A stretch of DNA of 61,443 bases, filler included. It is 4 parts of 4 records of this genome, joined end to end, with 100 filler letters (N's around TTAATTAATTAA, not from the genome) between each part and the next. Parts side by side here need not be neighbours in the genome. Positions count along the whole stretch, not along the records: positions 41,309 to 56,131 come from SRR20825010_3131; 3 more parts are not named here. The stretch is one strand, 5' to 3'. This document shows, one piece after another, positions 1-61,443 of this stretch. A model generated the notes under the pieces. It searched no databases and was not told the origin of the DNA. It saw nothing but the letters and a program-made list of their open reading frames with translations. The translations under genes were made by a program, and so were the position numbers. The stretch's first letter is position 1. Every line of letters starts with the position of its first letter.

Positions 1-97
1 GGCCTATATCGGCCGGGTGCGGGCGCTGGCGAAGCGTTGCTGTGAGCGATGGGTTGAAGCGGGCAAAGCCGCGAAAGGGGAGGCGGCCAATGTCTGA
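1..97 (+). CDS. glyQ: Glycine-tRNA ligase alpha subunit, 3' fragment
   Basis: Frame from nt 2 reads [17 protein letters not shown]..., the typical GlyQ C-terminus; TGA at 95-97 overlaps the glyS start. Confidence 0.85.
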
Positions 98-2156
98 GTT
101 GCTCGTCGAACTCTTCAGTGAGGAAATTCCGGCCCGGATGCAGAAGAAGGCAGCGGACGACCTGCTCTCCCTGCTGACCCAGAAGCTGAAGAAAGCCGGT
201 CTGGACTACAGCGCCGCCACCGCGCATGTGACGCCGCGCCGGCTGATCGCCGTGATCGACGGTCTGCCGGACAAGCAGCCGGATACCAGCGAAGAACGCC
301 GTGGCCCGAAAGCCGATGCGCCGGAGAAAGCCCTTGCGGGTTTCCTCGGGTCCGTCGGCCTGACGCTGGATCAGTGCGAGAAGCGGGAAACGCCGAAAGG
401 CACGTTCCTCTATGCCGTGGTCGAAACCAAGGGCGCGGAAACCCGCTCCGTGCTGCCGGGCATTCTTGCCGAGGCGGTGAAGGAACTGGCCTGGCCGAAA
501 AGCATGCGCTGGGGCCGTCACGCCTTCCGCTGGGTGCGTCCGATGCATGGCGTGCTGGCTGTGTTCGGCGGCGAGACGCTGGATGGCGAGATTGATCTCG
601 GCGGTGGTGCGCTGACTTTCACGAACCAGACGCGCGGTCACCGTTTCCTGGCGCCCGATGCCGTCACGGTCAGCGATTTCGCGGAGTATCAGGCGAAGCT
701 GCGCGCGGCTTTCGTCATCATCGACCGGGAAGAGCGCAAGCGCATCATCGAGGAAGGCGCCGCCGCGCTTGCCAAGGCCGAAAACCTGACAGTGAAGCCG
801 GATCAGGGCCTGCTGGAAGAGGTCTGCGGTCTGGTAGAATGGCCGGTGCCGATCATGGGCCGGATCGACGATGCCTTCATGGACGTGCCGGCGGAAGCGC
901 TGGTGACATCCATGCGCAGCCACCAGAAATATTTCTCCGCCGAGCATACGGACGGCACGCTCGCCAGCCGCTTCATCACCGTCTCCAACATGGCGGCGGA
1001 TCCGGAGCGGGACGCGACCATCCGGGCCGGGAACGAGAAGGTCCTGCGCGCCCGCCTGTCGGACGCGAAATTCTTCTGGGATCAGGACCGGGCGGTGAAG
1101 CTGGAGGCCCGGACAGGCAAATTGTCCGACATTCTATTCTACCAGAAGCTCGGCACTGTCGCCGACAAGGCCGGTCGGCTGGAAGCGCTGGCGGAATGGC
1201 TCGCGGCGTACGTGCCGGGTGCCGATGCCGGCAAGGCGAAACGCGCGGCGACGCTCTGCAAGGCGGATCTCGTGACCGAGATGGTCGGTGAGTTCCCGGA
1301 ACTGCAGGGCATCATGGGCCGCTATTACGCGCTGCATGACGGCGAGGCGCCGGAAGTTGCCGATGCCATCGCCGATCATTATGCGCCGCAAGGACCGAAT
1401 GATCGCTGTCCGACGGCGCCGGAAAGCATCGTTGTTGCGCTGGCTGACAAGCTGGATACGCTCGCCGGGTTCTTCGCCATCGACGAGAAACCGACCGGCT
1501 CCAAGGACCCGTTCGCTCTGCGTCGCGCTGCGCTCGGGGTCATCCGGCTGATCGTCGAGAACAAGTTGCGGTTGCCACTGGGCGATGCCTTTGCCAAGGC
1601 TGCCGGGCTCTATCCGGGGCTTGGTGCGCCGGACGGGATTCTCGATTTCTTCGCGGATCGCCTGAAGGTTCATCTGCGTGAAGGCGGTGTGCGGCACGAC
1701 CTCGTGTCCGCCGTGTTTGCCCTTGGTGGCGAGGACGATCTGGTTCGTCTGCTGGCCCGTGTCGGCGCGTTGCAGTCGGTGCTTTCCACTGACGAGGGTG
1801 TCAACCTTCTGGCAGGTGTCCGCCGGGCAGGCAATATCGTGCGGGCGGAGGAAAAGAAGGATGGCGCGGCCCATGACGGCGGCACCGACGACGGCCTGCT
1901 CGCGCAGGATGAGGAAAAGGCGCTTTCACAAGCTTTGATTGTGGCGGAAGATGGAGCCGACAAGGCCCTCGCTGATGAGGATTTCGAAGCGGCCATGGCG
2001 GCTCTTGCGAGTTTGCGTGGGCCGGTCGATGCCTTCTTCGACAAGGTGACGGTCAATGACGACGATCCGGCAGTGCGCCGGAACCGGCTGGCGCTGTTGG
2101 CGCGGGTCGGGTCGGCCGCGCACAGGATCGCGGATTTCTCGAAGATAGAGGCCTGA
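90..2156 (+). CDS. glyS: Glycine-tRNA ligase beta subunit
   Basis: [34 protein letters not shown] and [12 protein letters not shown] motifs; ATG at 90 after GGGGAGG. Confidence 0.97.
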
Positions 2157-2166
2157 CGGCGGCGCG

Positions 2167-4839
2167 ATGGAGAAGTGGATCTACACATTCGGCGGGGGAG
2201 CGGCAGAAGGCTCCGCCGGTATGGAAGATCTGCTTGGCTCCAAGGGCGCCAATCTTGCCGAGATGAGTGCTATCGGGCTGCCCGTGCCGCCCGGTTTCAC
2301 CATCACCACCGATGTCTGCGGCTATTATCACAGCCACGGTAGCAGCTTTCCGGACACGCTTGAGGCCGCCGTTCGGGAAGGGCTGGCACAGCTTGAACAA
2401 GCCCGTGGCACCCGGTTCGGCGATCCGGAAAATCCGCTGCTCGTCTCCGTGCGTTCCGGCAGTGCCGCTTCGATGCCGGGGATGATGGACACGGTACTCA
2501 ATCTCGGGCTCAACGATGCCGTGGTCGAGGGCCTGGCCCGGAAGTCCGGTGATCGCCGTTTCGCCTACGATTGCTACCGCCGCTTCATCAACATGTATGG
2601 TGAAGTGGTGCTTGATGTGGATGGCTTCCTGTTCGAGGAGGCCGCCGACGAGATCAAGGAAGATCACGGCGCGGATTTCGACCGCGATCTTTCCGCCGAC
2701 GCCTTTGCCGAGATGGCCGTGCGCTTCAAGGAGATCGTCGAGAGCGAGTCCGGCGAGCGTTTTCCGGAAGATCCGCTGGAACAGCTCTGGGGCGCCATCG
2801 GTGGGGTTATCCGGTCCTGGAGCAACCAGCGTGCGGTGATCTACCGCTCCCTGCATCACATTGCGGACGATACGGGCACCGCCGTCACCGTGCAGGCCAT
2901 GGTGTTCGGCAATCTCGGTCAGGAGAGCGTCACCGGCGTTGCCTTCACCCGCAATCCATCGACCGGGGTGAAAGAGCCTTACGGCGAATATCTGCCGAAC
3001 GCCCAGGGCGAGGACGTGGTCGCCGGGTTGCGCACGCCGCTGCCGCTTGTGGAGAGCGCCATGCATGGCGCGGCGGAGGATGCGGAAGCGCTTTCCGTCC
3101 ATGCGCCGGGCCTGTTCGAGAAGTTGCAGACCCTGTGCGATCGTCTTGAACGCCACTATGGCGACGTGCAGGACATCGAATTCACGGCCGAGGACGGGGA
3201 GCTGTTCCTGTTGCAGACCCGGTCCGCCAAGCGCACGGTCGAGGCCGGGCTGAAAATCGCCGTCGATATGGAGCGGGAAGGCTTGATCTCGCGCCGGGAT
3301 GCGGTGATGCGGGTCAACCCGGACGATCTCGACAGCCTGCTTTACCCGTCCGTCGATCCATCCACGGGAGCACAGCCGATTGCACGCGGTCTGCCCGCAT
3401 CACCGGGGGCGGCCAGCGGTATTGTCGTGTTCGATCCGGACGATGCCATCAGCCGGTCCCGCGAAGGTGCGAACGTCATTCTGGTGCGCAAGGAAACCAG
3501 CCCGAACGATATCCACGGTATGCATGCCGCGGTCGGCATCGTCACCGCGCGCGGCGGCCTGACCAGCCATGCGGCGGTGGTGGCACGCGGCATGGGACGG
3601 CCCTGCATCTGCGGCGCCAGCACGGTCCGGATCGATGCGGCGGGGACCTGCTTCACCGTCGGCGACGTGACCGTGCGGGACGGTGACGAAATCACCCTCG
3701 ACGGCACCGGCGGCGGGATCTATCTCGGCCGCATTCCAACCATCGAGCCGCAGCTTCCGGAAGACCTGAAAACGCTGGTTTCCTGGGCTGACGAGATCCG
3801 CCATCTCGACGTGCGGGCCAATGTCGAGACCATGGAAGATGCTCGCGCCGCCCATGCCTTCGGGGCGGACGGTATCGGGCTTGTCAGCACGGAGCATACC
3901 TTCTTCGCGCCGGAACGGATCATGACCGTGCGGGAGCTGACCCTGGCCCGGAACGAAAAGGAGCGAAAGCCGTCGCTTGACCGTCTGTTCCCGTTGCAGC
4001 GGGCCGATTTCACCAGACTGTTCCGTGAGCTGCGCGGCTTCCCGGTGGCGGTTCGCCTGCTTGACCCGCCGCTGGATGAGGTCCTGCCGGTTTCCGACGC
4101 GGAATATCGGGAGACAGCCGAGATGCTCGACCTGCCGATCGAGGCCGTGCGCAAGCGGGTCGCGGCGGTGCGCCAGATCGTGCCGGTTCTGGGCCATCGC
4201 GGTTGCCGCTTGGCGATCTCTTATCCGGAAATTACCGATATGCAGGTTCGCGCCATGTTCGTGGCCGCGAGCGATGTACTGAAGGAATTCGGCGATACGG
4301 TGACGCTGGAAATCACCGTGCCGCTGGTTGTCGGCAAGCGGGAGTTCGATTTCGTCCGGGTCATTGTCGACCGGGTGGCGGCGGAGGTCGAGCAGGAAAC
4401 CGGGTGCACCATCGCCTATCGGGTCGGCACCTTGATCGAGCTGCCCCGCGCCGCGCTGCGCGCCGGGGAGATTGCCAAGAGCGCGGATTTCTTCAGCTTC
4501 GGCACGGACGATCTGACGCGCACGGTCTTCGGCATGTCGCGCGACGATGCCGACGCGTTCCTGACCACCTACATGAACAATTCCGTGGTCGATCTCGATC
4601 CCTTCGTCACCCTCGATATCGAGGGCGTTGGCGAACTTGTGCGGATCGCGACAGAGCGCGGCCGCGCGGAAAATCCGAAATTGCTGATCGGCATCTGTGG
4701 CGAACATGGCGGGGACGCCAAGACTGTCCGCTTCTGCCATTCCATCGGGCTCGACTACGTCTCCTGCACGCCGAACCGCCTGCCGGTGGCCCGCATTGCC
4801 GCCGCCCAGGCGACGATCGAAGGCGCGAAAATTTCCTGA
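2167..4839 (+). CDS. ppdK: Pyruvate phosphate dikinase with divergent C-terminal domain
   Basis: KGANLAEM, SVRSG..SMPGMMDT, QDIEFT..LQTR, GGLTSHAAVVARG (phospho-His) and GICGEHGG; usual alphaproteobacterial glyS-ppdK order. Confidence 0.9.
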   Translation: MEKWIYTFGGGAAEGSAGMEDLLGSKGANLAEMSAIGLPVPPGFTITTDVCGYYHSHGSSFPDTLEAAVREGLAQLEQARGTRFGDPENPLLVSVRSGSAASMPGMMDTVLNLGLNDAVVEGLARKSGDRRFAYDCYRRFINMYGEVVLDVDGFLFEEAADEIKEDHGADFDRDLSADAFAEMAVRFKEIVESESGERFPEDPLEQLWGAIGGVIRSWSNQRAVIYRSLHHIADDTGTAVTVQAMVFGNLGQESVTGVAFTRNPSTGVKEPYGEYLPNAQGEDVVAGLRTPLPLVESAMHGAAEDAEALSVHAPGLFEKLQTLCDRLERHYGDVQDIEFTAEDGELFLLQTRSAKRTVEAGLKIAVDMEREGLISRRDAVMRVNPDDLDSLLYPSVDPSTGAQPIARGLPASPGAASGIVVFDPDDAISRSREGANVILVRKETSPNDIHGMHAAVGIVTARGGLTSHAAVVARGMGRPCICGASTVRIDAAGTCFTVGDVTVRDGDEITLDGTGGGIYLGRIPTIEPQLPEDLKTLVSWADEIRHLDVRANVETMEDARAAHAFGADGIGLVSTEHTFFAPERIMTVRELTLARNEKERKPSLDRLFPLQRADFTRLFRELRGFPVAVRLLDPPLDEVLPVSDAEYRETAEMLDLPIEAVRKRVAAVRQIVPVLGHRGCRLAISYPEITDMQVRAMFVAASDVLKEFGDTVTLEITVPLVVGKREFDFVRVIVDRVAAEVEQETGCTIAYRVGTLIELPRAALRAGEIAKSADFFSFGTDDLTRTVFGMSRDDADAFLTTYMNNSVVDLDPFVTLDIEGVGELVRIATERGRAENPKLLIGICGEHGGDAKTVRFCHSIGLDYVSCTPNRLPVARIAAAQATIEGAKIS

Positions 4840-4854
4840 AAAACCGTCGGGCCA

Positions 4855-4868
4855 TTGAGGCAGATCAA
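4855..4868. promoter_or_regulatory. FNR/FnrL-type box
   Basis: TTGAG-GCAG-ATCAA, one mismatch to TTGAT-N4-ATCAA, upstream of the cytochrome c peroxidase gene. Confidence 0.6.
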
Positions 4869-4869
4869 T

Positions 4870-4902
4870 GCTCAATATTTAGAATCGTTCTAAATATTGA
4901 GC
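4870..4902. promoter_or_regulatory. Irr box (iron control element) inside a 33-bp palindrome
   Basis: GCTCAATATTTAGAA-TCG-TTCTAAATATTGAGC has perfect 15-bp arms; the core 4878-4894 matches TTTAGAA-N3-TTCTAAA exactly. Confidence 0.8.
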
Positions 4903-4995
4903 TGGCTCATAAAACAATAAAAACACAGAGCCTTTTCAACCGTCTAACGGGACCGTCATCAGGCGGCCCAACGACAATCGGAAAGGACAGACGAT

Positions 4996-6063
4996 ATGTT
5001 TGGGACAAAATGGCATGCACGTTCCGTCGCGGGCCTGCTGACACTCGCGATATTTGCGGGGCCGTCCGTGGTCCGGGCGGACGAGTTGCTGGAAGAGGCG
5101 CGAAGTTATTTCGAGCCGATCCCGTCGGTCGTGCCGGCGGTGCGGGACAATGCGGTGACGCATGAGAAGGTGGAGCTCGGCAAGATGCTCTTCTTTGATC
5201 CGCGGCTTTCTTCCAGTCATCTGATCAGCTGCAACACCTGCCACAATCTTGGCATGGGCGGTGACGACAATCTCGAGACTTCGATCGGTCACGGTTGGGC
5301 CAAGGGGCCGCGCAATGCACCGACGGTGCTGAACGCGGTCTTCAACGTTGCCCAGTTCTGGGATGGCCGGGCGGAAGATCTGAAGGCGCAGGCCAAGGGG
5401 CCGATCCAGGCCGGTGTGGAGATGAACAACAAGCCGGAAGCCGTGGAAATCACGCTTCGGAGCATGCCGGAATATCGCGAACGGTTTGCCCGCGCTTTTC
5501 AGGGTGAGGAGCATCCGGTCACGTTCGACAATATGGCCAAAGCGATAGAGGCATTCGAGGCGACTCTGATCACCCCTGCTTCCCGCTTCGACCAGTATCT
5601 CGAAGGCAATGAGGCGGTACTGACGGCGGACGAGAAGAAAGGGCTGGCGCTCTTTATCGAAAAAGGCTGCGCTGGATGTCATGCCGGGATGAACATCGGC
5701 GGCGAGGGATATTTCCCGTTCGGCGTCATGGAAAAACCGGGTGCTGACATCCTGCCGCCGGGCGATCAGGGCCGCTTTCAGGTAACCCAGACGGCGGATG
5801 ACAGCTATGTCTTCCGTGCCGGACCGTTGCGCAACATTGCGCTGACCGCACCGTATTTCCATTCCGGCATGGTCTGGGACCTGCGCCAGGCCGTTGCGGT
5901 CATGGCTAAAAGCCAGCTTGGCGAGACCATGACCGATGACGAAATCGATCTGATCACCAAATTTCTGCAAAGCCTGACGGGCGAGCAGCCGCGCATTGAG
6001 TATCCGGTGCTTCCGGTCAGCAGCGCGGAGACGCCACTGCCGCAGGATATGCTTGTACGGTAG
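4996..6063 (+). CDS. ccpA: Di-heme cytochrome c peroxidase
   Basis: Signal peptide, two CxxCH motifs (CNTCH, CAGCH), LFFDPRLS, RNAPTVLN, QFWDGRA and LRNIALTAPYFHSG. Confidence 0.95.
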   Translation: MFGTKWHARSVAGLLTLAIFAGPSVVRADELLEEARSYFEPIPSVVPAVRDNAVTHEKVELGKMLFFDPRLSSSHLISCNTCHNLGMGGDDNLETSIGHGWAKGPRNAPTVLNAVFNVAQFWDGRAEDLKAQAKGPIQAGVEMNNKPEAVEITLRSMPEYRERFARAFQGEEHPVTFDNMAKAIEAFEATLITPASRFDQYLEGNEAVLTADEKKGLALFIEKGCAGCHAGMNIGGEGYFPFGVMEKPGADILPPGDQGRFQVTQTADDSYVFRAGPLRNIALTAPYFHSGMVWDLRQAVAVMAKSQLGETMTDDEIDLITKFLQSLTGEQPRIEYPVLPVSSAETPLPQDMLVR

Positions 6064-6189
6064 AGCTTCGGGAAAATGAGCGATGGCGGGAGGGCATGTC
6101 CCTTCCGCTTCTTTTTTCCGATGCCGTGTTGCGTTGACGCCGAAGGGTATGCCTCTCACACTGCCCGCAAAAATATTGTGGAGGAGGCT

Positions 6190-7242
6190 ATGGGGCGGAA
6201 GAAAGCATTGGTGGTTGGTGCGCTCGGGGTTATCGGCCGCCGGCTGATCCAGCATCTCGAGGAAACGGGCGGCTGGGACATTGTCGGCCTGAGCCGCCGT
6301 GCTCCGGATTTTCCGAGCAAGGCTTCCTACATCTCCGTCGATCTGCTCGACCGGACGGACGCGGAAGAAAAACTCGCCCACCTGACAGACGTCACGCATA
6401 TTTTCTACACAGCCTTCCAGGCCCGTCCGACCTGGGCGGAGCATGATGCGCCCAATCTTGCCATGCTGGTGAATACGGTCGAACCCGTCGCGGCTGTTTC
6501 TCCCGTGCTGGAACATGTCCAGTTGATGGAGGGGAACAAGATTTACGGCAGCCATCTCGGGCCGTTCAGGACCCCGGCCCGGGAAGAAGACCCGCCGCAC
6601 ATGCTGCCAAATTTCTACCACACCCAGGAAAGCTGGCTGCGTCAGGCACAAGAGGGACAGCGCTGGACCTGGTCCGCCTTGCGCCCGCACACGGTTTGCG
6701 GCTTTGCCGTCGGCAATCCGATGAACATCACCACCTGCATCGCCGTCTACGCGACGATTTCGAAGGAGCTTGGACTGCCGCTGCGCTTTCCCGGCAAGCC
6801 GGGAGCCTATGAGGCGGTTTATCAGGTCACCGATTCAGCTCTCTTGGCGCGGTCGATGGTCTGGGCGGCCACGGCGGGCAGTGCGCAAAACGAGGTCTTC
6901 AACATCACCAACGGCGATTTCTTTCGCTGGAAGAATGTCTGGCCGCGCTTTGCCGAGTTTTTCGAGATGGATCTTGGAGATGTGCAAACCATCCCGCTGA
7001 CCGAATTCATGGCGGACAAGGCACCGCTGTGGGAGCGGATCGTTGAGCGCGAAGGTCTGATGCAAACGCCCTACGCCGATGTCGCCGCCTGGCCCTTCGC
7101 GGATTATGTTTTCGGGACCGACTGGGACGTGATGACCGACACGCTGAAAATCCGCATGGCCGGGTTCAATGATTATGTGAGATCCGAGGAAATGTTCATC
7201 GATCTGTTCGATGAATTCCGGGCGCGGAAGGCGATCCCATAG
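6190..7242 (+). CDS. SDR of the progesterone 5-beta-reductase/iridoid synthase (PRISE) type
   Basis: GALGVIG, GLSRR, DVTHIFY, GNKIYG, PNFYHTQE and WTWSALRP; GGAGG RBS before ATG 6190. Confidence 0.8.
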   Translation: MGRKKALVVGALGVIGRRLIQHLEETGGWDIVGLSRRAPDFPSKASYISVDLLDRTDAEEKLAHLTDVTHIFYTAFQARPTWAEHDAPNLAMLVNTVEPVAAVSPVLEHVQLMEGNKIYGSHLGPFRTPAREEDPPHMLPNFYHTQESWLRQAQEGQRWTWSALRPHTVCGFAVGNPMNITTCIAVYATISKELGLPLRFPGKPGAYEAVYQVTDSALLARSMVWAATAGSAQNEVFNITNGDFFRWKNVWPRFAEFFEMDLGDVQTIPLTEFMADKAPLWERIVEREGLMQTPYADVAAWPFADYVFGTDWDVMTDTLKIRMAGFNDYVRSEEMFIDLFDEFRARKAIP

Positions 7243-7272
7243 GATATCCGCCTGTCTCCACCCCCAATAATA

Positions 7273-7357
7273 CCGTCATCCTCGCGTAAGCGGGGACCCA
7301 GTGATCGTAGAGCGGTACCCGATGTTCCCTGGGTCCCCACGTGCGTGGGGATGACGG
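7273..7357. repeat. REP-like inverted dimer (CGTC type)
   Basis: CCGTCATCCTCGCGTAAGCGGGGACCCAG ... CTGGGTCCCCACGTGCGTGGGGATGACGG: two inverted 29-nt units, each with an internal hairpin, between convergent genes. Confidence 0.8.
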
Positions 7358-7384
7358 CCCAAAAAAGATAGGGCGAGGGGAGCG

Positions 7385-8296
7385 TCAGCTACCCGGCCCG
7401 CTGTCCGGCTTGTCGCCGACCCGGTGCGGTGCGTTGCGGTGTTCCAGCTCCAGCAGCAGGGCGGTCTGGTCGTATTCGGCGAGGCCGCGCGCGCTGAGTG
7501 AGCTGTAAAGGTCGCGGGCGAGATTGAGAAACGGCAGGTCGAGGCCGCATTCCTTGGCCGTGCGGAGGACCGTGTCTAGATCCTTCAGCGTGTTCTTGAC
7601 CTGGGCGCCCGGGCCCCAGTTGCGTTCGATGATGCGGTTGCCATGCTCCTGCAGGACACGGCTTTCCGCGAACCCGCCGCGCAGCGCATCGCGCACGGAT
7701 GCGGGGTTGGCGCCGCCGGCTTCGGCCAGCAGCATCGCTTCGGAAAGCCCGGCGATGGAGATCGCGACGATTACCTGATTGCAGAGCTTGGTGAGCTGTC
7801 CGGCGCCGCAAGGGCCAACCCGGAAGGGGCGGCCCATGGCGGCCAGCACCGGGGTCGCCTCGACAAAGGTATCCTTCTCGCCGCCAACCATGATGGCCAG
7901 GCTGCCGAGTTTTGCGCCCTGGGTGCCGCCGGAGACCGGCGCATCGAGATGGCGGATGCCGAGCTTGGTCAGCTCGGTGTCGAATTCCTGTTCGGCTTGC
8001 GGGGCGATGGAGCTCATGTCGCAGAAAATCGCGCCCGGCTTCATGGCGTCTGCGACGCCGCGCTCGAACAGGATTTCCCGCACCGCAGCCGCATCGGTGA
8101 CGCTGGCGCAGACGATATCCGCGTCCTTGACCGCGTCCGCGGCACTCTCTGCGATGGTGGCGTGATGAGTGACTAGAGGGTCTGTCTTGCCCGCGGTCCG
8201 GTTCCAGACCGTCAGCGGAAACCCGGCGCGGGTGATGTTGGTGGCCATGCCAAGGCCCATCCGCCCGATGCCGAGAAAGGTGACATTCGGTGTCAT
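7385..8296 (-). CDS. NAD(P)-dependent beta-hydroxyacid dehydrogenase (GarR/MmsB family)
   Basis: FLGIGRMG, DAPVSGG and GAGQLTKLCNQ; start moved to MTPNV. Confidence 0.88.
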   Translation of the reverse strand: MTPNVTFLGIGRMGLGMATNITRAGFPLTVWNRTAGKTDPLVTHHATIAESAADAVKDADIVCASVTDAAAVREILFERGVADAMKPGAIFCDMSSIAPQAEQEFDTELTKLGIRHLDAPVSGGTQGAKLGSLAIMVGGEKDTFVEATPVLAAMGRPFRVGPCGAGQLTKLCNQVIVAISIAGLSEAMLLAEAGGANPASVRDALRGGFAESRVLQEHGNRIIERNWGPGAQVKNTLKDLDTVLRTAKECGLDLPFLNLARDLYSSLSARGLAEYDQTALLLELEHRNAPHRVGDKPDSGPGS

Positions 8297-8321
8297 TCCC
8301 GTCCCTTCGTCGTGTGCGCCT

Positions 8322-9245
8322 TTAGAGCCTTTTCCGAAGACCTTTGGCCAATCGGAACAGGCCGTGTGCGCCCGTGTACTCTCCCAATTGGCGACAGCGT
8401 ATACCATGCCGCGCAACCGCCGGGGTGTAGAGATCGGTGAGGTCTGGGTTGCCGATAATGCAAACCTCGGATCCCGTGGCGAGATCGCGGGTTGCGGAAG
8501 CGACCTCGCTGCCGATCAAAAGACCGGAGAGATAACTGCCGCTTTCCTCGACCGGCAGGGTCTCCAGCAATGTACCCGCCCGTACGGTGAACAGGTGGGC
8601 AAGCAGGCCCGCATCCGAGCGGGACGCCGCGAGGCCTTTCTCGAAGCCCGCATCGGACCAGACCGCATGCTCGATGGTGGTGCCGAGGATCGAGTGCCGC
8701 CGCAGCACATCGAACAGCTCGCCGGTCATGTAGGTATGGAAATCGCGGATGATGCCGTCTTCAAGCAGGGCCCATTTGCTGTGGGTGCCGGGCAGGCAAA
8801 GCAGGTGCCGCCCCGGGCCGAGCTGCTCCAGCGCACCGAAAATCTGCAATTCCTCGCCCCGCATGACATCGGCCCGGCCCCCTTCGGAAAGGGACAGGCC
8901 GGGTGCGATCCAGAGGGCGTGGCCCGATTCTGTGCTGGCGGCAATGGCGTGATTGGCGAGGGTTGCCGGATCGGCCGGGCAAGGCACATAGGGCGCTTCG
9001 AACCAGCCTTGCCGGCTGCCGATCATGCCGCCGAGAACGATGAGGGGTGCGGGTTCTCCTGTGGCGGGGAGCCAGTCGCCGATCACTGTATGAAAGGCGT
9101 CCTCGAAATCTCCGTCGTCGATGGCGCGGATTCCGGCCGGCGCATCGCGCCGCTCCAGGATGGCGCCGTCTTCCGCCATGCGGAAAGCCCGCAGCCGGGT
9201 GGTTCCCCAATCCAGTGCCAGCACTGCCGTATCGCTCATCCTCAT
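8322..9245 (-). CDS. dgoK: 2-dehydro-3-deoxygalactonokinase
   Basis: DWGTTRLRA, GMIGSRQGWFEAPY, DVMRGEELQ, PGTHSKW and TYMTGELF. Confidence 0.93.
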   Translation of the reverse strand: MRMSDTAVLALDWGTTRLRAFRMAEDGAILERRDAPAGIRAIDDGDFEDAFHTVIGDWLPATGEPAPLIVLGGMIGSRQGWFEAPYVPCPADPATLANHAIAASTESGHALWIAPGLSLSEGGRADVMRGEELQIFGALEQLGPGRHLLCLPGTHSKWALLEDGIIRDFHTYMTGELFDVLRRHSILGTTIEHAVWSDAGFEKGLAASRSDAGLLAHLFTVRAGTLLETLPVEESGSYLSGLLIGSEVASATRDLATGSEVCIIGNPDLTDLYTPAVARHGIRCRQLGEYTGAHGLFRLAKGLRKRL

Positions 9246-9355
9246 GCTCCCTTATGGTCGGCAACAGCTTGACTTGCCGGTATCCGGTTGCAAACCTCGC
9301 AGCCGTCCTTAATAGGTTGCAAATCAGAAAAACGCTAAGGGAAGGAATAACCCTC

Positions 9356-10204
9356 ATGAAGCTGTTGCGGTATGGCGCGCCGGGTGCCGAAAAGCCGGGG
9401 ATTCTGGATGCCGACGGGAAGATCCGCGATCTCTCCGGCATTGTCGGCGATATCGACGGTGCAGCGCTCAGCCCCGAGGGCCTGGCGAAAATCAAGGCGG
9501 CGGACATCGCGTCCCTGCCGGTGGTCGATGGTGATCCGCGTCTCGGCGCCTGTGTCGGCAAGGTCGGCAAGATGATCTGCGTCGGCCTGAACTACAGCGA
9601 TCACGCCGCCGAGTCCGGTATGGATGTGCCGCCGGAGCCGATCATTTTCATGAAGGCCACCTCCGCGATCTGCGGTCCGAACGACGATACAGTCGTGCCG
9701 CGCGCTTCCAAGAAGCTGGATTACGAAGTCGAGCTCGGCATCGTCATCGGCAAGAAGGCGAAATATGTCTCCGAAGCCGATGCGCTGGATTATGTCGCCG
9801 GTTATTGCGTGGTGAATGACGTCTCCGAGCGTGAGTTCCAGGCGGAACGTTCCGGCCAATGGACCAAGGGCAAGAGCTGCGACACGTTCGGCCCGACCGG
9901 CCCGTGGATGGTGACAAAGGACGAGATCCCTGATCCGCAGGCGCTTGGCATCTGGGCCAAGGTCAATGGCGAGACCCGGCAGGACGGCAATACCAACACC
10001 ATGGTCTATGGCCCGGCCTTCCTGGTGCATTATCTCAGCCAGTTCTTCACCCTGGAGCCGGGCGACGTGATCCCGACCGGTACCCCGCCGGGCGTCGGCA
10101 TGGGCTTCAAGCCGGAGCCGAAATACCTGAAGGCCGGTGATGTGGTTGAACTCGGTATCGACGGTCTCGGCGTGCAGCGCCAGACCTGCGTCGCCGACAA
10201 CTAA
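9356..10204 (+). CDS. Fumarylacetoacetate hydrolase family protein
   Basis: CVGLNYSDH, DYEVELG, NDVSER, KGKSCDTFGP and TGTPPGVG; start MKLLRYG at 9356. Confidence 0.92.
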   Translation: MKLLRYGAPGAEKPGILDADGKIRDLSGIVGDIDGAALSPEGLAKIKAADIASLPVVDGDPRLGACVGKVGKMICVGLNYSDHAAESGMDVPPEPIIFMKATSAICGPNDDTVVPRASKKLDYEVELGIVIGKKAKYVSEADALDYVAGYCVVNDVSEREFQAERSGQWTKGKSCDTFGPTGPWMVTKDEIPDPQALGIWAKVNGETRQDGNTNTMVYGPAFLVHYLSQFFTLEPGDVIPTGTPPGVGMGFKPEPKYLKAGDVVELGIDGLGVQRQTCVADN

Positions 10205-10229
10205 GGCCGCCGAAACGGGGAAGATGACC

Positions 10230-10976
10230 ATGGTGAGTTACGATTTTGCAAAACGGGCCGCCGTGGTCACCGGCGGCGCGCGTGGTATTGGCAAGGCGGT
10301 CGCAGCCCGTCTTGCCGCCTCCGGCGCGTCCGTCAGCCTGTGGGATGCGGACGGCGACAAGCTGGCGGAAACCGCGGCTGAACTAGGCGGTAATATCCAT
10401 ACGTCGGTGGTCGATATCACGGACGATTCCGCCGTTGACCGCTCGGCGGCGGAGGTCGAGCGGGAATTCGGCCGGCTCGATATCATGGTGAACAGCGCGG
10501 GCATTACCGGTCCGAACACGAACACCTGGCAGTATGGCGTCGCCGACTGGCGCCGGGTGATCGATATCGATCTGAACGGCACCTTTCTGTGCTGCCGGGC
10601 GGTGGTGCCCTACATGCTGCGCAACAATTACGGGCGCATCGTCAATATCGCCTCGGTGGCCGGCAAGGAGGGTAACCCCAACGCGCCCGCCTACAGCGCG
10701 GCCAAGGCAGGCGTGATCGGCCTGACCAAATCCCTCGGCAAGGAGCTGGCGGAAACCGGCGTCACGGTGAACTGCGTCACCCCGGCGGCCGTGAAGACCG
10801 ATATTTTCGATCAGATGACCGAGGAGCATATCAATTTCATGCTCTCGAAAATTCCGATGAAGCGGTTCGGACAGGTCGAGGAAATCGCCAATCTCGTGGC
10901 CTGGTTGAGCTCCGAGGATTGCACCTTCAGCACCGGTGGCGTATTCGATTGTTCGGGAGGGCGCGCGACCTATTGA
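10230..10976 (+). CDS. Short-chain dehydrogenase (LRA5-like 2-keto-3-deoxy sugar-acid dehydrogenase)
   Basis: TGGARGIG, NSAG, ASVAGKEGNPN and YSAAK; directly follows the FAH gene. Confidence 0.85.
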   Translation: MVSYDFAKRAAVVTGGARGIGKAVAARLAASGASVSLWDADGDKLAETAAELGGNIHTSVVDITDDSAVDRSAAEVEREFGRLDIMVNSAGITGPNTNTWQYGVADWRRVIDIDLNGTFLCCRAVVPYMLRNNYGRIVNIASVAGKEGNPNAPAYSAAKAGVIGLTKSLGKELAETGVTVNCVTPAAVKTDIFDQMTEEHINFMLSKIPMKRFGQVEEIANLVAWLSSEDCTFSTGGVFDCSGGRATY

Positions 10977-11015
10977 GGTCCGTTCCCAAGAGGCGCAGAG
11001 GCAGGGTGGCAGGCC

Positions 11016-11432
11016 ATGAGTCGGGCCCGGCAGACTGAAATCATGATCCGGAACGAGGCGTTCTACACCGCCTTCACCACCCGGGACCTTGCGGCGATGG
11101 AAGGCCTCTGGGCATCCGAGATGCATGTCAGCTGCATCCATCCGGGCGCCGCGCCGCTGTTCGGGCGGGAGGCGGTGATGGAAAGCTGGGCCCGGATCCT
11201 TTCCAGCCCGGTTCGTGCCTCCCTGCAGTGCCTCGAGCCCAGAATTCATCTGCTGCGTGACGATCTTGCCATTCTGGTCTGTTTCGAGCGTCTTGGCGCC
11301 GAGACCCTGACCGCAACCAATATATTTGCCTTTGAGAATGCTGACTGGATGCTGGTGCATCATCAGTCCGGCCCGCTGGCCGCCGAGGCCATCACGGCGG
11401 CCGATATTCCGGCCCCCCGATTGCTGCAATAG
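11016..11432 (+). CDS. SnoaL/NTF2-like protein
   Basis: NEAFYTAF, CIHPG, ATNIF and WMLVHHQS pattern. Confidence 0.85.
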   Translation: MSRARQTEIMIRNEAFYTAFTTRDLAAMEGLWASEMHVSCIHPGAAPLFGREAVMESWARILSSPVRASLQCLEPRIHLLRDDLAILVCFERLGAETLTATNIFAFENADWMLVHHQSGPLAAEAITAADIPAPRLLQ

Positions 11433-11524
11433 GGCGCGGACGGCCCAGCCGTCACGGGGTATTTATTTCCCTGGAGCCTGAATTCATGTCACCCCGACGG
11501 AAAGCACGGTCAGGGAGAGAAGAC

Positions 11525-12031
11525 ATGATCCGCTTACGCCTCGTTCTGCCCGGGTTTTGCATGGCCGTGCTGTGCATGCTCATGTTGAGCACGGCACTGG
11601 CTCCCGCACCGGTCCGGGCGGAGATAACGGCGCCTTACTCCGGCACGGTCACCGTCGCGACGGACAAGCCGTTTGGTTCTTTCGTCAAGGCATTGTCCGG
11701 CGCAATCAAGGCGAGGGGCTTTAACATCGTCGGGCTTGCCTGCGCCACCTGCGCGGCGCAGTCACAGGGCGTGACCATTCCGGGGAACCGGGTGTTCCTC
11801 TTCTTCAAACCGGCCTATGCCGTGCGCATGCTGGCTGCTTCGGAAGCCGCGGGGATAGAAGCGCCGATCCGGCTCTACGTGACAGAAGCGGGCGACGGCA
11901 TGGCGGCCGTGACCTACCGGCTGCCTTCGCATGTTTTCGGGGCTTATCAGGTGCCGGCACTCGATGTGCTCGGCGCGGAACTGGATGCGGATGTGGAGGC
12001 TGTTCTTTCCGCCGCGAAAGCGGGAAGCTGA
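11525..12031 (+). CDS. Secreted DUF302-family protein
   Basis: Signal peptide, AVRMLAASEAAGIEAPIRLYV, YRLPS and a CATC motif. Confidence 0.75.
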   Translation: MIRLRLVLPGFCMAVLCMLMLSTALAPAPVRAEITAPYSGTVTVATDKPFGSFVKALSGAIKARGFNIVGLACATCAAQSQGVTIPGNRVFLFFKPAYAVRMLAASEAAGIEAPIRLYVTEAGDGMAAVTYRLPSHVFGAYQVPALDVLGAELDADVEAVLSAAKAGS

Positions 12032-12233
12032 AACGAGCTCCAGCAGCGCCTGCTTTTTTGCCTTGCCGACAAAATGCTCTGAATCCGACGCCGGTTTTCA
12101 GTAGGCGACAAAAATTATAAATTTATTAAGGCGTTATCGATTCCTTAGCCGTCAGATGGCCGTTTTTTGCATGCCTCAATCGGCGGTTGCGGGCGTAGCC
12201 TTGAAGAATTGTTGCCGCCCGAAAGCCGAGCTC

Positions 12234-13151
12234 ATGCCCGCTGCTCTTCCCGTTGTCGCTGCCTCCGCCGGATATGGACGGGGGATTGCCTGCCAGCTCA
12301 CTGCCGTCTTCCTGTTCGCGATAATGGGTATTCTGGTGAAGGGGCTTGGCGACTCCTACCCGACATCGCAGATCATCTTCTTCCGGAGCCTGCCGGCATT
12401 GCTGCCGCTGTTTCTGTACCTTCCGGCGCAGGGTGGCTGGCGCGCGCTGCTGACCAGGCGGCCGGACCTGCAATTCGTCCGGGCGAGCATCGGTGTCGCC
12501 TCCATGTTCGCGGGTTTTTACGCGCTCTCCCAGATGGATTTCGCGACCTACGTTACGATCAGCTTCTCGGCGCCGTTGTTTGGTACATTGCTGGCCATCC
12601 CGTTTCTGGGTGAGAAAGTTGGTTTCAAGCGTCTTGCCGCCGTACTGACCGGCTTTGCAGGTGTGGCGCTGGCCGCCGCTCCGGATGGCAGCGGGATCAG
12701 CCTTTATGCCCTGCTCGCGCTCGCCGCGGCTTTTGCCTATGGCTCCATCATGGTGGTCATGCGCAAGCTCGGCAGCGTCGACCGGAGCGCGGCGACGGTG
12801 TTCTATTTCACTCTCGCGGGCGTGGTCGTTGGCGGCACGATCATGTTGTTCGAATGGGTAACGCCGACCTTTGTCGATCTCGCCCTGCTGATCGGTGTCG
12901 GCATTATTGGTGGTGTCGCGCAGATGTTCATGACGGAAGCCTTCCGTCAGGCGCCAACTTCGGTCATTGCTCCGTTCGACTATACGGCCATGCTCTGGGC
13001 TGCGACGCTCGGCTATCTGGTGTTCGGCAACATTCCGTCGAACCAGGTGATCGCCGGCGCCAGCATCATCTGCTGCGCCGGCCTTTTCATCCTCTATCGC
13101 GAGACCAAGCTGGGCCTGAAGAAGCCGAAGCTGAAACGCTCCAGCCTCTAG
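12234..13151 (+). CDS. DMT/EamA family transporter
   Basis: About ten hydrophobic segments; QIIFFRS, FLGEKVG and IAPFDYT. Confidence 0.9.
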   Translation: MPAALPVVAASAGYGRGIACQLTAVFLFAIMGILVKGLGDSYPTSQIIFFRSLPALLPLFLYLPAQGGWRALLTRRPDLQFVRASIGVASMFAGFYALSQMDFATYVTISFSAPLFGTLLAIPFLGEKVGFKRLAAVLTGFAGVALAAAPDGSGISLYALLALAAAFAYGSIMVVMRKLGSVDRSAATVFYFTLAGVVVGGTIMLFEWVTPTFVDLALLIGVGIIGGVAQMFMTEAFRQAPTSVIAPFDYTAMLWAATLGYLVFGNIPSNQVIAGASIICCAGLFILYRETKLGLKKPKLKRSSL

Positions 13152-13160
13152 GTATTCCGG

Positions 13161-14978
13161 TCAGTCTGTAACGCCGGTCAGGGCGGCGTGATGCCGCAGG
13201 AAACGTTCGCTGGTGCTCGTTGGATTCATGCGTCGGTCGAAGAGGCCGAAGCGCGGGAAATAGCCGCGATCCACGTCGTTCAGCGTGTCGAGAATGATTT
13301 CCCCGTCACCGACTTTCGTTGCCGCGTTCAGCGCATCGACAGCCATCGCTGCCGCATCTTCCCGGCTGCCGCTCAGGGCCGCGGGGTTCGGGCCGCCCAT
13401 CTTGACCGTCAGGCTGAGAGCAAGGCCGCGCCGTTTCGTTTCCGTCATGAGCCCATCGATCAGGCTGCACGGGAAAGTTTCGCGTTCTGTCTCGAATACC
13501 ACACCATCGACATAAGGATCGTCGCCTGCGGTAAGGCCGAGTGTATCGAGCAGATCCAACTCGTCCGGCGCGAAGCCATGATCAATGACATGGGCAAAGC
13601 GCCCGTCGACAGAGTGACTGTGATCGGCCGAGGAGCGCAGCGGCGAGAGGAAGACCCGAAGGCCGGTCTCCTCGCGCAATGCCCGCAGTTCCTCCCGTGC
13701 GCCCAGAACCTCGTCGACCGGCAGGATGATGTTGACTTGCTCGAGCAGAGTGTTGGCCTCGCGCAGGCGTTTCCTGTTCTCCGGCGAGGGCAGGCGGAAG
13801 AGAAATGTGGAGAAGCGGAAGCCGCTCTTGCTCAGAACTTCCACCCGCGCGCGGCTCACCGGATCGCGAATATCTTCGAACGGAATGCGGAGCCTGGAAA
13901 GCCCGGTCTCCCAAAGCGCGAGCAGCCGGTAATCATCGCGTGCCGGTTTCCGGCCAAAGGCGTCGACCACGCCTGAATAGGCAATATCGATTGGACACGC
14001 CCAGGGATCGCGAAGCTCGACGCCGATTGGCAGAAGGGCGTCCTGTTTCGGGTGCAGGCGCGGCGGTAGCGGCGTGGAAGGCGCGGGCGCATTCTCGCCT
14101 TGGGTCTCACCATGACTCCGGATGTGGTGCAGCACATGGCCGTGTTCGAATACTTCGATATAGACAAAGCCCAGCTTGGCGGCATCGTTGCGGCCGAATT
14201 CGTCGGCTCCGGGCGGCGGAACCTTGAAGAGTTCCGAATAGTCGAGACGCAGGGCGCTGACCGCAGGCAGGACATAAAGCTCGGTATCGCCGTCCCGCTC
14301 GTAGAAGAAGGTGTGGATATGGCCGGACATCCACGCTTCAACCTTGTATTTCTGCAGCAGGGCACGCATGCGGCTGCGTCCGGGTTCGGCCGTGTTGTCG
14401 TAATGCTCTTCCTCGTCCGGGTCCGACACCCAGAGCGGTTGGTGGCCGTACAGGAAGAGCCGCATGTCCTTGTGCGCCTCGAGCTGTTCCTCAAGCCAGG
14501 CCCATTGCGCTGTCTCGCGCTCGCTGCCGGTGTTGATGATCTGGCTGTTTACCAGGATGAAATGCACCGGGCCGTGGCTAAAGGCGGCGTAATCGATTCC
14601 AAAATGGTCACGATACTGCTCGACGAACGCATCGGTGCAGCATTTTGCAGGGGTCCAGATCGCCGGCTTGTCGCCGATATCGTGGTTTCCGGGAACCAGA
14701 TGAAGCGGCGCTTTCAGCGAGGCAAAAATCTCGTCGAAGCGTTTGGCGGCGGCGCTGTAGCTGGCTTGGTCAGGCGTCGGGTGGACCATGTCGCCGAGAT
14801 GGATCACGAAATCAGGCTCAAGCGCGTTGACCCGGGCGACAGCTGCGCGCGCCCGTTCGTTTGCTAATCCATTCGACTGCCATGGTGAGGGAGTTACGCC
14901 GTCCACCGGGCCGATATGGGTGTCGGAAACGACCGCGAAGGTGAAGATAGGCTCGTTGCCTGTCGCGCTTTCGCTCAT
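13161..14978 (-). CDS. Calcineurin-like metallophosphoesterase with a long C-terminal extension
   Basis: SDTH, HLGD, PGNHD, GH and SGHIH metal motifs in the N-terminal half; C-terminal ~300 aa not recognised. Confidence 0.85.
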   Translation of the reverse strand: MSESATGNEPIFTFAVVSDTHIGPVDGVTPSPWQSNGLANERARAAVARVNALEPDFVIHLGDMVHPTPDQASYSAAAKRFDEIFASLKAPLHLVPGNHDIGDKPAIWTPAKCCTDAFVEQYRDHFGIDYAAFSHGPVHFILVNSQIINTGSERETAQWAWLEEQLEAHKDMRLFLYGHQPLWVSDPDEEEHYDNTAEPGRSRMRALLQKYKVEAWMSGHIHTFFYERDGDTELYVLPAVSALRLDYSELFKVPPPGADEFGRNDAAKLGFVYIEVFEHGHVLHHIRSHGETQGENAPAPSTPLPPRLHPKQDALLPIGVELRDPWACPIDIAYSGVVDAFGRKPARDDYRLLALWETGLSRLRIPFEDIRDPVSRARVEVLSKSGFRFSTFLFRLPSPENRKRLREANTLLEQVNIILPVDEVLGAREELRALREETGLRVFLSPLRSSADHSHSVDGRFAHVIDHGFAPDELDLLDTLGLTAGDDPYVDGVVFETERETFPCSLIDGLMTETKRRGLALSLTVKMGGPNPAALSGSREDAAAMAVDALNAATKVGDGEIILDTLNDVDRGYFPRFGLFDRRMNPTSTSERFLRHHAALTGVTD

Positions 14979-15042
14979 TGAAGGCTCTCTTCCCTGTTGA
15001 TTTTGCACATTTCGTGAGGTCGCTCTTGACAAGCGCCTAAGA

Positions 15043-15060
15043 CATTATGTTTTCATAATG
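15043..15060. promoter_or_regulatory. Candidate operator for the local GntR regulator
   Basis: CATTATG-TTTT-CATAATG palindrome followed by another CATAAT; lies just after TTGACA (15026-15031) in the divergent intergenic region. Confidence 0.5.
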
Positions 15061-15127
15061 ACATAATAGGTTAAAATCAAGAACGGCGAAAAACGCCTCT
15101 TTCCACACCGTGAACAGGAGTGCTCAC

Positions 15128-16081
15128 ATGTTTAGAAAGACTTTGGCTGCAGGGGCGCTTGCCCTGACAATGATGACGCCGGCCATCGCGGATGATTTCC
15201 CGACGAAACCTGTGGAAATGATCGTGAACTTTGGTGCAGGCGGCTCGACCGACACGGTCGCCCGACTGCTGGCCGAGAAGATCAAGGCTGAACTCGGTCA
15301 GAATGTTGTCGTCTCGAATACGAGTGGTGCAGGTGGGACCCTTGGCGTTGCGGCGACAGCCGACAAGCCGGCAGACGGTTATCACATAGGCACTGCCAAT
15401 ATGCCGGCTCTGGTCATTCTGCCGCAGTTGCGCGAGATGCCCTACAAGCTGTCTGACGTGGTTCAGGTCGCTGCCGTGATGCCCTACGATTACGGTATCT
15501 TCGCAAAGCTGGATGCGCCCTACGATACCTGGGAAGAGCTGGTCGCCTATGCCAAGGAGAATCCCGGCGAGGTCACGTATGGCAGTGTCGGTACCGGCAC
15601 GACCAATCATCTGGTGATGGAGCGGATCGCAAAGGAAATCGGTATTAGCTGGCGGCATGTGCCCTTCAAAGGCGGCGCCAAGGCTGTCGCGGCACTAGTC
15701 GGTGGCCATGTCGATCTCATCAACAATACGATCGGGCCGGTTCTGCAGTCGGTCAAGGGAGGCAAGGTCAAGCCGATCCTGGTGACCAGCGCCCGTCCCT
15801 TCACACAGATCCCCGATATGCCGGTGATTCTGGATAAGGGATTTGATTTTGCCCAGCTCTCTTACATGTCGATCATCGCTCCGGCGGGAATTCCGCAAGA
15901 TGTCCGTACCAAGCTGGAAGCGGCGGTAAAGGCAGCGGCTGAAGATCCGGAAGTGCTTGCCGCGGCTGCCAAGCTTGATCTCTTTCCTGCCTATATGCCG
16001 GGTGCCGAATATGAGGCCAAGCTGATGGAAATGGGTGAAGAATGGGGTGTCTTGCTGAAAGAGCTCGGCTTGGTGAAATAA
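15128..16081 (+). CDS. tctC: Tripartite tricarboxylate transporter substrate-binding protein (TctC/Bug)
   Basis: Signal peptide, FPTKPVEMIV, GAGGSTD, GAGG, ADGY and HVPFKGG; CAGGAG RBS. Confidence 0.92.
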   Translation: MFRKTLAAGALALTMMTPAIADDFPTKPVEMIVNFGAGGSTDTVARLLAEKIKAELGQNVVVSNTSGAGGTLGVAATADKPADGYHIGTANMPALVILPQLREMPYKLSDVVQVAAVMPYDYGIFAKLDAPYDTWEELVAYAKENPGEVTYGSVGTGTTNHLVMERIAKEIGISWRHVPFKGGAKAVAALVGGHVDLINNTIGPVLQSVKGGKVKPILVTSARPFTQIPDMPVILDKGFDFAQLSYMSIIAPAGIPQDVRTKLEAAVKAAAEDPEVLAAAAKLDLFPAYMPGAEYEAKLMEMGEEWGVLLKELGLVK

Positions 16082-16118
16082 CCAAGACCACGGATCAAAC
16101 CTGATTGAAGGACAGCTC

Positions 16119-16583
16119 ATGCGCACAATCCATTCTGACCTCTGGGTAGGTCTTGGCCTGGGTCTGTTTGCCGGGTTCGTGCTCTGGGCTGTCCGTACCG
16201 GGATCGGACCCTTTGATTATGAGGCGTCAATCCTTCCCGGTATCGGGGCCGGAAGTTTGTTGCTGTTCTCGGCTACTTTGATGGCATCGGCACTTGGCGA
16301 TGTAAAAGGCCGAGACAGCAGCGATCCCGATCATGAGGAGTCGCTTGACGGGCTCCGCCTTCTGCGGCTTGCCGGGGCGGCGGGACTCGTCGGCCTGCAT
16401 GTCATGCTGCTGGAGAGTTTCGGCATCGTTCTGGTCGGAATCAGTCTGCAATTCTGTCTCTATCTCTTGCTCGGCCGCCGATTGTTACCTGCTGCGGTGA
16501 CGTCCGGACTGACTGTTGCCGTGCTCTATGTCGTGATCGACATGCTGCTCGGTATTCCGCTTCCAAAAGGGGATCTCTGGTAA
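16119..16583 (+). CDS. tctB: TTT small membrane subunit TctB
   Basis: Four to five TM segments and C-terminal LGIPLPKG; lies between tctC and tctA. Confidence 0.85.
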   Translation: MRTIHSDLWVGLGLGLFAGFVLWAVRTGIGPFDYEASILPGIGAGSLLLFSATLMASALGDVKGRDSSDPDHEESLDGLRLLRLAGAAGLVGLHVMLLESFGIVLVGISLQFCLYLLLGRRLLPAAVTSGLTVAVLYVVIDMLLGIPLPKGDLW

Positions 16584-16585
16584 CA

Positions 16586-18094
16586 ATGGACGTATCAATC
16601 CTTGGAGTCCTCGCCGACGCCTTTGCCACCGCTTTGCTCCCTACCAATCTGCTGGCGGTCTGTCTCGGTGTCGCCGCCGGTGTTTTCCTCGGGGCTATTC
16701 CGGGGCTTTCGGGAACCATGGCGATTGCGCTGATGATCCCGCTGACGTTCCACTGGTCGCCGCTCTTTTCGATCGCGATCCTGATGGGCTGCTGGAAAGG
16801 CAGCGTCTTCGGCGGTTCGATCTCCGCCATCTTGCTGAACACACCGGGCACGCCGGAGGCGGCGCCGACCGCAGCGGACGGCTATCCGCTTGCGCGCCAG
16901 GGCAAGGCCATGCAGGCGATGACGATGGCGCTGGTTGCGTCGGTCGCCGGGGCGTTGTTTTCGGACGGGCTGCTTTTCATCGGTGCGCCCGCGATTTCGG
17001 AACTGGCGGTGAAATTCGGCCCGGCCGACCTTACCTCGCTGATTCTGATGTCCCTTATCATCGTCTCCGGTACGGGCAGCTCGTCCGTATTGAAGGGCCT
17101 GATGGCGACAAGTATCGGTCTCATTCTCGGCTCGATCGGACTCGACCCGATGACGGCCGAACGCCGTTTGACCTTCGGGTTTCATCATCTCGACCAGGGG
17201 CTTGATTTGCTGGCCATGACAATTGGCCTGCTGGTTCTCTCCGAGGTCTTCGTGCAGTTTCGTGAAATCCTTGCCAACCGTGGTGCAGCGGCTGCACCGG
17301 TGCCGACAAAGCTCGGCGGTGTCTGGCTTTCCTTCCGGGATATCAAGCGTTCCGCTGGCGTGATTTTCCGGTCCAGCATCATTGGGTCGGTGTGCGGGGC
17401 GCTGCCTGGTGTCGGCAGTATCACCGCGGCCTTCATGGGTTACGATCAGGCCAAGGTCACTTCCGGTCATCCGGAAACCTTCGGCAAGGGTGAACTGAAG
17501 GGCGTCGCGGCAGCCGAGTCGGCGAATAACGCAGTTTGCGGCACTGCTTTGGTGCCGATGATCACGCTGGGTATTCCGGGCTCTCTCTCTGTCGCCATCA
17601 TCATGGGGGCGTTCATGATCCATGGGCTGGCCCCGGGGCCGCTGCTGATGACGGAGGAGCCGGAATTCGTCTATGCCCTGTTCGCGCTCCTGCTGATCTC
17701 CGACATCATGCTGCTCCTTATTCCGTTACCTCTGCTGCCACTCGCGGCACGGCTCGGTTCCCTGCCGCGCGCCTATCTGTTGCCGCCGATTGCCTTTTTC
17801 TGCTTTGTCGGGGCTTTCAGCACCAATCAGAGCGTATTTGATGTGAAGGTGATGGTGATTTTCGCGTTGATTGGTTATCTCTTCAAAAAATGGGGAATTA
17901 GCCCGGCGGCTTTGCTCATCGCGTTCATTCTTGGTCCGATGGCGGAAGGGAACCTGCGTCTGGCCCTGACCCTGTCGGGCGGTGATGCGTCTGTTTTCGT
18001 GACCCGGCCGTTCAGTGCGATTTTTCTGGCTGTGGCTGTGGCGTCGCTGATCTGGATGAGTGTTCGCCGCCGGAAGTATGTCGAGGCGGGATAA
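16586..18094 (+). CDS. tctA: TTT large membrane subunit TctA
   Basis: GAIPGL, GGSISAILLNTPGTP, DGYPLA, ESANNA and TLGIPGS. Confidence 0.94.
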   Translation: MDVSILGVLADAFATALLPTNLLAVCLGVAAGVFLGAIPGLSGTMAIALMIPLTFHWSPLFSIAILMGCWKGSVFGGSISAILLNTPGTPEAAPTAADGYPLARQGKAMQAMTMALVASVAGALFSDGLLFIGAPAISELAVKFGPADLTSLILMSLIIVSGTGSSSVLKGLMATSIGLILGSIGLDPMTAERRLTFGFHHLDQGLDLLAMTIGLLVLSEVFVQFREILANRGAAAAPVPTKLGGVWLSFRDIKRSAGVIFRSSIIGSVCGALPGVGSITAAFMGYDQAKVTSGHPETFGKGELKGVAAAESANNAVCGTALVPMITLGIPGSLSVAIIMGAFMIHGLAPGPLLMTEEPEFVYALFALLLISDIMLLLIPLPLLPLAARLGSLPRAYLLPPIAFFCFVGAFSTNQSVFDVKVMVIFALIGYLFKKWGISPAALLIAFILGPMAEGNLRLALTLSGGDASVFVTRPFSAIFLAVAVASLIWMSVRRRKYVEAG

Positions 18095-18111
18095 TAAGCG
18101 GTCACACAAGA

Positions 18112-18870
18112 ATGACCTTAGGGGATGAAATGCAAAGACAGCCCGTGACGAGGCTGGGGGACGTGAAACTCTATGGTCTGGTCTGCGACGGTCTCCGCCG
18201 GCAGATTCGTTCCGGTGCGTTGAAACCGGGCGACCGGCTCCCATCACTTGACCAGCTCGCTGCTGATTTCGGAGTTTCATTGATCACGGTGCGGAAGGCC
18301 GTGGAGATCCTTGAGGGCGAGCGTTTGTTGGAACGCCAGCAAGGCCGCGGCACGTTTGTCGCGAAGACCGGGGATGCCCGTGAATGGCTTCGTCTCAGCA
18401 CGACCTGGTCGGACCTGATGCAGGGCTATGCTGATACGCGGGATCAGATGGAGAACGAGGTACTGAACCTGCGCGAGGATTTGCATCCGACGTTCGCGGG
18501 CTGGACAGCAGACGAACTCGCTGAGAGCTATGTCTTCATGCGGCGGCGTCACCTTGTCGAGGGTTTGGCCTACGCCTATACGGATCTCTATCTTGATCAG
18601 GAGCTTTATTACCAGGCGCCCGAGGCCTTTCAGACTGACATGGTGCTCCGTGTGCTCGGCGGCCTTGAGGGGCTGGAGATTGCCGCCGCGACACAGAGTG
18701 TGACCATCGGCAGTGCGCAACCGGAAACAGCCGGGATCCTCAACCTGATCGTCGGGGCGCCGGTGGGCGAACTGTTGCGTGAAGTAACCAGTGTTGACGG
18801 ACGGCTGGTCTATCATGGCGAGGTGGTCTATCGCGGCGACCTGGTCAGGATAGATACGCGGTTGATCTGA
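18112..18870 (+). CDS. GntR (HutC/UTRA) transcriptional regulator
   Basis: GDRLPS..QLAADFGVSLITVRKA..QGRGTFV HTH plus UTRA-like C-terminus; the start may be 18130. Confidence 0.9.
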   Translation: MTLGDEMQRQPVTRLGDVKLYGLVCDGLRRQIRSGALKPGDRLPSLDQLAADFGVSLITVRKAVEILEGERLLERQQGRGTFVAKTGDAREWLRLSTTWSDLMQGYADTRDQMENEVLNLREDLHPTFAGWTADELAESYVFMRRRHLVEGLAYAYTDLYLDQELYYQAPEAFQTDMVLRVLGGLEGLEIAAATQSVTIGSAQPETAGILNLIVGAPVGELLREVTSVDGRLVYHGEVVYRGDLVRIDTRLI

Positions 18871-18877
18871 TTTCGGT

Positions 18878-19477
18878 CTAGTCGAGCAGTCTCGCCACCT
18901 CCGCCCGGAGATAAGGCAGAATTTCGTCTTCGATCCACGGGTTTTTCTTCAGGATATTGCCGCTGCGCCAGCTCGGATGCGGCAGTGGAAGATAGAGCGG
19001 TGCATAGTCACGCCAGCTCCGGGCGGTTTCCGTCAGAGTCTTCTTCCGGGCTTTCCCGAGATATTCCTTCTGGGCATACATACCGGCCAGGATGGTCAGC
19101 TCGATTTCCGGCATATGGCCGAGCAGTTCCCCGTGCCATTGCGGCGCGCATTCGGGACGCGGCGGGGCATCGCCTCCATTCGGCAGTACCCCCGGATAGC
19201 AGAACCCCATCGGCATGATGGCGATCCGTTCGGAAGTGTAGAACGTCTCCCGGTCCAGCCCCATCCATTCCCGCAGCCGGTCGCCGGAGCGGTCGTTCCA
19301 GGGAATGCCACTCTCATGCACTTTCGTTCCGGGCGCCTGACCGATGATCAGGATGCGGGCGCCGGGGCGGGGCACGACGACGGGGCGTGGGCCGAGCGGC
19401 AGGTGGTCCGCACAGATGCGGCAGGCGGAAACGCGTTCCAGCAGGGAGGTTAGCGCGCAGGCAGGCTGTTCAGACAC
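18878..19477 (-). CDS. Uracil-DNA glycosylase family protein
   Basis: IGQAPG, PWNDRSGDRLR, PMGFCYPG, PPRPEC and PLPHPSWR. Confidence 0.9.
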   Translation of the reverse strand: MSEQPACALTSLLERVSACRICADHLPLGPRPVVVPRPGARILIIGQAPGTKVHESGIPWNDRSGDRLREWMGLDRETFYTSERIAIMPMGFCYPGVLPNGGDAPPRPECAPQWHGELLGHMPEIELTILAGMYAQKEYLGKARKKTLTETARSWRDYAPLYLPLPHPSWRSGNILKKNPWIEDEILPYLRAEVARLLD

Positions 19478-19988
19478 GGTCGAAGCGCCTCCGCTCCCGC
19501 TGTCCGCCGCCGAAGATCAGGCGCCAGATCAGTGACAGCAGGGCGTGCAAGATCCAGGCAAGCAGAATGCCCGCGACGGCGAATCTGGGATCGATGGTCA
19601 GTGTCGGACGGTAGGTTTTCCAGGCCGCGGGGCCGACCACGGGATCAAGCTGCCGGAAAGCAATCCAGGGCCGCAGCATGTAGGGCGCCGTTGCCAGGGC
19701 ATCGAGGCTTTCATCAAGCTGCCGTGCCCGGTCGCGCCGGTTCAGCATGTTCGTGGCGCCAGTGCGGATCGCGTCGTCGGGTGACGCCTGATATCGGCCC
19801 GCCAGATCCTCGAGGGACATATTGAAGGCGGCGGCGTCCTCGACATCCTTCCTGTGCGCGGCCATCGCTTCGTCACGGGCCCCGCCGAGGCGTTGTTCAT
19901 ATTCCTGGACGAGCTGCGGCACTTGCGAGCCGCCGATACCGCCGCCGGCGATCATGGCGATGAGGACCAGGTCACGGAAGATCTTCAT
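19470..19988 (-). CDS. DUF2937-like membrane protein
   Basis: N-terminal TM, SQVPQLVQEYEQRLGGARDE and a C-terminal TM; start MKIFRD. Confidence 0.75.
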   Translation of the reverse strand: MKIFRDLVLIAMIAGGGIGGSQVPQLVQEYEQRLGGARDEAMAAHRKDVEDAAAFNMSLEDLAGRYQASPDDAIRTGATNMLNRRDRARQLDESLDALATAPYMLRPWIAFRQLDPVVGPAAWKTYRPTLTIDPRFAVAGILLAWILHALLSLIWRLIFGGGQRERRRFDRV

Positions 19989-19998
19989 CGCGGGCTCC

Positions 19999-21222
19999 CT
20001 ATGCCGTGTGCCGGAAAGGCCGGCCATGCGGCATATCGGTAATGCCAAGGTGCCGGGCCAGACTCTGGCCGACATCGGCGAAACTGGAGTGATGTCCGAC
20101 CGGCCCGTCAGGGCGTGCCCCGCCGAGAACCAGAACAGGGACATTCTCGCGGGTATGATCGCTGCCGCGCCAGGTTGGATCACAACCGTGATCGGCGGTG
20201 ATGACGGCCAGATCCCTCGGGCCGAGCAGCGTCTCGAATTCCGGCAGGCGCCGGTCGAACGCCTCAAGCGCGGCGGCATATCCGGCCGGATCGCGCCGGT
20301 GGCCGAAATGCACGTCGAAATCGACGAAATTGACCACGATGAGGCTGTTGTCCCCGGCGTTGCGTGTCTCCGTCAGGAGCAGGTCGAACATCGCGTCATT
20401 GTCCGGCGCCTTGACCTCCCGGCCGGTGCCGTCATGGGCGAAGATATCGCCGATCTTGCCGATGGAGATCACAGCCCCGCCACGGTCGGACTGGCGTTTC
20501 AGCAGCGTGGGGGCGGGGGGCAGCACGGAATAGTCCCGCCGGTTGGCGGTGCGCCGGAAGCTGGCCGGGTCTTCGCCGATGAAGGGGCGGGCGATCACCC
20601 GGCCGATATTCAGCGGATCGACAAGCGTGCGCGACGTCTCGCAGAGGGAGAGCAGCCGGTCGAGCCCGAAATGCTCTTCATGCGCGGCGATCTGCATCAC
20701 GCTGTCGGCAGACGTATAGATGATCGGCTTGCCGGTGCGGATATGTTCCGCGCCCAGTTCCTCGATGATGACCGTCCCGCTGGCATGCTTGTCGCCGAGC
20801 CAGCCGGGCAGGCCGGCTGCCACCATCAGACGTTCCATCAGGTCGCGCGGAAAGCAGGGTTCCGTTTCCGGGAAATATCCCCAGTCGAAGCTGACCGGCA
20901 CACCGGTCAGCTCCCAATGTCCGCTTGGTGTGTCCTTGCCATGGCTGATCTCGGATGCATAACCCCAGCTTGCATCGGGCGATGCCGCTGTCAGGCCGGG
21001 CGCGGGCATTCCCGTACTGGCCTCAAGCGCGCTTCCAAGCCCGATCCGGCAGAGGTTGGGCAGGGTCAGGGGGCCGGCGCGATGCTCGTTGTCTCCGCGT
21101 CCGGCGGCGCAGGCTTCCGCGATATGGCCGACCGTGTTCGATCCGGTATCGCCGAATGCCTCTGCATCCGGGGCGCCGCCGATGCCGACGGAATCGAGAA
21201 CGATGAGGAAGGCCCGGGCCAT
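19999..21222 (-). CDS. deoB: Phosphopentomutase
   Basis: VLDSVGIG, GKDTPSGHWE, YTSADSV, RVIARPF, GHRRD, TADHGCDP and DHTRE. Confidence 0.97.
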   Translation of the reverse strand: MARAFLIVLDSVGIGGAPDAEAFGDTGSNTVGHIAEACAAGRGDNEHRAGPLTLPNLCRIGLGSALEASTGMPAPGLTAASPDASWGYASEISHGKDTPSGHWELTGVPVSFDWGYFPETEPCFPRDLMERLMVAAGLPGWLGDKHASGTVIIEELGAEHIRTGKPIIYTSADSVMQIAAHEEHFGLDRLLSLCETSRTLVDPLNIGRVIARPFIGEDPASFRRTANRRDYSVLPPAPTLLKRQSDRGGAVISIGKIGDIFAHDGTGREVKAPDNDAMFDLLLTETRNAGDNSLIVVNFVDFDVHFGHRRDPAGYAAALEAFDRRLPEFETLLGPRDLAVITADHGCDPTWRGSDHTRENVPVLVLGGARPDGPVGHHSSFADVGQSLARHLGITDMPHGRPFRHTA

Positions 21223-22535
21223 CAGGTGACGATCTCGACGATGGGAGAGGTTTCCGCCGCCGCATCGTCGCCTAGGGTAAAGGCTTGCTTCAGTGTTTCA
21301 GCCGCACGTGCGGCATCTGCTTCGTTCTTCGCATGGATGATGGCGAGCGGGCGTTCGCCATCGGCCAGATCGCCGATCCCGGCGATCTCGGTCAGCCCGA
21401 CGGAATGGTCGATCCTGTCTTCGGCACGGCGGCGTCCGCCACCAAGTTCGACAACGGCAAGGCCGACGCGGCGTGTGTCGATTGCCGTGACCGCACCGGG
21501 GCGATCGGCATGGACGGCAACAACATGCGGGGCCTCGGCGAGGGCACTGGTGTCGCGCAATATATGGGTTGGCCCGCCAAGACCGGAGACCATCCGCTCG
21601 AACCGTTCAGCGGCAGAGCCTGAAGCCAGGGTGCCGAGCAGCTTCAGCCCGGCGCTCTCCCGGTCCGGCGCGATGCCGCCGGTGACCAGCATTTCCGCGC
21701 CGAGGGCGATAACGACATCGTGCAGCCGCTCGTCCCGCCGCTCGCCGGTCAGGTAATCGATGGTCTCCCGCACTTCCACGGCATTTCCGGCGCTGTGGCC
21801 GAGCACCTGGTTCATGTCGGTGATAACGGCAGTGGTCGGCAGACCGGCACCGTTCGCCACATCGACGATGGAACGGGCAAGGGCGCGAGAGCCGTCGAGG
21901 GTTTCCATAAAGGCGCCGGAGCCGGTCTTCACGTCCATGGCGAGGCCCGAGAGCCCGGCGGCGAGCTTCTTGGAAAGGATCGAGGCGGTGATCAGCGGAA
22001 TGGATTCGACCGTTGCCGTCACGTCCCGCACGGCATAGAAGCGCCGGTCCGCCGGGGCGAGGTCTTCTGTCTGTCCGATGACGGCACACCCGGCCTGTTC
22101 GACCACCTTGCGAAAGCGGGAGAGTGCCGGCGCGGTATCGTAGCCCCGGATTGAATCCAGTTTGTCCAGGGTGCCGCCGGTATGGCCAAGCCCGCGTCCG
22201 GAGATCATCGGCACGAAACCGCCAGCCGCCGCGACCATCGGTGCCAGCATCAGGCTGACCTTGTCGCCGACACCGCCGGTTGAATGCTTGTCCAGCACCG
22301 GGCCGCCGAGCGCATCCGCATCCCAGTCGATCACGGTGCCGCTGTCCCGCATGGCAAGCGTGAGGGCGACGGTCTCTTCGGTATTCATGCCGTTCAGGAA
22401 GACGGCCATGCCGAAGGCGGCGATCTGTGCCGGGCTCGCTTCGTCTCTGGCAATGCGCTCGACGAAAGTCGCGATCTCGGTCTGCGAGAGAGCGGCGCGG
22501 TCACGCTTCTTGCGGATGATTTCCTGGGTCAGCAT
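21222..22535 (-). CDS. deoA: Thymidine phosphorylase
   Basis: DKHSTGGVGDK, SGRGLGHTGGTLDK and SILSKK. Confidence 0.97.
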   Translation of the reverse strand: MLTQEIIRKKRDRAALSQTEIATFVERIARDEASPAQIAAFGMAVFLNGMNTEETVALTLAMRDSGTVIDWDADALGGPVLDKHSTGGVGDKVSLMLAPMVAAAGGFVPMISGRGLGHTGGTLDKLDSIRGYDTAPALSRFRKVVEQAGCAVIGQTEDLAPADRRFYAVRDVTATVESIPLITASILSKKLAAGLSGLAMDVKTGSGAFMETLDGSRALARSIVDVANGAGLPTTAVITDMNQVLGHSAGNAVEVRETIDYLTGERRDERLHDVVIALGAEMLVTGGIAPDRESAGLKLLGTLASGSAAERFERMVSGLGGPTHILRDTSALAEAPHVVAVHADRPGAVTAIDTRRVGLAVVELGGGRRRAEDRIDHSVGLTEIAGIGDLADGERPLAIIHAKNEADAARAAETLKQAFTLGDDAAAETSPIVEIVT

Positions 22536-22547
22536 GGCGGCAGTGTC

Positions 22548-23288
22548 TCACCCTTTGTGCCCGAGTGTCTTCAGAAGTGCGTCAAGCAGACTGCTGGCAC
22601 CGAATCGGAATGTTTCCGGTGTGGCCCAGCCCGCCCCCATGATGTTGTCGGCGAGCCGCAGATAGGCAAGGGCCTGCTCCGTCGTGCGGATACCGCCGGA
22701 GGGTTTCAGGCCAACCGGTTTGCCGCTGTCCCGGATCGTTTCCAGCATGATGTGGGCGGCTTCCAGGGTGGCAGAGACGGGTGTCTTGCCGGTGGAAGTC
22801 TTGATGAAATCCGCACCGGCTGCAATCGCATCCCGGCTGGAGCCGGCGATGGCATTCGCGGTTTGCAGGCGGCCTGTTTCCAGAATGACCTTCAGGTGCG
22901 CTGCCGTTCCGCAAGCATCCTTGCAGGCGGCAACCAGATCCCCGGCGATGGTGCTGTTACCGTTCAGCCAGCTGTCATAGGGCCAGACCACGTCCACCTC
23001 GTCCGCGCCATCGGCAACGGCCTGTTTCGTGGTGGCGACGGCGCCCGCGATATCCGGACGGCCATGCGGGAAGTTGGAAACCGTGGCGACGCGGACAGTT
23101 GTTCCGGCGAGTGCGCTCTTCGCCTGTGCGACGAAGGCCGGCCAGACGCAAACGGCGGCGACCGGGCCTACGGGCGTCACGGCGCGTTTCAGCATGGCGT
23201 CGACCGAGGCCGGGCTGTCATCGTCGCCAAGGCTCGTCAGGTCGAGCATGGACAAGGCACGGCCAGCTTCGGTGCCGGTGTCAGTCAT
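22548..23288 (-). CDS. deoC: Deoxyribose-phosphate aldolase
   Basis: LDLTSL, NFPHG, LKVILETG, FIKTSTGK, KPSGG and RFGAS. Confidence 0.97.
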   Translation of the reverse strand: MTDTGTEAGRALSMLDLTSLGDDDSPASVDAMLKRAVTPVGPVAAVCVWPAFVAQAKSALAGTTVRVATVSNFPHGRPDIAGAVATTKQAVADGADEVDVVWPYDSWLNGNSTIAGDLVAACKDACGTAAHLKVILETGRLQTANAIAGSSRDAIAAGADFIKTSTGKTPVSATLEAAHIMLETIRDSGKPVGLKPSGGIRTTEQALAYLRLADNIMGAGWATPETFRFGASSLLDALLKTLGHKG

Positions 23289-24105
23289 GGATAGGGTCCT
23301 TCAGAAATTCCAGCAGCAAACGGGTCATGGAGTCCGCGATTGTCGCGCCCTGGGTCAGTGTGTGTTCGTGGTCGAGAATTTCATTCGCCACCATGCCCGC
23401 GCCGAAATTGGTTATACCGGAAATTGCGGCAACCCTGAGGCCCGCATGCCGGGCGGCCAGCACTTCCGGCACCGTGGACATGCCGACGGCATCGGCGCCG
23501 AGGATGCGGAAAGCGCGGATCTCCGCCGGGGTCTCGAAGTTCGGGCCGAGCGCCCAGAGATAGATGCCTTCATGCAGAGCCACGTCACTGGCTTCGGCGC
23601 CGCGCCGGAGCGCGGCCCGCAGGGCGACGTCATAAGCCTGGGTCATGTCGAAGAAGCGCGGGCCGAGGGCCGCGTCATTCGGGCCGATCAGCGGATTGGC
23701 ACCGGACCAGTTGATGTGATCCGTCAGCATCATCAGGCTGCCGGGCGCCATCTCGTCCTGAAGGCTGCCGGCGGCGTTCGTCAGCACCAGACTGTCGATT
23801 CCGAGCGCCGCCAGGGTGCGGACCGGCAACACGATGTCGGCCAGCGGATGGCCTTCATAGGCATGGGCCCGGCCCTGCAGTACGAAGACCTCGCGGCCGG
23901 AGAGCGTGCCGTGGATCAGCGTTCCATGATGGCCTTCGACACGCGGTTTCGGGAAACCCGGAATATCGGCGAAAGAGACCGAGGCCGGATTTTCCACGGC
24001 GTCCGCGACGGAGCCGAGGCCGCTGCCAAGCACCAGCGCGACCCGGGCGCTGCGCCCCGGCAATGCTTTGCGAATGGCGTCAGCCGCCACTTCGTATGAG
24101 GTCAC
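23281..24105 (-). CDS. Purine-nucleoside phosphorylase (trimeric PNP/XapA type)
   Basis: VLGSGLG, GRAHAYEG, LTNAAG, GPNFETPAE and VGMSTVPE. Confidence 0.95.
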   Translation of the reverse strand: MTSYEVAADAIRKALPGRSARVALVLGSGLGSVADAVENPASVSFADIPGFPKPRVEGHHGTLIHGTLSGREVFVLQGRAHAYEGHPLADIVLPVRTLAALGIDSLVLTNAAGSLQDEMAPGSLMMLTDHINWSGANPLIGPNDAALGPRFFDMTQAYDVALRAALRRGAEASDVALHEGIYLWALGPNFETPAEIRAFRILGADAVGMSTVPEVLAARHAGLRVAAISGITNFGAGMVANEILDHEHTLTQGATIADSMTRLLLEFLKDPIHD

Positions 24106-24177
24106 GTCCGCTCCTTCACGTAAGGGGTGCCGCTGGCTTTCGGGGCGATGGCCTTGCCGATGAAGCCGGCCAGCAGG
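24102..24177 (-). CDS. Nucleoside ABC transporter permease, 3' fragment
   Basis: Reads LLAGFIGKAIAPKASGTPYVKERT*, a typical C-terminus; GTGA overlap with PNP; cut by the gap. Confidence 0.7.
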
Positions 24178-24277
24178 NNNNNNNNNNNNNNNNNNNNNNN
24201 NNNNNNNNNNNNNNNNNNNNNTTAATTAATTAANNNNNNNNNNNNNNNNNNNNNNNNNNNNNNNNNNNNNNNNNNNN
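24178..24277. other. Artificial contig spacer
   Basis: N-run, TTAATTAATTAA (stops in all six frames), N-run. Confidence 0.98.
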
Positions 24278-25156
24278 AGCACCACCGCCCACGTCGAGGA
24301 AGTTGGCTGGCGCACCGCCTTTCAGCTTCACCAGGTCCATGGTGCCCATGGCCAGGCCCGCACCGTTCACCATGCAACCGATGTTGCCATCCAGCGCCAC
24401 GTAGTTCAGGTCCCACTCGGCAGCACGGCGTTCACGCTCATCTTCCTGACTGGGATCGTCCAGAGCCTTGATGTCCGGATGACGATACAGGGCGGAGCCA
24501 TCCACGTTGATCTTGGCATCCAGGCAGTGCAGATCCCCCTCATCGGTAATCACCAGCGGGTTCACTTCAATCAGCGCCAGATCCTTGTCGATGAACAGCT
24601 TGGCCAAGCCCACAAAGATCTTGGCAAACTGATTGACCTGCTTGCCTTCCAGGCCCAACTGGAACGCAATCTCACGAGCCTGATAGGGCTGTGCGCCCAC
24701 CAGTGGGTCGATTTCCGCCTTGAGAATTTTTTCCGGGGTTTCTTCTGCGACCGTTTCGATGTCCACGCCACCTTCGGTGGAGGCCATGAAGACAACACGG
24801 CGGCTGGCACGATCCAGTACCGCACTCAGATACAGCTCTTTGGCAATATCGGTGCAGGTTTCCACCAGGATTTTTGATACCGGCTGGCCGTGCTCATCGG
24901 TCTGGAACGTCACCAGGTTCTTGCCCAGCCACTGCTTTGCAAACGCCGCCGCGTCTTCCGGGCTATCCACCAGCTTCACACCACCGGCTTTACCGCGACC
25001 GCCAGCGTGCACCTGGGCCTTCACGACCCACTTGTCACCACCGATCTCTTTCGCCTTTGCTGCTACCTCTTCCGGGGTATCACAGGCAAAGCCGGTAGAG
25101 ACTGGCAACCCATAATCAGCAAAAAGCTGTTTTGACTGATACTCATGGAGATTCAT
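24278..25156 (-). CDS. sucC: Succinyl-CoA synthetase beta subunit, 3'-truncated by the gap
   Basis: [38 protein letters not shown] and ANFLDVGG. Confidence 0.98.
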
Positions 25157-25228
25157 GCCAATACTTCCATCATCAATGAATTAGTGGCGCCCTGTTCAAG
25201 CGCCGTTATCGCTGCCGTTCAAATGTCG

Positions 25229-26680
<1,452 letters not shown>

Positions 26681-26685
26681 CTATC

Positions 26686-26756
26686 GCTGGCACGCTTCAC
26701 GCAACACGCTGGCACGCCATGTCGCGTGCGCGTGCCAGCATGAAGCGTGCAGGCGT
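26686..26756. repeat. Degenerate CACGCnn heptamer array followed by its inverted copies
   Basis: GCACGCTTCA (26690-26699) pairs with TGAAGCGTGC (26741-26750); GCTGGCACGC (26708-26717) pairs with GCGTGCCAGC (26730-26739). Confidence 0.65.
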
Positions 26757-26760
26757 ACAT

Positions 26761-28035
26761 TCAGATATCCAGCAACAGGCGCGCCGGATCCTCGATAAAG
26801 TTCTTCACTGCAACCAGGAACTGCACCGCTTCCTTGCCATCGATAAGCCGATGGTCATAGGACAGAGCCAGATACATCATTGGCAGGATTTCCACTTTGC
26901 CATCCACTGCCATGGGCCGTTCCTGGATCTTGTGCATACCCAGAATCGCCGTTTGCGGCGGGTTCAGAATCGGCGTGGAAATCAGCGAACCGAACACCCC
27001 GCCGTTGGAAATGGTGAAGGTACCGCCGGTCATCTCTTCAATGGACAGCTTGCCCTTCTGGGCTTTCTGGCCGTACTCGATAATCTGCGATTCCACTTCC
27101 GCCAGGCCTTTCTGGTCCGCATCGCGAAGCACAGGCACAACCAGTCCCCGCTCGGTGGAGACAGCCACACCGACGTCGTAATAACCGTGATATACGATGT
27201 CTTCACCGTCGATGGAGGCATTCACCGCCGGGAAGCGTTTCAGGGCTTCCACACAGGCACGGGTAAAGAACCCCATAAAGCCGAGACGCACGTTATGGGC
27301 TTTCTCGAATTCTGGCTGGTAGTGCTTGCGCATATCCATGATCGGTTTCATGTTGACCTCGTTGAAGGTGGTCAACATGGCCGAATCCTGCTGGGCCGAC
27401 ACCAAGCGCTCGGCAATCCGCTTGCGCAAGCGGGTCATTGGCACCCGACGCTCTTCACGCTCGCCCGGTGCTCCCGGTACGTCCAGAGTCGCGGGTTGTT
27501 GCGGCGCAGGCTGGCTGGCACGTTTCTCTGCCTTCTCAGTGATGGCCTTTTCCACATCACCCTTGGTAATGCGGCCACCACGGCCTGTGCCTTTCACCTG
27601 ATCTGCGGCGATACCATGCTCACTCATCAGCTTGCGGGCCGCCGGGCCCGCCTGATCGCCGGCACTGTCATCGTCGTCAGCTGGCTCGGACTTGGCGTCC
27701 GCTTTCTCTTCCTGCTTGTCGTCCTTTTTGTCCGCAGAGCCATCATCGCTCTCTGCCTTTGCCGGCTTCTCATCGCTCTTGCCGGCACTACCGCTGGCCC
27801 CTTCGTCGAAGGTGCCCAATACCTGCTGGCTCTCTACGGTTTCACCCTCGACCGCCATGATCTTACTGACCACGCCATCGGCCGGTGCCACCACTTCAAG
27901 CACAACCTTGTCGGTTTCAATATCGACCAGCAGCTCATCACGCTTCACCGCTTCACCTTCCTGCTTGTGCCAGGTGGCTACGGTGCCGTCTGCTACTGAT
28001 TCCGGGAACTGCGGGGCTTTGATATCAGTCGCCAT
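26761..28035 (-). CDS. sucB: 2-oxoglutarate dehydrogenase E2
   Basis: Lipoyl motif [23 protein letters not shown] and DHRLIDG. Confidence 0.98.
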
Positions 28036-28051
28036 GCCTAATCCTTAACTG

Positions 28052-30886
28052 TTACTTAATCTCGAAGGCGTCCTGAACCAGACGCTGCTGTTGTTCCACG
28101 TGCAGTGACATTGAACCTGCCGCCGGGGCGGCCGCCATATCGCGGCCAGCGTAATGCACAGGCCCCACGCCAGCTTTTGTTGCTACACGGTACATATGAT
28201 GCTGAGAGCAATACCAGGCGCCCTGATTCATGGGCTCTTCCTGACACCAGACCAGATGTTCCAGATTCGGATAGCTCTCAAGAATCTCCTGCAAGCGCTG
28301 TTCCGGGAACGGGTACAACTGCTCAATGCGTACCAGCGCGGTATCGCTCAGATCATCGCCATCGCGCTTTTCCAGCAGGTCGTAGTAGACCTTGCCGGAA
28401 CACATCACCACACGCTTGATCTTCTTGCGATCCAGATCAGCCAGGTCATCCAGCACCGAATGGAAAGTGCCATGGGCCAGATCTTCCAGTGCGGATGTGG
28501 CCTTTTTATGGCGCAACAGGCTCTTCGGGCTCATGATCACCAGCGGTTTACGCAGTGGTCGTACAGCCTGACGGCGCAGTAGGTGATAAATCTGACCGGG
28601 AGTGCTCGGCACACAGACCTGCATGTTGTGCTCAGCGCACAGCTGCAGGAAACGTTCCAGCCGTGCAGAAGAGTGCTCTGGCCCCTGCCCTTCATAACCG
28701 TGGGGAAGCAGCATGGTCAGGCCACACAAACGGCCCCACTTGGCCTCGCCAGAAGAGATGAACTGGTCAATCACTACCTGCGCACCGTTGGCGAAATCAC
28801 CAAACTGGGCTTCCCAGATCACTAGGGATTTGGGTGTGGTGGTCGCGTAGCCATATTCGTAGCCCAACACCGCTTCTTCAGACAGCAACGAGTCGTAGAT
28901 GTCGAAGCGCGGCTGCCCCTCGTAGAGGTGCTGAAGCGGCACATACTGCTCACCGTCTTTCTGGTTGTGCAACACCGCATGGCGGTGTGAGAACGTGCCG
29001 CGGCCACTATCTTGGCCGGTCAAGCGAATGGCAAAACCCTGATCAAGCAGCGTCGCATAGGCCATGGTTTCCCCGTAACCCCAGTTCAGGGGCAAGGCAC
29101 CAGCGGTCATTTTGCGACGGTCTTCCAGTATTTTCTTCACCTGACGCTGAACGACCACCCCTTCCGGCGGTGTTTCCAGGCGGGTAGCCAGATCCTGCAA
29201 TTTCTTCAGCGGGTACGACGTATCCCAGTCATCTTCCACCTTATGGCCGATGTAGGGAGACCAATCCACGAACAGTGCCTTGTTCGGCTCACGCACCAGG
29301 GATTTCACCACATGGTTACCGGCGTCCAGCATGTCGCGGTAGTCATCGGCGGTTTTCTGGGCTTCCTGTTCACTGATCACTTTTTCGTTGATCAGCTGCT
29401 CGGCATACAGGGTTCGGGTGGTCGGGTGGCTTTTGATCTTTTTGTACATCATCGGCTGGGTCGAGGACGGCTCGTCCGCCTCGTTATGCCCCGAACGGCG
29501 ATAACAGATCAGATCAATCACCACGTCTTTCTTGAACTGCATGCGGTAATCCACCGCAAGCTGGGTGACGAAATATACTGCTTCCGGATCATCCGCATTC
29601 ACGTGGAAGATCGGCGCCTGCACCATTTTTGCCACATCGGTGCAGTACTCAGTAGAGCGGGCATCATCACGCCGGCTGGTGGTAAAGCCCACCTGGTTGT
29701 TGATGATTACATGCAGGGTGCCACCGGTATGGAAACCCCGGGTCTGGGACATCTGGAATGTCTCCATGACCACGCCCTGCCCGGCAAAGGCCGCATCACC
29801 GTGCAATATGATCGGAACAACCTGCTCGCCACCTTCGTCATCACGGCGATCCTGACGGGCACGTACTGACCCTTCCACCACCGGAGAAACGATCTCCAGG
29901 TGTGAGGGGTTAAAGGCCATGGCCAGATGCACTTCACCGCCAGACGTTTGTACGTTGGACGAGAAGCCCTGGTGATACTTCACATCACCGGAACCACTTT
30001 CGTTGAAGCTCTTGCCATCGAATTCTTCAAACAGATCTTTCGGGCTTTTGCCCAAGGTGTTGACCAGCACATTCAAACGGCCACGGTGGGCCATGCCGAT
30101 CACCAGCTCCTTGGCGCCATAACTGCCCACGCGCTGGATGATTTCGTCCATCAACGGAATCAGCGATTCGCCGCCTTCCAGGCCGAAACGCTTGGTGCCG
30201 GGGTATTTACTGCCCAGATATTTTTCCAGGCCCTCGGCGGCGGACAGACGCTCAAGAATATGCTTCTTGATGTCCGTACCGTATTCCGGGTGACAGCGCA
30301 CGCCTTCCATGCGCTGCTGCAACCAGCGTTTTTCCGCCGTGTTGACCATGTGCATGTATTCCGCACCCACGCTGGAGCAATAGGTACTGGTCAGGCAGTC
30401 AACGATATCGCGGAGGGAGGTCTCGGGCTTACCAATAAACAGGTTGCCCGTTTGAAATACGGTATCCAGATCAGCCGTGCTGAGACCGTGATGCGCCAGT
30501 TCCAGGTCTGGAACGGCTTCGCGCTCCATAATCCCCAGCGGGTCCAGCTTGGCCACCTGGTGGCCACGGTTTCGGTAGGCTGCAATCAAGTGCAGCACAC
30601 GGACCTGACGACGCTCATGCTCCGTGCTGACCGCACCGGCACCAAACTTCTGCACACGCGAGCGATTCTTCGCCTGCAACAGGAAGTATTCACGCACGGC
30701 GGCGTGGGGCACGTCGGATTCGACGGCGGTATCAACACTGGGGAGTTTTTCGAAATAAACGCGCCAGTCTTCCGGCACGGAATTAGGATCGGTCAGGTAG
30801 GATTCGTACAGTTCATCGACATAGGCAGCGTTGGCTCCCCCGATATGGGAGGACTGCCATTGCCGCTGCATGGAACTGTCTTGCAT
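28052..30886 (-). CDS. sucA: 2-oxoglutarate dehydrogenase E1
   Basis: KRFGLEG, GMAHRGRLN, HGDAAFAGQG and WEAQFGDF; start moved to MQDSS (30886). Confidence 0.98.
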   Translation of the reverse strand: MQDSSMQRQWQSSHIGGANAAYVDELYESYLTDPNSVPEDWRVYFEKLPSVDTAVESDVPHAAVREYFLLQAKNRSRVQKFGAGAVSTEHERRQVRVLHLIAAYRNRGHQVAKLDPLGIMEREAVPDLELAHHGLSTADLDTVFQTGNLFIGKPETSLRDIVDCLTSTYCSSVGAEYMHMVNTAEKRWLQQRMEGVRCHPEYGTDIKKHILERLSAAEGLEKYLGSKYPGTKRFGLEGGESLIPLMDEIIQRVGSYGAKELVIGMAHRGRLNVLVNTLGKSPKDLFEEFDGKSFNESGSGDVKYHQGFSSNVQTSGGEVHLAMAFNPSHLEIVSPVVEGSVRARQDRRDDEGGEQVVPIILHGDAAFAGQGVVMETFQMSQTRGFHTGGTLHVIINNQVGFTTSRRDDARSTEYCTDVAKMVQAPIFHVNADDPEAVYFVTQLAVDYRMQFKKDVVIDLICYRRSGHNEADEPSSTQPMMYKKIKSHPTTRTLYAEQLINEKVISEQEAQKTADDYRDMLDAGNHVVKSLVREPNKALFVDWSPYIGHKVEDDWDTSYPLKKLQDLATRLETPPEGVVVQRQVKKILEDRRKMTAGALPLNWGYGETMAYATLLDQGFAIRLTGQDSGRGTFSHRHAVLHNQKDGEQYVPLQHLYEGQPRFDIYDSLLSEEAVLGYEYGYATTTPKSLVIWEAQFGDFANGAQVVIDQFISSGEAKWGRLCGLTMLLPHGYEGQGPEHSSARLERFLQLCAEHNMQVCVPSTPGQIYHLLRRQAVRPLRKPLVIMSPKSLLRHKKATSALEDLAHGTFHSVLDDLADLDRKKIKRVVMCSGKVYYDLLEKRDGDDLSDTALVRIEQLYPFPEQRLQEILESYPNLEHLVWCQEEPMNQGAWYCSQHHMYRVATKAGVGPVHYAGRDMAAAPAAGSMSLHVEQQQRLVQDAFEIK

Positions 30887-31240
30887 GTTAGCTCGTTCCT
30901 TCGGCGGGAGGTTGTCACACTCTGTGGTATGAGTAACTGCGACCACAGGGGGGCGACCCTGTTCCCGTACGCTCGTATTTTTCGGAACAACGCCTTTTAA
31001 GCCCTGTTCCACCCATGAGATGCACCATGCTATCTCGCCCATACCGGGTCGGGTCTGGGTAGAAGCTTGCTACCTCTCGTCGAGGGATTACCTCGAACTG
31101 CTATCTAGTGTAGCCCTTTTAATTCAGTTTTGTTAGGCACCGAATTCATAAAGTAACTTATGACTCTTTCCGAATGTTTCTGCCATTGGCAAAACGTCGA
31201 ATAGACAGCAAAAAACGCCATCGTCGACGTTATTAGATAC

Positions 31241-31269
31241 AAAAAAGGCGACCATCAGGCCGCCTTTTT
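31241..31269 (-). terminator. Intrinsic terminator after sdhB
   Basis: Minus strand GGCGGCC-TGAT-GGTCGCC followed by T6. Confidence 0.85.
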
Positions 31270-31278
31270 CGTTTCGGG

Positions 31279-31995
31279 TCAGATGCCCCGCTCCAACAGC
31301 ATGGAACGGATATGGCCGATGGCCCGGGTCGGGTTCAACCCTTTCGGGCAAACGCTGACGCAGTTCATGATGCCGTGGCAGCGGAACAGGCTGAAGGGGT
31401 CGTCCAGTTTGGACAACCGCTCTTCGGTCACTGTGTCACGGCTATCCGCCAAGAAGCGGTAGCTCTGCAACAGGGCTGCCGGACCCAGGAACTTATCCGG
31501 GTTCCACCAGAAGCTCGGACAACTGGTTGAACAGCAGGCACAGAGGATACACTCGTACAAACCATCCAGCTTTTCACGCTCTTCCGGGCTCTGCAGGCGC
31601 TCGATGGCCGGAGCCGGCGAGCTGTTTTGCAGGTACGGCTGCACTTTTTCGTACTGGTTGTAGAACATACCCATGTCTACCACCAGGTCACGAATGACCG
31701 GCAGACCCGGCAGTGGGCGCAGGATCAGCGGCTTCTTGCCTTCCAGTACACCCGGGGCCACCTGGGACAGCGGAGTGATACAGGCCAGGCCGTTCTTGCC
31801 GTTCATGTTCATGCCGTCGGAACCGCAAACACCTTCACGGCAGGAGCGACGGTAGGACATGGATTCGTCCTGCTCTTTCACCAGAGCGAGAATGTCCAGC
31901 ACCATGAGGTCTTTACCCTGGGTATCGACCTCATACTCCTTCATGCTCGGCTCGCGATCCGTTTCCGGATTGTAGCGATAGATACTGACTTTCAT
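31279..31995 (-). CDS. sdhB: Succinate dehydrogenase Fe-S subunit
   Basis: SCREGVCGSD, CILCACCSTSCP and CHGIMNCVSVCP. Confidence 0.98.
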   Translation of the reverse strand: MKVSIYRYNPETDREPSMKEYEVDTQGKDLMVLDILALVKEQDESMSYRRSCREGVCGSDGMNMNGKNGLACITPLSQVAPGVLEGKKPLILRPLPGLPVIRDLVVDMGMFYNQYEKVQPYLQNSSPAPAIERLQSPEEREKLDGLYECILCACCSTSCPSFWWNPDKFLGPAALLQSYRFLADSRDTVTEERLSKLDDPFSLFRCHGIMNCVSVCPKGLNPTRAIGHIRSMLLERGI

Positions 31996-32007
31996 CGTTA
32001 GCTCCCC

Positions 32008-33783
32008 TTAGTAGGTCCGCGCCTTGGGCTGGAAGGTGTCAACGGTCTTCGGCTTGAAGTTCACGTCACGCTTGCCCAGCTTCTTGGCTTTGGGGTCGAA
32101 GATGGAGTGGCACAGCCAGTTCTCATCGTCACGATCCGGGTAATCGTAGCGGGAATGCGCGCCGCGACTCTCGGTACGGCCCTCGGCCGCGATGGCGGTG
32201 GCTTCCGCCACTTCCAGCAGGTTGTCCAGCTCCAGCGCTTCAATACGCGCGGTGTTGAACGGCTTGCTCTTGTCATCCAGGTGCGCCTTGGCAATCCGCT
32301 CACGCAGATCCGCCAGTTTGGCCACACCTTCTGCCATCAGGTCACCCTTGCGGAACACCCCGAAATGGTTCTGCATCACGCTCTGCAGCTCTTTGCGCAG
32401 TGCGGAAACAGACTCACCGCCCTTGGAGTCGTCCCAGCGACGAACGCGGGACAGGGCTTCGTCGATGTCAGAATCACGAGGCTCGTACTGTGTCATACCC
32501 TGACGCAGGGCATCTTCAATGTACAAACCAGCCGCACGACCGAATACCACCAGGTCCAGCAGTGAGTTACCACCCAGACGGTTGGCACCGTGCACGGATA
32601 CACAGGCCACTTCACCCACGGCGAACAGACCGTTCACAAACTGCTCTTCGCCTTCATGGCCGCCGGTCAGTTTGAGTGCCTGACCGTGAACATTGGTGGG
32701 GATACCGCCCATCATGTAGTGACAGGTAGGCACAACCGGGATCGGCTCTTTCACCGGATCGGTCTGCGCGAAGGTAATGGCCAGTTCACAGATACCCGGC
32801 AGGCGGCTGTGCAGCACTTCTTCACCCAGATGATCGAGTTTCAGGTAAACGTGGTCACCATCCGGGCCGTCGCCACGACCATCCAGGATTTCCATCATCA
32901 TGGAACGGGCAACAACGTCGCGGGACGCCAGATCTTTGGCGTTCGGCGCGTAACGCTCCATGAAGCGCTCACCATCCTTATTGATGAGATAGCCACCCTC
33001 GCCCCGGCACCCTTCGGTTACCAGTACACCGGCGCCAGCAATGCCGGTGGGGTGGAACTGCCACATTTCGATATCCTGCACCGGCAGACCCGCACGCAGG
33101 GCCATGCCCACGCCGTCACCGGTGTTGATCAGGGCATTGGTTGTGGAGGCGTAGATGCGGCCAGAACCACCGGTGGCAAAGACGGTTGCCTTGGCCTTGA
33201 AGAACACGGTCTCGCCAGTTTCGATGTCGATGGCGATCACGCCACAAACATTGCCATCGGCGTCTTTCACCAGTTCTGCGGCGTACCATTCATTGTAGAA
33301 CTGGGTACCGTTCTTCAGGTTTTGCTGATACAGCGTATGCAGCAGCGCGTGGCCAGTACGGTCAGCGGCCGCACAAGTACGGGCCGCCTGACCGCCTTCA
33401 CCGAAATTTTTGGACTGACCACCGAACGGACGCTGGTAAATACGGCCTTCTTCGGTACGGGAAAACGGCAGGCCCATGTGGTCCAGCTCGTAAACCGCTT
33501 CGGGTCCAACATTACACATGTATTCAATCGCATCCTGGTCACCGATGTAATCGGAGCCTTTTACGGTGTCGTACATGTGCCAGCGCCAATCATCGTTGGG
33601 ATCGGCAGACGCGATCGCACAGGTAATACCGCCCTGAGCGGATACGGTGTGCGAGCGGGTCGGGAAGACTTTGGAAATCAGCGCAGTCTTGAAACCAGAC
33701 TGGGCCATTTGCAGTGAGGCGCGCATACCGGCACCACCACCACCTACGACGATAGCGTCAAACGTAATAGTGCGAATGGACAT
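32008..33783 (-). CDS. sdhA: Succinate dehydrogenase flavoprotein
   Basis: [28 protein letters not shown] and [11 protein letters not shown]. Confidence 0.98.
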
Positions 33784-33786
33784 GGA

Positions 33787-34158
33787 TTACGCCCCTCCCC
33801 AGATCAGAACCAGACCCCAAAGCAGGTACACAACCAGCGCCAGAGCAATTGCCAACTGGGCAATCAGGCGCACGCCGGTGGCGGCTTTACCAAAGGTCAG
33901 GCTGGTCAGGTAGTCCGTGGTTACGCCCCACAGGCCTACCCAGGTGTGTGCAGCGACAGAAATTACCAGCAGGGTGTTGGCTATCTGCATGCAGATAGAT
34001 CCCATGAAGGCTTTCCAGCTGCCATAGTCCAGATCACCCGCGGTGATCAGATAACCCAGCATGCCGATCATGTAGACACCGATGATGACAGCGGATACGC
34101 GTTGAATGAGCCAGTCATACAGGCCGTTACGGCCCAGGCTCGTTACACTGGTTACCAT
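33787..34158 (-). CDS. sdhD: Succinate dehydrogenase membrane anchor
   Basis: GRNGLYDWLIQRVSA and HTWVGLW.VTTDY. Confidence 0.95.
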   Translation of the reverse strand: MVTSVTSLGRNGLYDWLIQRVSAVIIGVYMIGMLGYLITAGDLDYGSWKAFMGSICMQIANTLLVISVAAHTWVGLWGVTTDYLTSLTFGKAATGVRLIAQLAIALALVVYLLWGLVLIWGGA

Positions 34159-34529
34159 ATCCAGACTCCTACCAGCAGAATCAATACCGCAGAGATGATG
34201 AAGGCCAGCTTGGCGCCACGACGGCCGCCTTCCAGGCTTTCACCAACACCGGTGTCCATAATCAAGTGACGAATGCCCGCCACCAGGTGGTACAGCAATA
34301 CAGACAAAATGCCCCATACCACCAGTTTCACCAGCAGTGAGGTCATCATCAGTTCTTTCAGGTCCGCAAAGCTCTCGGGAGACGCCAGGGAGCGATCCAG
34401 CATCCACAGCAGAATCGGCAATGCCAAAAAGATGGCAACGCCGGTTACACGGTGGGTGATAGATGCTATAGCCGTGACCGGGAACTTGATCGTGCTCAGA
34501 TCGAGGTTAACGGGTCGCTTATCGTTCAC
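34152..34529 (-). CDS. sdhC: Succinate dehydrogenase cytochrome b556 subunit
   Basis: RPVNLDL, SITHRVTG and YHLVAGIRHL. Confidence 0.96.
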   Translation of the reverse strand: MNDKRPVNLDLSTIKFPVTAIASITHRVTGVAIFLALPILLWMLDRSLASPESFADLKELMMTSLLVKLVVWGILSVLLYHLVAGIRHLIMDTGVGESLEGGRRGAKLAFIISAVLILLVGVWIW

Positions 34530-34580
34530 GGTAGCCTACTTATAGCCAGGCCTCAGTTAAGAGGCGGTTGTCGGGAACTT

Positions 34581-34630
34581 GGCAGAGTTATTGAGATCAA
34601 AACGTGAAGCCTGATCTCAATAACTCTGCC
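34581..34630. repeat. Perfect 19-bp inverted repeat upstream of sdhC
   Basis: GGCAGAGTTATTGAGATCA, 12-nt loop, TGATCTCAATAACTCTGCC. Confidence 0.9.
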
Positions 34631-34886
34631 CGGGCCGGGGTGGGCCCGTGTGAAACCCCCAGCAGGAGGTTTCTGCCGGGCGGCAGTATATCGCCGCCAC
34701 TTGCGCAAAACAAACGCTCCGACCGACAATTATTACCCACTTACCGGCTAACGCCTTGATTTACAATGATGCACCTGATGTGAACGCAGTGAATTTGTGT
34801 TGCACCATGCTGAGGCAAAATCGTCATTCTGCCGTAACAAGCTGTTTACCCTACAAAAGTCTGACTCGCTGGTTCTCGGCTGCGCG

Positions 34887-34915
34887 TTGACAAAGGGGTG
34901 TCAAAACTTTACCTT
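34887..34915 (+). promoter_or_regulatory. Candidate sigma70 promoter of gltA
   Basis: TTGACA-N17-TACCTT; the -35 is also half of the palindrome TTGACA-AAGGGG-TGTCAA. Confidence 0.55.
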
Positions 34916-34983
34916 CCCCCGCGCTTTGGAGGACCTTCCTTACCTTGAGGAACGTTCCCTCGTCCGCCAATGGAGAGATTCCC

Positions 34984-36267
34984 ATGACCGAGAAGAAAGC
35001 CACTCTCAAGGTAGAGGGTCAGGACCTGGACCTGCCGATCTACACCCCGACTCTGGGCCGCGACGTTATCGACGTGTCCAAACTGGTAGCTAACGGCGTC
35101 TTTACTTTCGACCCAGGCTTCACCTCTACCGCTTCCTGTGAATCCAAGATCACCTTTATCGATGGTGAAGTGGGTAAACTTCTGCACCGCGGCTACTCCA
35201 TCGAGGAGCTGGCAGGTCAGTCCGACTATCTGGAAGTGTGTTACACCCTGCTGTACGGCGAACTGCCGACCGCAGAGCAACGTGATCAGTTCATCAGCAC
35301 CGTGAAGAACCACACCATGGTGCACGAACAGATCCGCAACTTCTTCAACGGTTTCCGCCGCGATGCCCACCCGATGGCCATCATGTGTGGTGTCGTTGGC
35401 GCCCTGTCCGCCTTCTACCACGACTCACTGGACATCAATAATCCTGAGCATCGTGAAATCACCGCGTACCGCCTGATCGCCAAGATGCCCACCATCGCGG
35501 CCATGTGCTACAAGTACGCGCTGGGCCAGCCCTTCATGTACCCGCGCAACGACCTGGGTTACGCAGAAAACTTCCTGCACATGATGTTCGGCAACCCCTG
35601 CGAAGAGTCCAAGATCAGCCCGACCCTGGCCAAGGCCATGGATCGCATCTTCATCCTGCATGCGGACCACGAGCAGAACGCCTCCACCTCTACCGTGCGT
35701 CTGGCGGGCTCCTCCGGTGCCAACCCGTTCGCCTGTATTGCTGCTGGCATCTCTGCCCTGTGGGGCCCGGCACACGGTGGTGCCAACGAAGCCGTGCTGA
35801 ACATGCTCGATGAAATCGGTCACATCGATAACATCGACGCTTACATCGCCAAGGCCAAGGACAAGAACGACCCGTTCAAGCTGATGGGCTTTGGCCATCG
35901 CGTCTACAAGAACTACGATCCACGTGCCACCGTAATGCGCGAGTCGTGTCACGACGTTCTGGCCGAACTGGGTGTAAACGATCCGCAGCTGGAACTGGCC
36001 ATGAAGCTGGAAGAAATCGCGCTGAACGACCCCTACTTCAAAGAGAAGAAGTTGTTCCCGAACGTGGATTTCTACTCCGGCATCATCCTGAAAGCCATCG
36101 GGATCCCGACCTCCATGTTCACCGTAATCTTTGCTCTGTCACGCACCGTAGGCTGGATTGCACATTGGAACGAAATGATCTCCAACCCGTACAAGATTGG
36201 CCGTCCGCGCCAGCTGTACACCGGCGAAGCCGAACGTTCATTCGTTCCGGTCAACGAGCGCAAATAA
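34984..36267 (+). CDS. gltA: Citrate synthase (type II)
   Basis: [36 protein letters not shown] and [15 protein letters not shown]. Confidence 0.98.
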
Positions 36268-36287
36268 GCACCTCGTTATCGCCTGAC

Positions 36288-36315
36288 AAAAAAGCCGCCT
36301 TCGGGCGGTTTTTTT
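36288..36315 (+). terminator. Intrinsic terminator after gltA
   Basis: AAAAAAGCCGCC-TTCG-GGCGGTTTTTTT. Confidence 0.92.
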
Positions 36316-36532
36316 GTGTCTCCAAAAAACCGCCGCGAATTAAGCGCTGCCAGTCACGAACCCCGAGACCTCTCATGGTTTCGACTTTCGCTGCTTGAAA
36401 CTCGCTGCTCGCTCACCCGGCACTCACCCGGCAACAACGGTTTCACTCTGCTGATTGGGCGTTATTACCACCCTGCATTTGCGTGGTTGCGCCGTGCATG
36501 CAAGCATCATCGTCTCGCTAGCCAACGCAGAC

Positions 36533-37645
36533 ATGACAATGAAAAAAATTCTCGCGCTTCTCATCATCATCGCCATTGCCGCCTACCTGTTATTCTGGCC
36601 GGTCAGCATCGAGCCCGTCGCCTGGCAGGCCCCCACAGCCCCTGCCCTTGAAGGCGCCTACGCCACCAACACGACACTCAGTGACAGCCGCATACTCGGC
36701 AAGGATGAAGGCGTTGGCCCGGAAGATGTGGCCATTGATGACGAAGGCTACCTGTACGTGGGCTATGTAGATGGCCGCATTGTTCGTTTTGATCCCGACG
36801 GCAAGAACCCGGATCTGATCGCCAACACCGAAGGCCGGCCACTGGGCCTGGATTTCGCGCCCTCCGGCAACCTGATCGTTGCCGATGGTTACAAGGGGCT
36901 TTTGAGCATCAACGCGGCCGGCGCCATCACAACCCTGAGCGACAGCGCTAACGGACTGGCCTACGGTTTCACCGATGACGTGGATGTGGACAGCAACGGC
37001 ATCGCCTATTTCTCCGATGCCTCCAGCAAATTTGGCCCGGCCATGCATGCCCGCGACGACATCATGGAGCACGGCGGCCACGGCCGGCTGTTGCGTTACG
37101 ACCCAGGCACCGGCCAAGCCGAAGTCCTGCTGGATGGCCTGCAGTTCGCCAATGGTATCGCCCTGTCGCAGAATGAAGACTTTGTGCTGGTCACCGAAAC
37201 GGGCAACTACCGCATCGTTCGCTACTGGCTCAAAGGCGACAAGGCCGGCAGCCACGATATCTTCATGGATAACCTGCCCGGCATCCCGGATGGTATCTCG
37301 GCCAACGGCGACGGTACTTTTTGGCTCGCCTTGTTCAGCCCCCGCAATGCCATGCTCGACAGCCTTTCCGACAAACCGCTGCTGCGCAAAGTCGCCTTTC
37401 GCATGCCCAGCTTTCTGCAGCCGCAACCGGTGCATCACGGCTTTGTGCTCGGCCTCGACGAGCAAGGACAGGTCACTCACAACCTGCAAGACAACAGCGA
37501 CAGCGCCTTCGCCCCGATCACCAGCGCCGAACAGCATGGCAACACCCTCTACCTGGGCAGCCTTACCGAACCGCGCTTTGCCGCTTACCCCCTGGGCGAT
37601 AACAGCTCCGCCACTGGCAGTAATGACGGAGCCAACGACAAATGA
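36533..37645 (+). CDS. SMP-30/strictosidine synthase-like beta-propeller protein
   Basis: N-terminal TM, GPEDV, GRPLGL, YFSDAS, FANGI and LPGIPDGI. Confidence 0.9.
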   Translation: MTMKKILALLIIIAIAAYLLFWPVSIEPVAWQAPTAPALEGAYATNTTLSDSRILGKDEGVGPEDVAIDDEGYLYVGYVDGRIVRFDPDGKNPDLIANTEGRPLGLDFAPSGNLIVADGYKGLLSINAAGAITTLSDSANGLAYGFTDDVDVDSNGIAYFSDASSKFGPAMHARDDIMEHGGHGRLLRYDPGTGQAEVLLDGLQFANGIALSQNEDFVLVTETGNYRIVRYWLKGDKAGSHDIFMDNLPGIPDGISANGDGTFWLALFSPRNAMLDSLSDKPLLRKVAFRMPSFLQPQPVHHGFVLGLDEQGQVTHNLQDNSDSAFAPITSAEQHGNTLYLGSLTEPRFAAYPLGDNSSATGSNDGANDK

Positions 37646-38526
37646 GCATTCTGAACGCCGCCTTTATCGGACTCGGCACCATGGGCTACCCCATGGCCGG
37701 CCACCTGGCCGAAGCGGGTATTACCATGACGGTGTACAACCGCACCGGTCAGCGGGCACAGCAGTGGATCAGGGACTACCCCGGCAGCCATGCCCCGACA
37801 CCCGCTGAAGCCGCTCAGGGGGCTGATCTGGTTTTTGTCTGTGTCGGTAACGACGATGACCTACGCCAGGTGACGCTCGGCGAAGACGGCGTCCTGCAAG
37901 GCCTTGCCAAGGACGCGATTCTGATCGATCACACCACCGCCAGCGCAGAAATGGCCCGTGAGCTGGATACCGCCTGTCGGAAGCAGGGCAATCATTTTGT
38001 GGATGCCCCGGTCTCCGGCGGGCAACAAGGAGCTGAAAACGGCCAACTGTCAATCATGTGCGGGGGTGAAGAAGCGATCTATCAGCGCGTACTGCCCACC
38101 CTTCAGCATTACGCCAAAGCCACCAACCTGATGGGGCCGGCAGGCAGTGGCCAGCTGACCAAGATGGTTAACCAGATCTGCGTGGCCGGCCTGGTGGAAG
38201 CGTTATCTGAAGGCGTCGCCTTTGCCCTGAACGCCGGCCTGGATGCCAGCAAAGTCTTCGACACCATCAGCCAGGGCGCCGCCGGTTCCTGGCAAATGGT
38301 GAACCGGCACCAAACCATGATCGACGACCAGTATGAGCACGGCTTCGCCGTGGACTGGATGCGCAAGGACCTGGATATCTGCCTGAACGAAGCCGCCCGG
38401 AACGGAACGCCACTGCCCATCACTGAGCAGATAAACGACTTTTACCGGGATATTCAGACCATGGGCGGGGGCCGCTGGGATACATCCTCGCTGTTACGCC
38501 GGCTGCAGAAAAAGCCTGAAGCCTGA
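37642..38526 (+). CDS. NAD(P)-dependent beta-hydroxyacid dehydrogenase family protein
   Basis: FIGLGTMG, DAPVSGGQ and GSGQLTKMVNQ; ATGA overlap with the upstream gene. Confidence 0.92.
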   Translation: MSILNAAFIGLGTMGYPMAGHLAEAGITMTVYNRTGQRAQQWIRDYPGSHAPTPAEAAQGADLVFVCVGNDDDLRQVTLGEDGVLQGLAKDAILIDHTTASAEMARELDTACRKQGNHFVDAPVSGGQQGAENGQLSIMCGGEEAIYQRVLPTLQHYAKATNLMGPAGSGQLTKMVNQICVAGLVEALSEGVAFALNAGLDASKVFDTISQGAAGSWQMVNRHQTMIDDQYEHGFAVDWMRKDLDICLNEAARNGTPLPITEQINDFYRDIQTMGGGRWDTSSLLRRLQKKPEA

Positions 38527-38667
38527 TGCCTCGCCTGACGCAATAAAATTGAAACCCACAACACCACCGATGTGATTGTGGGTTTAGGCGTCAGGCACTC
38601 CGAAAGGCGAAAAAACAGCCCTCATCAGAAGCCGGAGCTTCCCCTTAAACCCACGACAAATCTTCAT

Positions 38668-39705
38668 TCAAGGCAACTTCACTGCCCCTTTTCTGGGCAC
38701 CAGCGCATCCGCGTTCCCGTGTGAAAGCTGCTCTGCCACTTTTTTGGGCAACGCTTCCAACAACGGCTCATACTCGCCAAGCACCCTCTCCATGCTGTCG
38801 AAATGCCCCACCAGGTCGGTTCCCAGGGTAAAGCGGTCCGGGAATTCACGGATAAGAGCCAGCCACTCCTCGCTGGGCACGCCGTCATCAATCAGGTAGT
38901 GGTCCTTCACGCTCCACGACAGATCAATATATAAATTCTCATAACGGCTCAGTAATGCCCGCAGGATAGGCGGCAAGGTCCCCAGTGGCGCCTGTCGCTC
39001 TTCCACACCACCACTGGTGCCTGCATGGGCCAGCAAAAAACGGGTTTCCGGGTGCTCACCAAGCGCCTCTTCCAGCTCTCCCAGATAGATCGGTGTCTCT
39101 TCGCGAAGGGAGGTCAGGTTGCTGTGCAGCAACACGGGAAGATCATAGCGCCCCGCCATGGCATACACCTTCATCAGTGCCGGGTGATTGGCCCGGGGAG
39201 TCTCCCCTTCCGTGAGCGCAGTAAGCTGATCATGGCGGGTGAGAATTTCCCCCACCCCTTGCCACAGGCCCGGGTAGCGCTCAATAAGGTGCTCTACCTG
39301 TTCCGCTGCGTGCATGTCCGTGGGATTGAAACCACTGATAAACGGTTGCAACCGCGCCTGCTGCTGCTTCGGCAACGACAACACCGCCTGGGCAACAATG
39401 TCATCCGTGGCGCTGTAGTAGTACAGCGGCGCCTCATCCCCCAGATAATACCGGGGGCGGCGCGGCGCCTCCGCCTGCCATTTTTTCATCACCGGCAGAC
39501 CAAACACCCAGGCTCGCTCCACACCCGCCTCATCCATGGCCGCGATCATCGCCTGGGCGCCCTCGCTGTCCTGCATGAAGTCCACATAGTGCAGGTGCGC
39601 ATCAGTCCATTGCCGGCTCGTAACATCTCCAGCATTGGCACAGCCAGCCGACAGCGCAACCAACAGCAGCACTCCACTACCCAACACATTAACCCTGTTT
39701 CCCAT
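38668..39705 (-). CDS. Exported amidohydrolase-family protein, possibly a lipoprotein
   Basis: DAHLH, GVGE, PVLLH, AHAG, DLSW and LGTD metal-site motifs; lipobox-like LSAGC. Confidence 0.8.
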   Translation of the reverse strand: MGNRVNVLGSGVLLLVALSAGCANAGDVTSRQWTDAHLHYVDFMQDSEGAQAMIAAMDEAGVERAWVFGLPVMKKWQAEAPRRPRYYLGDEAPLYYYSATDDIVAQAVLSLPKQQQARLQPFISGFNPTDMHAAEQVEHLIERYPGLWQGVGEILTRHDQLTALTEGETPRANHPALMKVYAMAGRYDLPVLLHSNLTSLREETPIYLGELEEALGEHPETRFLLAHAGTSGGVEERQAPLGTLPPILRALLSRYENLYIDLSWSVKDHYLIDDGVPSEEWLALIREFPDRFTLGTDLVGHFDSMERVLGEYEPLLEALPKKVAEQLSHGNADALVPRKGAVKLP

Positions 39706-39819
39706 CCAGCCTCTCCAGCAAATGTTCGCCAACCCGGCGCCCGGGTCATCCAATGACCGCAATACAGTGACTACAGACACCGCAGGTTGTTCATGGATAT
39801 GACATTTTCTTACCCTGAA

Positions 39820-39835
39820 TGTCTAAAAATAGACA
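39820..39835. promoter_or_regulatory. Candidate autoregulatory operator of the TA operon
   Basis: TGTCTA-AAAA-TAGACA palindrome 45 nt upstream of the antitoxin ATG. Confidence 0.5.
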
Positions 39836-39880
39836 ATAACTTAAATATGGATCATTATTGACGCTAACAGGAGGCAAAAC

Positions 39881-40288
39881 ATGGAACCGGCAACAGCCCA
39901 TACCCCACAAGCTCTGGACGATGGCGCCCGCCATGCGGCCTTGCGTGCTGTACTGAAACTGCTGGAGCACTGGCAATGCAGTGAAAAGGAGAAAATGGCA
40001 CTACTCGGTGTAGGCCGCTCCACCCTGCACAAATACCAGAGCCAGCCAGACAGCGCGCGGGTAAACCAGGATCTGCTGGAACGGCTCAGCTATCTGCTGA
40101 ATATCCACCAGGCGCTACGCACTCTGTTCGGCAACAAGGAGAACGTGTACGGCTTTGTGCGCATGGCCAACCATAACGCCTTTTTCAATGGCGCGACCCC
40201 CATGAGCATTATGGGCAACGGCCGGGTCGCCAGCCTCTATGAAGTACACCGCCAGCTCGACAGCCTGCGGGGCGGCCAATGGGGCTGA
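39881..40288 (+). CDS. Xre/MbcA/ParS antitoxin
   Basis: HTH-like N-terminus (LLGVGRSTLHKY), ERLSYLLNIHQAL, F.G.TP and LDSLRGG; overlaps the RES gene. Confidence 0.88.
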   Translation: MEPATAHTPQALDDGARHAALRAVLKLLEHWQCSEKEKMALLGVGRSTLHKYQSQPDSARVNQDLLERLSYLLNIHQALRTLFGNKENVYGFVRMANHNAFFNGATPMSIMGNGRVASLYEVHRQLDSLRGGQWG

Positions 40289-40986
40289 GTGAAGCGGATA
40301 CCAACGCCTTGCCACGCACCGCGCTACATGGGCAAACCGCCTATCGACTGGTCAATGGCAAATATCCCCCCATCGCCATCTTCGATGATGTGGCAGACCA
40401 GGCTGATTTCGATGCGCTGTTTGCCGTGCAGGCTCTCACCAATCCGCGCCTGCAGAACGATGTTGGCGAGTTAAACCGGGTACCGCCCGATCAACGCCCT
40501 TGGGGCATCCCCGGTTGCAACTATGCGCTGGGCCCTTTCGTGCATGTGAACCCGGCCGGCTCGCGCTTCTCTGCAGGCCATTACGGCGTCTTCTATTGTG
40601 CTGACCGCATGGCAACGGCCATTGCCGAAACCCGCTATCACCAGCAACGCTACTTCCAGCAGGTGGATGGCCTCAAATATGACCGCATCGTCATGCGCGG
40701 CCTGAAGGTCAATTTCACCGCGACACTCATCGATATCACTCCTGCCAGCGACCACCCACACTGGCATGCGCCCAATGATTACAGCGCAGCCCACCTGCTG
40801 GGCCAGCAACTAAGGGACCAACAGCACAGCGGCATTCATTACGAATCGGTGCGGGCTGCCGGCAGCCATTGCTACGCCCTGCTGACCCCTCAAATTATCG
40901 CCAGCATTACCCCCAGCGCTCACTACGAATACATCTGGGACGGCGAAAAAATCGCCCACACCCTGACCATTCGCCGATTAAACTGA
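40279..40986 (+). CDS. RES-domain toxin (NAD+ phosphorylase family)
   Basis: YRLV, GSRFS.G.YGVFY, TAIAET and GIHYESVR give the R-E-S signature. Confidence 0.9.
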   Translation: MGLSEADTNALPRTALHGQTAYRLVNGKYPPIAIFDDVADQADFDALFAVQALTNPRLQNDVGELNRVPPDQRPWGIPGCNYALGPFVHVNPAGSRFSAGHYGVFYCADRMATAIAETRYHQQRYFQQVDGLKYDRIVMRGLKVNFTATLIDITPASDHPHWHAPNDYSAAHLLGQQLRDQQHSGIHYESVRAAGSHCYALLTPQIIASITPSAHYEYIWDGEKIAHTLTIRRLN

Positions 40987-41141
40987 CTGCCATCAAGCTC
41001 AAGGCGCAACAGTGCACACACCTTATTGGCAAATGACAAAACTCAAGGAATGCTGGCTATTTCGGAGAAAGGAAACGCACAGAACGGGCCTGTAGCGTGA
41101 TGCATGTTGCCCTAGACGTGTGGCGGCCGCAGAGCGGCCAT

Positions 41142-41174
41142 AAAAAAGCCCCACTCTTTCGAGTGAGGCTTTTC
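41142..41174 (-). terminator. Intrinsic terminator after the tRNA
   Basis: Minus strand AGCCTCACTC-GAAA-GAGTGGGGCT followed by a T-run. Confidence 0.85.
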
Positions 41175-41178
41175 TATT

Positions 41179-41208
41179 TGGCGTCCCCTAGGGGAGTCGA
41201 ACCCCTGT
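41179..41208 (-). tRNA. tRNA-Glu 3' fragment (T arm, acceptor strand, CCA)
   Basis: Reverse complement ACAGGGGTTCGACTCCCCTAGGGGACGCCA matches gammaproteobacterial tRNA-Glu 3' ends; the anticodon falls in the gap. Confidence 0.85.
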
Positions 41209-41308
41209 NNNNNNNNNNNNNNNNNNNNNNNNNNNNNNNNNNNNNNNNNNNNTTAATTAATTAANNNNNNNNNNNNNNNNNNNNNNNNNNNNNNNNNNNN
41301 NNNNNNNN
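41209..41308. other. Artificial contig spacer
   Basis: N-run, TTAATTAATTAA, N-run. Confidence 0.98.
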
Positions 41309-41957
41309 CGGCCCGAACGGGGCGGGCAAGACCACGCTGTTCGCCACCATCGCCGGTTTCCTGAAGCCGAGTGAGGGCAGCGTCCTGCTCGGCGGGCAGG
41401 ACATCACCGGGCGCAAGCCGCACGATATCTGCCGGCGCGGCATGGTCCGCACCTTCCAGGTGGTGAAGCCCTTCGCCGGGCTGAGCGTGCGGGAAAATAT
41501 CGCCGTCGGCGCGCATACACGGATCGCCGGACGGGCGGAAGCGCTGGCTTTTGCCGGGAAGATCGCAGAGCAAGTCGGCCTTGGCGCCATGCTGGACCAG
41601 TCGGCGGGGGATCTCACCGTTGCCGGGCGCAAGCGGATCGAGCTTGCCCGGGCACTGGCGACGCAGCCGAAGCTGCTGCTGCTGGACGAGGTGATGGCCG
41701 GGCTCAACGCGACGGAGATTCTTGAGATCGTCGCGATCATCCAGCAGATCCGGGACAGCGGAGTCACCATTCTTCTGATCGAACATGTCATGCAGGCGGT
41801 AATGAAACTGTCCGACCGGGCCTATGTGCTGAATTACGGTGAGATCATTGCTGAGGGCAGCCCGGTCGAGATCGCGCACGATCCGAAAGTGGTCGAGGCC
41901 TATCTCGGGCACGGGGCGAGCGAGCGGATGAAATCCGCGGGAGGCACCGATGCTTGA
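41309..41957 (+). CDS. Branched-chain amino acid-type ABC ATPase (LivG-like), 5'-truncated
   Basis: GPNGAGKTT from 41310, RTFQ, LLLLDE, IEH and V.EAYLG. Confidence 0.92.
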
Positions 41958-42651
41958 GGTCAAGGATCTGAAGGCCGGATACGGTCAGGCAAAGGTGCTG
42001 CACGGTGTCTCGCTGAAAATCGGCGAGGGCGAGCTGGTGGCGCTGCTCGGCAGCAACGGCGCGGGTAAATCGACGCTGAACAACAATGTCTCCGGCATTT
42101 ACAAGCCGTTCGCGGGTAGTATCCGGTTTGACGGGATTGAGATTGCCGGTGCCCGTTCGGAAGAGATTGTCGATCGCGGCCTGATCCAGGTGCCGGAAGG
42201 CCGCCGGGTGTTTCCGAACATGTCCGTGCGGGAAAATCTCGAGCTTGGCTCCTACAGGCGTGCCACGCCGAACCGGGCCCGGAACATCGACCGTGTGGTC
42301 GGGATCTTCCCGCGCCTGAAAGAACGGTTTGACCAATATGCGGGCACGCTGTCCGGTGGCGAGCAGCAGATGCTGGCCATCGGCCGCGGCCTGATGGCTG
42401 AGCCGCGCCTGCTGATCCTCGATGAGCCGTCACTGGGCCTGTCACCGCTTCTGGTGGAGGAGATGTTCGCGCTGATCCAGAAATTGCGCGCCGAAGGGCT
42501 GGCGATTTTCCTGGTCGAACAAAACGTCGTCCAGTCGCTGGAGATCGCAGACCGGGCTTATGTCATGGAGAACGGTCTGATTACGGTTGAGGGACCGGCG
42601 CAGGATCTGATGCATGACGAGGAGCTGCGCCGCTCCTATTTGGGGATGTAG
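41950..42651 (+). CDS. Branched-chain amino acid-type ABC ATPase (LivF-like)
   Basis: GSNGAGKST, VPEGRRVF, LSGGEQQM, LDEPSLGL and VEQN. Confidence 0.95.
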   Translation: MLEVKDLKAGYGQAKVLHGVSLKIGEGELVALLGSNGAGKSTLNNNVSGIYKPFAGSIRFDGIEIAGARSEEIVDRGLIQVPEGRRVFPNMSVRENLELGSYRRATPNRARNIDRVVGIFPRLKERFDQYAGTLSGGEQQMLAIGRGLMAEPRLLILDEPSLGLSPLLVEEMFALIQKLRAEGLAIFLVEQNVVQSLEIADRAYVMENGLITVEGPAQDLMHDEELRRSYLGM

Positions 42652-42653
42652 TC

Positions 42654-43931
42654 ATGAGCATGACACTGGCGGAAAAGATCATCGCGAAGGCGGCCGGACA
42701 GGACAGCGTCCGGGCTGGTGAAATCGTCACCTGCAACGTCGATCTCGCCATGATCCATGACAGCGGTGGGCCGCGCCGGGTGAAACCGGTGCTGGAGCGC
42801 CTCGGCGTGAAGGTCTGGGACGCGAAGAAAGTGGTCGTGATCTCCGACCATTTTGTCCCGGCGGTGGACCAGCAGAGCGCCGCGATCCTGAAACTGACCC
42901 GGGACTGGGTGAAGGATCAGGAGATCGAGGGATTCTATGACCAGCAGGGTATCTGCCATGTGGTTCTGCCGGAACGCGGGCATCTGAAACCCGGCATGTT
43001 CGTGGTCGGCGGTGACAGCCACTCGCCGACCGGCGGTGCCTTTGGTTGCTACATGTTTGGCGTCGGTGCGACGGATATGGCGGGCGTGCTGGTCACAGGG
43101 GAGACCTGGATCAGGGTGCCGGAGACCATCCGGATCGACTGGTCCGGCACGCTGCCGCACGGCTCGTCGGCCAAGGACATGATGCTGAAGCTCTGCGCCA
43201 CGCTGGGCATGGATGGCGGCGATTATCAGGCGGTGGAATATACCGGCAGCACGATTGCGGGCCTGTCCATGACGGAACGCATGACCATGTCCAACATGGC
43301 GGCTGAACTCGGCGCGCAAGCGGGGCTGATCGCGGCGGACGGAACGACGGCGGACTATATCCGTGCGGCGGGAGCCGATCCGAATGAGGGTACAGCCTTC
43401 GCAGGGGACGCGGATGCGGCCTACCGCGTGGTCCATGAGTTCGATGCTTCCACGCTCGGCCCTCAGGTTGCCGCACCGGATAGCCCGGCCAATTCCGGCC
43501 CGGTCGAGGATGCCGAGGATGCACCGGTCGACCAGTGCTATATCGGCGCCTGCACCGGCGCGAAGCTGGAAGACCTGCATATGGCGGCGGAAGTGCTCGG
43601 CGGTCGTCAGGTCGCGCGCGGGACGCGCCTGCTGCTGGCTCCTGCCTCGACGCGGGTCACGGCCGCTGCTGCCGCAGATGGCACGCTGGCGAAACTGACG
43701 GAAGCGGGCGCCATCCTGATGCCGTCCGGTTGTGGTGCCTGTGCCGGGTATGGCGCTGGTGTGCTGGCCGAAGGTGAGACCTGCATGGCCTCGACCGCGC
43801 GGAACTTCAAAGGCCGGATGGGCGCGCGTTCCTCGAAAGTCTATCTCGGCTCGCCCTATACCGTTGCCGCGACCGCCGTGCGCGGCCGTGTTGCCGATCC
43901 GCGCCCTTTCCTGGCGGAGAACAGGTCATGA
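42654..43931 (+). CDS. LeuC/DmdA/HacA-type [4Fe-4S] hydratase, large subunit
   Basis: DH, GICH, GDSHS, IGACTG, GCGAC and RNFKGRMG; short 425-aa form. Confidence 0.92.
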   Translation: MSMTLAEKIIAKAAGQDSVRAGEIVTCNVDLAMIHDSGGPRRVKPVLERLGVKVWDAKKVVVISDHFVPAVDQQSAAILKLTRDWVKDQEIEGFYDQQGICHVVLPERGHLKPGMFVVGGDSHSPTGGAFGCYMFGVGATDMAGVLVTGETWIRVPETIRIDWSGTLPHGSSAKDMMLKLCATLGMDGGDYQAVEYTGSTIAGLSMTERMTMSNMAAELGAQAGLIAADGTTADYIRAAGADPNEGTAFAGDADAAYRVVHEFDASTLGPQVAAPDSPANSGPVEDAEDAPVDQCYIGACTGAKLEDLHMAAEVLGGRQVARGTRLLLAPASTRVTAAAAADGTLAKLTEAGAILMPSGCGACAGYGAGVLAEGETCMASTARNFKGRMGARSSKVYLGSPYTVAATAVRGRVADPRPFLAENRS

Positions 43932-44416
43932 GCGGTAAAGCATGGAAATACGGCGACAATGTCGATACCGACCTGCTCGCCCCTGGCGCCTATATGAAAG
44001 GCCCGGTGGAAGAACTGGCGAAACATTGCCTTGAAGCCATCGATCTTGAGTTTGCACCGAACGTGCAGCCGGGCGACGTCATCGTCGCGGGCCGCAATTT
44101 CGGTATCGGCTCCAGCCGAGAGCAGGCGGCGGAAGTGCTGGTTCTGCTCGGCGTGAAGGCGGTTATCGCCAAGAGCTTCGGCGGGATCTTCTACCGTAAC
44201 GCCTTCAATCTCGGCCTGCTGGCGCTGGTCGCCGACGCCGAGGCGGATATCGAGGCGGGGCACGAGCTTGACCTCGATCCGGCCAGCGGCACCATCACCA
44301 ATACGACAACCGGCGCGCAGATCGCCGCCGAACCCGTTCCCGAGCATCTCCGCCGCATTGTCGCGGCCGGCGGGCTCGTTCCCTATCTCGAGCAGAAACT
44401 GGAGAAACACTCATGA
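43928..44416 (+). CDS. LeuD/DmdB-type hydratase, small subunit
   Basis: GDNVDTD, NFGIGSSREQA and SFGGIFYRN. Confidence 0.92.
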   Translation: MSGKAWKYGDNVDTDLLAPGAYMKGPVEELAKHCLEAIDLEFAPNVQPGDVIVAGRNFGIGSSREQAAEVLVLLGVKAVIAKSFGGIFYRNAFNLGLLALVADAEADIEAGHELDLDPASGTITNTTTGAQIAAEPVPEHLRRIVAAGGLVPYLEQKLEKHS

Positions 44417-45291
44417 CGCCTTCAAGCGTCCTGAAACAGCGGCTGAAACAGCCCGAGATCCTTGTGGCGCCCGGCGTGTTCGACGCCTTCAGCGCCATGG
44501 CGGCGACCAATGCGGGCTTCGAGGCGCTTTATGTCTCCGGTGCGTCCATTGCCTATACCCGTCTCGGCCGCCCCGATATCGGCCTGTTCGGGCTTGAGGA
44601 AGTGGCTGACGTGGTCTCGCATATCTCCGAGCGGGTCGACCTGCCACTGATTGTCGATGCCGATACCGGTTTCGGCAATGCGCTGAACGTCCAGCGTACC
44701 GTCCGCCTGCTGGAGCGCTCCGGCGCCGCCGGGATCCAGATTGAAGATCAGGCGATGCCGAAGCGCTGCGGCCATCTGGACGGCAAGGCGCTGGTCTCCA
44801 AGTCGGAAATGGCGGGCAAGATCCGCGCGGCCGTCGATGCCCGGCGGGACGAGGCGACCCAGATCATCGCCCGCACCGACGCCATCGGCGTTGAGGGCTT
44901 CGAGGCAGCGCTGGAACGCGCCCAGGCTTACAAGGAAGCCGGTGCCGACGTGCTGTTCGTCGAGGCGCCGCGCGACGAGGCGGAGATCGCCGAAGTGATC
45001 TCCCGGTTCGGGGCGGACATTCCGCTGCTCGCCAATATGGTCGAGGGGGGTAAGACGCCCGCCAAGTCCGCCGAGGAATTGCAGGAAGCCGGGTTCGATA
45101 TCGTGATTTTCCCGGGCGGCCTGATGCGTGCGCTCGCGGTGACGATCACCGAGTATTTCCAGAGCCTGCACGCAAACGGCAGCACCAAGCCGTTCCAGGA
45201 CCGGATGCTGGACTTCAAGCAGTTGAACGATCTGCTGGGCACGCCGGGCATTCTTGAGGCTGGCCGGAAATATGACGGGGAGGCCGAATGA
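44413..45291 (+). CDS. Isocitrate lyase/PEP mutase family lyase (PrpB or 2,3-dimethylmalate lyase type)
   Basis: DADTGFG, IEDQ..PKRCGH, IARTDA and NMVEGGKTP. Confidence 0.92.
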   Translation: MTPSSVLKQRLKQPEILVAPGVFDAFSAMAATNAGFEALYVSGASIAYTRLGRPDIGLFGLEEVADVVSHISERVDLPLIVDADTGFGNALNVQRTVRLLERSGAAGIQIEDQAMPKRCGHLDGKALVSKSEMAGKIRAAVDARRDEATQIIARTDAIGVEGFEAALERAQAYKEAGADVLFVEAPRDEAEIAEVISRFGADIPLLANMVEGGKTPAKSAEELQEAGFDIVIFPGGLMRALAVTITEYFQSLHANGSTKPFQDRMLDFKQLNDLLGTPGILEAGRKYDGEAE

Positions 45292-47027
45292 TGGCGGCGC
45301 TTGATCCGGTCACCCTCGCGGTTCTGAAAGGGCGGCTCGAACAGATCGCGGACGAGATGGACGCGACCCTGTTCCGCAGCGCCTTCAACCCGATCATCGC
45401 CGAGGCGCACGACGCCTCGCACGGGCTCTATCATGCCGAGACCGGCGAGACGCTGGTGCAGGGCAAGTCCGGCCTGCCGATCTTCGTCGGCGCCATGTCC
45501 TTCGCGGTGAAGGCCGTGATCGACAAGTTCGGCGCCACGGGCGGGATCAGCGAAGGTGATGTCTTCATCTTCAACGATCCCTATGAAGGCGGCACCCACC
45601 TGTCCGACTTCAAGCTGGTGCAGCCCTTCTACCGGGACGGCAAGCTGTTCTGCTTCCTAGCCTCGGTCGGCCATTGGCACGATGTTGGCGGCAATGTGCC
45701 GGGGAACTACAACCCGGTCGCGACCGAGAGCTTCCAGGAAGGCATGATGATCCCGCCGGTGAAGCTGTTCTCCAAGGGAGAGCTGCGGCAGGACGTGATC
45801 GATATCATGCAGGCCAATTCCCGCCTGCCGGGCAGTCTCTATGGCGATCTGAACGGCCAGATCAACGCGCTGCGTCTCGGTAACGACCGGCTCGGCGCGC
45901 TCCTTGGTGAATATGGCGCGGACACTGTCGCGGGCGCCATGACCGAGCTGCGGGATCGGGCCGGGCAGCTCATGCGCAGCCTGATCGCAGACATGCCGGA
46001 CGGCCGCTATTCGGCGGACGATTTCCTCGACAATGATGGCATCGTCGACGAGCCGCTGCGCATCGCGCTCGATATCGTCATCGAGGGTGAGACCATGACA
46101 CTCGATTTCTCCCGGACCTCACCTGCCTGTGCCGGCCCGGTGAACATCTCCCGCTCGACCGCGATTGCCTCCTGCTACGTGGCGCTGAAGCATGTCTTCA
46201 AGGACGTGCCGGCCAATGCGGGTGTGCTGGAGCCGATCACCTTCGTCATTCCGGATGACAGCCTGCTGAGCGTCAAGGCGCCCAAGCCCGTCGGCGGTTA
46301 CACCGAGACCATTTTGCGCATCATCGACACCGTGTTCGTTGCCCTCAGCGACGCGGCGCCGGAGATGGTGAACGGCTGCGCCTACGGCACCATCAACGCG
46401 CTATCGCTGGCCGGGCACCGCAAGAACGGCCAGCGCTGGGTGATGTTCTCCTTCTTCGGTGGCGGCCATGGCGGCAATCCGGAAGGCGACGGGCTGAACC
46501 ACGGCAACGCGCCGATCTCGACGGCGACCATCCCGCCGATGGAAATCCTGGAAGCTGCCTATCCGGTCCGCTTCACCCAATGGGCGTTGCGGCCTGATAG
46601 CGGCGGCGCCGGGCGGCATCGCGGCGGCCTCGGGGCGATCTACGAGATCGAGCTGCTGGAAGAGAAGGCGGATGTCTTCCTCTTTGGTGAGCGCGGCCGG
46701 TTCGCGCCGCATGGTGTGGTCGGTGGCGGCGACGCCGCTCTGAACACATTCACCTACGAGCAGGTGGATGGCACTCACACACCGCCAATGGCCTCGAAGA
46801 TGGTCGGCATCAAGCTGGCGCAGGGCCAGAAGGTCCGACTGGAGACGCCGGGCGGCGGCGGCTACGGCGACGTGCTGGAACGCGCGCCTGACGCTGTCGC
46901 GGAGGATGTCCGGCTCGGCTATGTCAGCGCCGATGCGGCTGCCAAGACCTATCGCACAATTATCGCCGCCGACGGATCCGTCGACACAGCGGCTACCGAA
47001 ATCCTGCGCGCGGAGTCTGCGCAATGA
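45288..47027 (+). CDS. Hydantoinase B/oxoprolinase subunit
   Basis: RSAFNPII.E, NDPYEGGTHLSD, GHWHDVGG, DSGGAG and TPGGGGYG. Confidence 0.94.
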   Translation: MMAALDPVTLAVLKGRLEQIADEMDATLFRSAFNPIIAEAHDASHGLYHAETGETLVQGKSGLPIFVGAMSFAVKAVIDKFGATGGISEGDVFIFNDPYEGGTHLSDFKLVQPFYRDGKLFCFLASVGHWHDVGGNVPGNYNPVATESFQEGMMIPPVKLFSKGELRQDVIDIMQANSRLPGSLYGDLNGQINALRLGNDRLGALLGEYGADTVAGAMTELRDRAGQLMRSLIADMPDGRYSADDFLDNDGIVDEPLRIALDIVIEGETMTLDFSRTSPACAGPVNISRSTAIASCYVALKHVFKDVPANAGVLEPITFVIPDDSLLSVKAPKPVGGYTETILRIIDTVFVALSDAAPEMVNGCAYGTINALSLAGHRKNGQRWVMFSFFGGGHGGNPEGDGLNHGNAPISTATIPPMEILEAAYPVRFTQWALRPDSGGAGRHRGGLGAIYEIELLEEKADVFLFGERGRFAPHGVVGGGDAALNTFTYEQVDGTHTPPMASKMVGIKLAQGQKVRLETPGGGGYGDVLERAPDAVAEDVRLGYVSADAAAKTYRTIIAADGSVDTAATEILRAESAQ

Positions 47028-49093
47028 ATGATCTGAGCCGGAAGACCGTCGTCGGAGTCGATGTCGGCGGCACGTTTACCGATCTGTTTTTCCTCGACGA
47101 AGCAGCCGGAACCTGCGGCGTTGCCAAGGTCCCCTCGACCAAGCCGGACCAGTCGGTCGGCATACGCGGCGGCATCGGCGAGGGCGGTGTGGAGCTTGGC
47201 GCCATCGGCACCATCGTGCATGGCACCACGGTCGGCACCAACGCGCTGCTGGAACGCAATGGCGCCCGCACCGGTGTCATCACCACGACCGGTTTCCGTG
47301 ACGTGCTGGAAATGCGCCGCCGCGACCGGCCGCAGACCTGGGGCCTCTGGGGCAGTTTCGACCCGGTGGTGCCGCGCGACCTGCGCCTTGAGGTGGATGA
47401 ACGGGTGCTGGCCGACGGCTCCGTGCATACCGCCGTCGATCCGGACGCCGTGAAGCAGGCCGCCAAGACATTGCTCGAACGCGGCGCCGAATCCGTCTGC
47501 GTCTTCTTCGTCAATTCCTACGCCAACGACGCGAACGAGAAGGTGGCGCTTGAGGCCGTCCGCGAGGTCTGGCCGAACCCGCATATCACGGCTTCCAGCG
47601 TGATCCTGCCGGAAATCCGTGAATTCGAACGCGGTTCGACCGCCTCTCTCAACGCCTATCTTCAGCCTCCGGTGGGCAACTACCTCGAGCGTCTGGAAGA
47701 CGGTCTGCGCGATGGCGGTTTCGGCGGCCAGGTGCTGATCGTGCAATCGAACGGCGGCGTCATGTCGGCCAAGGTGGCGCGGGAGCTGCCTGTGCGCACG
47801 GCGCTCTCCGGCCCGGCTGCAGGCGTCATCGCCGGGGCCTATATCGCGGAAGCCGCAGGCGAGCCGAACATCATCACCTGCGACATGGGCGGTACCAGCT
47901 TCGATGTCTCCCTCGTCGCGGACGGGCAGAGCGCACTGAGCGCCCAGACCTCCATCGATTTCGGCATGGTGGTCCGCACCCCGATGATCGAGATCACCAC
48001 CATCGGCGCAGGCGGTGGCTCCATTGCCTCCGTCGACCGTGGCGGGCTGCTGCAGGTAGGCCCGGAAAGCGCGGGCTCCGACCCGGGCCCGGTTTGCTAT
48101 GGGCTCGGCAACACGCGTCCGACCGTGACCGATGCGAACGTGGTCATGGGCCGGATCAATGCAGAGCGCCCGATCGGCGGCAAGCTGGACCGGCTCGACG
48201 TGGAGGCATCGAAAGAGGCCATTCGCGTGCATGTGGCGGAGCCGCTTGGTATCGAGGTGATGGAGGCGGCGGAAGCCATCGTCCGGGTCGCCAATGCCAA
48301 GATGGCGGGCGCCATCCGTCTTGTTTCCATCGAGCGCGGGCACGACCCGAAGACCTTCACCGCCATGCCGTTCGGCGGTGGCGGCTCGCTGCATACCGGT
48401 GCGCTGATCAAGGAAGTCGGCCTCGCCCGTGCGCTCGTCCCCCGCTATCCGGGTGTGACCAGTGCGCTCGGCTGCGTCATCGCCGACATGCGGCATGACC
48501 GGGTGCAGACCCTGAACACCATGCTGGACATGCTCGATCTCTCGGCCCTGAACAAGGCGGTCGAGGAAATCGTGATCGAGGCTGAAGGCCTGCTGGACGG
48601 TGCCAACGTCGCCTTCGAGGGCATCGAGCGTCTGGTTGAGTTCGACATGCTCTATCTTGGCCAGACCCATACGGTTTCCGTGCCGGTTGCTGACGCGATG
48701 AATGGCAGCCGGTCGGTACTCGATACGGTGAAGATCAAGGCGGCGTTCGAGGCGGCTTACAAGGCCACCTTCGGCAGCCTGCTGGACGGAATCGGCATCC
48801 GGGTGATGAACCTGCGGGTCGCCGTGATCGGCACGCGCCCGAAATTCGATCTGGCACTGCTGGCACCGTCCGAAGGCGGATCGGTCGAGGCCTCGCGCAC
48901 CGGTGCGCGGCAGATCTGGTTCGACAGCAAATGGTGGGACAGCCCGGTCTATGATCGTCTGTCATTGCCGGTCGGTGCGGAAGTGCCGGGTCCGGCGGTG
49001 CTGGAGCAGGCGGACACCACCATCCTGGTCGATCCGGACCTCACGGGCACGGTCGACAGCTACGGCAATTTCGTCATTGCGAGGAAAGCCTGA
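47024..49093 (+). CDS. Hydantoinase A/oxoprolinase ATP-binding subunit
   Basis: DVGGTFTD, HGTT.GTNALL, SGPAAG, DMGGTSFD, GPESAG and PTVTDA. Confidence 0.95.
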   Translation: MNDLSRKTVVGVDVGGTFTDLFFLDEAAGTCGVAKVPSTKPDQSVGIRGGIGEGGVELGAIGTIVHGTTVGTNALLERNGARTGVITTTGFRDVLEMRRRDRPQTWGLWGSFDPVVPRDLRLEVDERVLADGSVHTAVDPDAVKQAAKTLLERGAESVCVFFVNSYANDANEKVALEAVREVWPNPHITASSVILPEIREFERGSTASLNAYLQPPVGNYLERLEDGLRDGGFGGQVLIVQSNGGVMSAKVARELPVRTALSGPAAGVIAGAYIAEAAGEPNIITCDMGGTSFDVSLVADGQSALSAQTSIDFGMVVRTPMIEITTIGAGGGSIASVDRGGLLQVGPESAGSDPGPVCYGLGNTRPTVTDANVVMGRINAERPIGGKLDRLDVEASKEAIRVHVAEPLGIEVMEAAEAIVRVANAKMAGAIRLVSIERGHDPKTFTAMPFGGGGSLHTGALIKEVGLARALVPRYPGVTSALGCVIADMRHDRVQTLNTMLDMLDLSALNKAVEEIVIEAEGLLDGANVAFEGIERLVEFDMLYLGQTHTVSVPVADAMNGSRSVLDTVKIKAAFEAAYKATFGSLLDGIGIRVMNLRVAVIGTRPKFDLALLAPSEGGSVEASRTGARQIWFDSKWWDSPVYDRLSLPVGAEVPGPAVLEQADTTILVDPDLTGTVDSYGNFVIARKA

Positions 49094-49701
49094 TGAGCGG
49101 GGAATTCGATCCGAAGACGACGGCGCTGCTGCTGGTCGACATGCAGAATGACTTTTTGCACCCGGCAGGGGCCTATGCGCGTGGCGGTGCCGGGGCGGCG
49201 GAGATCGCGGCCCTGCCGGAGGCGCTGAAGCCGGTGGCGGACAGAATGCGGGAGATCGGCGGCTGGATCGTCTCCACCCATTTCACGCTGGTTCCCGGCA
49301 AGGAGGGTGAGCCCTTCATCTCGCCGCACCTGAAGCAGCTCCGTCCGTTCCTGCGCAAGGGCGATTTCGAGCCTGGCCGTTTCGGTCAGGACCTGATCGA
49401 GGGGCTGGCGCCCGCCGATATCAAGGTCGAGAAGGTGGCTTTCTCAGCTTTCTACATGAGCCGTCTCGAATGGGTGCTGAACCGGGCGGGGATCGAGCAT
49501 CTGATTGTCGGCGGCATTGTTACCAATGGCGGCGTTGCCTCGACCGTGCGCGATGCCCATGTCCGGGATTTCCATGTCACCGTGCTTTCCGACGGTTGCG
49601 CGGCCTTCTCTCCGGAAGTGCACGAAACCAACATCGCCGCTCTGAAGAGTGTTGCCGGGATTGATGATTGCGCCAGCGTGATCGAGAGGCTGAAGCCATG
49701 A
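49093..49701 (+). CDS. Isochorismatase-family hydrolase lacking the catalytic Cys
   Basis: LLVDMQNDF, EK.AFSAF and GIVTNGGVASTVRDA. Confidence 0.88.
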   Translation: MSGEFDPKTTALLLVDMQNDFLHPAGAYARGGAGAAEIAALPEALKPVADRMREIGGWIVSTHFTLVPGKEGEPFISPHLKQLRPFLRKGDFEPGRFGQDLIEGLAPADIKVEKVAFSAFYMSRLEWVLNRAGIEHLIVGGIVTNGGVASTVRDAHVRDFHVTVLSDGCAAFSPEVHETNIAALKSVAGIDDCASVIERLKP

Positions 49702-51083
49702 TCGGCGTTGCATCTCCGGAAGATATCGAGTTTCCCGCCTGGGTCCAGACCATCGTCATTGGTGCCGGGGCCTGCGGGTTGACGGCGGCGCTGGCGGCGC
49801 TGGCGGCGCAGGATGCGGGCGGTGAGGTGCTTGTGCTGGAGCGGGACGAGAGCCCGTTTGGCTCCACCTCCATGTCCTCGGGCTTTATTCCGGCAGCGGC
49901 AACGCGCTGGCAGCAGGAACAGGGGATCGACGACGATCCCAGCCTGTTTCTGGAAGACATTCAGCGCAAGTCCCACGACCGCTCCGATCCGACGGTAGCG
50001 GCTGAAGTGACCGAGGCCATCGGCCCGGCGCTGGAATGGCTGGAGGACGAGCACGGCATTCCGTTCGAGGTGCTGGACGGTTTTCTCTATCCCGGACACA
50101 GCCGGCACCGGATGCATGCCGTGCCTGAGCGCACCGGCGAAGCCCTGCTGACCCGGCTTTTGCAGGCGGTGATGGCGGCGGGTATCCCGGTGATGACCGA
50201 TGCCAGGGTGACGACACTGTTCGCCGATGAAGACGGCCTGATCTCCGGTGTCGAGGTAACCCGGCCCGATGGCACGACGGAGCTGATCGGCTGCGACAGC
50301 CTGATCCTGGCCTGCAATGGTTATGGCGGTAACCCGGAGATGGTGTCGGCGAACATCCCCGCCATGGCCGAGGCGGAATATCACGGCCATGCTGGCAATA
50401 CCGGTGACGCGGTGCTCTGGGGGGAGGCGCTCGGCGCCGAGGTGCGCGATCTGACGGCCTGTCAGGGCCACGGCTCCCTCGCCATGCCGCACCGTATCCT
50501 GATCACCTGGGCGCTGATGATGGAAGGCGGCATCCAGGTCAACAAGAACGGCGACCGGTTCGCCAACGAGCATCAGGGATATAGCGAACAGGCCGTCGAC
50601 GTGCTGAAGCAGCCGGACGGCGTGGCCTTCGATATCTATGACGCCCGGCTGCACGCGCTCGGGCTGGAATTTCCCGACTACAAGGACGCGGTCAATGCCG
50701 GTGCGGTCAGGCAATGCGACAGCGTCGAGGAACTGGCCGAGCATATCGGCGTGCCGTTTGACAATCTGGACGCTGCCATTGCCGCAACCCACACGGATGA
50801 GGTTGACCGGTTTGGCCGTGATCTTGGCAAGACGCCAGGTTTGGAAGATCCGTTCTTTGCTGTCCGCGTCACCGGCGCGCTGTTCCACACCCAGGGCGGC
50901 CTCGCCATCGATGGTGAGGCACGCGTGCTGCGGGACGATGGCAGTCCGTTCCCGAACCTGTTCGCCGCTGGCGGTGCCGCCGTCGGTGTCTCCGGTCCGG
51001 ACATTTCGGGCTATCTCTCCGGCAACGGCCTGCTGACCGCAATTGCGCTTGGCCGGATCGCCGGAGAGGCCGCCGTCAGGTAA
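49698..51083 (+). CDS. FAD-dependent oxidoreductase (fumarate reductase/KstD/TcuA-like)
   Basis: GAGACG, GSTSMSSG, NTGD, RFANE, HTQGG and GYLSGNGL; ATGA overlap places the start at 49698. Confidence 0.88.
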   Translation: MIGVASPEDIEFPAWVQTIVIGAGACGLTAALAALAAQDAGGEVLVLERDESPFGSTSMSSGFIPAAATRWQQEQGIDDDPSLFLEDIQRKSHDRSDPTVAAEVTEAIGPALEWLEDEHGIPFEVLDGFLYPGHSRHRMHAVPERTGEALLTRLLQAVMAAGIPVMTDARVTTLFADEDGLISGVEVTRPDGTTELIGCDSLILACNGYGGNPEMVSANIPAMAEAEYHGHAGNTGDAVLWGEALGAEVRDLTACQGHGSLAMPHRILITWALMMEGGIQVNKNGDRFANEHQGYSEQAVDVLKQPDGVAFDIYDARLHALGLEFPDYKDAVNAGAVRQCDSVEELAEHIGVPFDNLDAAIAATHTDEVDRFGRDLGKTPGLEDPFFAVRVTGALFHTQGGLAIDGEARVLRDDGSPFPNLFAAGGAAVGVSGPDISGYLSGNGLLTAIALGRIAGEAAVR

Positions 51084-51141
51084 GCCTCACTCCGCCGCAG
51101 CCAAAGTTGACATGCGGGAAGGGGGAGGTAAGTTCGTGCCC

Positions 51142-51216
51142 GTGAGGTAACGTCCTCACCCCAGTATGGGAATAAACGCCCGGGAACGGCCCGGCCCACC
51201 TAACAGAAGGGGCCGG
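51142..51216 (+). ncRNA. Variant guanidine-II (mini-ykkC)-like riboswitch
   Basis: Two ACG-loop hairpins (GTGAGG-TAACGT-CCTCAC; CCGGG-AACGG-CCCGG) and an alternative helix CCGGCCC/GGGCCGG overlapping the SD, upstream of a gdx-like start. Confidence 0.6.
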
Positions 51217-51219
51217 TCG

Positions 51220-51297
51220 ATGGCTTGGTTAAATCTCGTTCTTGCAGGCAATCCTGAAACGGATCGGCCAATCGGGCTGACGCTGACCAGCGCTTAG
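51220..51297 (+). pseudogene. sugE: Decayed, truncated gdx (sugE) SMR transporter fragment or leader ORF
   Basis: MAWLNLVLAGNPETDRPIGLTLTSA* aligns without gaps to the SMR/Gdx first helix (MAW..L..AG..E..W.IGLK), keeping G10 and E13. Confidence 0.7.
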
Positions 51298-51305
51298 TAC
51301 CCGCC

Positions 51306-52487
51306 ATGACAAACGATCCCGATATTGAGGCCGATGGCTCCGGCCGTTCGCTCCCTGAAGTGCCGTCCGATCGCTGGGCGCTGTTGCGCTGGTTCGTATC
51401 GTCCGCGACCATGAATTTTCCGCAGGCAGCCTCCCCGGTCGCGTTTTCGCTGCTTGCTCTGAGCCTTACCGGAGACTCCGGTCAGGGTGCCGCGCTGATC
51501 CTCGCCATGACGCTGGCCCAGGTGCTTGGCGCGATCCCGATCACGCGTCTGGGCAGGAACTTCCAAGCAGCAAGGTTCCTGCAAATCTTGATCGTGATCC
51601 GCACGCTGGCTCTGGTGTTGATGGCCGCACTGGCGGCGCATGGTGTTGCCTTTGTCTGGTTGTTCGTGTTCGCGGCAGTTGCAGGATCGGTGAATGGCGC
51701 GGCTTTCGGATATCTGCGCTCGATCCTGAACAGTCTGACATCGACGACAAGACTGCCCCGGGCACTGGGCATCTCGGCGACACTCAACGAGGTCACGTTC
51801 GTTCTTGCGCCGGTGGCCGCGTCGGGGCTCGGGACGGTCTCACCGATCTTCGCCATCCTGGCGCTGGCACTTCTTGGCGCCGTCCCTGTCTTTCTCGTCC
51901 CGCATATCCAGTCGGTTCACGGTGAGAAGGTGCGGGCGGCCAAGACCTCGGTGCTCACCCCGGCGATTGCCTTGTGGCTTATGTGCGGGGCGGCCGGCGG
52001 CGCCACCGTCGCCGCCATAGAGATCGGCGCTGTCGCCCTCGCCCTGGAGTTCGGGTACGAGCCCGCGCTCGCCATCCTGTTCACGGTCCCGTTGTGCCTG
52101 TCTTCCGTTACAGGAGGCATCCTGGTCAGCATTTACAATCGCACGCTCTCCCGCCGGACGGTGGTGCTTCTGCTGGCGCTCATGGCTGCCGGGGCCACAC
52201 TTGCCGCGTTCCAGCTGTCTCTCACGGCAACCATTATCGGCGCCGTCCTGATCGGCTGCGTTCTCGCGCCTCTGGGGACATACTACTCCCTTATCCTCGA
52301 TACGCTTGTTACGCCGGATAAACGCCCGGAAGTGTTCGCCCTGTTGCGTACATCGAACGCGGTCGGGGTGATCTTCGCGAGCGGAGTGCTGACCGCTTTC
52401 TCAATACCGGTGGCACTGGGCGTTGTCGCGACTCTGATGTTTATCGTCACGTTGGTGGTCGCGGCTGCGTCATTCCGGGAGGTTTGA
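51306..52487 (+). CDS. MFS transporter
   Basis: 393 aa, about 11-12 hydrophobic segments in two halves, E.TFVLAP motif. Confidence 0.82.
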   Translation: MTNDPDIEADGSGRSLPEVPSDRWALLRWFVSSATMNFPQAASPVAFSLLALSLTGDSGQGAALILAMTLAQVLGAIPITRLGRNFQAARFLQILIVIRTLALVLMAALAAHGVAFVWLFVFAAVAGSVNGAAFGYLRSILNSLTSTTRLPRALGISATLNEVTFVLAPVAASGLGTVSPIFAILALALLGAVPVFLVPHIQSVHGEKVRAAKTSVLTPAIALWLMCGAAGGATVAAIEIGAVALALEFGYEPALAILFTVPLCLSSVTGGILVSIYNRTLSRRTVVLLLALMAAGATLAAFQLSLTATIIGAVLIGCVLAPLGTYYSLILDTLVTPDKRPEVFALLRTSNAVGVIFASGVLTAFSIPVALGVVATLMFIVTLVVAAASFREV

Positions 52488-52496
52488 GTCGGCCAA

Positions 52497-52528
52497 ATGA
52501 TGGGCATACCGGAGAGCATGCCCATCAT
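52497..52528. terminator. Hairpin between convergent MFS and fabF
   Basis: ATGATGGGCAT, 10-nt loop, ATGCCCATCAT; no clear U-tract. Confidence 0.5.
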
Positions 52529-52542
52529 CGGCGTTAAAGCCT

Positions 52543-53817
52543 TTATGCGCCAAGCGCGCGCAGGCAGAGGGAGGCGTTTACCCCGCCGAAGCCGAAGCTG
52601 TTGCAGAGCGCACTGCGGAGTGTCTTCGCCCGCGCTTTCAGCGGGATGAAATCCAGATCTTCCGCGCCATCGTCGGCACTGCCGAAATTCAGCGTCGGCG
52701 GCAGAACCCCGCGCAGCACGGCGAGGGTGGAGAAGACTGCTTCCACACCGCCTGCGGCGCCGAGCAGGTGCCCGATGGAGGATTTCGTCGAGGAGATCGG
52801 TATCCCGGCAAGCGCCGCGCCGAACACCCGGCGAAGTGCGGCGATCTCGCCCCGGTCGCCGACCGATGTGGATGTCGCGTGACCGTTGATATAGCCGATT
52901 GCGTCCGGACTCTCCGACGCCCGCTTCAGGCAGGCGTCGATGGCAAGTGCCGCGCCCGAGCCGTCTTCCGGGCCCGCCGTCAGGTGGTAGGCATCCGCGC
53001 TGGTGCCGTAGCCCGCGACCTCGACCAGCGGTGTGGCGCCGCGCGCCTCGGCATGGCTTTTTCGCTCAAGCACGACCAGTCCCGCGCCTTCACCCAGCAC
53101 GAACCCGTCCCGGTCCCTGTCATAGGGCCGTGAGGCCTGTTCCGGCGCTTCGTTCCGGGTGGAGAGGGCACGGGCTGCCGCGAAGCCGCCGATGGTCAGC
53201 CGGTCGATGCAGGCTTCCGTGCCGCCCGCGAGAACCACATCGGCCTCGCCCGCACGGATCAGCCGCATGCCGTCGCCGATGGCCTGGAGCCCGGCGGCGC
53301 AGGCGGTGACCGGCGTGTCGATCGGTCCCCGGAAGCCGTAGCGGATGGAAATATTTCCGGCGGCGAGGTTTCCGAGAAACGCGGGGATGACGAAGGGGGA
53401 GAGGCGGCGGTAGCCGCGCTGGTCGAGGGTGGTCTTGGCTTCCGTGATCACCGGGAAGCCGCCGATGCCGGTGGCGACGGCGGTTGCCGTGCGGTCGCGG
53501 CTTTCCTGATCCTCCGGCTTCCATCCGGCCTGGCTCAAAGCCTCTTCGGCCGCCGCCAGCGCGTAGATGGTGAAGAGATCGACCTTCTTGCGGTCCTTCG
53601 TCGAGATCACGGCGTCGATATCGAGGCCCGCTTCCGGGTCTTCCTCAATGGACGGGACCAGCCCGGCAATGCGGGTCGGCAGGTCGGAGACATCAATCCG
53701 GTCAATCGCACGGATGCCGGAACGGCCTGAGAGGAGCCTGTTCCACACCGCATCGACACCCCGTCCAAGAGGCGTCACGAGACCCATGCCGGTTATCACA
53801 ATCGGATCGTCAGACAT
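52543..53817 (-). CDS. fabF: Beta-ketoacyl-ACP synthase II, stand-alone paralogue
   Basis: VTACAAG, NGHATST, KSSIGHLLGAAG and NSFGFGG. Confidence 0.93.
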   Translation of the reverse strand: MSDDPIVITGMGLVTPLGRGVDAVWNRLLSGRSGIRAIDRIDVSDLPTRIAGLVPSIEEDPEAGLDIDAVISTKDRKKVDLFTIYALAAAEEALSQAGWKPEDQESRDRTATAVATGIGGFPVITEAKTTLDQRGYRRLSPFVIPAFLGNLAAGNISIRYGFRGPIDTPVTACAAGLQAIGDGMRLIRAGEADVVLAGGTEACIDRLTIGGFAAARALSTRNEAPEQASRPYDRDRDGFVLGEGAGLVVLERKSHAEARGATPLVEVAGYGTSADAYHLTAGPEDGSGAALAIDACLKRASESPDAIGYINGHATSTSVGDRGEIAALRRVFGAALAGIPISSTKSSIGHLLGAAGGVEAVFSTLAVLRGVLPPTLNFGSADDGAEDLDFIPLKARAKTLRSALCNSFGFGGVNASLCLRALGA

Positions 53818-53827
53818 TTTCTTCTCC

Positions 53828-53847
53828 AGTTATGTATATGCACAACT
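53828..53847. promoter_or_regulatory. Candidate MarR operator upstream of fabF
   Basis: AGTTATGTATATGCACAACT imperfect palindrome; core resembles GTGCATATGCAC at 54311. Confidence 0.6.
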
Positions 53848-53861
53848 TTGCTCAAAAATAG

Positions 53862-54296
53862 TCACTCAAGCTCGGTCAGGATTTTCAGGGCTTCCTGCAC
53901 CTGGTTCCATTTCTTCTCGCCGAGCTCCTCCCGCACCTTGTCGTGTGCCTCGAACCAGACCGGGATGAACTCTTCGACCCGGCGTTCGCCTTCCTCGGTT
54001 AAGGAGACTTTCTGGGAGCGGCCGCGGCCCTCATTTTCGGGCTGGATCAGACCCTTCTTGCGGAGGGCCTGAAGGTTCCGGGTCATGGCGCTGCGTTCAG
54101 TGGCCGTACGCTCGGCAAGCTCGCTGATGGAGTTGAAACCGCCGGCGGCAATGGAGAACAGCAGGCCAAGCTGGGTGGCCTGAAGGTCGTGCTCCCGGGC
54201 GAGTTTGTTGTAGCGCCGGGTGATCGACCGGGCTGCACGCCGTGAATTCACCATCAGGCAGTAGGTAGCCATGTGCTTGGCGGTTTTCGCGTCCAT
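53862..54296 (-). CDS. MarR family regulator
   Basis: YCLMVNSRRAARSITRRY, HTH (ISELAER..ERSAMTRNL) and LTEEG. Confidence 0.9.
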   Translation of the reverse strand: MDAKTAKHMATYCLMVNSRRAARSITRRYNKLAREHDLQATQLGLLFSIAAGGFNSISELAERTATERSAMTRNLQALRKKGLIQPENEGRGRSQKVSLTEEGERRVEEFIPVWFEAHDKVREELGEKKWNQVQEALKILTELE

Positions 54297-54310
54297 GCGC
54301 CTTGCATAAT

Positions 54311-54322
54311 GTGCATATGCAC
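54311..54322. promoter_or_regulatory. Candidate MarR autoregulatory operator
   Basis: Perfect palindrome GTGCATATGCAC 14 nt upstream of the marR start. Confidence 0.6.
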
Positions 54323-54454
54323 TTCTGTAAAGTCTCCGGATTACCCGGCGGTAATTGCGCGCAGAGCGGGGCCGGGGGCACCATCCGGTTGCGGCAACGG
54401 CCCAAAACGGCTAGGACAAGGCGATTTCCAAGCCTTCTTATCCGGAGAGACCGC

Positions 54455-55615
54455 GTGTCGCATTCCGACAGCGAGAGCGAATTGACCAAGCGTGCCCTGC
54501 TGCCTGCGGGTCTGCGTGACGTGCTGCCGCTTGATGCGGCGCATGAAGCGGCCGTTATCGAAGCCCTGCTGGCCCGCTGTGCCTCGCATGGCTACGACCG
54601 GGTGAAGCCGCCGCTGGTGGAGTTCGAGACCTCGCTCTTCGCCGGGCCGGGCGCTGCCATGAGCGACAGTACCTTCCGTCTGATGGACCCGGTCTCGCAA
54701 AAGATGATGGGCGTGCGCGCGGACATGACCGTGCAGATCGCCCGCATCGCGACAACCCGCCTGAAGCAGGAACCGCGTCCCTTGCGGCTTTGCTATGCGG
54801 GCGAGGTGCTGCGTGTTTCGGCCAATCAGCTCAATCCGGAGCGCCAGCTGGTGCAGGTCGGCGCGGAGCTGCTTGGCGGCGACAGCGTGGCTACCGATGC
54901 GGAGCCGGTGCTGCTGGCGGTGGAAGCCCTGCGCGCCATCGGCGTGACCCGACTTTCCGTTGATCTGACCGCGCCGCGCGTGATCCCGATCCTGTTGGCC
55001 GGCTCCGATCTGCCGAAGGATACGCTGCGATCATTGCGCACGGCCATCGACCGCAAGCATACGGCCGAAGTCCGCCGCCTGGCGGGCGATCTGGCGCCGG
55101 TCATCACCCAGCTGATGGATGCTGCCGGCTCCTGGCAGGAAGCGCTCGACGAATTGTCGGGTATCGAACTGCCGGAAGCGGCACGCGCCGCCATCGACCG
55201 TGTTGCCGCCATCGCGAGAAGCGTCGCGGAGATTGAACCCGACCTCGCCATGACCATCGATCCGGTGGAGAATCGCGGTTTCGAATATTACACCGGCTTC
55301 GGCTTCAGCCTGTTTGCGCGCGGTGTGCGCGGCGAGCTTGGGCGGGGCGGGCGCTATCAGGTGGATGGCGGGGACGGCATCGGCTCGACCGGTTTCACGC
55401 TTTACATGGAAACAGTGCTGCGGGCTCTGCCGGATCCCGTGCGCCCGGACCGGCTTTATCTGCCATCCGGGACCGCCGTGGATCAGGCACGTGCGCTTCG
55501 GGAGCAGGGCTGGATTACCATCGCAGCATTGGACAAGGACCCCGATCCGGCGCTAGAAGCGTCCCGCCTCGGCTGTACTCACATTTTGAAAGACGGAGCG
55601 CCGGTGGCGCTTTGA
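54455..55615 (+). CDS. hisZ: ATP phosphoribosyltransferase regulatory subunit
   Basis: LLPAGLRDVLP, RADMTVQIAR, RLCYAG, GFEYYTG and GRGGRY; upstream of purA; GTG after GGAGAG. Confidence 0.93.
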   Translation: MSHSDSESELTKRALLPAGLRDVLPLDAAHEAAVIEALLARCASHGYDRVKPPLVEFETSLFAGPGAAMSDSTFRLMDPVSQKMMGVRADMTVQIARIATTRLKQEPRPLRLCYAGEVLRVSANQLNPERQLVQVGAELLGGDSVATDAEPVLLAVEALRAIGVTRLSVDLTAPRVIPILLAGSDLPKDTLRSLRTAIDRKHTAEVRRLAGDLAPVITQLMDAAGSWQEALDELSGIELPEAARAAIDRVAAIARSVAEIEPDLAMTIDPVENRGFEYYTGFGFSLFARGVRGELGRGGRYQVDGGDGIGSTGFTLYMETVLRALPDPVRPDRLYLPSGTAVDQARALREQGWITIAALDKDPDPALEASRLGCTHILKDGAPVAL

Positions 55616-55700
55616 TTGCTGAAACACGGAGTGCCGGTGGCACTCTGATTGTGCCGGTGCCGCATTGCGCGGCCGGAATTCAAGAAAGACGAGACGACAC

Positions 55701-56131
55701 ATGAAAAATGTCACGGTGATCGGCGCCCAGTGGGGCGACGAAGGCAAAGGCAAGATCGTTGACTGGCTCTCTGAACGCGCCGACGTGATCGTGCGCTTCC
55801 AGGGCGGTCATAATGCCGGCCATACGCTCGTTATCGGCAATCAGACCTACAAGCTGAGCCTGCTGCCGTCCGGTGTCGTCCGCGAGGGCAAGCTGTCGGT
55901 CATCGGCAACGGCGTGGTCGTCGATCCGTGGGCACTTGCCAGTGAGATCGAGACGCTGGGCAAGGCCGGGGTGAAGATCACCACCGACAATCTGGTGATC
56001 GCGGACAATGCCTCTCTCATTCTGCCGGTGCACCGCCGGATCGACCAGGCCCGCGAAGCGGTTCTGGCGGAAGGCAAGATCGGCACTACGGGACGTGGTA
56101 TCGGCCCGGCCTATGAAGACAAGGTCGCCCG
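55701..56131 (+). CDS. purA: Adenylosuccinate synthase, 3'-truncated by the gap
   Basis: [20 protein letters not shown] and [15 protein letters not shown]. Confidence 0.98.
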
Positions 56132-56231
56132 NNNNNNNNNNNNNNNNNNNNNNNNNNNNNNNNNNNNNNNNNNNNTTAATTAATTAANNNNNNNNNNNNN
56201 NNNNNNNNNNNNNNNNNNNNNNNNNNNNNNN
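56132..56231. other. Artificial contig spacer
   Basis: N-run, TTAATTAATTAA, N-run. Confidence 0.98.
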
Positions 56232-56936
56232 CTTGCCCTCTTCGCCAAGGATGTTCTCGAACGGGACTTCGACATTCTCGAAAATCAACTCGGCCGTGTT
56301 AGAGCCACGCATCCCCAGCTTGTCGAAATGCGGGCTGGTGCTGAACCCGGTCATCGACTTTTCGATCAGGAAGGCGGTGATGCCCTTGGCCCCGGCCTCT
56401 GGGTCCGTCTTGGCGTAGACGACCAGAGTGTCGGCGTCCGGCCCGTTGGTGATCCAGTATTTGTTGCCGTTCAAAACAAATCGGTCGTTCCGCTTTTCGG
56501 CGCGCAGTTTCATGCTGACAACATCCGACCCGGCCGAAGGTTCGGACATCGCCAGCGCGCCGACATGTTCGCCCGAGATCAGGCCCGGCAGGTATTTCTG
56601 TCGCTGCGCATCGGTGCCGTTCAGCTTGATCTGGTTCACGCAGAGGTTGGAATGCGCCCCGTAGGACAGCGATACGCTGGCAGAGGCGCGCGCGATCTCT
56701 TCGACAGCAACGGTATGCGCCAGATAGCTCATGCCTGCGCCGCCGTATTCCTCTGGCACGGTCACACCCAACAGGCCAAGTTCGCCCATTTCGCGCCACA
56801 ACTCAGGCGGAAATTCGTTGGTGCGATCAATCGCGGCGGCCATCGGTTTGACCCGTTCTTGCGACCATTTGTGAACCATCTCGCGCAAGCTGTTTACGTC
56901 TTCGCCGAGGTCGAAATTCATAGATGCCGTGAACAC
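56232..56936 (-). CDS. ivd: Isovaleryl-CoA dehydrogenase, 3'-truncated by the gap
   Basis: [38 protein letters not shown] and [13 protein letters not shown] start after GGGAGGG. Confidence 0.93.
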
Positions 56937-56955
56937 GCCCGTCCCTCCCAAGTAT

Positions 56956-56997
56956 TGAACGCTTGTTCATTTAACGCAGCGCAGCGAGTCGGGTCAA
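56956..56997 (-). promoter_or_regulatory. Candidate ivd promoter with overlapping palindromic operator
   Basis: Minus strand TTGACC-N17-TTAAAT running into TGAAC-N4-GTTCA (56956-56969). Confidence 0.55.
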
Positions 56998-57073
56998 TGG
57001 TTTTGCGCAAATCACGCGCCATAGCCCCCTTGGAACACGCAACCCACGCGCCCATATCGGGTTTGTAACATCA

Positions 57074-58690
57074 GTGTTCAGCATGCTCTTAAACAGTTTC
57101 ACCGACACGATTCAGCGGGCGAGCGCCCTGATCGACAGCAAGGACTTTGACGCCGCTCAATCGCTTCTGGACGAGTTGCCAGAACGATGGAGCTTCGCGC
57201 CTGAGGTGTTCGCCCTGCGGCACCGGTTGTTCACCCGCACGATGCCCGCCCTTCTGCAGCAGCCCATGCCCGCGCAAGAGGCAAAACGGCTTTCGTCTCT
57301 GTTGAACGCGCGCCGTCTGGACGCGACCCTGACGTTGGCACGCAGTCTGGCCGCGCGCAATCCGCACGCCGCGATCCCGCATGAGGCGATGGCGCTGGCA
57401 TTTAACGCTGGGCGGCGGTTTGCCGCTGCGCGGGATGCAGCGCAGGCGGCACTGATCCGCACGCCAGAGCGACCTTCGCTGTACCGGGAACTGGCGCTTG
57501 CGCTATATGAACTTGGGGCGTTTGAGGCGATGGGCGCACCCGCGCAACGGGCCGCAGAGGCGCTGGTCGATGATCCTCTGGCGCAGCGCATGGGGGCTGT
57601 TGCGGCATTGATCCACGGAGAGCGCGAGATGGCGCGTGCGCGGTTCGCCCGTCTGGCAGAGCTTCAGCCGAAAAACGGCGCGGCGCATCGCGGCTTTGCC
57701 GAATTGCACCCCTATACCGACAGGCAAGACCCGCATCTGAAACGGATGCTCCGCGTATTGAAATCCAAGGGCCTGACACCTGCGGAAGAGTTGGAATTCC
57801 ACTTCGCGCTTGGCAAGGCCTTTGACGATCTCGATTTGATCGACAAGGCCTTTGATCATTTCGCCCGTGGCAACGCGCTCAAGAAAAAGCTGCACAGTCT
57901 GAACGCCACCCAAGATATTGACGACGGCGCGCGGGTGCGTGCCGCCTTTGCCACTCTGCGACCGCCTGAGACGACACCGCCCGACCCGCTGCCGATCCTT
58001 GTCTGCGGCTTGCCGCGATCCGGCACCACCTTGACCGAAAGCATCCTTGCCGCGCATCCTCAGGTCGCCGCCGCGGGCGAGCTGACCTTCCTGCGAAGCC
58101 GCCTTTTGCCGCTCCTGCGCAACGACACCCCGCCGACAGATAGCACCTTGTCAGAGGTACGCGACGCGTATCTGGCGGTTTTGCGCACCCACGCAAAGGG
58201 CCGCCCTTTTGTGGTCGACAAGATGCCGCTCAATTTTGTGCTGGCTGGCTATTTGTCCAAACTGATCCCCGGCACCCGGATTGTCGCCCTGCACAGAGAG
58301 CCGCGCGCGCTTGGCTGGTCCATATTTCGGCAATGTTTCGTGCGGACTGGCAACGGGTTTGCCTATGACCTGCGCGACATTGCCGACGCCATGGCACTCT
58401 ACCGCCAGATGATCGGGTTTTGGGAGGATGCAGGCGTCGCGATCCAGCGGCTTGACTATGGCACCCTGACCGAAAAGCCGGACACCACCGTTCAGGCGTT
58501 GTTGGCGGGGCTTGGACTACCCCCCGATCCCGCTTGCGTGGACTTTGCCAACAGCGACCGCGCCGTGGTGACCGCAAGCGCGCTGCAAGTGCGCGAGGGT
58601 ATCCAGACCGGCGCTGACGCAATATGGCGGCGATACGAATCCAAGTTGACGCCGCTGATCGAGCAATTGCGCAAACATGCGTTGATCTGA
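57074..58690 (+). CDS. TPR-containing sulfotransferase family protein
   Basis: TPR-like helices, FALGKA.DD, PAPS loop GLPRSGTTL, AAGEL, DKMPLNF and TASALQVR. Confidence 0.88.
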   Translation: MFSMLLNSFTDTIQRASALIDSKDFDAAQSLLDELPERWSFAPEVFALRHRLFTRTMPALLQQPMPAQEAKRLSSLLNARRLDATLTLARSLAARNPHAAIPHEAMALAFNAGRRFAAARDAAQAALIRTPERPSLYRELALALYELGAFEAMGAPAQRAAEALVDDPLAQRMGAVAALIHGEREMARARFARLAELQPKNGAAHRGFAELHPYTDRQDPHLKRMLRVLKSKGLTPAEELEFHFALGKAFDDLDLIDKAFDHFARGNALKKKLHSLNATQDIDDGARVRAAFATLRPPETTPPDPLPILVCGLPRSGTTLTESILAAHPQVAAAGELTFLRSRLLPLLRNDTPPTDSTLSEVRDAYLAVLRTHAKGRPFVVDKMPLNFVLAGYLSKLIPGTRIVALHREPRALGWSIFRQCFVRTGNGFAYDLRDIADAMALYRQMIGFWEDAGVAIQRLDYGTLTEKPDTTVQALLAGLGLPPDPACVDFANSDRAVVTASALQVREGIQTGADAIWRRYESKLTPLIEQLRKHALI

Positions 58691-58742
58691 TCGGTCTACG
58701 CCTTTCCGTGGACCCGGCGCATGACCGTCTATGATAAGGTGG

Positions 58743-59963
58743 TTAACCAGCCTGCACCGGCGGCGTCGCCTGAAAAACAGCGCTGACTTCGGCCCGGATG
58801 ATCCGGGCGATCAGCGCGCAATCCTCAAGGCTGAAGGTCAGCGGCAGGCGCATATCGACGATCCCGCGCAGCACGCGGTCGCTGGATGGCATCGGCTGCG
58901 ACGGGGCATACCGCCAACTGTCATAGCGCGAGGTAAAGCCTGCCGGTTCCGCGCCGCCAAACCATTTCAATTCGACACCGCGTGCAGCACAACGGGCCAA
59001 CACCTCCTGCACCGCGTCTCGGGTCCAGTCCAGCAACAGGAACTGGATCGACGAGCCGACAAAGCGCTCGGCCTCTGGCCGTTCCGTCAGGCGCAGCCCG
59101 GGCGTGCCGCGTAACCCCTGTTCGACAACTGCGTAGCGGTCATTCCAGCGGTCCACCTGCGCGTCCAGCGCGCGCAACTGAGGCCGCAGGATCGCGGCGC
59201 GCAAGTTATCCATTCGGCCTGAAATGTTCGGCGTGATATATTTCACCCGTTCAAAGACCTCAGGCGCGGGGGCCGCCAGATGCCGGTCATAGAGCATATA
59301 CGATCCTGACAGCATGATGGCACGGGCAGCGATGTCCTCGTCATCGGTGATCAGCAGACCACCCTCACCGGAATTGACGTGTTTGTAGGTCTGCATTGAA
59401 TAGCAGCCCACGGCCCCCTGACGCCCAGAGGGCACGCCGTTCCACGCGGCCCCCATAGTGTGGGCGCAATCCTCAATCACCGTGATTCCGGCGTCGTCAC
59501 AGATCTGCATCAGCCGGTCCATATCGCACAAATGGCCGCGCATATGTGACAGCATCAGGATCTTTGCACCGACTGCGCTGTTGGCCTTGGCCGCCAGATC
59601 ATCCAGGTCGATCACCAGATCCTCTGTCACGCCGACAAAGACTGGCACCGCACCGATGCCCGCAATAGCCCCCGGCACGGGTGCCAACGTAAAGGCATTG
59701 GTCAACACCGTCTCACCCGGCTGCACGCCTACCGCGCGCAACGCACAGCCAAGCGCATAGCCGCCCGACGCCACCGCGACGCAGAACCGCGCGCCGGACA
59801 GTGCCGCAAACTCCTGCTCCAGCAAGGCAGTCTCTGCCGTTTCTCCGGCAAGCGTGTTGTAGCGGTGCAGACGTCCACCCCGCATGACCTCGACCGCTGC
59901 GGCGATCGCCTCTTCGGGGATGGGTTCTTGCTGGGTGAAACTGCCGGTGAAACGCTCTGTCAT
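58743..59963 (-). CDS. DegT/DnrJ/EryC1/StrS PLP aminotransferase
   Basis: IEDCAH and SMQTYKH.NSGEGG (PLP Lys); start MTERF. Confidence 0.9.
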   Translation of the reverse strand: MTERFTGSFTQQEPIPEEAIAAAVEVMRGGRLHRYNTLAGETAETALLEQEFAALSGARFCVAVASGGYALGCALRAVGVQPGETVLTNAFTLAPVPGAIAGIGAVPVFVGVTEDLVIDLDDLAAKANSAVGAKILMLSHMRGHLCDMDRLMQICDDAGITVIEDCAHTMGAAWNGVPSGRQGAVGCYSMQTYKHVNSGEGGLLITDDEDIAARAIMLSGSYMLYDRHLAAPAPEVFERVKYITPNISGRMDNLRAAILRPQLRALDAQVDRWNDRYAVVEQGLRGTPGLRLTERPEAERFVGSSIQFLLLDWTRDAVQEVLARCAARGVELKWFGGAEPAGFTSRYDSWRYAPSQPMPSSDRVLRGIVDMRLPLTFSLEDCALIARIIRAEVSAVFQATPPVQAG

Positions 59964-60077
59964 TTCTGTGTTTTGACGCAGGCATGGCGCGGCGGTCAAT
60001 CCATTCGCGACCATTGCCGCCCTGAGCGCGTCGCTTTTCGTGAAATGCAGGCGCATGGCCTGCGCTACGCTGCCGGT

Positions 60078-61379
60078 ATGACACCGTTCGATTTCATTCA
60101 TGGTCTACAGTGGGACGATCTGCCCGACCCCGTCCGCGCGCAAGCAAAGCGTTGTCTGCTGGATCTGATCGGTGTGGCGGCCGGAGGTCTGGCGACCGAT
60201 ATGTCACGGATCACCCGCGACCACGCGGCAGAGGATTGCCCCGGTGTCGCACCGATCCTGTTCGACAACCGCACCTCGGCCCCCGTGACGGCGGCGATGG
60301 CGATGGCCACAAGCATCGATAGCCTTGATGGGCACGACGGGTACAACCCCGCCAAGGGTCACATCGGCTGCCCCCTGTTGCCTGCGTTACTGATTTTCGG
60401 ACAACAGGCGCGAATCTCGGGCAAGGGCTTTTTGACCGCCTTGGTCATGGGCTACGAGTTTGGCGCTCGGGCGGCAGAGGCGCAGCATGGCACCTGCCCC
60501 GATTATCACACCTCTGGCAGTTGGGGCGCTGTGACGGCTGCGGCGGCAGGTGCTCGGTTGTTGGCTTTGGATGCGGGGCAAACCCGGCACGCGCTGGGGA
60601 TCGCGGAATACCACGGCCCACGCAGCCAGATGATGCGCTGTATCGACTGGCCCACGATGGTCAAGGATGGCGCGGGCTGGGGCGCGATGAGCGGTGTCTC
60701 GGCGGTGCAACTGGCGCGGCGCGGTTTTACCGGGGCGCCCGCGATCACGGTGGAGCAGGCACCAGAGTATTGGACGGGTCTGGGTACGGACTGGCGTATC
60801 CTGCGGCAGTATTTCAAGCCCTACCCGGTGTGTCGCTGGGCGCAGGCGCCGATTGAGGGCGTGCTGGCGCTGCGGCGGGCGCATGGGTTGTGTGCGGCTG
60901 ACGTCGATCACATCGAGGTGGACAGCTTTCACGAGGCGATCCGGCTGGCGACATCGCGCCCTGAAACAACGGAAGAGGCGCAGTATTCCACGACCTTTCC
61001 CTGTGCGGTGGCGATGGTGCGTGGTGGTCTTACGCCAGCGGATCTGGACGGCGCGGCGCTGCGTGATCCAGAGATCTTGCGCCTGTCAGAAGGGTTGATC
61101 ATGGCAGAGGATGCCAAGGCGAACGCGGCCTTTCCGGGCACGCGGCTGGCGCGGGTCAGGCTGGTGCTGCGGGACGGGCGGGTTTTGGAAAGCGATTGGA
61201 TGAGGCCGCGCTGGGACGCGGAGGATCCGCCGAGTGATGCCGAGTTGGTCGAAAAGTTCCATGCCCTTGCCGATCCGGTTCTGGGACGTGATCGGGCGGA
61301 GGTCATTGCCTCGGTCATTGACCGGCTGGAAGAGGCCCCTTTGACGGCGCTGACCGAGCATCTTTTTCGGGCCCCTTGA
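60078..61379 (+). CDS. MmgE/PrpD family protein
   Basis: LLDLIG, LDGHDG...KGH, YHTSG, YFKPYP.CR, AQYS and EKF; start MTPFD. Confidence 0.9.
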   Translation: MTPFDFIHGLQWDDLPDPVRAQAKRCLLDLIGVAAGGLATDMSRITRDHAAEDCPGVAPILFDNRTSAPVTAAMAMATSIDSLDGHDGYNPAKGHIGCPLLPALLIFGQQARISGKGFLTALVMGYEFGARAAEAQHGTCPDYHTSGSWGAVTAAAAGARLLALDAGQTRHALGIAEYHGPRSQMMRCIDWPTMVKDGAGWGAMSGVSAVQLARRGFTGAPAITVEQAPEYWTGLGTDWRILRQYFKPYPVCRWAQAPIEGVLALRRAHGLCAADVDHIEVDSFHEAIRLATSRPETTEEAQYSTTFPCAVAMVRGGLTPADLDGAALRDPEILRLSEGLIMAEDAKANAAFPGTRLARVRLVLRDGRVLESDWMRPRWDAEDPPSDAELVEKFHALADPVLGRDRAEVIASVIDRLEEAPLTALTEHLFRAP

Positions 61380-61443
61380 GGAGGTGTCCACGCGTGGCGC
61401 AAATCGCGCCATAGTAAAATCAAGGGGTTACAGAGGCGTTTTT

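Follow-up and report, generated by a model that had tools for sequence, protein, structure and literature searches.

The last steps of nicotinate fermentation in Eubacterium barkeri are carried out by DmdAB, a 2,3-dimethylmaleate hydratase, and Dml, a 2,3-dimethylmalate lyase. Creatinine pathway II employs an ATP-dependent N-methylhydantoinase (HyuAB) together with N-carbamoylsarcosine amidase, which has the isochorismatase fold, and Blastobacter sp. A17p-4 reportedly catabolizes cyclic imides with an imidase and a half-amidase. The known substrates of ATP-dependent HyuAB enzymes are lactams and hydantoins; imides are hydrolyzed without ATP.

Relatives of several of these enzymes lie side by side in the window analyzed here (the whole stretch of 61,443 nucleotides). 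ORF calls and Pfam/NCBIfam profile searches recovered nine genes, all on the + strand and in the order given by the initial annotation:

41209 to 41308, no strand: assembly spacer N44-TTAATTAATTAA-N44, which joins two unrelated contigs and marks where the operon seems to begin
41310 to 41957, + strand: livG-type ABC ATPase, 5'-truncated by the contig end (Pfam ABC_tran and BCA_ABC_TP_C)
41950 to 42651, + strand: livF-type ABC ATPase (Pfam ABC_tran; NCBIfam LivF 246 bits, below the equivalog cut-off)
42654 to 43931, + strand: large subunit of a [4Fe-4S] LeuC/HacA-type hydro-lyase (Pfam Aconitase)
43928 to 44416, + strand: small subunit, LeuD/DmdB/HacB type (Pfam Aconitase_C; NCBIfam TIGR02087)
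44413 to 45291, + strand: C-C lyase of the PEP-mutase/isocitrate-lyase family with PKRCGH (Pfam PEP_mutase)
45288 to 47027, + strand: HyuB (hydantoinase B/oxoprolinase) subunit of a putative ATP-dependent ring-opening enzyme (Pfam Hydantoinase_B, E 2.5e-168)
47024 to 49093, + strand: HyuA subunit (Pfam Hydant_A_N, Hydantoinase_A, and Hydant_A_C)
49093 to 49701, + strand: isochorismatase-fold protein with Gly at the position of the nucleophilic Cys (TNGGV; Pfam Isochorismatase)
49698 to 51083, + strand: soluble FAD_binding_2 flavoprotein of the fumarate-reductase/urocanate-reductase/KstD superfamily, with an altered active site (Pfam)
51306 to 52487, + strand: MFS transporter, a doubtful operon member (Pfam MFS_1)

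The junctions overlap as described previously, with ATGA read at 43928, 44413, 45288, 47024, and 49698 and TGATG spanning 49091-49095; livG and livF overlap by 8 nt, and livF and leuC are 2 nt apart. Neither leuA nor leuB is present on the contig, where the remaining genes are MFS, fabF, hisS, and a partial purA. Because the genes also co-occur across many genera, the proposal of one coupled catabolic operon holds. Only in the Nisaea loci L012-L015 does the MFS gene lie downstream of the operon (74-87% identical), and the 222-nt gap separating it from the flavoprotein gene contains no promoter and no convincing terminator.

The operon's start at 41309 is the first base after the spacer and is a contig join, not a biological boundary; identical spacers occur at 24178-24277 and 56132-56231. 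The livG gene is therefore cut, lacking about 37 N-terminal residues (its match begins at position 38 of the NCBIfam LivG profile), and no gene for the regulator, the binding protein, or a permease is present. We sought these genes in the window and rejected that possibility, since the preceding DNA belongs to a different contig; the upstream binding protein and regulator that the initial annotation hoped to recover cannot come from here. The upstream contig matches genome G001 at 99%, the fabF and hisS of the operon contig match the same genus at 70-74% over short stretches only, and livG is 85-98% identical to Nisaea livG. The operon contig is Nisaea-like and lies inside the assembly of another genus. 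When 41 genomes related to the assembly's main organism were searched with the lyase, only PrpB-like matches at 39-46% identity and no copy of the operon came back. Where the neighboring contig ends, ARAGORN detected no complete tRNA.

The full arrangement is found in Nisaea denitrificans (L012), which reads gntR(UTRA)-binding protein-livHMGF-leuCD-like-lyase-hyuBA-isochorismatase-like-flavoprotein. This 13-gene form encodes seven enzymes together with a GntR repressor of the HutC type and an ABC importer of the LIV type, made up of a binding protein and LivHMGF. The window, once thought to hold a "complete" nine-gene route, carries the nine 3' genes of this operon, truncated at a contig end. 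Among 79 related loci in all, 57 had enough sequence to judge gene order, and 40 of these keep the seven-enzyme core collinear and on the same strand, an arrangement far beyond chance. A LIV-type ABC importer is adjacent in 21 of the 40 core loci and TRAP DctPQM in 9. TRAP binding proteins characteristically bind carboxylates; the PDB relatives of both the TRAP and ABC binding proteins were too distant for a ligand to be named. The operon is widespread in Alphaproteobacteria of water (SAR116/Puniceispirillales, Nisaea, Pelagibius, Rhodobacteraceae MAGs, and lake MAGs) and soil (Mesorhizobium, Tagaea, and Brevundimonas).

The families of the LeuCD-type hydratase and the KRCGH lyase were confirmed, but the hydratase looks homoaconitase-like, with a basic loop residue, and not like the plain dialkyl-maleate enzyme that had been envisaged. 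Its LeuC-like subunit scored 472.6 bits against NCBIfam TIGR01343 (hacA_fam, cut-off 385.7), has its best PDB matches in 4kp1/4nqy and 4kp2, and belongs to a set of 76 sequences in which the Fe-S ligands Cys300/360/363 are invariant. The small subunit scored 165.7 bits against TIGR02087, the "LeuD/DmdB family" (cut-off 108.95), and best matches the homoaconitase small subunit 2pkp, with loop YMKG versus YLRT. At the specificity-loop position, which is Arg in homoaconitase and Val in IPM isomerase, 63 of 72 small-subunit sequences have Lys and 3 have Arg, while four Mesorhizobium/Aliihoeflea-type loci have Gly. The equivalog models were missed (HacA_Meth 423 against 550; HacB2_Meth 162.7 against 230). 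By subfamily score and the basic loop residue, we assign the enzyme to the homoaconitase family, and the loop Lys, as in homoaconitase, points to a carboxylated substituent rather than a methyl group.

The lyase scored 313 bits with the prpB model TIGR02317, below the cut-off of 354.4. All 69 lyase sequences contain (P)KRCGH, and the DxDTGFG, EDQ, and RTD motifs are conserved, so that the K(K/R)CGH loop and the Mg-binding acidic residues place the protein, by its motifs, in the ICL/PEP-mutase superfamily. In PDB alignments, N-I-T-E-F-G of PrpB corresponds to an invariant N-M-V-E-G-G. The R270 position is Phe (F268) in 66 of the 69 sequences and the T212 position is V; F, I, and P, which we take to form the PrpB methyl pocket, are retained, and T212 and R270 presumably bind the distal carboxylate in PrpB. 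Judged by both its score and these residues, the lyase is PrpB-like but not PrpB. The lost distal-carboxylate residues could equally be consistent with a hydrophobic substituent, against the idea of a tricarboxylate.

For HyuA, the best PDB matches were 7hk5, labeled "N-methylhydantoinase" (E 9.5e-127), and 6yra. The best NCBIfam matches of the pair were the caprolactamase models CapA (533.7 bits) and CapB (beta, matching HyuB; 334.6 bits), both below the cut-off of 1000, and an identity as caprolactamase CapAB was rejected because the equivalog scores were not reached. HyuA and HyuB have full-length Pfam matches and lie side by side, and HyuA appears from these matches to be closest to ring openers of the N-methylhydantoinase/caprolactamase type, not to carboxylases. 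The ring-opening step advanced earlier gains support from non-orthologous replacement: in L035, L039, L040, L087, L088, and L089, two PuuE-like (allantoinase/imidase-type) genes stand directly after the lyase in place of hyuBA. Such genes are absent from the window, the tandem pair occurring in variant loci only. Their products scored 137 and 119 bits, far below the PuuE cut-off of 424.6, with PuuE allantoinase 3cl6 and 3s6o as the best PDB matches. According to passages of the respective papers, 3S6O is 91% identical to the characterized imidase BpIH (PMC11424739), and the fungal cyclic imidase HxnM belongs to the same fold family as PuuE-type proteins (PMC9304392). Amide hydrolases also recur beside leuCD-lyase in variants, as Cys-containing isochorismatase-family and amidase-signature genes.

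Two further assignments of the initial annotation need correction after residue-level comparison. The isochorismatase-fold protein keeps Asp16 and Lys114, and Gly replaces Cys in three independent PDB alignments and in 44 of 49 homologues, whereas variant-type homologues keep the Cys. To our knowledge, every characterized amidase of the isochorismatase family uses a Cys nucleophile. The Asp-Lys-Cys triad of CSHase, NicF, PncA, RutB, and BiuH is thus incomplete, and the deamidation step is left without a proven catalyst. The flavoprotein, likewise, departs from fumarate reductases at two positions: Fcc3 R402 is replaced by Met and R545 by Tyr in 43-44 of 44 sequences, and both His residues are kept. 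We take R402 and R545 to be the catalytic/binding arginines of fumarate reductases. Scores for flavo_cyto_c TIGR01813 (236.6 bits against 285.45) and TcuA (145.2 against 369) were below cut-off.

Taken together, we think that the operon probably degrades a small ring that contains nitrogen and bears a free carboxylate; a five-membered cyclic imide with a substituent is the likeliest candidate. Most likely the carboxylated ring is imported, opened, and relieved of its nitrogen, and the leftover acid is split into pyruvate and a second acid. Uptake would proceed through the ABC importer, or the TRAP importer in other genera, after which the flavoprotein may desaturate or otherwise adjust the ring or side chain; it probably acts on neutral ring carbonyls, because both carboxylate-binding arginines are missing. 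HyuBA and ATP, or the two PuuE-type hydrolases in other lineages, would then open the ring, and the nitrogen would leave as ammonia with the aid of the isochorismatase-fold protein, presumably by acid/base chemistry and not a thioester, since the Cys is gone. The Fe-S LeuCD/HacAB-like enzyme would hydrate a cis-substituted maleate bearing a third carboxylate, and the PrpB-like lyase would split the 2-methyl-malate-type product into pyruvate and a dicarboxylate, for which glutarate is our favored guess. Recurrent glutarate-catabolic neighbors were sought near the cluster and none was found, a CoA-transferase in L087 and a thiolase in L081 being singletons. The earlier proposal of a cyclic amide or imide degraded through a substituted maleate and malate is retained for the operon, the ring opening, and the hydratase and lyase families, with the substrate an inferred one; it is set aside for completeness and the nine-gene extent and corrected for the isochorismatase-fold protein, the flavoprotein, and the type of hydratase. 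A maleimide-type substrate requires no redox step, and the role given to the flavoprotein in the imide reading is ad hoc.

One specific form of this route, which we regard as unlikely, is that bacteria use it to mineralize carboxylated monopyrrole fragments (hematinic acid and its relatives) from the oxidation of heme, bilins, and chlorophyll. Hematinic acid is a maleimide with methyl and carboxyethyl substituents; ring D of chlorophyll would be expected to give a dihydro imide, a conversion not found in the literature searched. The flavoprotein and tautomerase/racemase-type accessory genes would turn saturated or isomeric rings, such as the dihydro imide derived from ring D, into the maleimide, which HyuBA or the PuuE pair would open with release of ammonia; methyl-cis-homoaconitate would be hydrated by the homoaconitase-like enzyme and cleaved by the PrpB-like lyase to pyruvate and glutarate. 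The occurrence of hematinic acid in leaves, in sediments, and in heme/chlorophyll oxidation is on record, as indicated in part of PMC7318184, and our search of the literature on its bacterial degradation found nothing on catabolic genes.

Since imides need no ATP for hydrolysis, reliance on HyuBA speaks for a lactam or a hydantoin. An unsaturated lactam (a pyrrolinone- or pyridone-type carboxylate) is nonetheless an improbable substrate. HyuBA would convert it with ATP into an enamine, which the Cys-less isochorismatase-fold protein would hydrolyze much as isochorismatases do a vinyl ether, and the resulting carbonyl compound would be oxidized before hydration and cleavage. Lactam openers (5-oxoprolinase, caprolactamase) typically depend on ATP, and both the leading caprolactamase models and 6yra among the top matches fit, as does an active site that keeps Asp/Lys with Gly for Cys and that resembles, on our assumption, PhzD/EntB-type vinyl-ether hydrolases. 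Aldehyde dehydrogenase genes in six variant loci, all of which lack the flavoprotein, and a tautomerase-SnoaL fusion in 27 of the 79 loci would also suit this scheme. However, as far as passages of PMC11424739 and PMC9304392 indicate, the PuuE-type enzymes that stand in for HyuBA have hydantoins and imides as their known substrates, not simple lactams; in loci with the PuuE pair the amidase has its normal Cys, in keeping with a route from imide to half-amide, and no specific lactam leads obviously to a substituted maleate.

A 5-substituted hydantoin, degraded by the logic of the creatinine/N-methylhydantoin pathway, is slightly less probable again. Here ring opening by HyuBA or PuuE would give an N-carbamoyl amino acid, from which the isochorismatase-fold protein would take off the carbamoyl group; the flavoprotein would then oxidize the amino acid as an aspartate oxidase does, and the carbon skeleton would pass to the hydratase and lyase. 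The N-methylhydantoinase label on the top match of HyuA, the opening of allantoin's hydantoin ring by PuuE, and a 3eef-related PDB match of the isochorismatase-fold protein, whose family we take to include N-carbamoylsarcosine amidase, are all in keeping with this, and L-aspartate oxidase is itself a FAD_binding_2 member whose nadB model is among the NCBIfam matches of the flavoprotein. An Asp/Glu/hydantoin racemase-family gene occurs in 11 of the 79 loci, including SAR116/Puniceispirillales-type MAGs, but it has no NCBIfam match. The carbamoylase-type Cys, however, is missing here and in nearly all homologues (44/49), an amino acid would give a 2-oxo acid and not the cis-enoate or 2-hydroxy acid used by LeuCD-type enzymes, and the core has neither aminotransferase nor ammonia-lyase. 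That a methylcitrate-like hydratase/lyase pair and a creatinine- or oxoproline-type ring opener are merely adjacent, with no shared substrate, is very improbable: each module has stand-alone precedents and 15 of the 57 judgeable loci have leuCD-lyase but no hyuBA, yet such loci usually carry another ring hydrolase or amidase beside leuCD-lyase, 4-nt start/stop overlaps span every module boundary, and 40 of 57 loci, spread over many genera, share the gene order under a single GntR.

The carriers include abundant marine and freshwater heterotrophs as well as soil genera, and the cluster has a dedicated, high-affinity importer, which suggests that a common N-containing organic acid is consumed by a route absent from pathway databases. 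Its identity would give functions to seven protein subfamilies now misnamed by homology (as isopropylmalate dehydratase, methylisocitrate lyase, oxoprolinase, isochorismatase, and fumarate reductase) and might fill in a missing part of how dissolved organic nitrogen, pigment-derived or in other heterocycles, is turned over. Strict conservation despite the loss of hallmark catalytic residues, seen in two of the enzymes, holds promise of new chemistry in known folds.

As far as the literature was searched, the operon itself is previously uncharacterized. In agreement with the initial annotation, no pathway matching this combination emerged from work on dimethylmaleate/dimethylmalate enzymes, imidases, or maleimide/hydantoinase catabolism, and searches pairing hydantoinase, isochorismatase, and isopropylmalate dehydratase (also with lyase or GntR) returned nothing. 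A Rhodospirillum rubrum "dimethylmalate lyase" was rejected as a precedent because it is an ordinary prp-operon PrpB (PMC8471276).

The flavoprotein shares the TcuA/Frd superfamily with tricarballylate dehydrogenase, but it falls far below the TcuA cut-off and has no TcuB partner. As in creatinine pathway II, with an N-methylhydantoinase nearest to HyuA in the PDB, the same two protein families stand side by side; here, however, the amidase Cys is absent, creatinine deaminase and sarcosine oxidase genes are lacking, and the ring-opener/isochorismatase pair is coupled to hydratase, lyase, and flavoprotein genes. The proposed sequence of imide, half-amide, and dicarboxylate resembles that of cyclic-imide catabolism by BpIH/AfIH (PMC11424739) and Aspergillus nidulans HxnM/HxnN (PMC9304392), as portrayed in portions of those papers, and variant loci share PuuE-fold proteins and a Cys amidase with such systems. 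In contrast, the window would open its ring with ATP-dependent HyuBA and has an "amidase" without Cys, and the known cyclic-imide pathways end at succinate/2-hydroxyglutarate-type products with no dedicated hydratase, lyase, or flavoprotein. DmdAB/Dml, compared here at the level of protein family, likewise has a two-subunit LeuCD-type Fe-S hydratase followed by a KRCGH lyase that yields pyruvate. The present enzyme differs in its small-subunit loop Lys, as in homoaconitase, and its hosts are aerobic Alphaproteobacteria; a Pfam scan of the flanks of L012, L016, L025, L027, L039, L043, L044, L052, L055, and the variant loci, which are part of the 79, revealed none of the nicotinate-fermentation partners (Mo hydroxylase set, enamidase, mutase, methylitaconate isomerase). 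Finally, although the lyase departs from PrpB in its score and at the T212 and R270 positions, the route would end as the 2-methylcitrate cycle does (AcnB/AcnD, then PrpB), with aconitase-family hydration and PrpB-type cleavage to pyruvate.

Nine plus-strand genes were called at 41309 to 51083, at the positions first assigned to them, and searches against Pfam and NCBIfam returned the families and order of the initial annotation: a partial livG-type ABC ATPase, a livF-type ABC ATPase, an Aconitase-family large subunit (LeuC-like), an Aconitase_C small subunit (LeuD-like), a PEP-mutase/ICL-family lyase bearing the PKRCGH motif, Hydantoinase_B (HyuB), Hydantoinase_A (HyuA), an Isochorismatase-fold protein, and an FAD_binding_2 flavoprotein. 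The close coupling of these genes was likewise read from the sequence, with ATGA overlaps at 43928, 44413, 45288, 47024, and 49698 and TGATG at 49091-49095, and neither leuA nor leuB was detected on the operon contig with Pfam or NCBIfam. The livG gene lacks about 37 codons at its 5' end, its match beginning at position 38 of the NCBIfam LivG profile, and the assembly spacer N44-TTAATTAATTAA-N44 ends directly before 41309. Because the same spacer occurs at 24178-24277, 41209-41308, and 56132-56231, the window consists of four artificially chained contigs, with the operon contig spanning 41309-56131; features on opposite sides of a spacer are not true neighbors.

The operon contig is also from an organism other than that of its neighbors in the window, as judged from sequence comparisons. 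Positions 34945-38526 matched G001, a genome of another genus, at 99% over 3575 nt; in that genus, the best that fabF and hisS of the operon contig gave were matches of 70-74% over stretches shorter than 220 nt. For the operon proteins, identity to the closest Nisaea loci (L011-L014) was 85-99%, falling to 77-94% for two more distant Nisaea metagenome-assembled genomes (MAGs; L015 and L083), and a search of 41 relatives of the assembly's main organism with the lyase returned only PrpB-like matches at 39-46% identity. GC content is about 0.64 on the operon contig, which is Nisaea-like, and about 0.58 on the neighboring contig. Contamination, a partner organism in co-culture, or mis-binning probably accounts for the Nisaea-like contig. 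Other features near the operon were as follows, the toxin-antitoxin pair just upstream being context without relation to it:

36455-37645, plus strand, neighboring contig: strictosidine-synthase-like/SGL (SMP-30/gluconolactonase-type) protein, adjoining a 3-hydroxyisobutyrate-dehydrogenase-like gene and citrate synthase
39881-40986, plus strand, neighboring contig: RES-Xre pair, an Xre-like antitoxin (Xre-like-HTH and Xre_MbcA_ParS_C) followed by a RES-domain toxin
About 41180-41208, minus strand: sequence resembling the end of a tRNA gene, broken by the contig end; ARAGORN found no complete tRNA here
52543-53817, minus strand, operon contig: fabF-type beta-ketoacyl-ACP synthase between an MFS gene and hisS; the Nisaea denitrificans locus has no gene at this place

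The complete operon can be seen in Nisaea denitrificans DSM 18348 (L012), where the order is a GntR/UTRA (HutC-type) regulator, a Peripla_BP_6 binding protein, LivH, LivM, LivG, LivF, the seven enzyme genes, MFS, and hisS. A LeuC-like query against one genome per species gave 106 stretches encoding relatives, of which 79 loci were kept, and all 79 were searched by tblastn with 14 query proteins; a locus was considered judgeable if its sequence continued for 8.4 kb or more beyond leuC in the downstream direction.

Conservation of the seven-enzyme core among related loci
Judgeable loci: 57 of 79
Core complete, order and strand kept: 40 of 57
Partial core (loci L046 and L050): 2 of 57
PuuE-like genes within the locus: 8 of 57
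leuCD-lyase beside other neighbors: 7 of 57
Too short to judge: 22, with a consistent prefix in 21 of 22

The genes therefore do co-occur across genomes, which removes lack of co-occurrence as a ground for refuting the initial annotation. Carriers include Nisaea, Hwanghaeella, Denitrobaculum, Pelagibius, Marinibaculum, Tagaea, Mesorhizobium, Aliihoeflea, Sphingorhabdus, and Brevundimonas, together with SAR116/Puniceispirillales, Rhodobacteraceae, and lake MAGs. The window copy is a real but truncated version of this widespread orphan operon, in which known kinds of enzyme are newly combined. In Denitrobaculum, Kiloniellaceae, and Pelagibius loci (L020-L025; e.g., L025 7419-8846, plus strand), a conserved frame of about 475 residues lies directly upstream of gntR; it had no match in Pfam or NCBIfam and may be an unrecognized transporter or a shadow frame.

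The strongest evidence for the kind of substrate comes from the ring-opening position. In six related loci (L035, L039, L040, L087, L088, and L089), hyuB-hyuA is swapped for a tandem pair of genes, each about 305 codons long and encoding a polysaccharide-deacetylase fold, whose best PDB matches were PuuE allantoinase 3cl6 (E 3e-32) and 3s6o and whose match to the NCBIfam PuuE model fell far under its cut-off. 3S6O shares 91% identity with BpIH, a characterized cyclic imidase (PMC11424739), and this group also includes HxnM, a cyclic imidase from fungi (PMC9304392). Since two unrelated ring openers fill one slot, a hydantoin- or imide-type ring appears to be opened. Among the 40 full-core loci, the importer is a LIV-type ABC system in 21 and is replaced by TRAP DctPQM in 9. 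The LIV-type binding protein is encoded at 5296-6543 of L012, and a TRAP DctP at 6540-7544 of L047. Because the binding proteins of TRAP systems usually clamp onto a carboxylate, the imported ring probably bears a free one.

Recurrent neighbors among the 79 loci
Tautomerase-SnoaL fusion: 27
SDR: 15
SAM methyltransferase: 13
Asp/Glu/hydantoin-racemase-family gene: 11
PrpD-family gene: 6
Aldehyde dehydrogenase, in variants without the flavoprotein: 6

The first of these, a fusion of 4-oxalocrotonate tautomerase and SnoaL_2 of about 188 residues (L016 3777-4343, minus strand), adjoins the cluster there and in 26 more loci, often accompanied by a 369-residue SAM methyltransferase and a small family-less protein, and is absent from the Nisaea loci.

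Residues were compared in alignments of orthologues taken from the loci. Cysteines 300, 360, and 363 of the hydratase large subunit are present in 76/76 sequences, and its hacA_fam score of 472.6 passed the cut-off of 385.7. Among solved structures, the small subunit is closest to its counterpart in Methanocaldococcus homoaconitase (2pkp), and the loop that we take to govern substrate choice reads YMKG here, compared with YLRT in that homoaconitase and YLVY in isopropylmalate/citramalate isomerase. Its basic residue (Lys in 63/72, Arg in 3/72) suggests a negatively charged substituent on the substrate. The lyase retains KRCGH in 69/69 sequences as well as the metal-binding motifs, but scored 313 against a PrpB cut-off of 354.4. 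The N-I-T-E-F-G of E. coli PrpB is an invariant N-M-V-E-G-G, and Phe stands at the R270 position in 66/69 sequences; R241 is retained, as are residues aligned with the PrpB methyl pocket. Assuming these residues have the roles we ascribe to them in PrpB, the lyase may be read as a pyruvate former with a bigger or altered 3-substituent pocket.

The isochorismatase-fold protein keeps Asp16 and Lys114 in 49/49 sequences, but Gly occupies the position of the amidase Cys nucleophile (three independent PDB alignments; 44/49 homologues). Isochorismatase-family genes in the PuuE-type and SDR/SnoaL-type variants retain the Cys, so its loss goes together with HyuBA. The Cys-less protein could bring about acid-catalyzed loss of NH3 from a dialkyl-maleamate, helped by a neighboring carboxylate; by analogy with PhzD/EntB, which carry out hydrolysis of the enamine/vinyl-ether type, it could perform a similar hydrolysis; or its role could be other than catalytic. 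In L035 (3125-4549, plus strand), the lyase and isochorismatase domains share one 474-residue open frame, either a natural fusion or a MAG sequencing error; if natural, it would tie the two steps together. The flavoprotein can be aligned from end to end with fumarate reductases of the flavocytochrome c3 type and with urocanate reductase, and it retains both active-site histidines. The positions that we take to be Fcc3 Arg402 and Arg545 are Met and Tyr in 43-44/44 orthologues. The protein is therefore no succinate/fumarate-type enzyme, and its substrate may instead carry neutral ring carbonyls, as with KstD-type desaturases.

The most coherent scheme that we infer from the protein families, the residues they conserve, and their genomic neighborhood has six steps. 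A cyclic imide bearing a carboxylate, or a closely related compound, would be imported; the flavoprotein, joined in many genomes by a tautomerase, would adjust its ring; HyuBA with ATP, or the PuuE pair, would open it; ammonia would be released; the resulting cis-substituted tricarboxylic maleate would be hydrated; and cleavage would yield pyruvate and a dicarboxylate. The weak points of this scheme are the use of ATP by HyuBA, since imides need none, the unorthodox deamidation catalyst, a flavoprotein that would have no necessary role with a ready-made maleimide as substrate, and changes in the lyase pocket that could equally be read as accommodating a hydrophobic substituent. A 5-substituted hydantoin is a less likely rival substrate, as is an unsaturated lactam whose opening would yield an enamine, for which hydrolysis of the PhzD/EntB kind would be pertinent. 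That the modules are unrelated to each other is a further, improbable rival, set against the ordered core of most judgeable loci.

A candidate substrate is found among the products of pigment breakdown. The pyrrole rings of haem, bilins, and chlorophyll each carry a methyl and a second substituent, and oxidative breakdown of these pigments gives maleimides and hematinic acid (methyl, carboxyethyl maleimide). A reduced imide derived from ring D of chlorophyll would, as a substrate, supply the flavoprotein with a role; a literature search for such an imide found nothing. Reports of hematinic acid cover leaves, lake sediments, and the oxidation of chlorophyll and haem (PMC7318184). We consider it unlikely that a hematinic acid-type imide is the operon's substrate. 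Hematinic acid would lead to methyl-cis-homoaconitate and then to pyruvate and glutarate, a route in keeping with a specificity loop like that of homoaconitase, a methyl pocket like that of PrpB, and importers for carboxylates; no glutarate genes were found near the cluster.

Tests for membership in PrpB, caprolactamase, the Cys-amidases, fumarate reductase, and TcuA were all negative, and a literature search of main article texts found no published description of the operon. It is a widespread orphan that joins known kinds of enzyme in a new combination. In its mode of action the hydratase-lyase pair resembles DmdAB/Dml as well as the final steps of the methylcitrate cycle; the counterparts of the ring-opening part are the imidase/half-amidase route and the pairing of N-methylhydantoinase with carbamoylsarcosine amidase.

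Follow-up and report, generated by a model that had tools for sequence, protein, structure and literature searches.

The window analysed here, a stretch of 61,443 nt, holds on its plus strand, between positions 51107 and 52487, what looks like a self-contained transcription unit with its own promoter, a switch derived from guanidine-II, a leader ORF and an MFS transporter gene. From 5' to 3', a promoter-like site (51107-51134; TTGACA at 51107-51112, a 16-nt spacer and TAAGTT at 51129-51134) precedes a first hairpin, P1 (51142-51159, GUGAGG-UAACGU-CCUCAC), with an ACG core in its 6-nt loop. A middle hairpin (51160-51170, CCC-AGUAU-GGG) and a conserved AA..AA(U/C)G linker reaching 51179 lead to P2 (51180-51194, CCGGG-AACGG-CCCGG), the 5-nt loop of which is ACGG with one extra A on its 5' side. 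The 3' arm of P2 belongs also to an alternative, off-state helix formed by CCGGCCC (51191-51197) with GGGCCGG (51210-51216). A 25-codon leader ORF follows (ATG at 51220 to TAG at 51297, peptide MAWLNLVLAGNPETDRPIGLTLTSA), and then the MFS gene, the putative regulated gene (51306-52487, 393 aa). Direct reading of the sequence found P1, P2, the ORF and the MFS gene exactly where the earlier note had placed them, although its description of a two-hairpin leader had overlooked the conserved hairpin lying between the other two. A longer ORF starting at ATG 51166 was discarded, as this start codon is not conserved and belongs to the middle hairpin, in its variable loop.

The gene upstream of the switch encodes a flavoprotein (Pfam FAD_binding_2), and the one following the MFS gene is a ketoacyl synthase gene on the opposite strand (52543-53817), convergent with it, so that no further operon gene lies downstream. 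The MFS protein matches PF07690 (MFS_1) with 62.6 bits over residues 38-358, the cut-off being 33.4 bits; it fell in no NCBIfam subfamily, and no solved relative was found by sequence. The first 20 kb of the window are syntenic with four Nisaea genomes at 80-93%, and the MFS protein is 84-88% identical to those of five Nisaea records, in such a way that the window is, judging by its sequence, from a Nisaea species. The genome initially listed as nearest (G001) and its genus gave no match in DNA and protein searches and are not kin of the window; this genus was used solely as a source of canonical guanidine-II and gdx sequences. A link to a creatinine/hydantoin operon, considered on account of the hydantoinase-like, isochorismatase-like and flavoprotein genes upstream, was rejected because these genes accompany the MFS gene in Nisaea only.

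The putative promoter is preserved around its first hexamer: out of 38 distinct upstream sequences, 37 have a TTGAC/TTGAT word 36-40 nt 5' of the P1 core. A sigma-70 consensus scan called nothing at this site, which is explained by a second hexamer matching the consensus at 3/6 positions only. If 51107-51134 acts as a promoter, the transcript would start a few bases 5' of P1. No RNA run was listed as containing this stretch, and contigs from four runs guessed to be RNA covered the MFS ORF in parts only, none of them being informative on the 5' end.

Conservation of the hairpins and their relation to guanidine-II

The earlier note had proposed a comparison of orthologous MFS loci, and this revealed that the element is retained. 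Among 73 genome loci collected through the MFS protein alone, the three-hairpin leader precedes the MFS gene in 24, from Nisaea, Bosea, Methylobacterium, Mesorhizobium, Aureimonas, Roseobacteraceae and Pseudoroseomonas; the same gene follows the leader in 17 of 19 metagenome copies detected with an RNA pattern blind to whatever lies downstream. The model of the variant RNA (R1) found one strong copy per Nisaea genome (n = 5, 80-88 bits). Two other R1 matches were discarded, one of them inside a TetR-like ORF with P2 alone matched (G426), and the other, among 401 alphaproteobacterial genomes, consisting of a P2-like hairpin only (L232). In the MFS tree, an alphaproteobacterial clade of 49 rows (31 with the variant, 4 with a canonical switch, 14 with none) is separated at 100% support from a clade of 33 rows without the element. 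Plasmid-borne MFS homologues (L001-L004) carry no element, and simple patterns found neither a guanidine-III signature nor ACGR hairpins in the 500 nt upstream of actinobacterial homologues.

Over an alignment of 40 sequences, the four core pairs of P1 are paired in 99.4% of cases, and its outer pair is U-A in 16, C-G in 9, U-G in 3 and unpaired in 12. The G-C closing pairs, GG/CC under loop 1 and GGG/CCC under loop 2, are invariant or nearly so, and the middle hairpin keeps its stem while its loop is free in sequence and length (4-6 nt). As 15 metagenome rows of this alignment (A2) were chosen by a pattern requiring these loops, loop invariance has to be judged on the 25 copies found via the MFS protein, many of them close kin (6 Nisaea, 5 Roseobacteraceae, 8 Bosea-like): UAACGU is the P1 loop in 20 of these 25, and AACGG the P2 loop in 22. 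The two fixed loops and the small conserved hairpin between them are the distinctive features of the variant. Covariation is minimal, with 1 of 12 pairs changed on both sides in stems that are almost invariant, so the support for the helices comes from conservation, from energy and from a middle loop that varies freely, rather than from compensatory change. The fold of the whole leader is not more stable than that of shuffled sequences (z = -0.76). In three Bosea-type loci (L058, L063, L070) the loops differ and the off-state pairing is absent in front of an intact MFS gene, indicating that the regulation can be lost.

The off-state pairing proposed in the earlier note could be read directly, the two strands being complementary and the second of them, GGGCCGG, overlapping the purine-rich Shine-Dalgarno sequence GAAGGGG at 51206-51212. 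The minimum-free-energy fold of 51138-51312 contains P1, the middle hairpin and the off-state helix, P2 being absent from it. A duplex equivalent to this helix, of -9.5 kcal/mol or better, is predicted in 36 of the 40 sequences, with a mean of -12.8 kcal/mol, and most substitutions in the Shine-Dalgarno strand replace C by U, in such a way that G-U pairing is retained. P2 ends 25 nt before the leader ATG, a placement which, together with the predicted competing helix, is that of a translational switch.

The reading of the element as a variant guanidine-II riboswitch did not gain from the search suggested along with it, as the Rfam guanidine-II model (RF01068), which has a gathering score of 32 bits, gave no more than 10.3 bits when 227 nt were searched (E = 8.6), with no match in searches of 3 kb or of the whole window, and none at gathering level at eight loci. 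It was borne out by four Rhizobiaceae loci sharing the MFS gene (L059, L061, L066, L071), where the order is canonical switch, PACE gene and same MFS, and where the scaffold reads GAGG-ACGA-CCUC, a CCC..GGG hairpin and GGG-ACGR-CCC. The middle hairpin is present in the four canonical relatives too, and at the position of P2 canonical relatives have CCGGG-ACGG-CCCGG or GGG-ACGA-CCC. One of these loci, L066, reaches 31.3 bits with RF01068, compared with the low score of the window, and in its alignment to R1 the gaps are confined to the two loops. The same scaffold with canonical tetraloops in Rhizobiaceae supports that the form in the window is a loop-insertion variant of guanidine-II. No canonical guanidine-II copy scores above the gathering level in any of the five Nisaea genomes.

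With guanidine-II, the element shares the tandem short hairpins with ACG loop cores, the two closing G-C pairs, the position before a ribosome-binding site, the competing helix that hides this site and the association with a Gdx-type SMR gene. The 20-nt linker between P1 and P2 falls within the 7-40 nt given for guanidine-II hairpins in the text available from PMC5558903. It differs in having UAACGU and AACGG loops instead of ACGR tetraloops, a third hairpin conserved in the linker, stems that are nearly invariant whereas those of the RF01068 family covary, and an MFS transporter gene downstream. A term search of a 2025 review (PMC12186494) did not find MFS transporters named among guanidine riboswitch genes. 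Literature searches brought up neither a guanidine-II form with expanded loops nor a link to MFS or PACE genes, a point on which supplementary mini-ykkC gene lists may bear. Neither hairpin of the window has an ACGR tetraloop, although both retain the ACG core, and in the parts consulted of the mutational and structural work this tetraloop is treated as strictly required (PMC10351892, PMC5558903), so the variant RNA might not bind guanidine at all.

The leader ORF and the transporter gene

The leader had been proposed to be the relic of a gdx gene, and homology at the DNA level upholds this origin. A DNA profile built from ten canonical guanidine-II plus gdx 5' ends of unrelated genomes matches 51180-51280 with E = 2.5e-6, the best match on both strands of the 61-kb window, where the next best has E = 0.91. 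In a single BLASTP comparison, the 25-aa peptide shares 13 of 24 residues with the intact SMR protein of locus L076 (E = 2e-6), and the 25 codons can be aligned to transmembrane helix 1 of Gdx/SugE, including the conserved Glu at codon 13. The homology does not extend beyond the 5' part of the gene: of the roughly 106 codons of the Gdx/SugE exporters (PF00893), 25 are retained, a full SMR protein having around 105 aa, four membrane helices and a PF00893 match, and a Pfam search of the leader peptide found nothing. One of the supposed single-base differences from the SMR consensus, a change from AAG (Lys) to ACG, turned out to be two changes, since position 21 is Thr (ACG) in the window and Lys (AAA) in its Nisaea relatives. 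Length, start and TAG stop of the leader are identical in all five Nisaea genomes while 13 of its 25 residues vary. The only SMR gene in each Nisaea genome belongs to the EmrE/Qac type.

The view that the MFS gene had replaced most of gdx must be modified, as the older layout, switch, SMR gene and MFS gene, is still intact at L076, a genome bin of Methylobacterium frigidaeris. There, a 106-aa SMR gene (PF00893, 75.4 bits) lies between switch and MFS gene; NCBIfam gave it 147 bits as Smr and 84 bits as SugE, both below their cut-offs. Decayed SMR forms are found at L055, L068, L142, L170, L172, L177 and L194, and the loci can be arranged as a series with the intact gene at one end, remnants of 25-112 codons in between and no SMR sequence at the other. 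By this comparison of sequences, most lineages have since either deleted the SMR gene or let it decay.

The spacing noticed earlier between leader and MFS gene was found as described: 8 nt separate the leader stop from the ATG at 51306, and no purine-rich stretch precedes this ATG. Leader stops are found 7-8 nt before the MFS ATG in five Nisaea loci and the window, and overlap it by 4 nt in ten loci with unrelated leader peptides (L076, L086, L087, L088, L091, L172, L177, L194, L195, L205), to which our reading adds L056 and L112. Stop and start are thus adjacent, no separate ribosome-binding site is seen for the MFS gene, and the arrangement is kept in relatives. Leader ORFs running from the start codon under control of the switch to the MFS start recur in separate lineages with differing peptides, which fits translational coupling as the earlier note had suggested. 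As in coupled upstream ORFs of the ATGA type, the leader stop overlaps or abuts the start of an MFS gene without its own Shine-Dalgarno; in contrast to them, the leader is here a decayed gene in which the frame, and not the sequence, has been kept.

A candidate mechanism and its alternatives

Our overall reading, to which we assign a probability of about 0.65, is that of a loop-variant switch derived from guanidine-II and responding to a guanidine-like ligand, with an SMR-remnant leader coupled to an MFS gene in Alphaproteobacteria. Beside the features computed here (anatomy, conservation, homology to canonical guanidine-II and SMR genes, retained off-state pairing and stop/start geometry), we infer ligand binding, loop docking, the direction of an on-switch, coupling and export. 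In the absence of ligand, the 3' arm of P2 would pair with the Shine-Dalgarno region and block initiation at the leader ATG. With ligand bound, the loops would dock on each other as in guanidine-II, P2 would stay closed and the Shine-Dalgarno would be freed. Ribosomes would then translate the leader, stop 8 nt before the MFS ATG and re-initiate there, in such a way that the leader peptide would no longer matter but its open frame would. Guanidine itself or a small guanidino compound is the most probable ligand, with the MFS protein as its probable exporter.

Whether the expanded loops have changed the specificity can be argued both ways. It is quite possible, though short of an even chance, that the RNA is an ordinary guanidine sensor in which the extra loop bases bulge out and the ACG core binds as in the canonical form. 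The same MFS clade stands behind canonical guanidine-II at the four Rhizobiaceae loci, variant and canonical forms are not separated on the MFS tree (L077, a variant, groups with the canonical L066 and L071 at 86% support), and the SMR partner has a Gdx-type N-terminus. Insertions that were merely tolerated should vary, yet the same bases are fixed across several orders, loop 1 having U-A before and U after its ACG and loop 2 an A in front of ACGG. The insertions fall, moreover, exactly between the closing-pair G and the loop C that sandwich the guanidinium in the solved structure, as described in the available part of PMC5558903. That the loop-expanded form is a separate subclass, its enlarged and asymmetric pockets sensing, in place of free guanidine, a substituted guanidine or another small cation exported by the MFS clade and formerly by the Gdx-like SMR protein, is a tentative and somewhat doubtful extension. 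Examples of riboswitch subclasses with altered ligand pockets are ykkC subtype 2 and the variants of the guanine riboswitch. With these the present variant shares the scaffold of a known class, discrete changes at ligand-contact positions and different downstream genes; in those subclasses new ligands have been demonstrated, whereas here the variant is known from its sequence and the MFS gene downstream is common to the canonical form.

It is improbable that the element is a conserved cis-regulatory RNA without a small-molecule ligand, being instead, for example, a binding site for a protein or small RNA, a thermosensor or a stability element. Stems conserved by sequence and not through covariation would also suit a protein-binding site, but the element descends clearly from a ligand-binding scaffold, with its changes limited to the ligand pockets, and there is a single copy per genome, dedicated to a transporter; an unsystematic look at the neighbours revealed no conserved regulator gene, and the neighbours in Nisaea are absent beside the MFS gene of other taxa. 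It is much harder still to believe in a dead relic of a guanidine-II/gdx locus, an alternative raised in the earlier note, with the MFS gene expressed constitutively from a nearby promoter. The Rfam score far under the threshold, the clear destruction of gdx and the loss of loops and pairing in some Bosea copies would all agree with decay. However, the RNA is much better conserved than the MFS protein it precedes, with a median identity of the RNA core to the window of 87% versus 64% for the MFS proteins over 24 non-Nisaea loci, and of 94% versus 53-55% in the Alloyangia/Salipiger group. Furthermore, the RNA is kept where all traces of the SMR gene have gone and the MFS start has taken the place of the leader, the off-state helix persists as stated above, and the leader frames are uninterrupted as far as the MFS start.

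Among natural guanidine sensors, guanidine-II is the smallest, and the ACGR tetraloops in it have been treated as untouchable. Here a natural lineage of about 40 distinct sequences, from several alphaproteobacterial orders, has fixed insertions in both loops at the ligand site and kept the rest. Should the variant still bind guanidine, the pocket has a greater plasticity than had been believed; binding of a new compound would instead point to a metabolite or toxin not yet known, as well as to what an uncharacterised MFS clade transports, and, were the specificity reading true, this would be the first natural variant with altered specificity of the smallest guanidine aptamer. The loci also represent a clean gene-decay series, in which the open frame, and not the protein, may have been preserved to carry ribosomes to the next gene.

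Anatomy and source of the unit

The unit lies on the plus strand of the window, downstream of a gene for a FAD_binding_2 flavoprotein (49668-51083). Past the stop codon of this gene, promoter-like words (TTGACA, 51107-51112, and TAAGTT, 51129-51134, with a 16 nt spacer) precede the hairpins P1 (GTGAGG-TAACGT-CCTCAC, 51142-51159), a small middle hairpin (CCC-AGTAT-GGG, 51160-51170) and P2 (CCGGG-AACGG-CCCGG, 51180-51194). The bases CCGGCCC (51191-51197) have their complement in GGGCCGG (51210-51216), and this complement shares positions with the purine-rich GAAGGGG (51206-51212). A leader ORF of 25 codons follows (51220-51297), and 8 bases past it, at 51306, starts the gene for a 393-aa MFS_1 protein (51306-52487, 62.6 bits). 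As the next gene, for a ketoacyl synthase (52543-53817), is on the opposite strand, the unit ends with the MFS gene. The coordinates and sequences in the earlier note for the hairpins, the pairing, the ORF and the MFS gene were all correct on direct reading.

The first 20 kb of the window are syntenic with four Nisaea genomes at 80-93% identity, and the closest MFS proteins (84-88% identity) are in five Nisaea records, so the window derives from a further Nisaea species. Genome G001 was ruled out as its kin, as neither the locus nor its flanks are present there. Two further observations were made in the window. The cluster at 47024-51083 encodes hydantoinase/caprolactamase-alpha-like, isochorismatase-like hydrolase (with weak likeness to biuret amidohydrolase) and flavocytochrome-c-like flavoprotein products, 92-99% identical among Nisaea; outside Nisaea these genes show no linkage to the MFS gene. 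At 7261-7358, around 90 nt match dozens of sites in both orientations in the four Nisaea genomes (73-91% identity), which looks like a small dispersed palindromic repeat.

Spread, conservation and predicted switching of the element

The hairpins and the leader, whose retention in orthologous loci the earlier note had proposed to compare, were kept in all five Nisaea loci, together with the promoter-like words, identical loops in both hairpins, the complement for the off-state helix (the pairing of the P2 3' arm with the Shine-Dalgarno region) and a 25-codon ORF with identical start and identical TAG. Copies outside Nisaea were located with a DNA profile of the Nisaea leader and confirmed by a structural pattern. 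The MFS protein led to 73 genome loci, and 24 of these have the element immediately 5' of the MFS gene, in Nisaea, Bosea, Methylobacterium frigidaeris, Mesorhizobium liriopis, Aureimonas jatrophae, Tianweitania populi, a Phyllobacteriaceae bin, a Rhizobiales isolate, Alloyangia/Salipiger, a further Roseobacteraceae bin and Pseudoroseomonas vastitatis. Of the 25 copies found in this way (window included), 20 have UAACGU as loop 1 and 22 have AACGG as loop 2; many of the copies are close kin, and together they amount to roughly nine lineages.

A metagenome collection was also scanned independently of the MFS protein with two loop-plus-closing-pair motifs, so that in these rows the loops are set by the search pattern and only the downstream gene is evidence. 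Full three-hairpin anatomy was present in 19 of the 80 loci listed from 92 matched stretches, the other 61 being without the stems or the middle hairpin, and 17 of these 19 have the same MFS family within 270 nt downstream. Of the remaining two, one (L170) precedes a frameshifted Gdx-like gene, while the other sequence ends 89 nt past the element. Nine loci of one metagenome (L138, L151, L162, L174, L175, L186, L203, L209 and L217) share a near-identical stretch of around 60 nt with the same 8-base word on each side, on many contigs and often at their ends, and were set aside as chance pattern matches, probably a repeat element. Each Nisaea genome has one strong copy, scoring 80-88 bits to R1, our covariance model of the variant element. 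The element is rare, since in an even draw of 401 alphaproteobacterial genomes the 18-base P2 word was found only in two Nisaea genomes and one chance hairpin.

Compared with the window, the core of around 55 nt shows a median identity of 87%, versus 64% for the MFS protein (24 non-Nisaea loci), and in Alloyangia/Salipiger these values are 94% and 53-55%. Differences in the RNA are mostly in the middle-hairpin loop and the linker. The stems are so constant (99.0% of 480 cells paired, two-sided change in one of 12 pairs) that there is hardly any covariation; support for the structure accordingly comes from conservation, from the fixed CCC/GGG stem against its freely varying loop and from energy, not from compensatory change. 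The outer pair of P1 is U-A in 16 sequences, C-G in 9, U-G in 3 and unpaired in 12.

When 51138-51312 is folded, the structure of minimum free energy has P1, the middle hairpin and the CCGGCCC/GGGCCGG helix but lacks P2. In 36 of 40 alignment sequences the P2 3' arm together with CCC can pair with a sequence just 5' of the start codon at -9.5 kcal/mol or below, with a mean of -12.8 kcal/mol for the duplex and a mean z of -2.0 against shuffled downstream sequence, and the partner variants (GGGCCGG, GGGUCGG, GGGCUGG, GGGUUGG) retain G-U pairing. This predicted competing helix follows the same translational on-switch logic as guanidine-II. The four exceptions are L213 and the Bosea-type L058, L063 and L070. 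The Bosea-group copies (L058 690-775, L063 4883-4973, L070 4887-4972) have altered loops (GAACGU, GUACGU or CAGCGU as loop 1; GCCGG or GCCGA as loop 2), a six-U run after P2 and an intact MFS gene downstream; here the switch may have become a terminator, or regulation may have been lost. Metagenome loci L147, L157, L202 and L214 also have U-runs after P2, and their middle hairpin is weakened (CGC..GAG or CCC..GAG); in the first three the downstream MFS is split across two frames. A consensus promoter scan called no promoter at the locus. Of 38 distinct upstream sequences, 37 have a TTGAC/TTGAT word 36-40 nt 5' of the P1 core, a spacing from which we infer that P1 would lie at the extreme 5' end of the transcript.

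Relation to guanidine-II riboswitches

Database models by themselves would have led to dismissal of the element. Rfam at gathering level returned no family in the whole window and nothing in a 3-kb search around the locus, and Pfam gave no match on the 25-aa leader peptide. The mini-ykkC model (RF01068), expected to match if the earlier note was right in placing a guanidine-II switch here, did align, but at 10.3 bits versus a gathering score of 32 (E = 8.6, 227-nt search) and with insertions in both loops. The element has neither the ACGR tetraloops nor the score that define RF01068 and was not filed as a member.

Its descent was apparent from four loci in Rhizobiaceae whose MFS genes fall in the same clade (L059, Neorhizobium xiangyangii; L061, Ferirhizobium litorale; L066, Shinella sp.; L071, Shinella pollutisoli), which show GAGG-ACGA-CCUC, a CCC..GGG hairpin and GGG-ACGA/ACGG-CCC, followed by a Shine-Dalgarno sequence. 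In these, the canonical guanidine-II lies about 460-510 nt 5' of the MFS gene, with a PACE-family gene (BTP domain, 151-164 bits) in between; a full-text search found no paper linking a guanidine riboswitch with this family. The L066 switch scores 31.3 bits against RF01068, 0.7 short of gathering, and R1 aligns it full length with gaps exactly at the extra loop bases of the variant, so the window form corresponds to a canonical relative with defined loop changes: in loop 1, U-A is added ahead of ACG and U takes the place of the purine, and loop 2 gains a single A ahead of ACGG. As judged from these alignments, the window element descends from guanidine-II. An intermediate switch was found in Methylobacterium ajmalii (L080, 2961-3045), with the loops AACGA (P1) and UCGG (P2) and the same middle hairpin; it precedes a gene for a SugE-type SMR protein (115 bits against a cut-off of 126) and lies 2 kb 5' of the MFS gene, from which it is separated by a LysR gene and a gene for a small membrane protein. 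Other RNAs in flanks of MFS loci were a chrB-a RNA (L059 3499-3581, 77.6 bits) and a cobalamin riboswitch (L069 10509-10708, 139.8 bits).

According to passages of PMC5558903, guanidinium sits between the closing-pair G and the loop C and forms bonds to three phosphates and to the G of the loop, and this C and G also pair with the opposite loop; PMC10351892 describes a functional screen in which tetraloops and closing pairs were strictly conserved. In the variant, the extra bases are placed in the pocket, between the closing G and the ACG core, and that their identity is fixed argues for an altered pocket. Loop 1 CGU could pair with loop 2 ACG, giving three docking pairs versus two. The element is regarded as a derived guanidine-II variant that most likely works like guanidine-II. 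A description of it was not found in the literature, supplementary files being outside the scope of the search.

A withered SMR gene and the MFS clade

A DNA profile covering the riboswitch and first 26 codons of ten canonical guanidine-II plus gdx loci of an unrelated genus had its best match in the window (both strands, 61 kb) at 51180-51280, with E = 2.5e-6 and the next at 0.91, and the leader peptide shares 13 of 24 identities with the intact SMR protein of L076 (E = 2e-6, single comparison). The first 30 bases of the ORF are nearly identical to those with which the SMR genes of L076 and L170 begin. These matches bear out the proposal that the ORF is a gdx relic, and it can be taken as a real SMR/Gdx remnant.

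Downstream of the switch, gene content varies among loci. L076 has an intact SMR gene of 106 aa, with a stop codon that shares 4 nt with the MFS ATG (PF00893, 75.4 bits; best NCBIfam matches Smr, 147 bits, and SugE, 84 bits, both under cut-offs). Recognisable but broken SMR starts are found in L055, L068, L142, L170, L172, L177 and L194 and in the 25-codon Nisaea form, and leader ORFs without SMR likeness in Alloyangia/Salipiger (63 codons), L056 and L112 (51), L195 (35) and L205 (41). The MFS start itself is in the leader position in L060, L064, L069, L073, L075, L077, L143, L160, L187, L198 and L208. The earlier note had an MFS gene replacing most of gdx; by this series the MFS gene did not displace gdx, and it was the SMR gene of an SMR-MFS operon that withered. 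The MFS frame is broken near its start in L076 (Methylobacterium frigidaeris bin) and L073 (Bosea robiniae), which may be assembly errors or real frameshifts.

Stop and start overlap by 4 nt in ten loci (L076, L086, L087, L088, L091, L172, L177, L194, L195, L205), by reading also in L056 and L112, and by 14 nt in L142; in the window and the five Nisaea loci the leader stop is 7-8 nt 5' of the MFS ATG, and spacing is looser in L068 (29 nt) and L055 (61 nt). In the Nisaea leader 13 of 25 residues vary, with no indels, early stops or lost starts. The frame is thus kept and the peptide not, as predicted if translation of the MFS gene, which has no Shine-Dalgarno sequence of its own, is coupled to that of the leader. 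None of the five Nisaea genomes has a canonical guanidine-II above threshold, and each has only one SMR gene, of the EmrE/Qac type.

In the MFS tree two clades were separated with 100% support. The element is absent from the 33-row clade (Actinobacteria and three Rhizobiaceae), and in the 49-row alphaproteobacterial clade 31 rows have the variant, 4 the canonical form and 14 none. The backbone of the latter is unresolved and canonical loci are not separated from variant ones; L077, a variant, groups with the canonical L066 and L071 (86% support). This intermixing speaks for one substrate shared by the whole clade, and hence, to some extent, for both RNA forms having guanidine as their ligand.

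The finding is real, and it extends further than the earlier note could show. The element is a rare but widely spread, loop-expanded guanidine-II variant dedicated to one MFS clade, and the window shows one stage in the decay of a former Gdx-like partner gene to a putative coupling leader.
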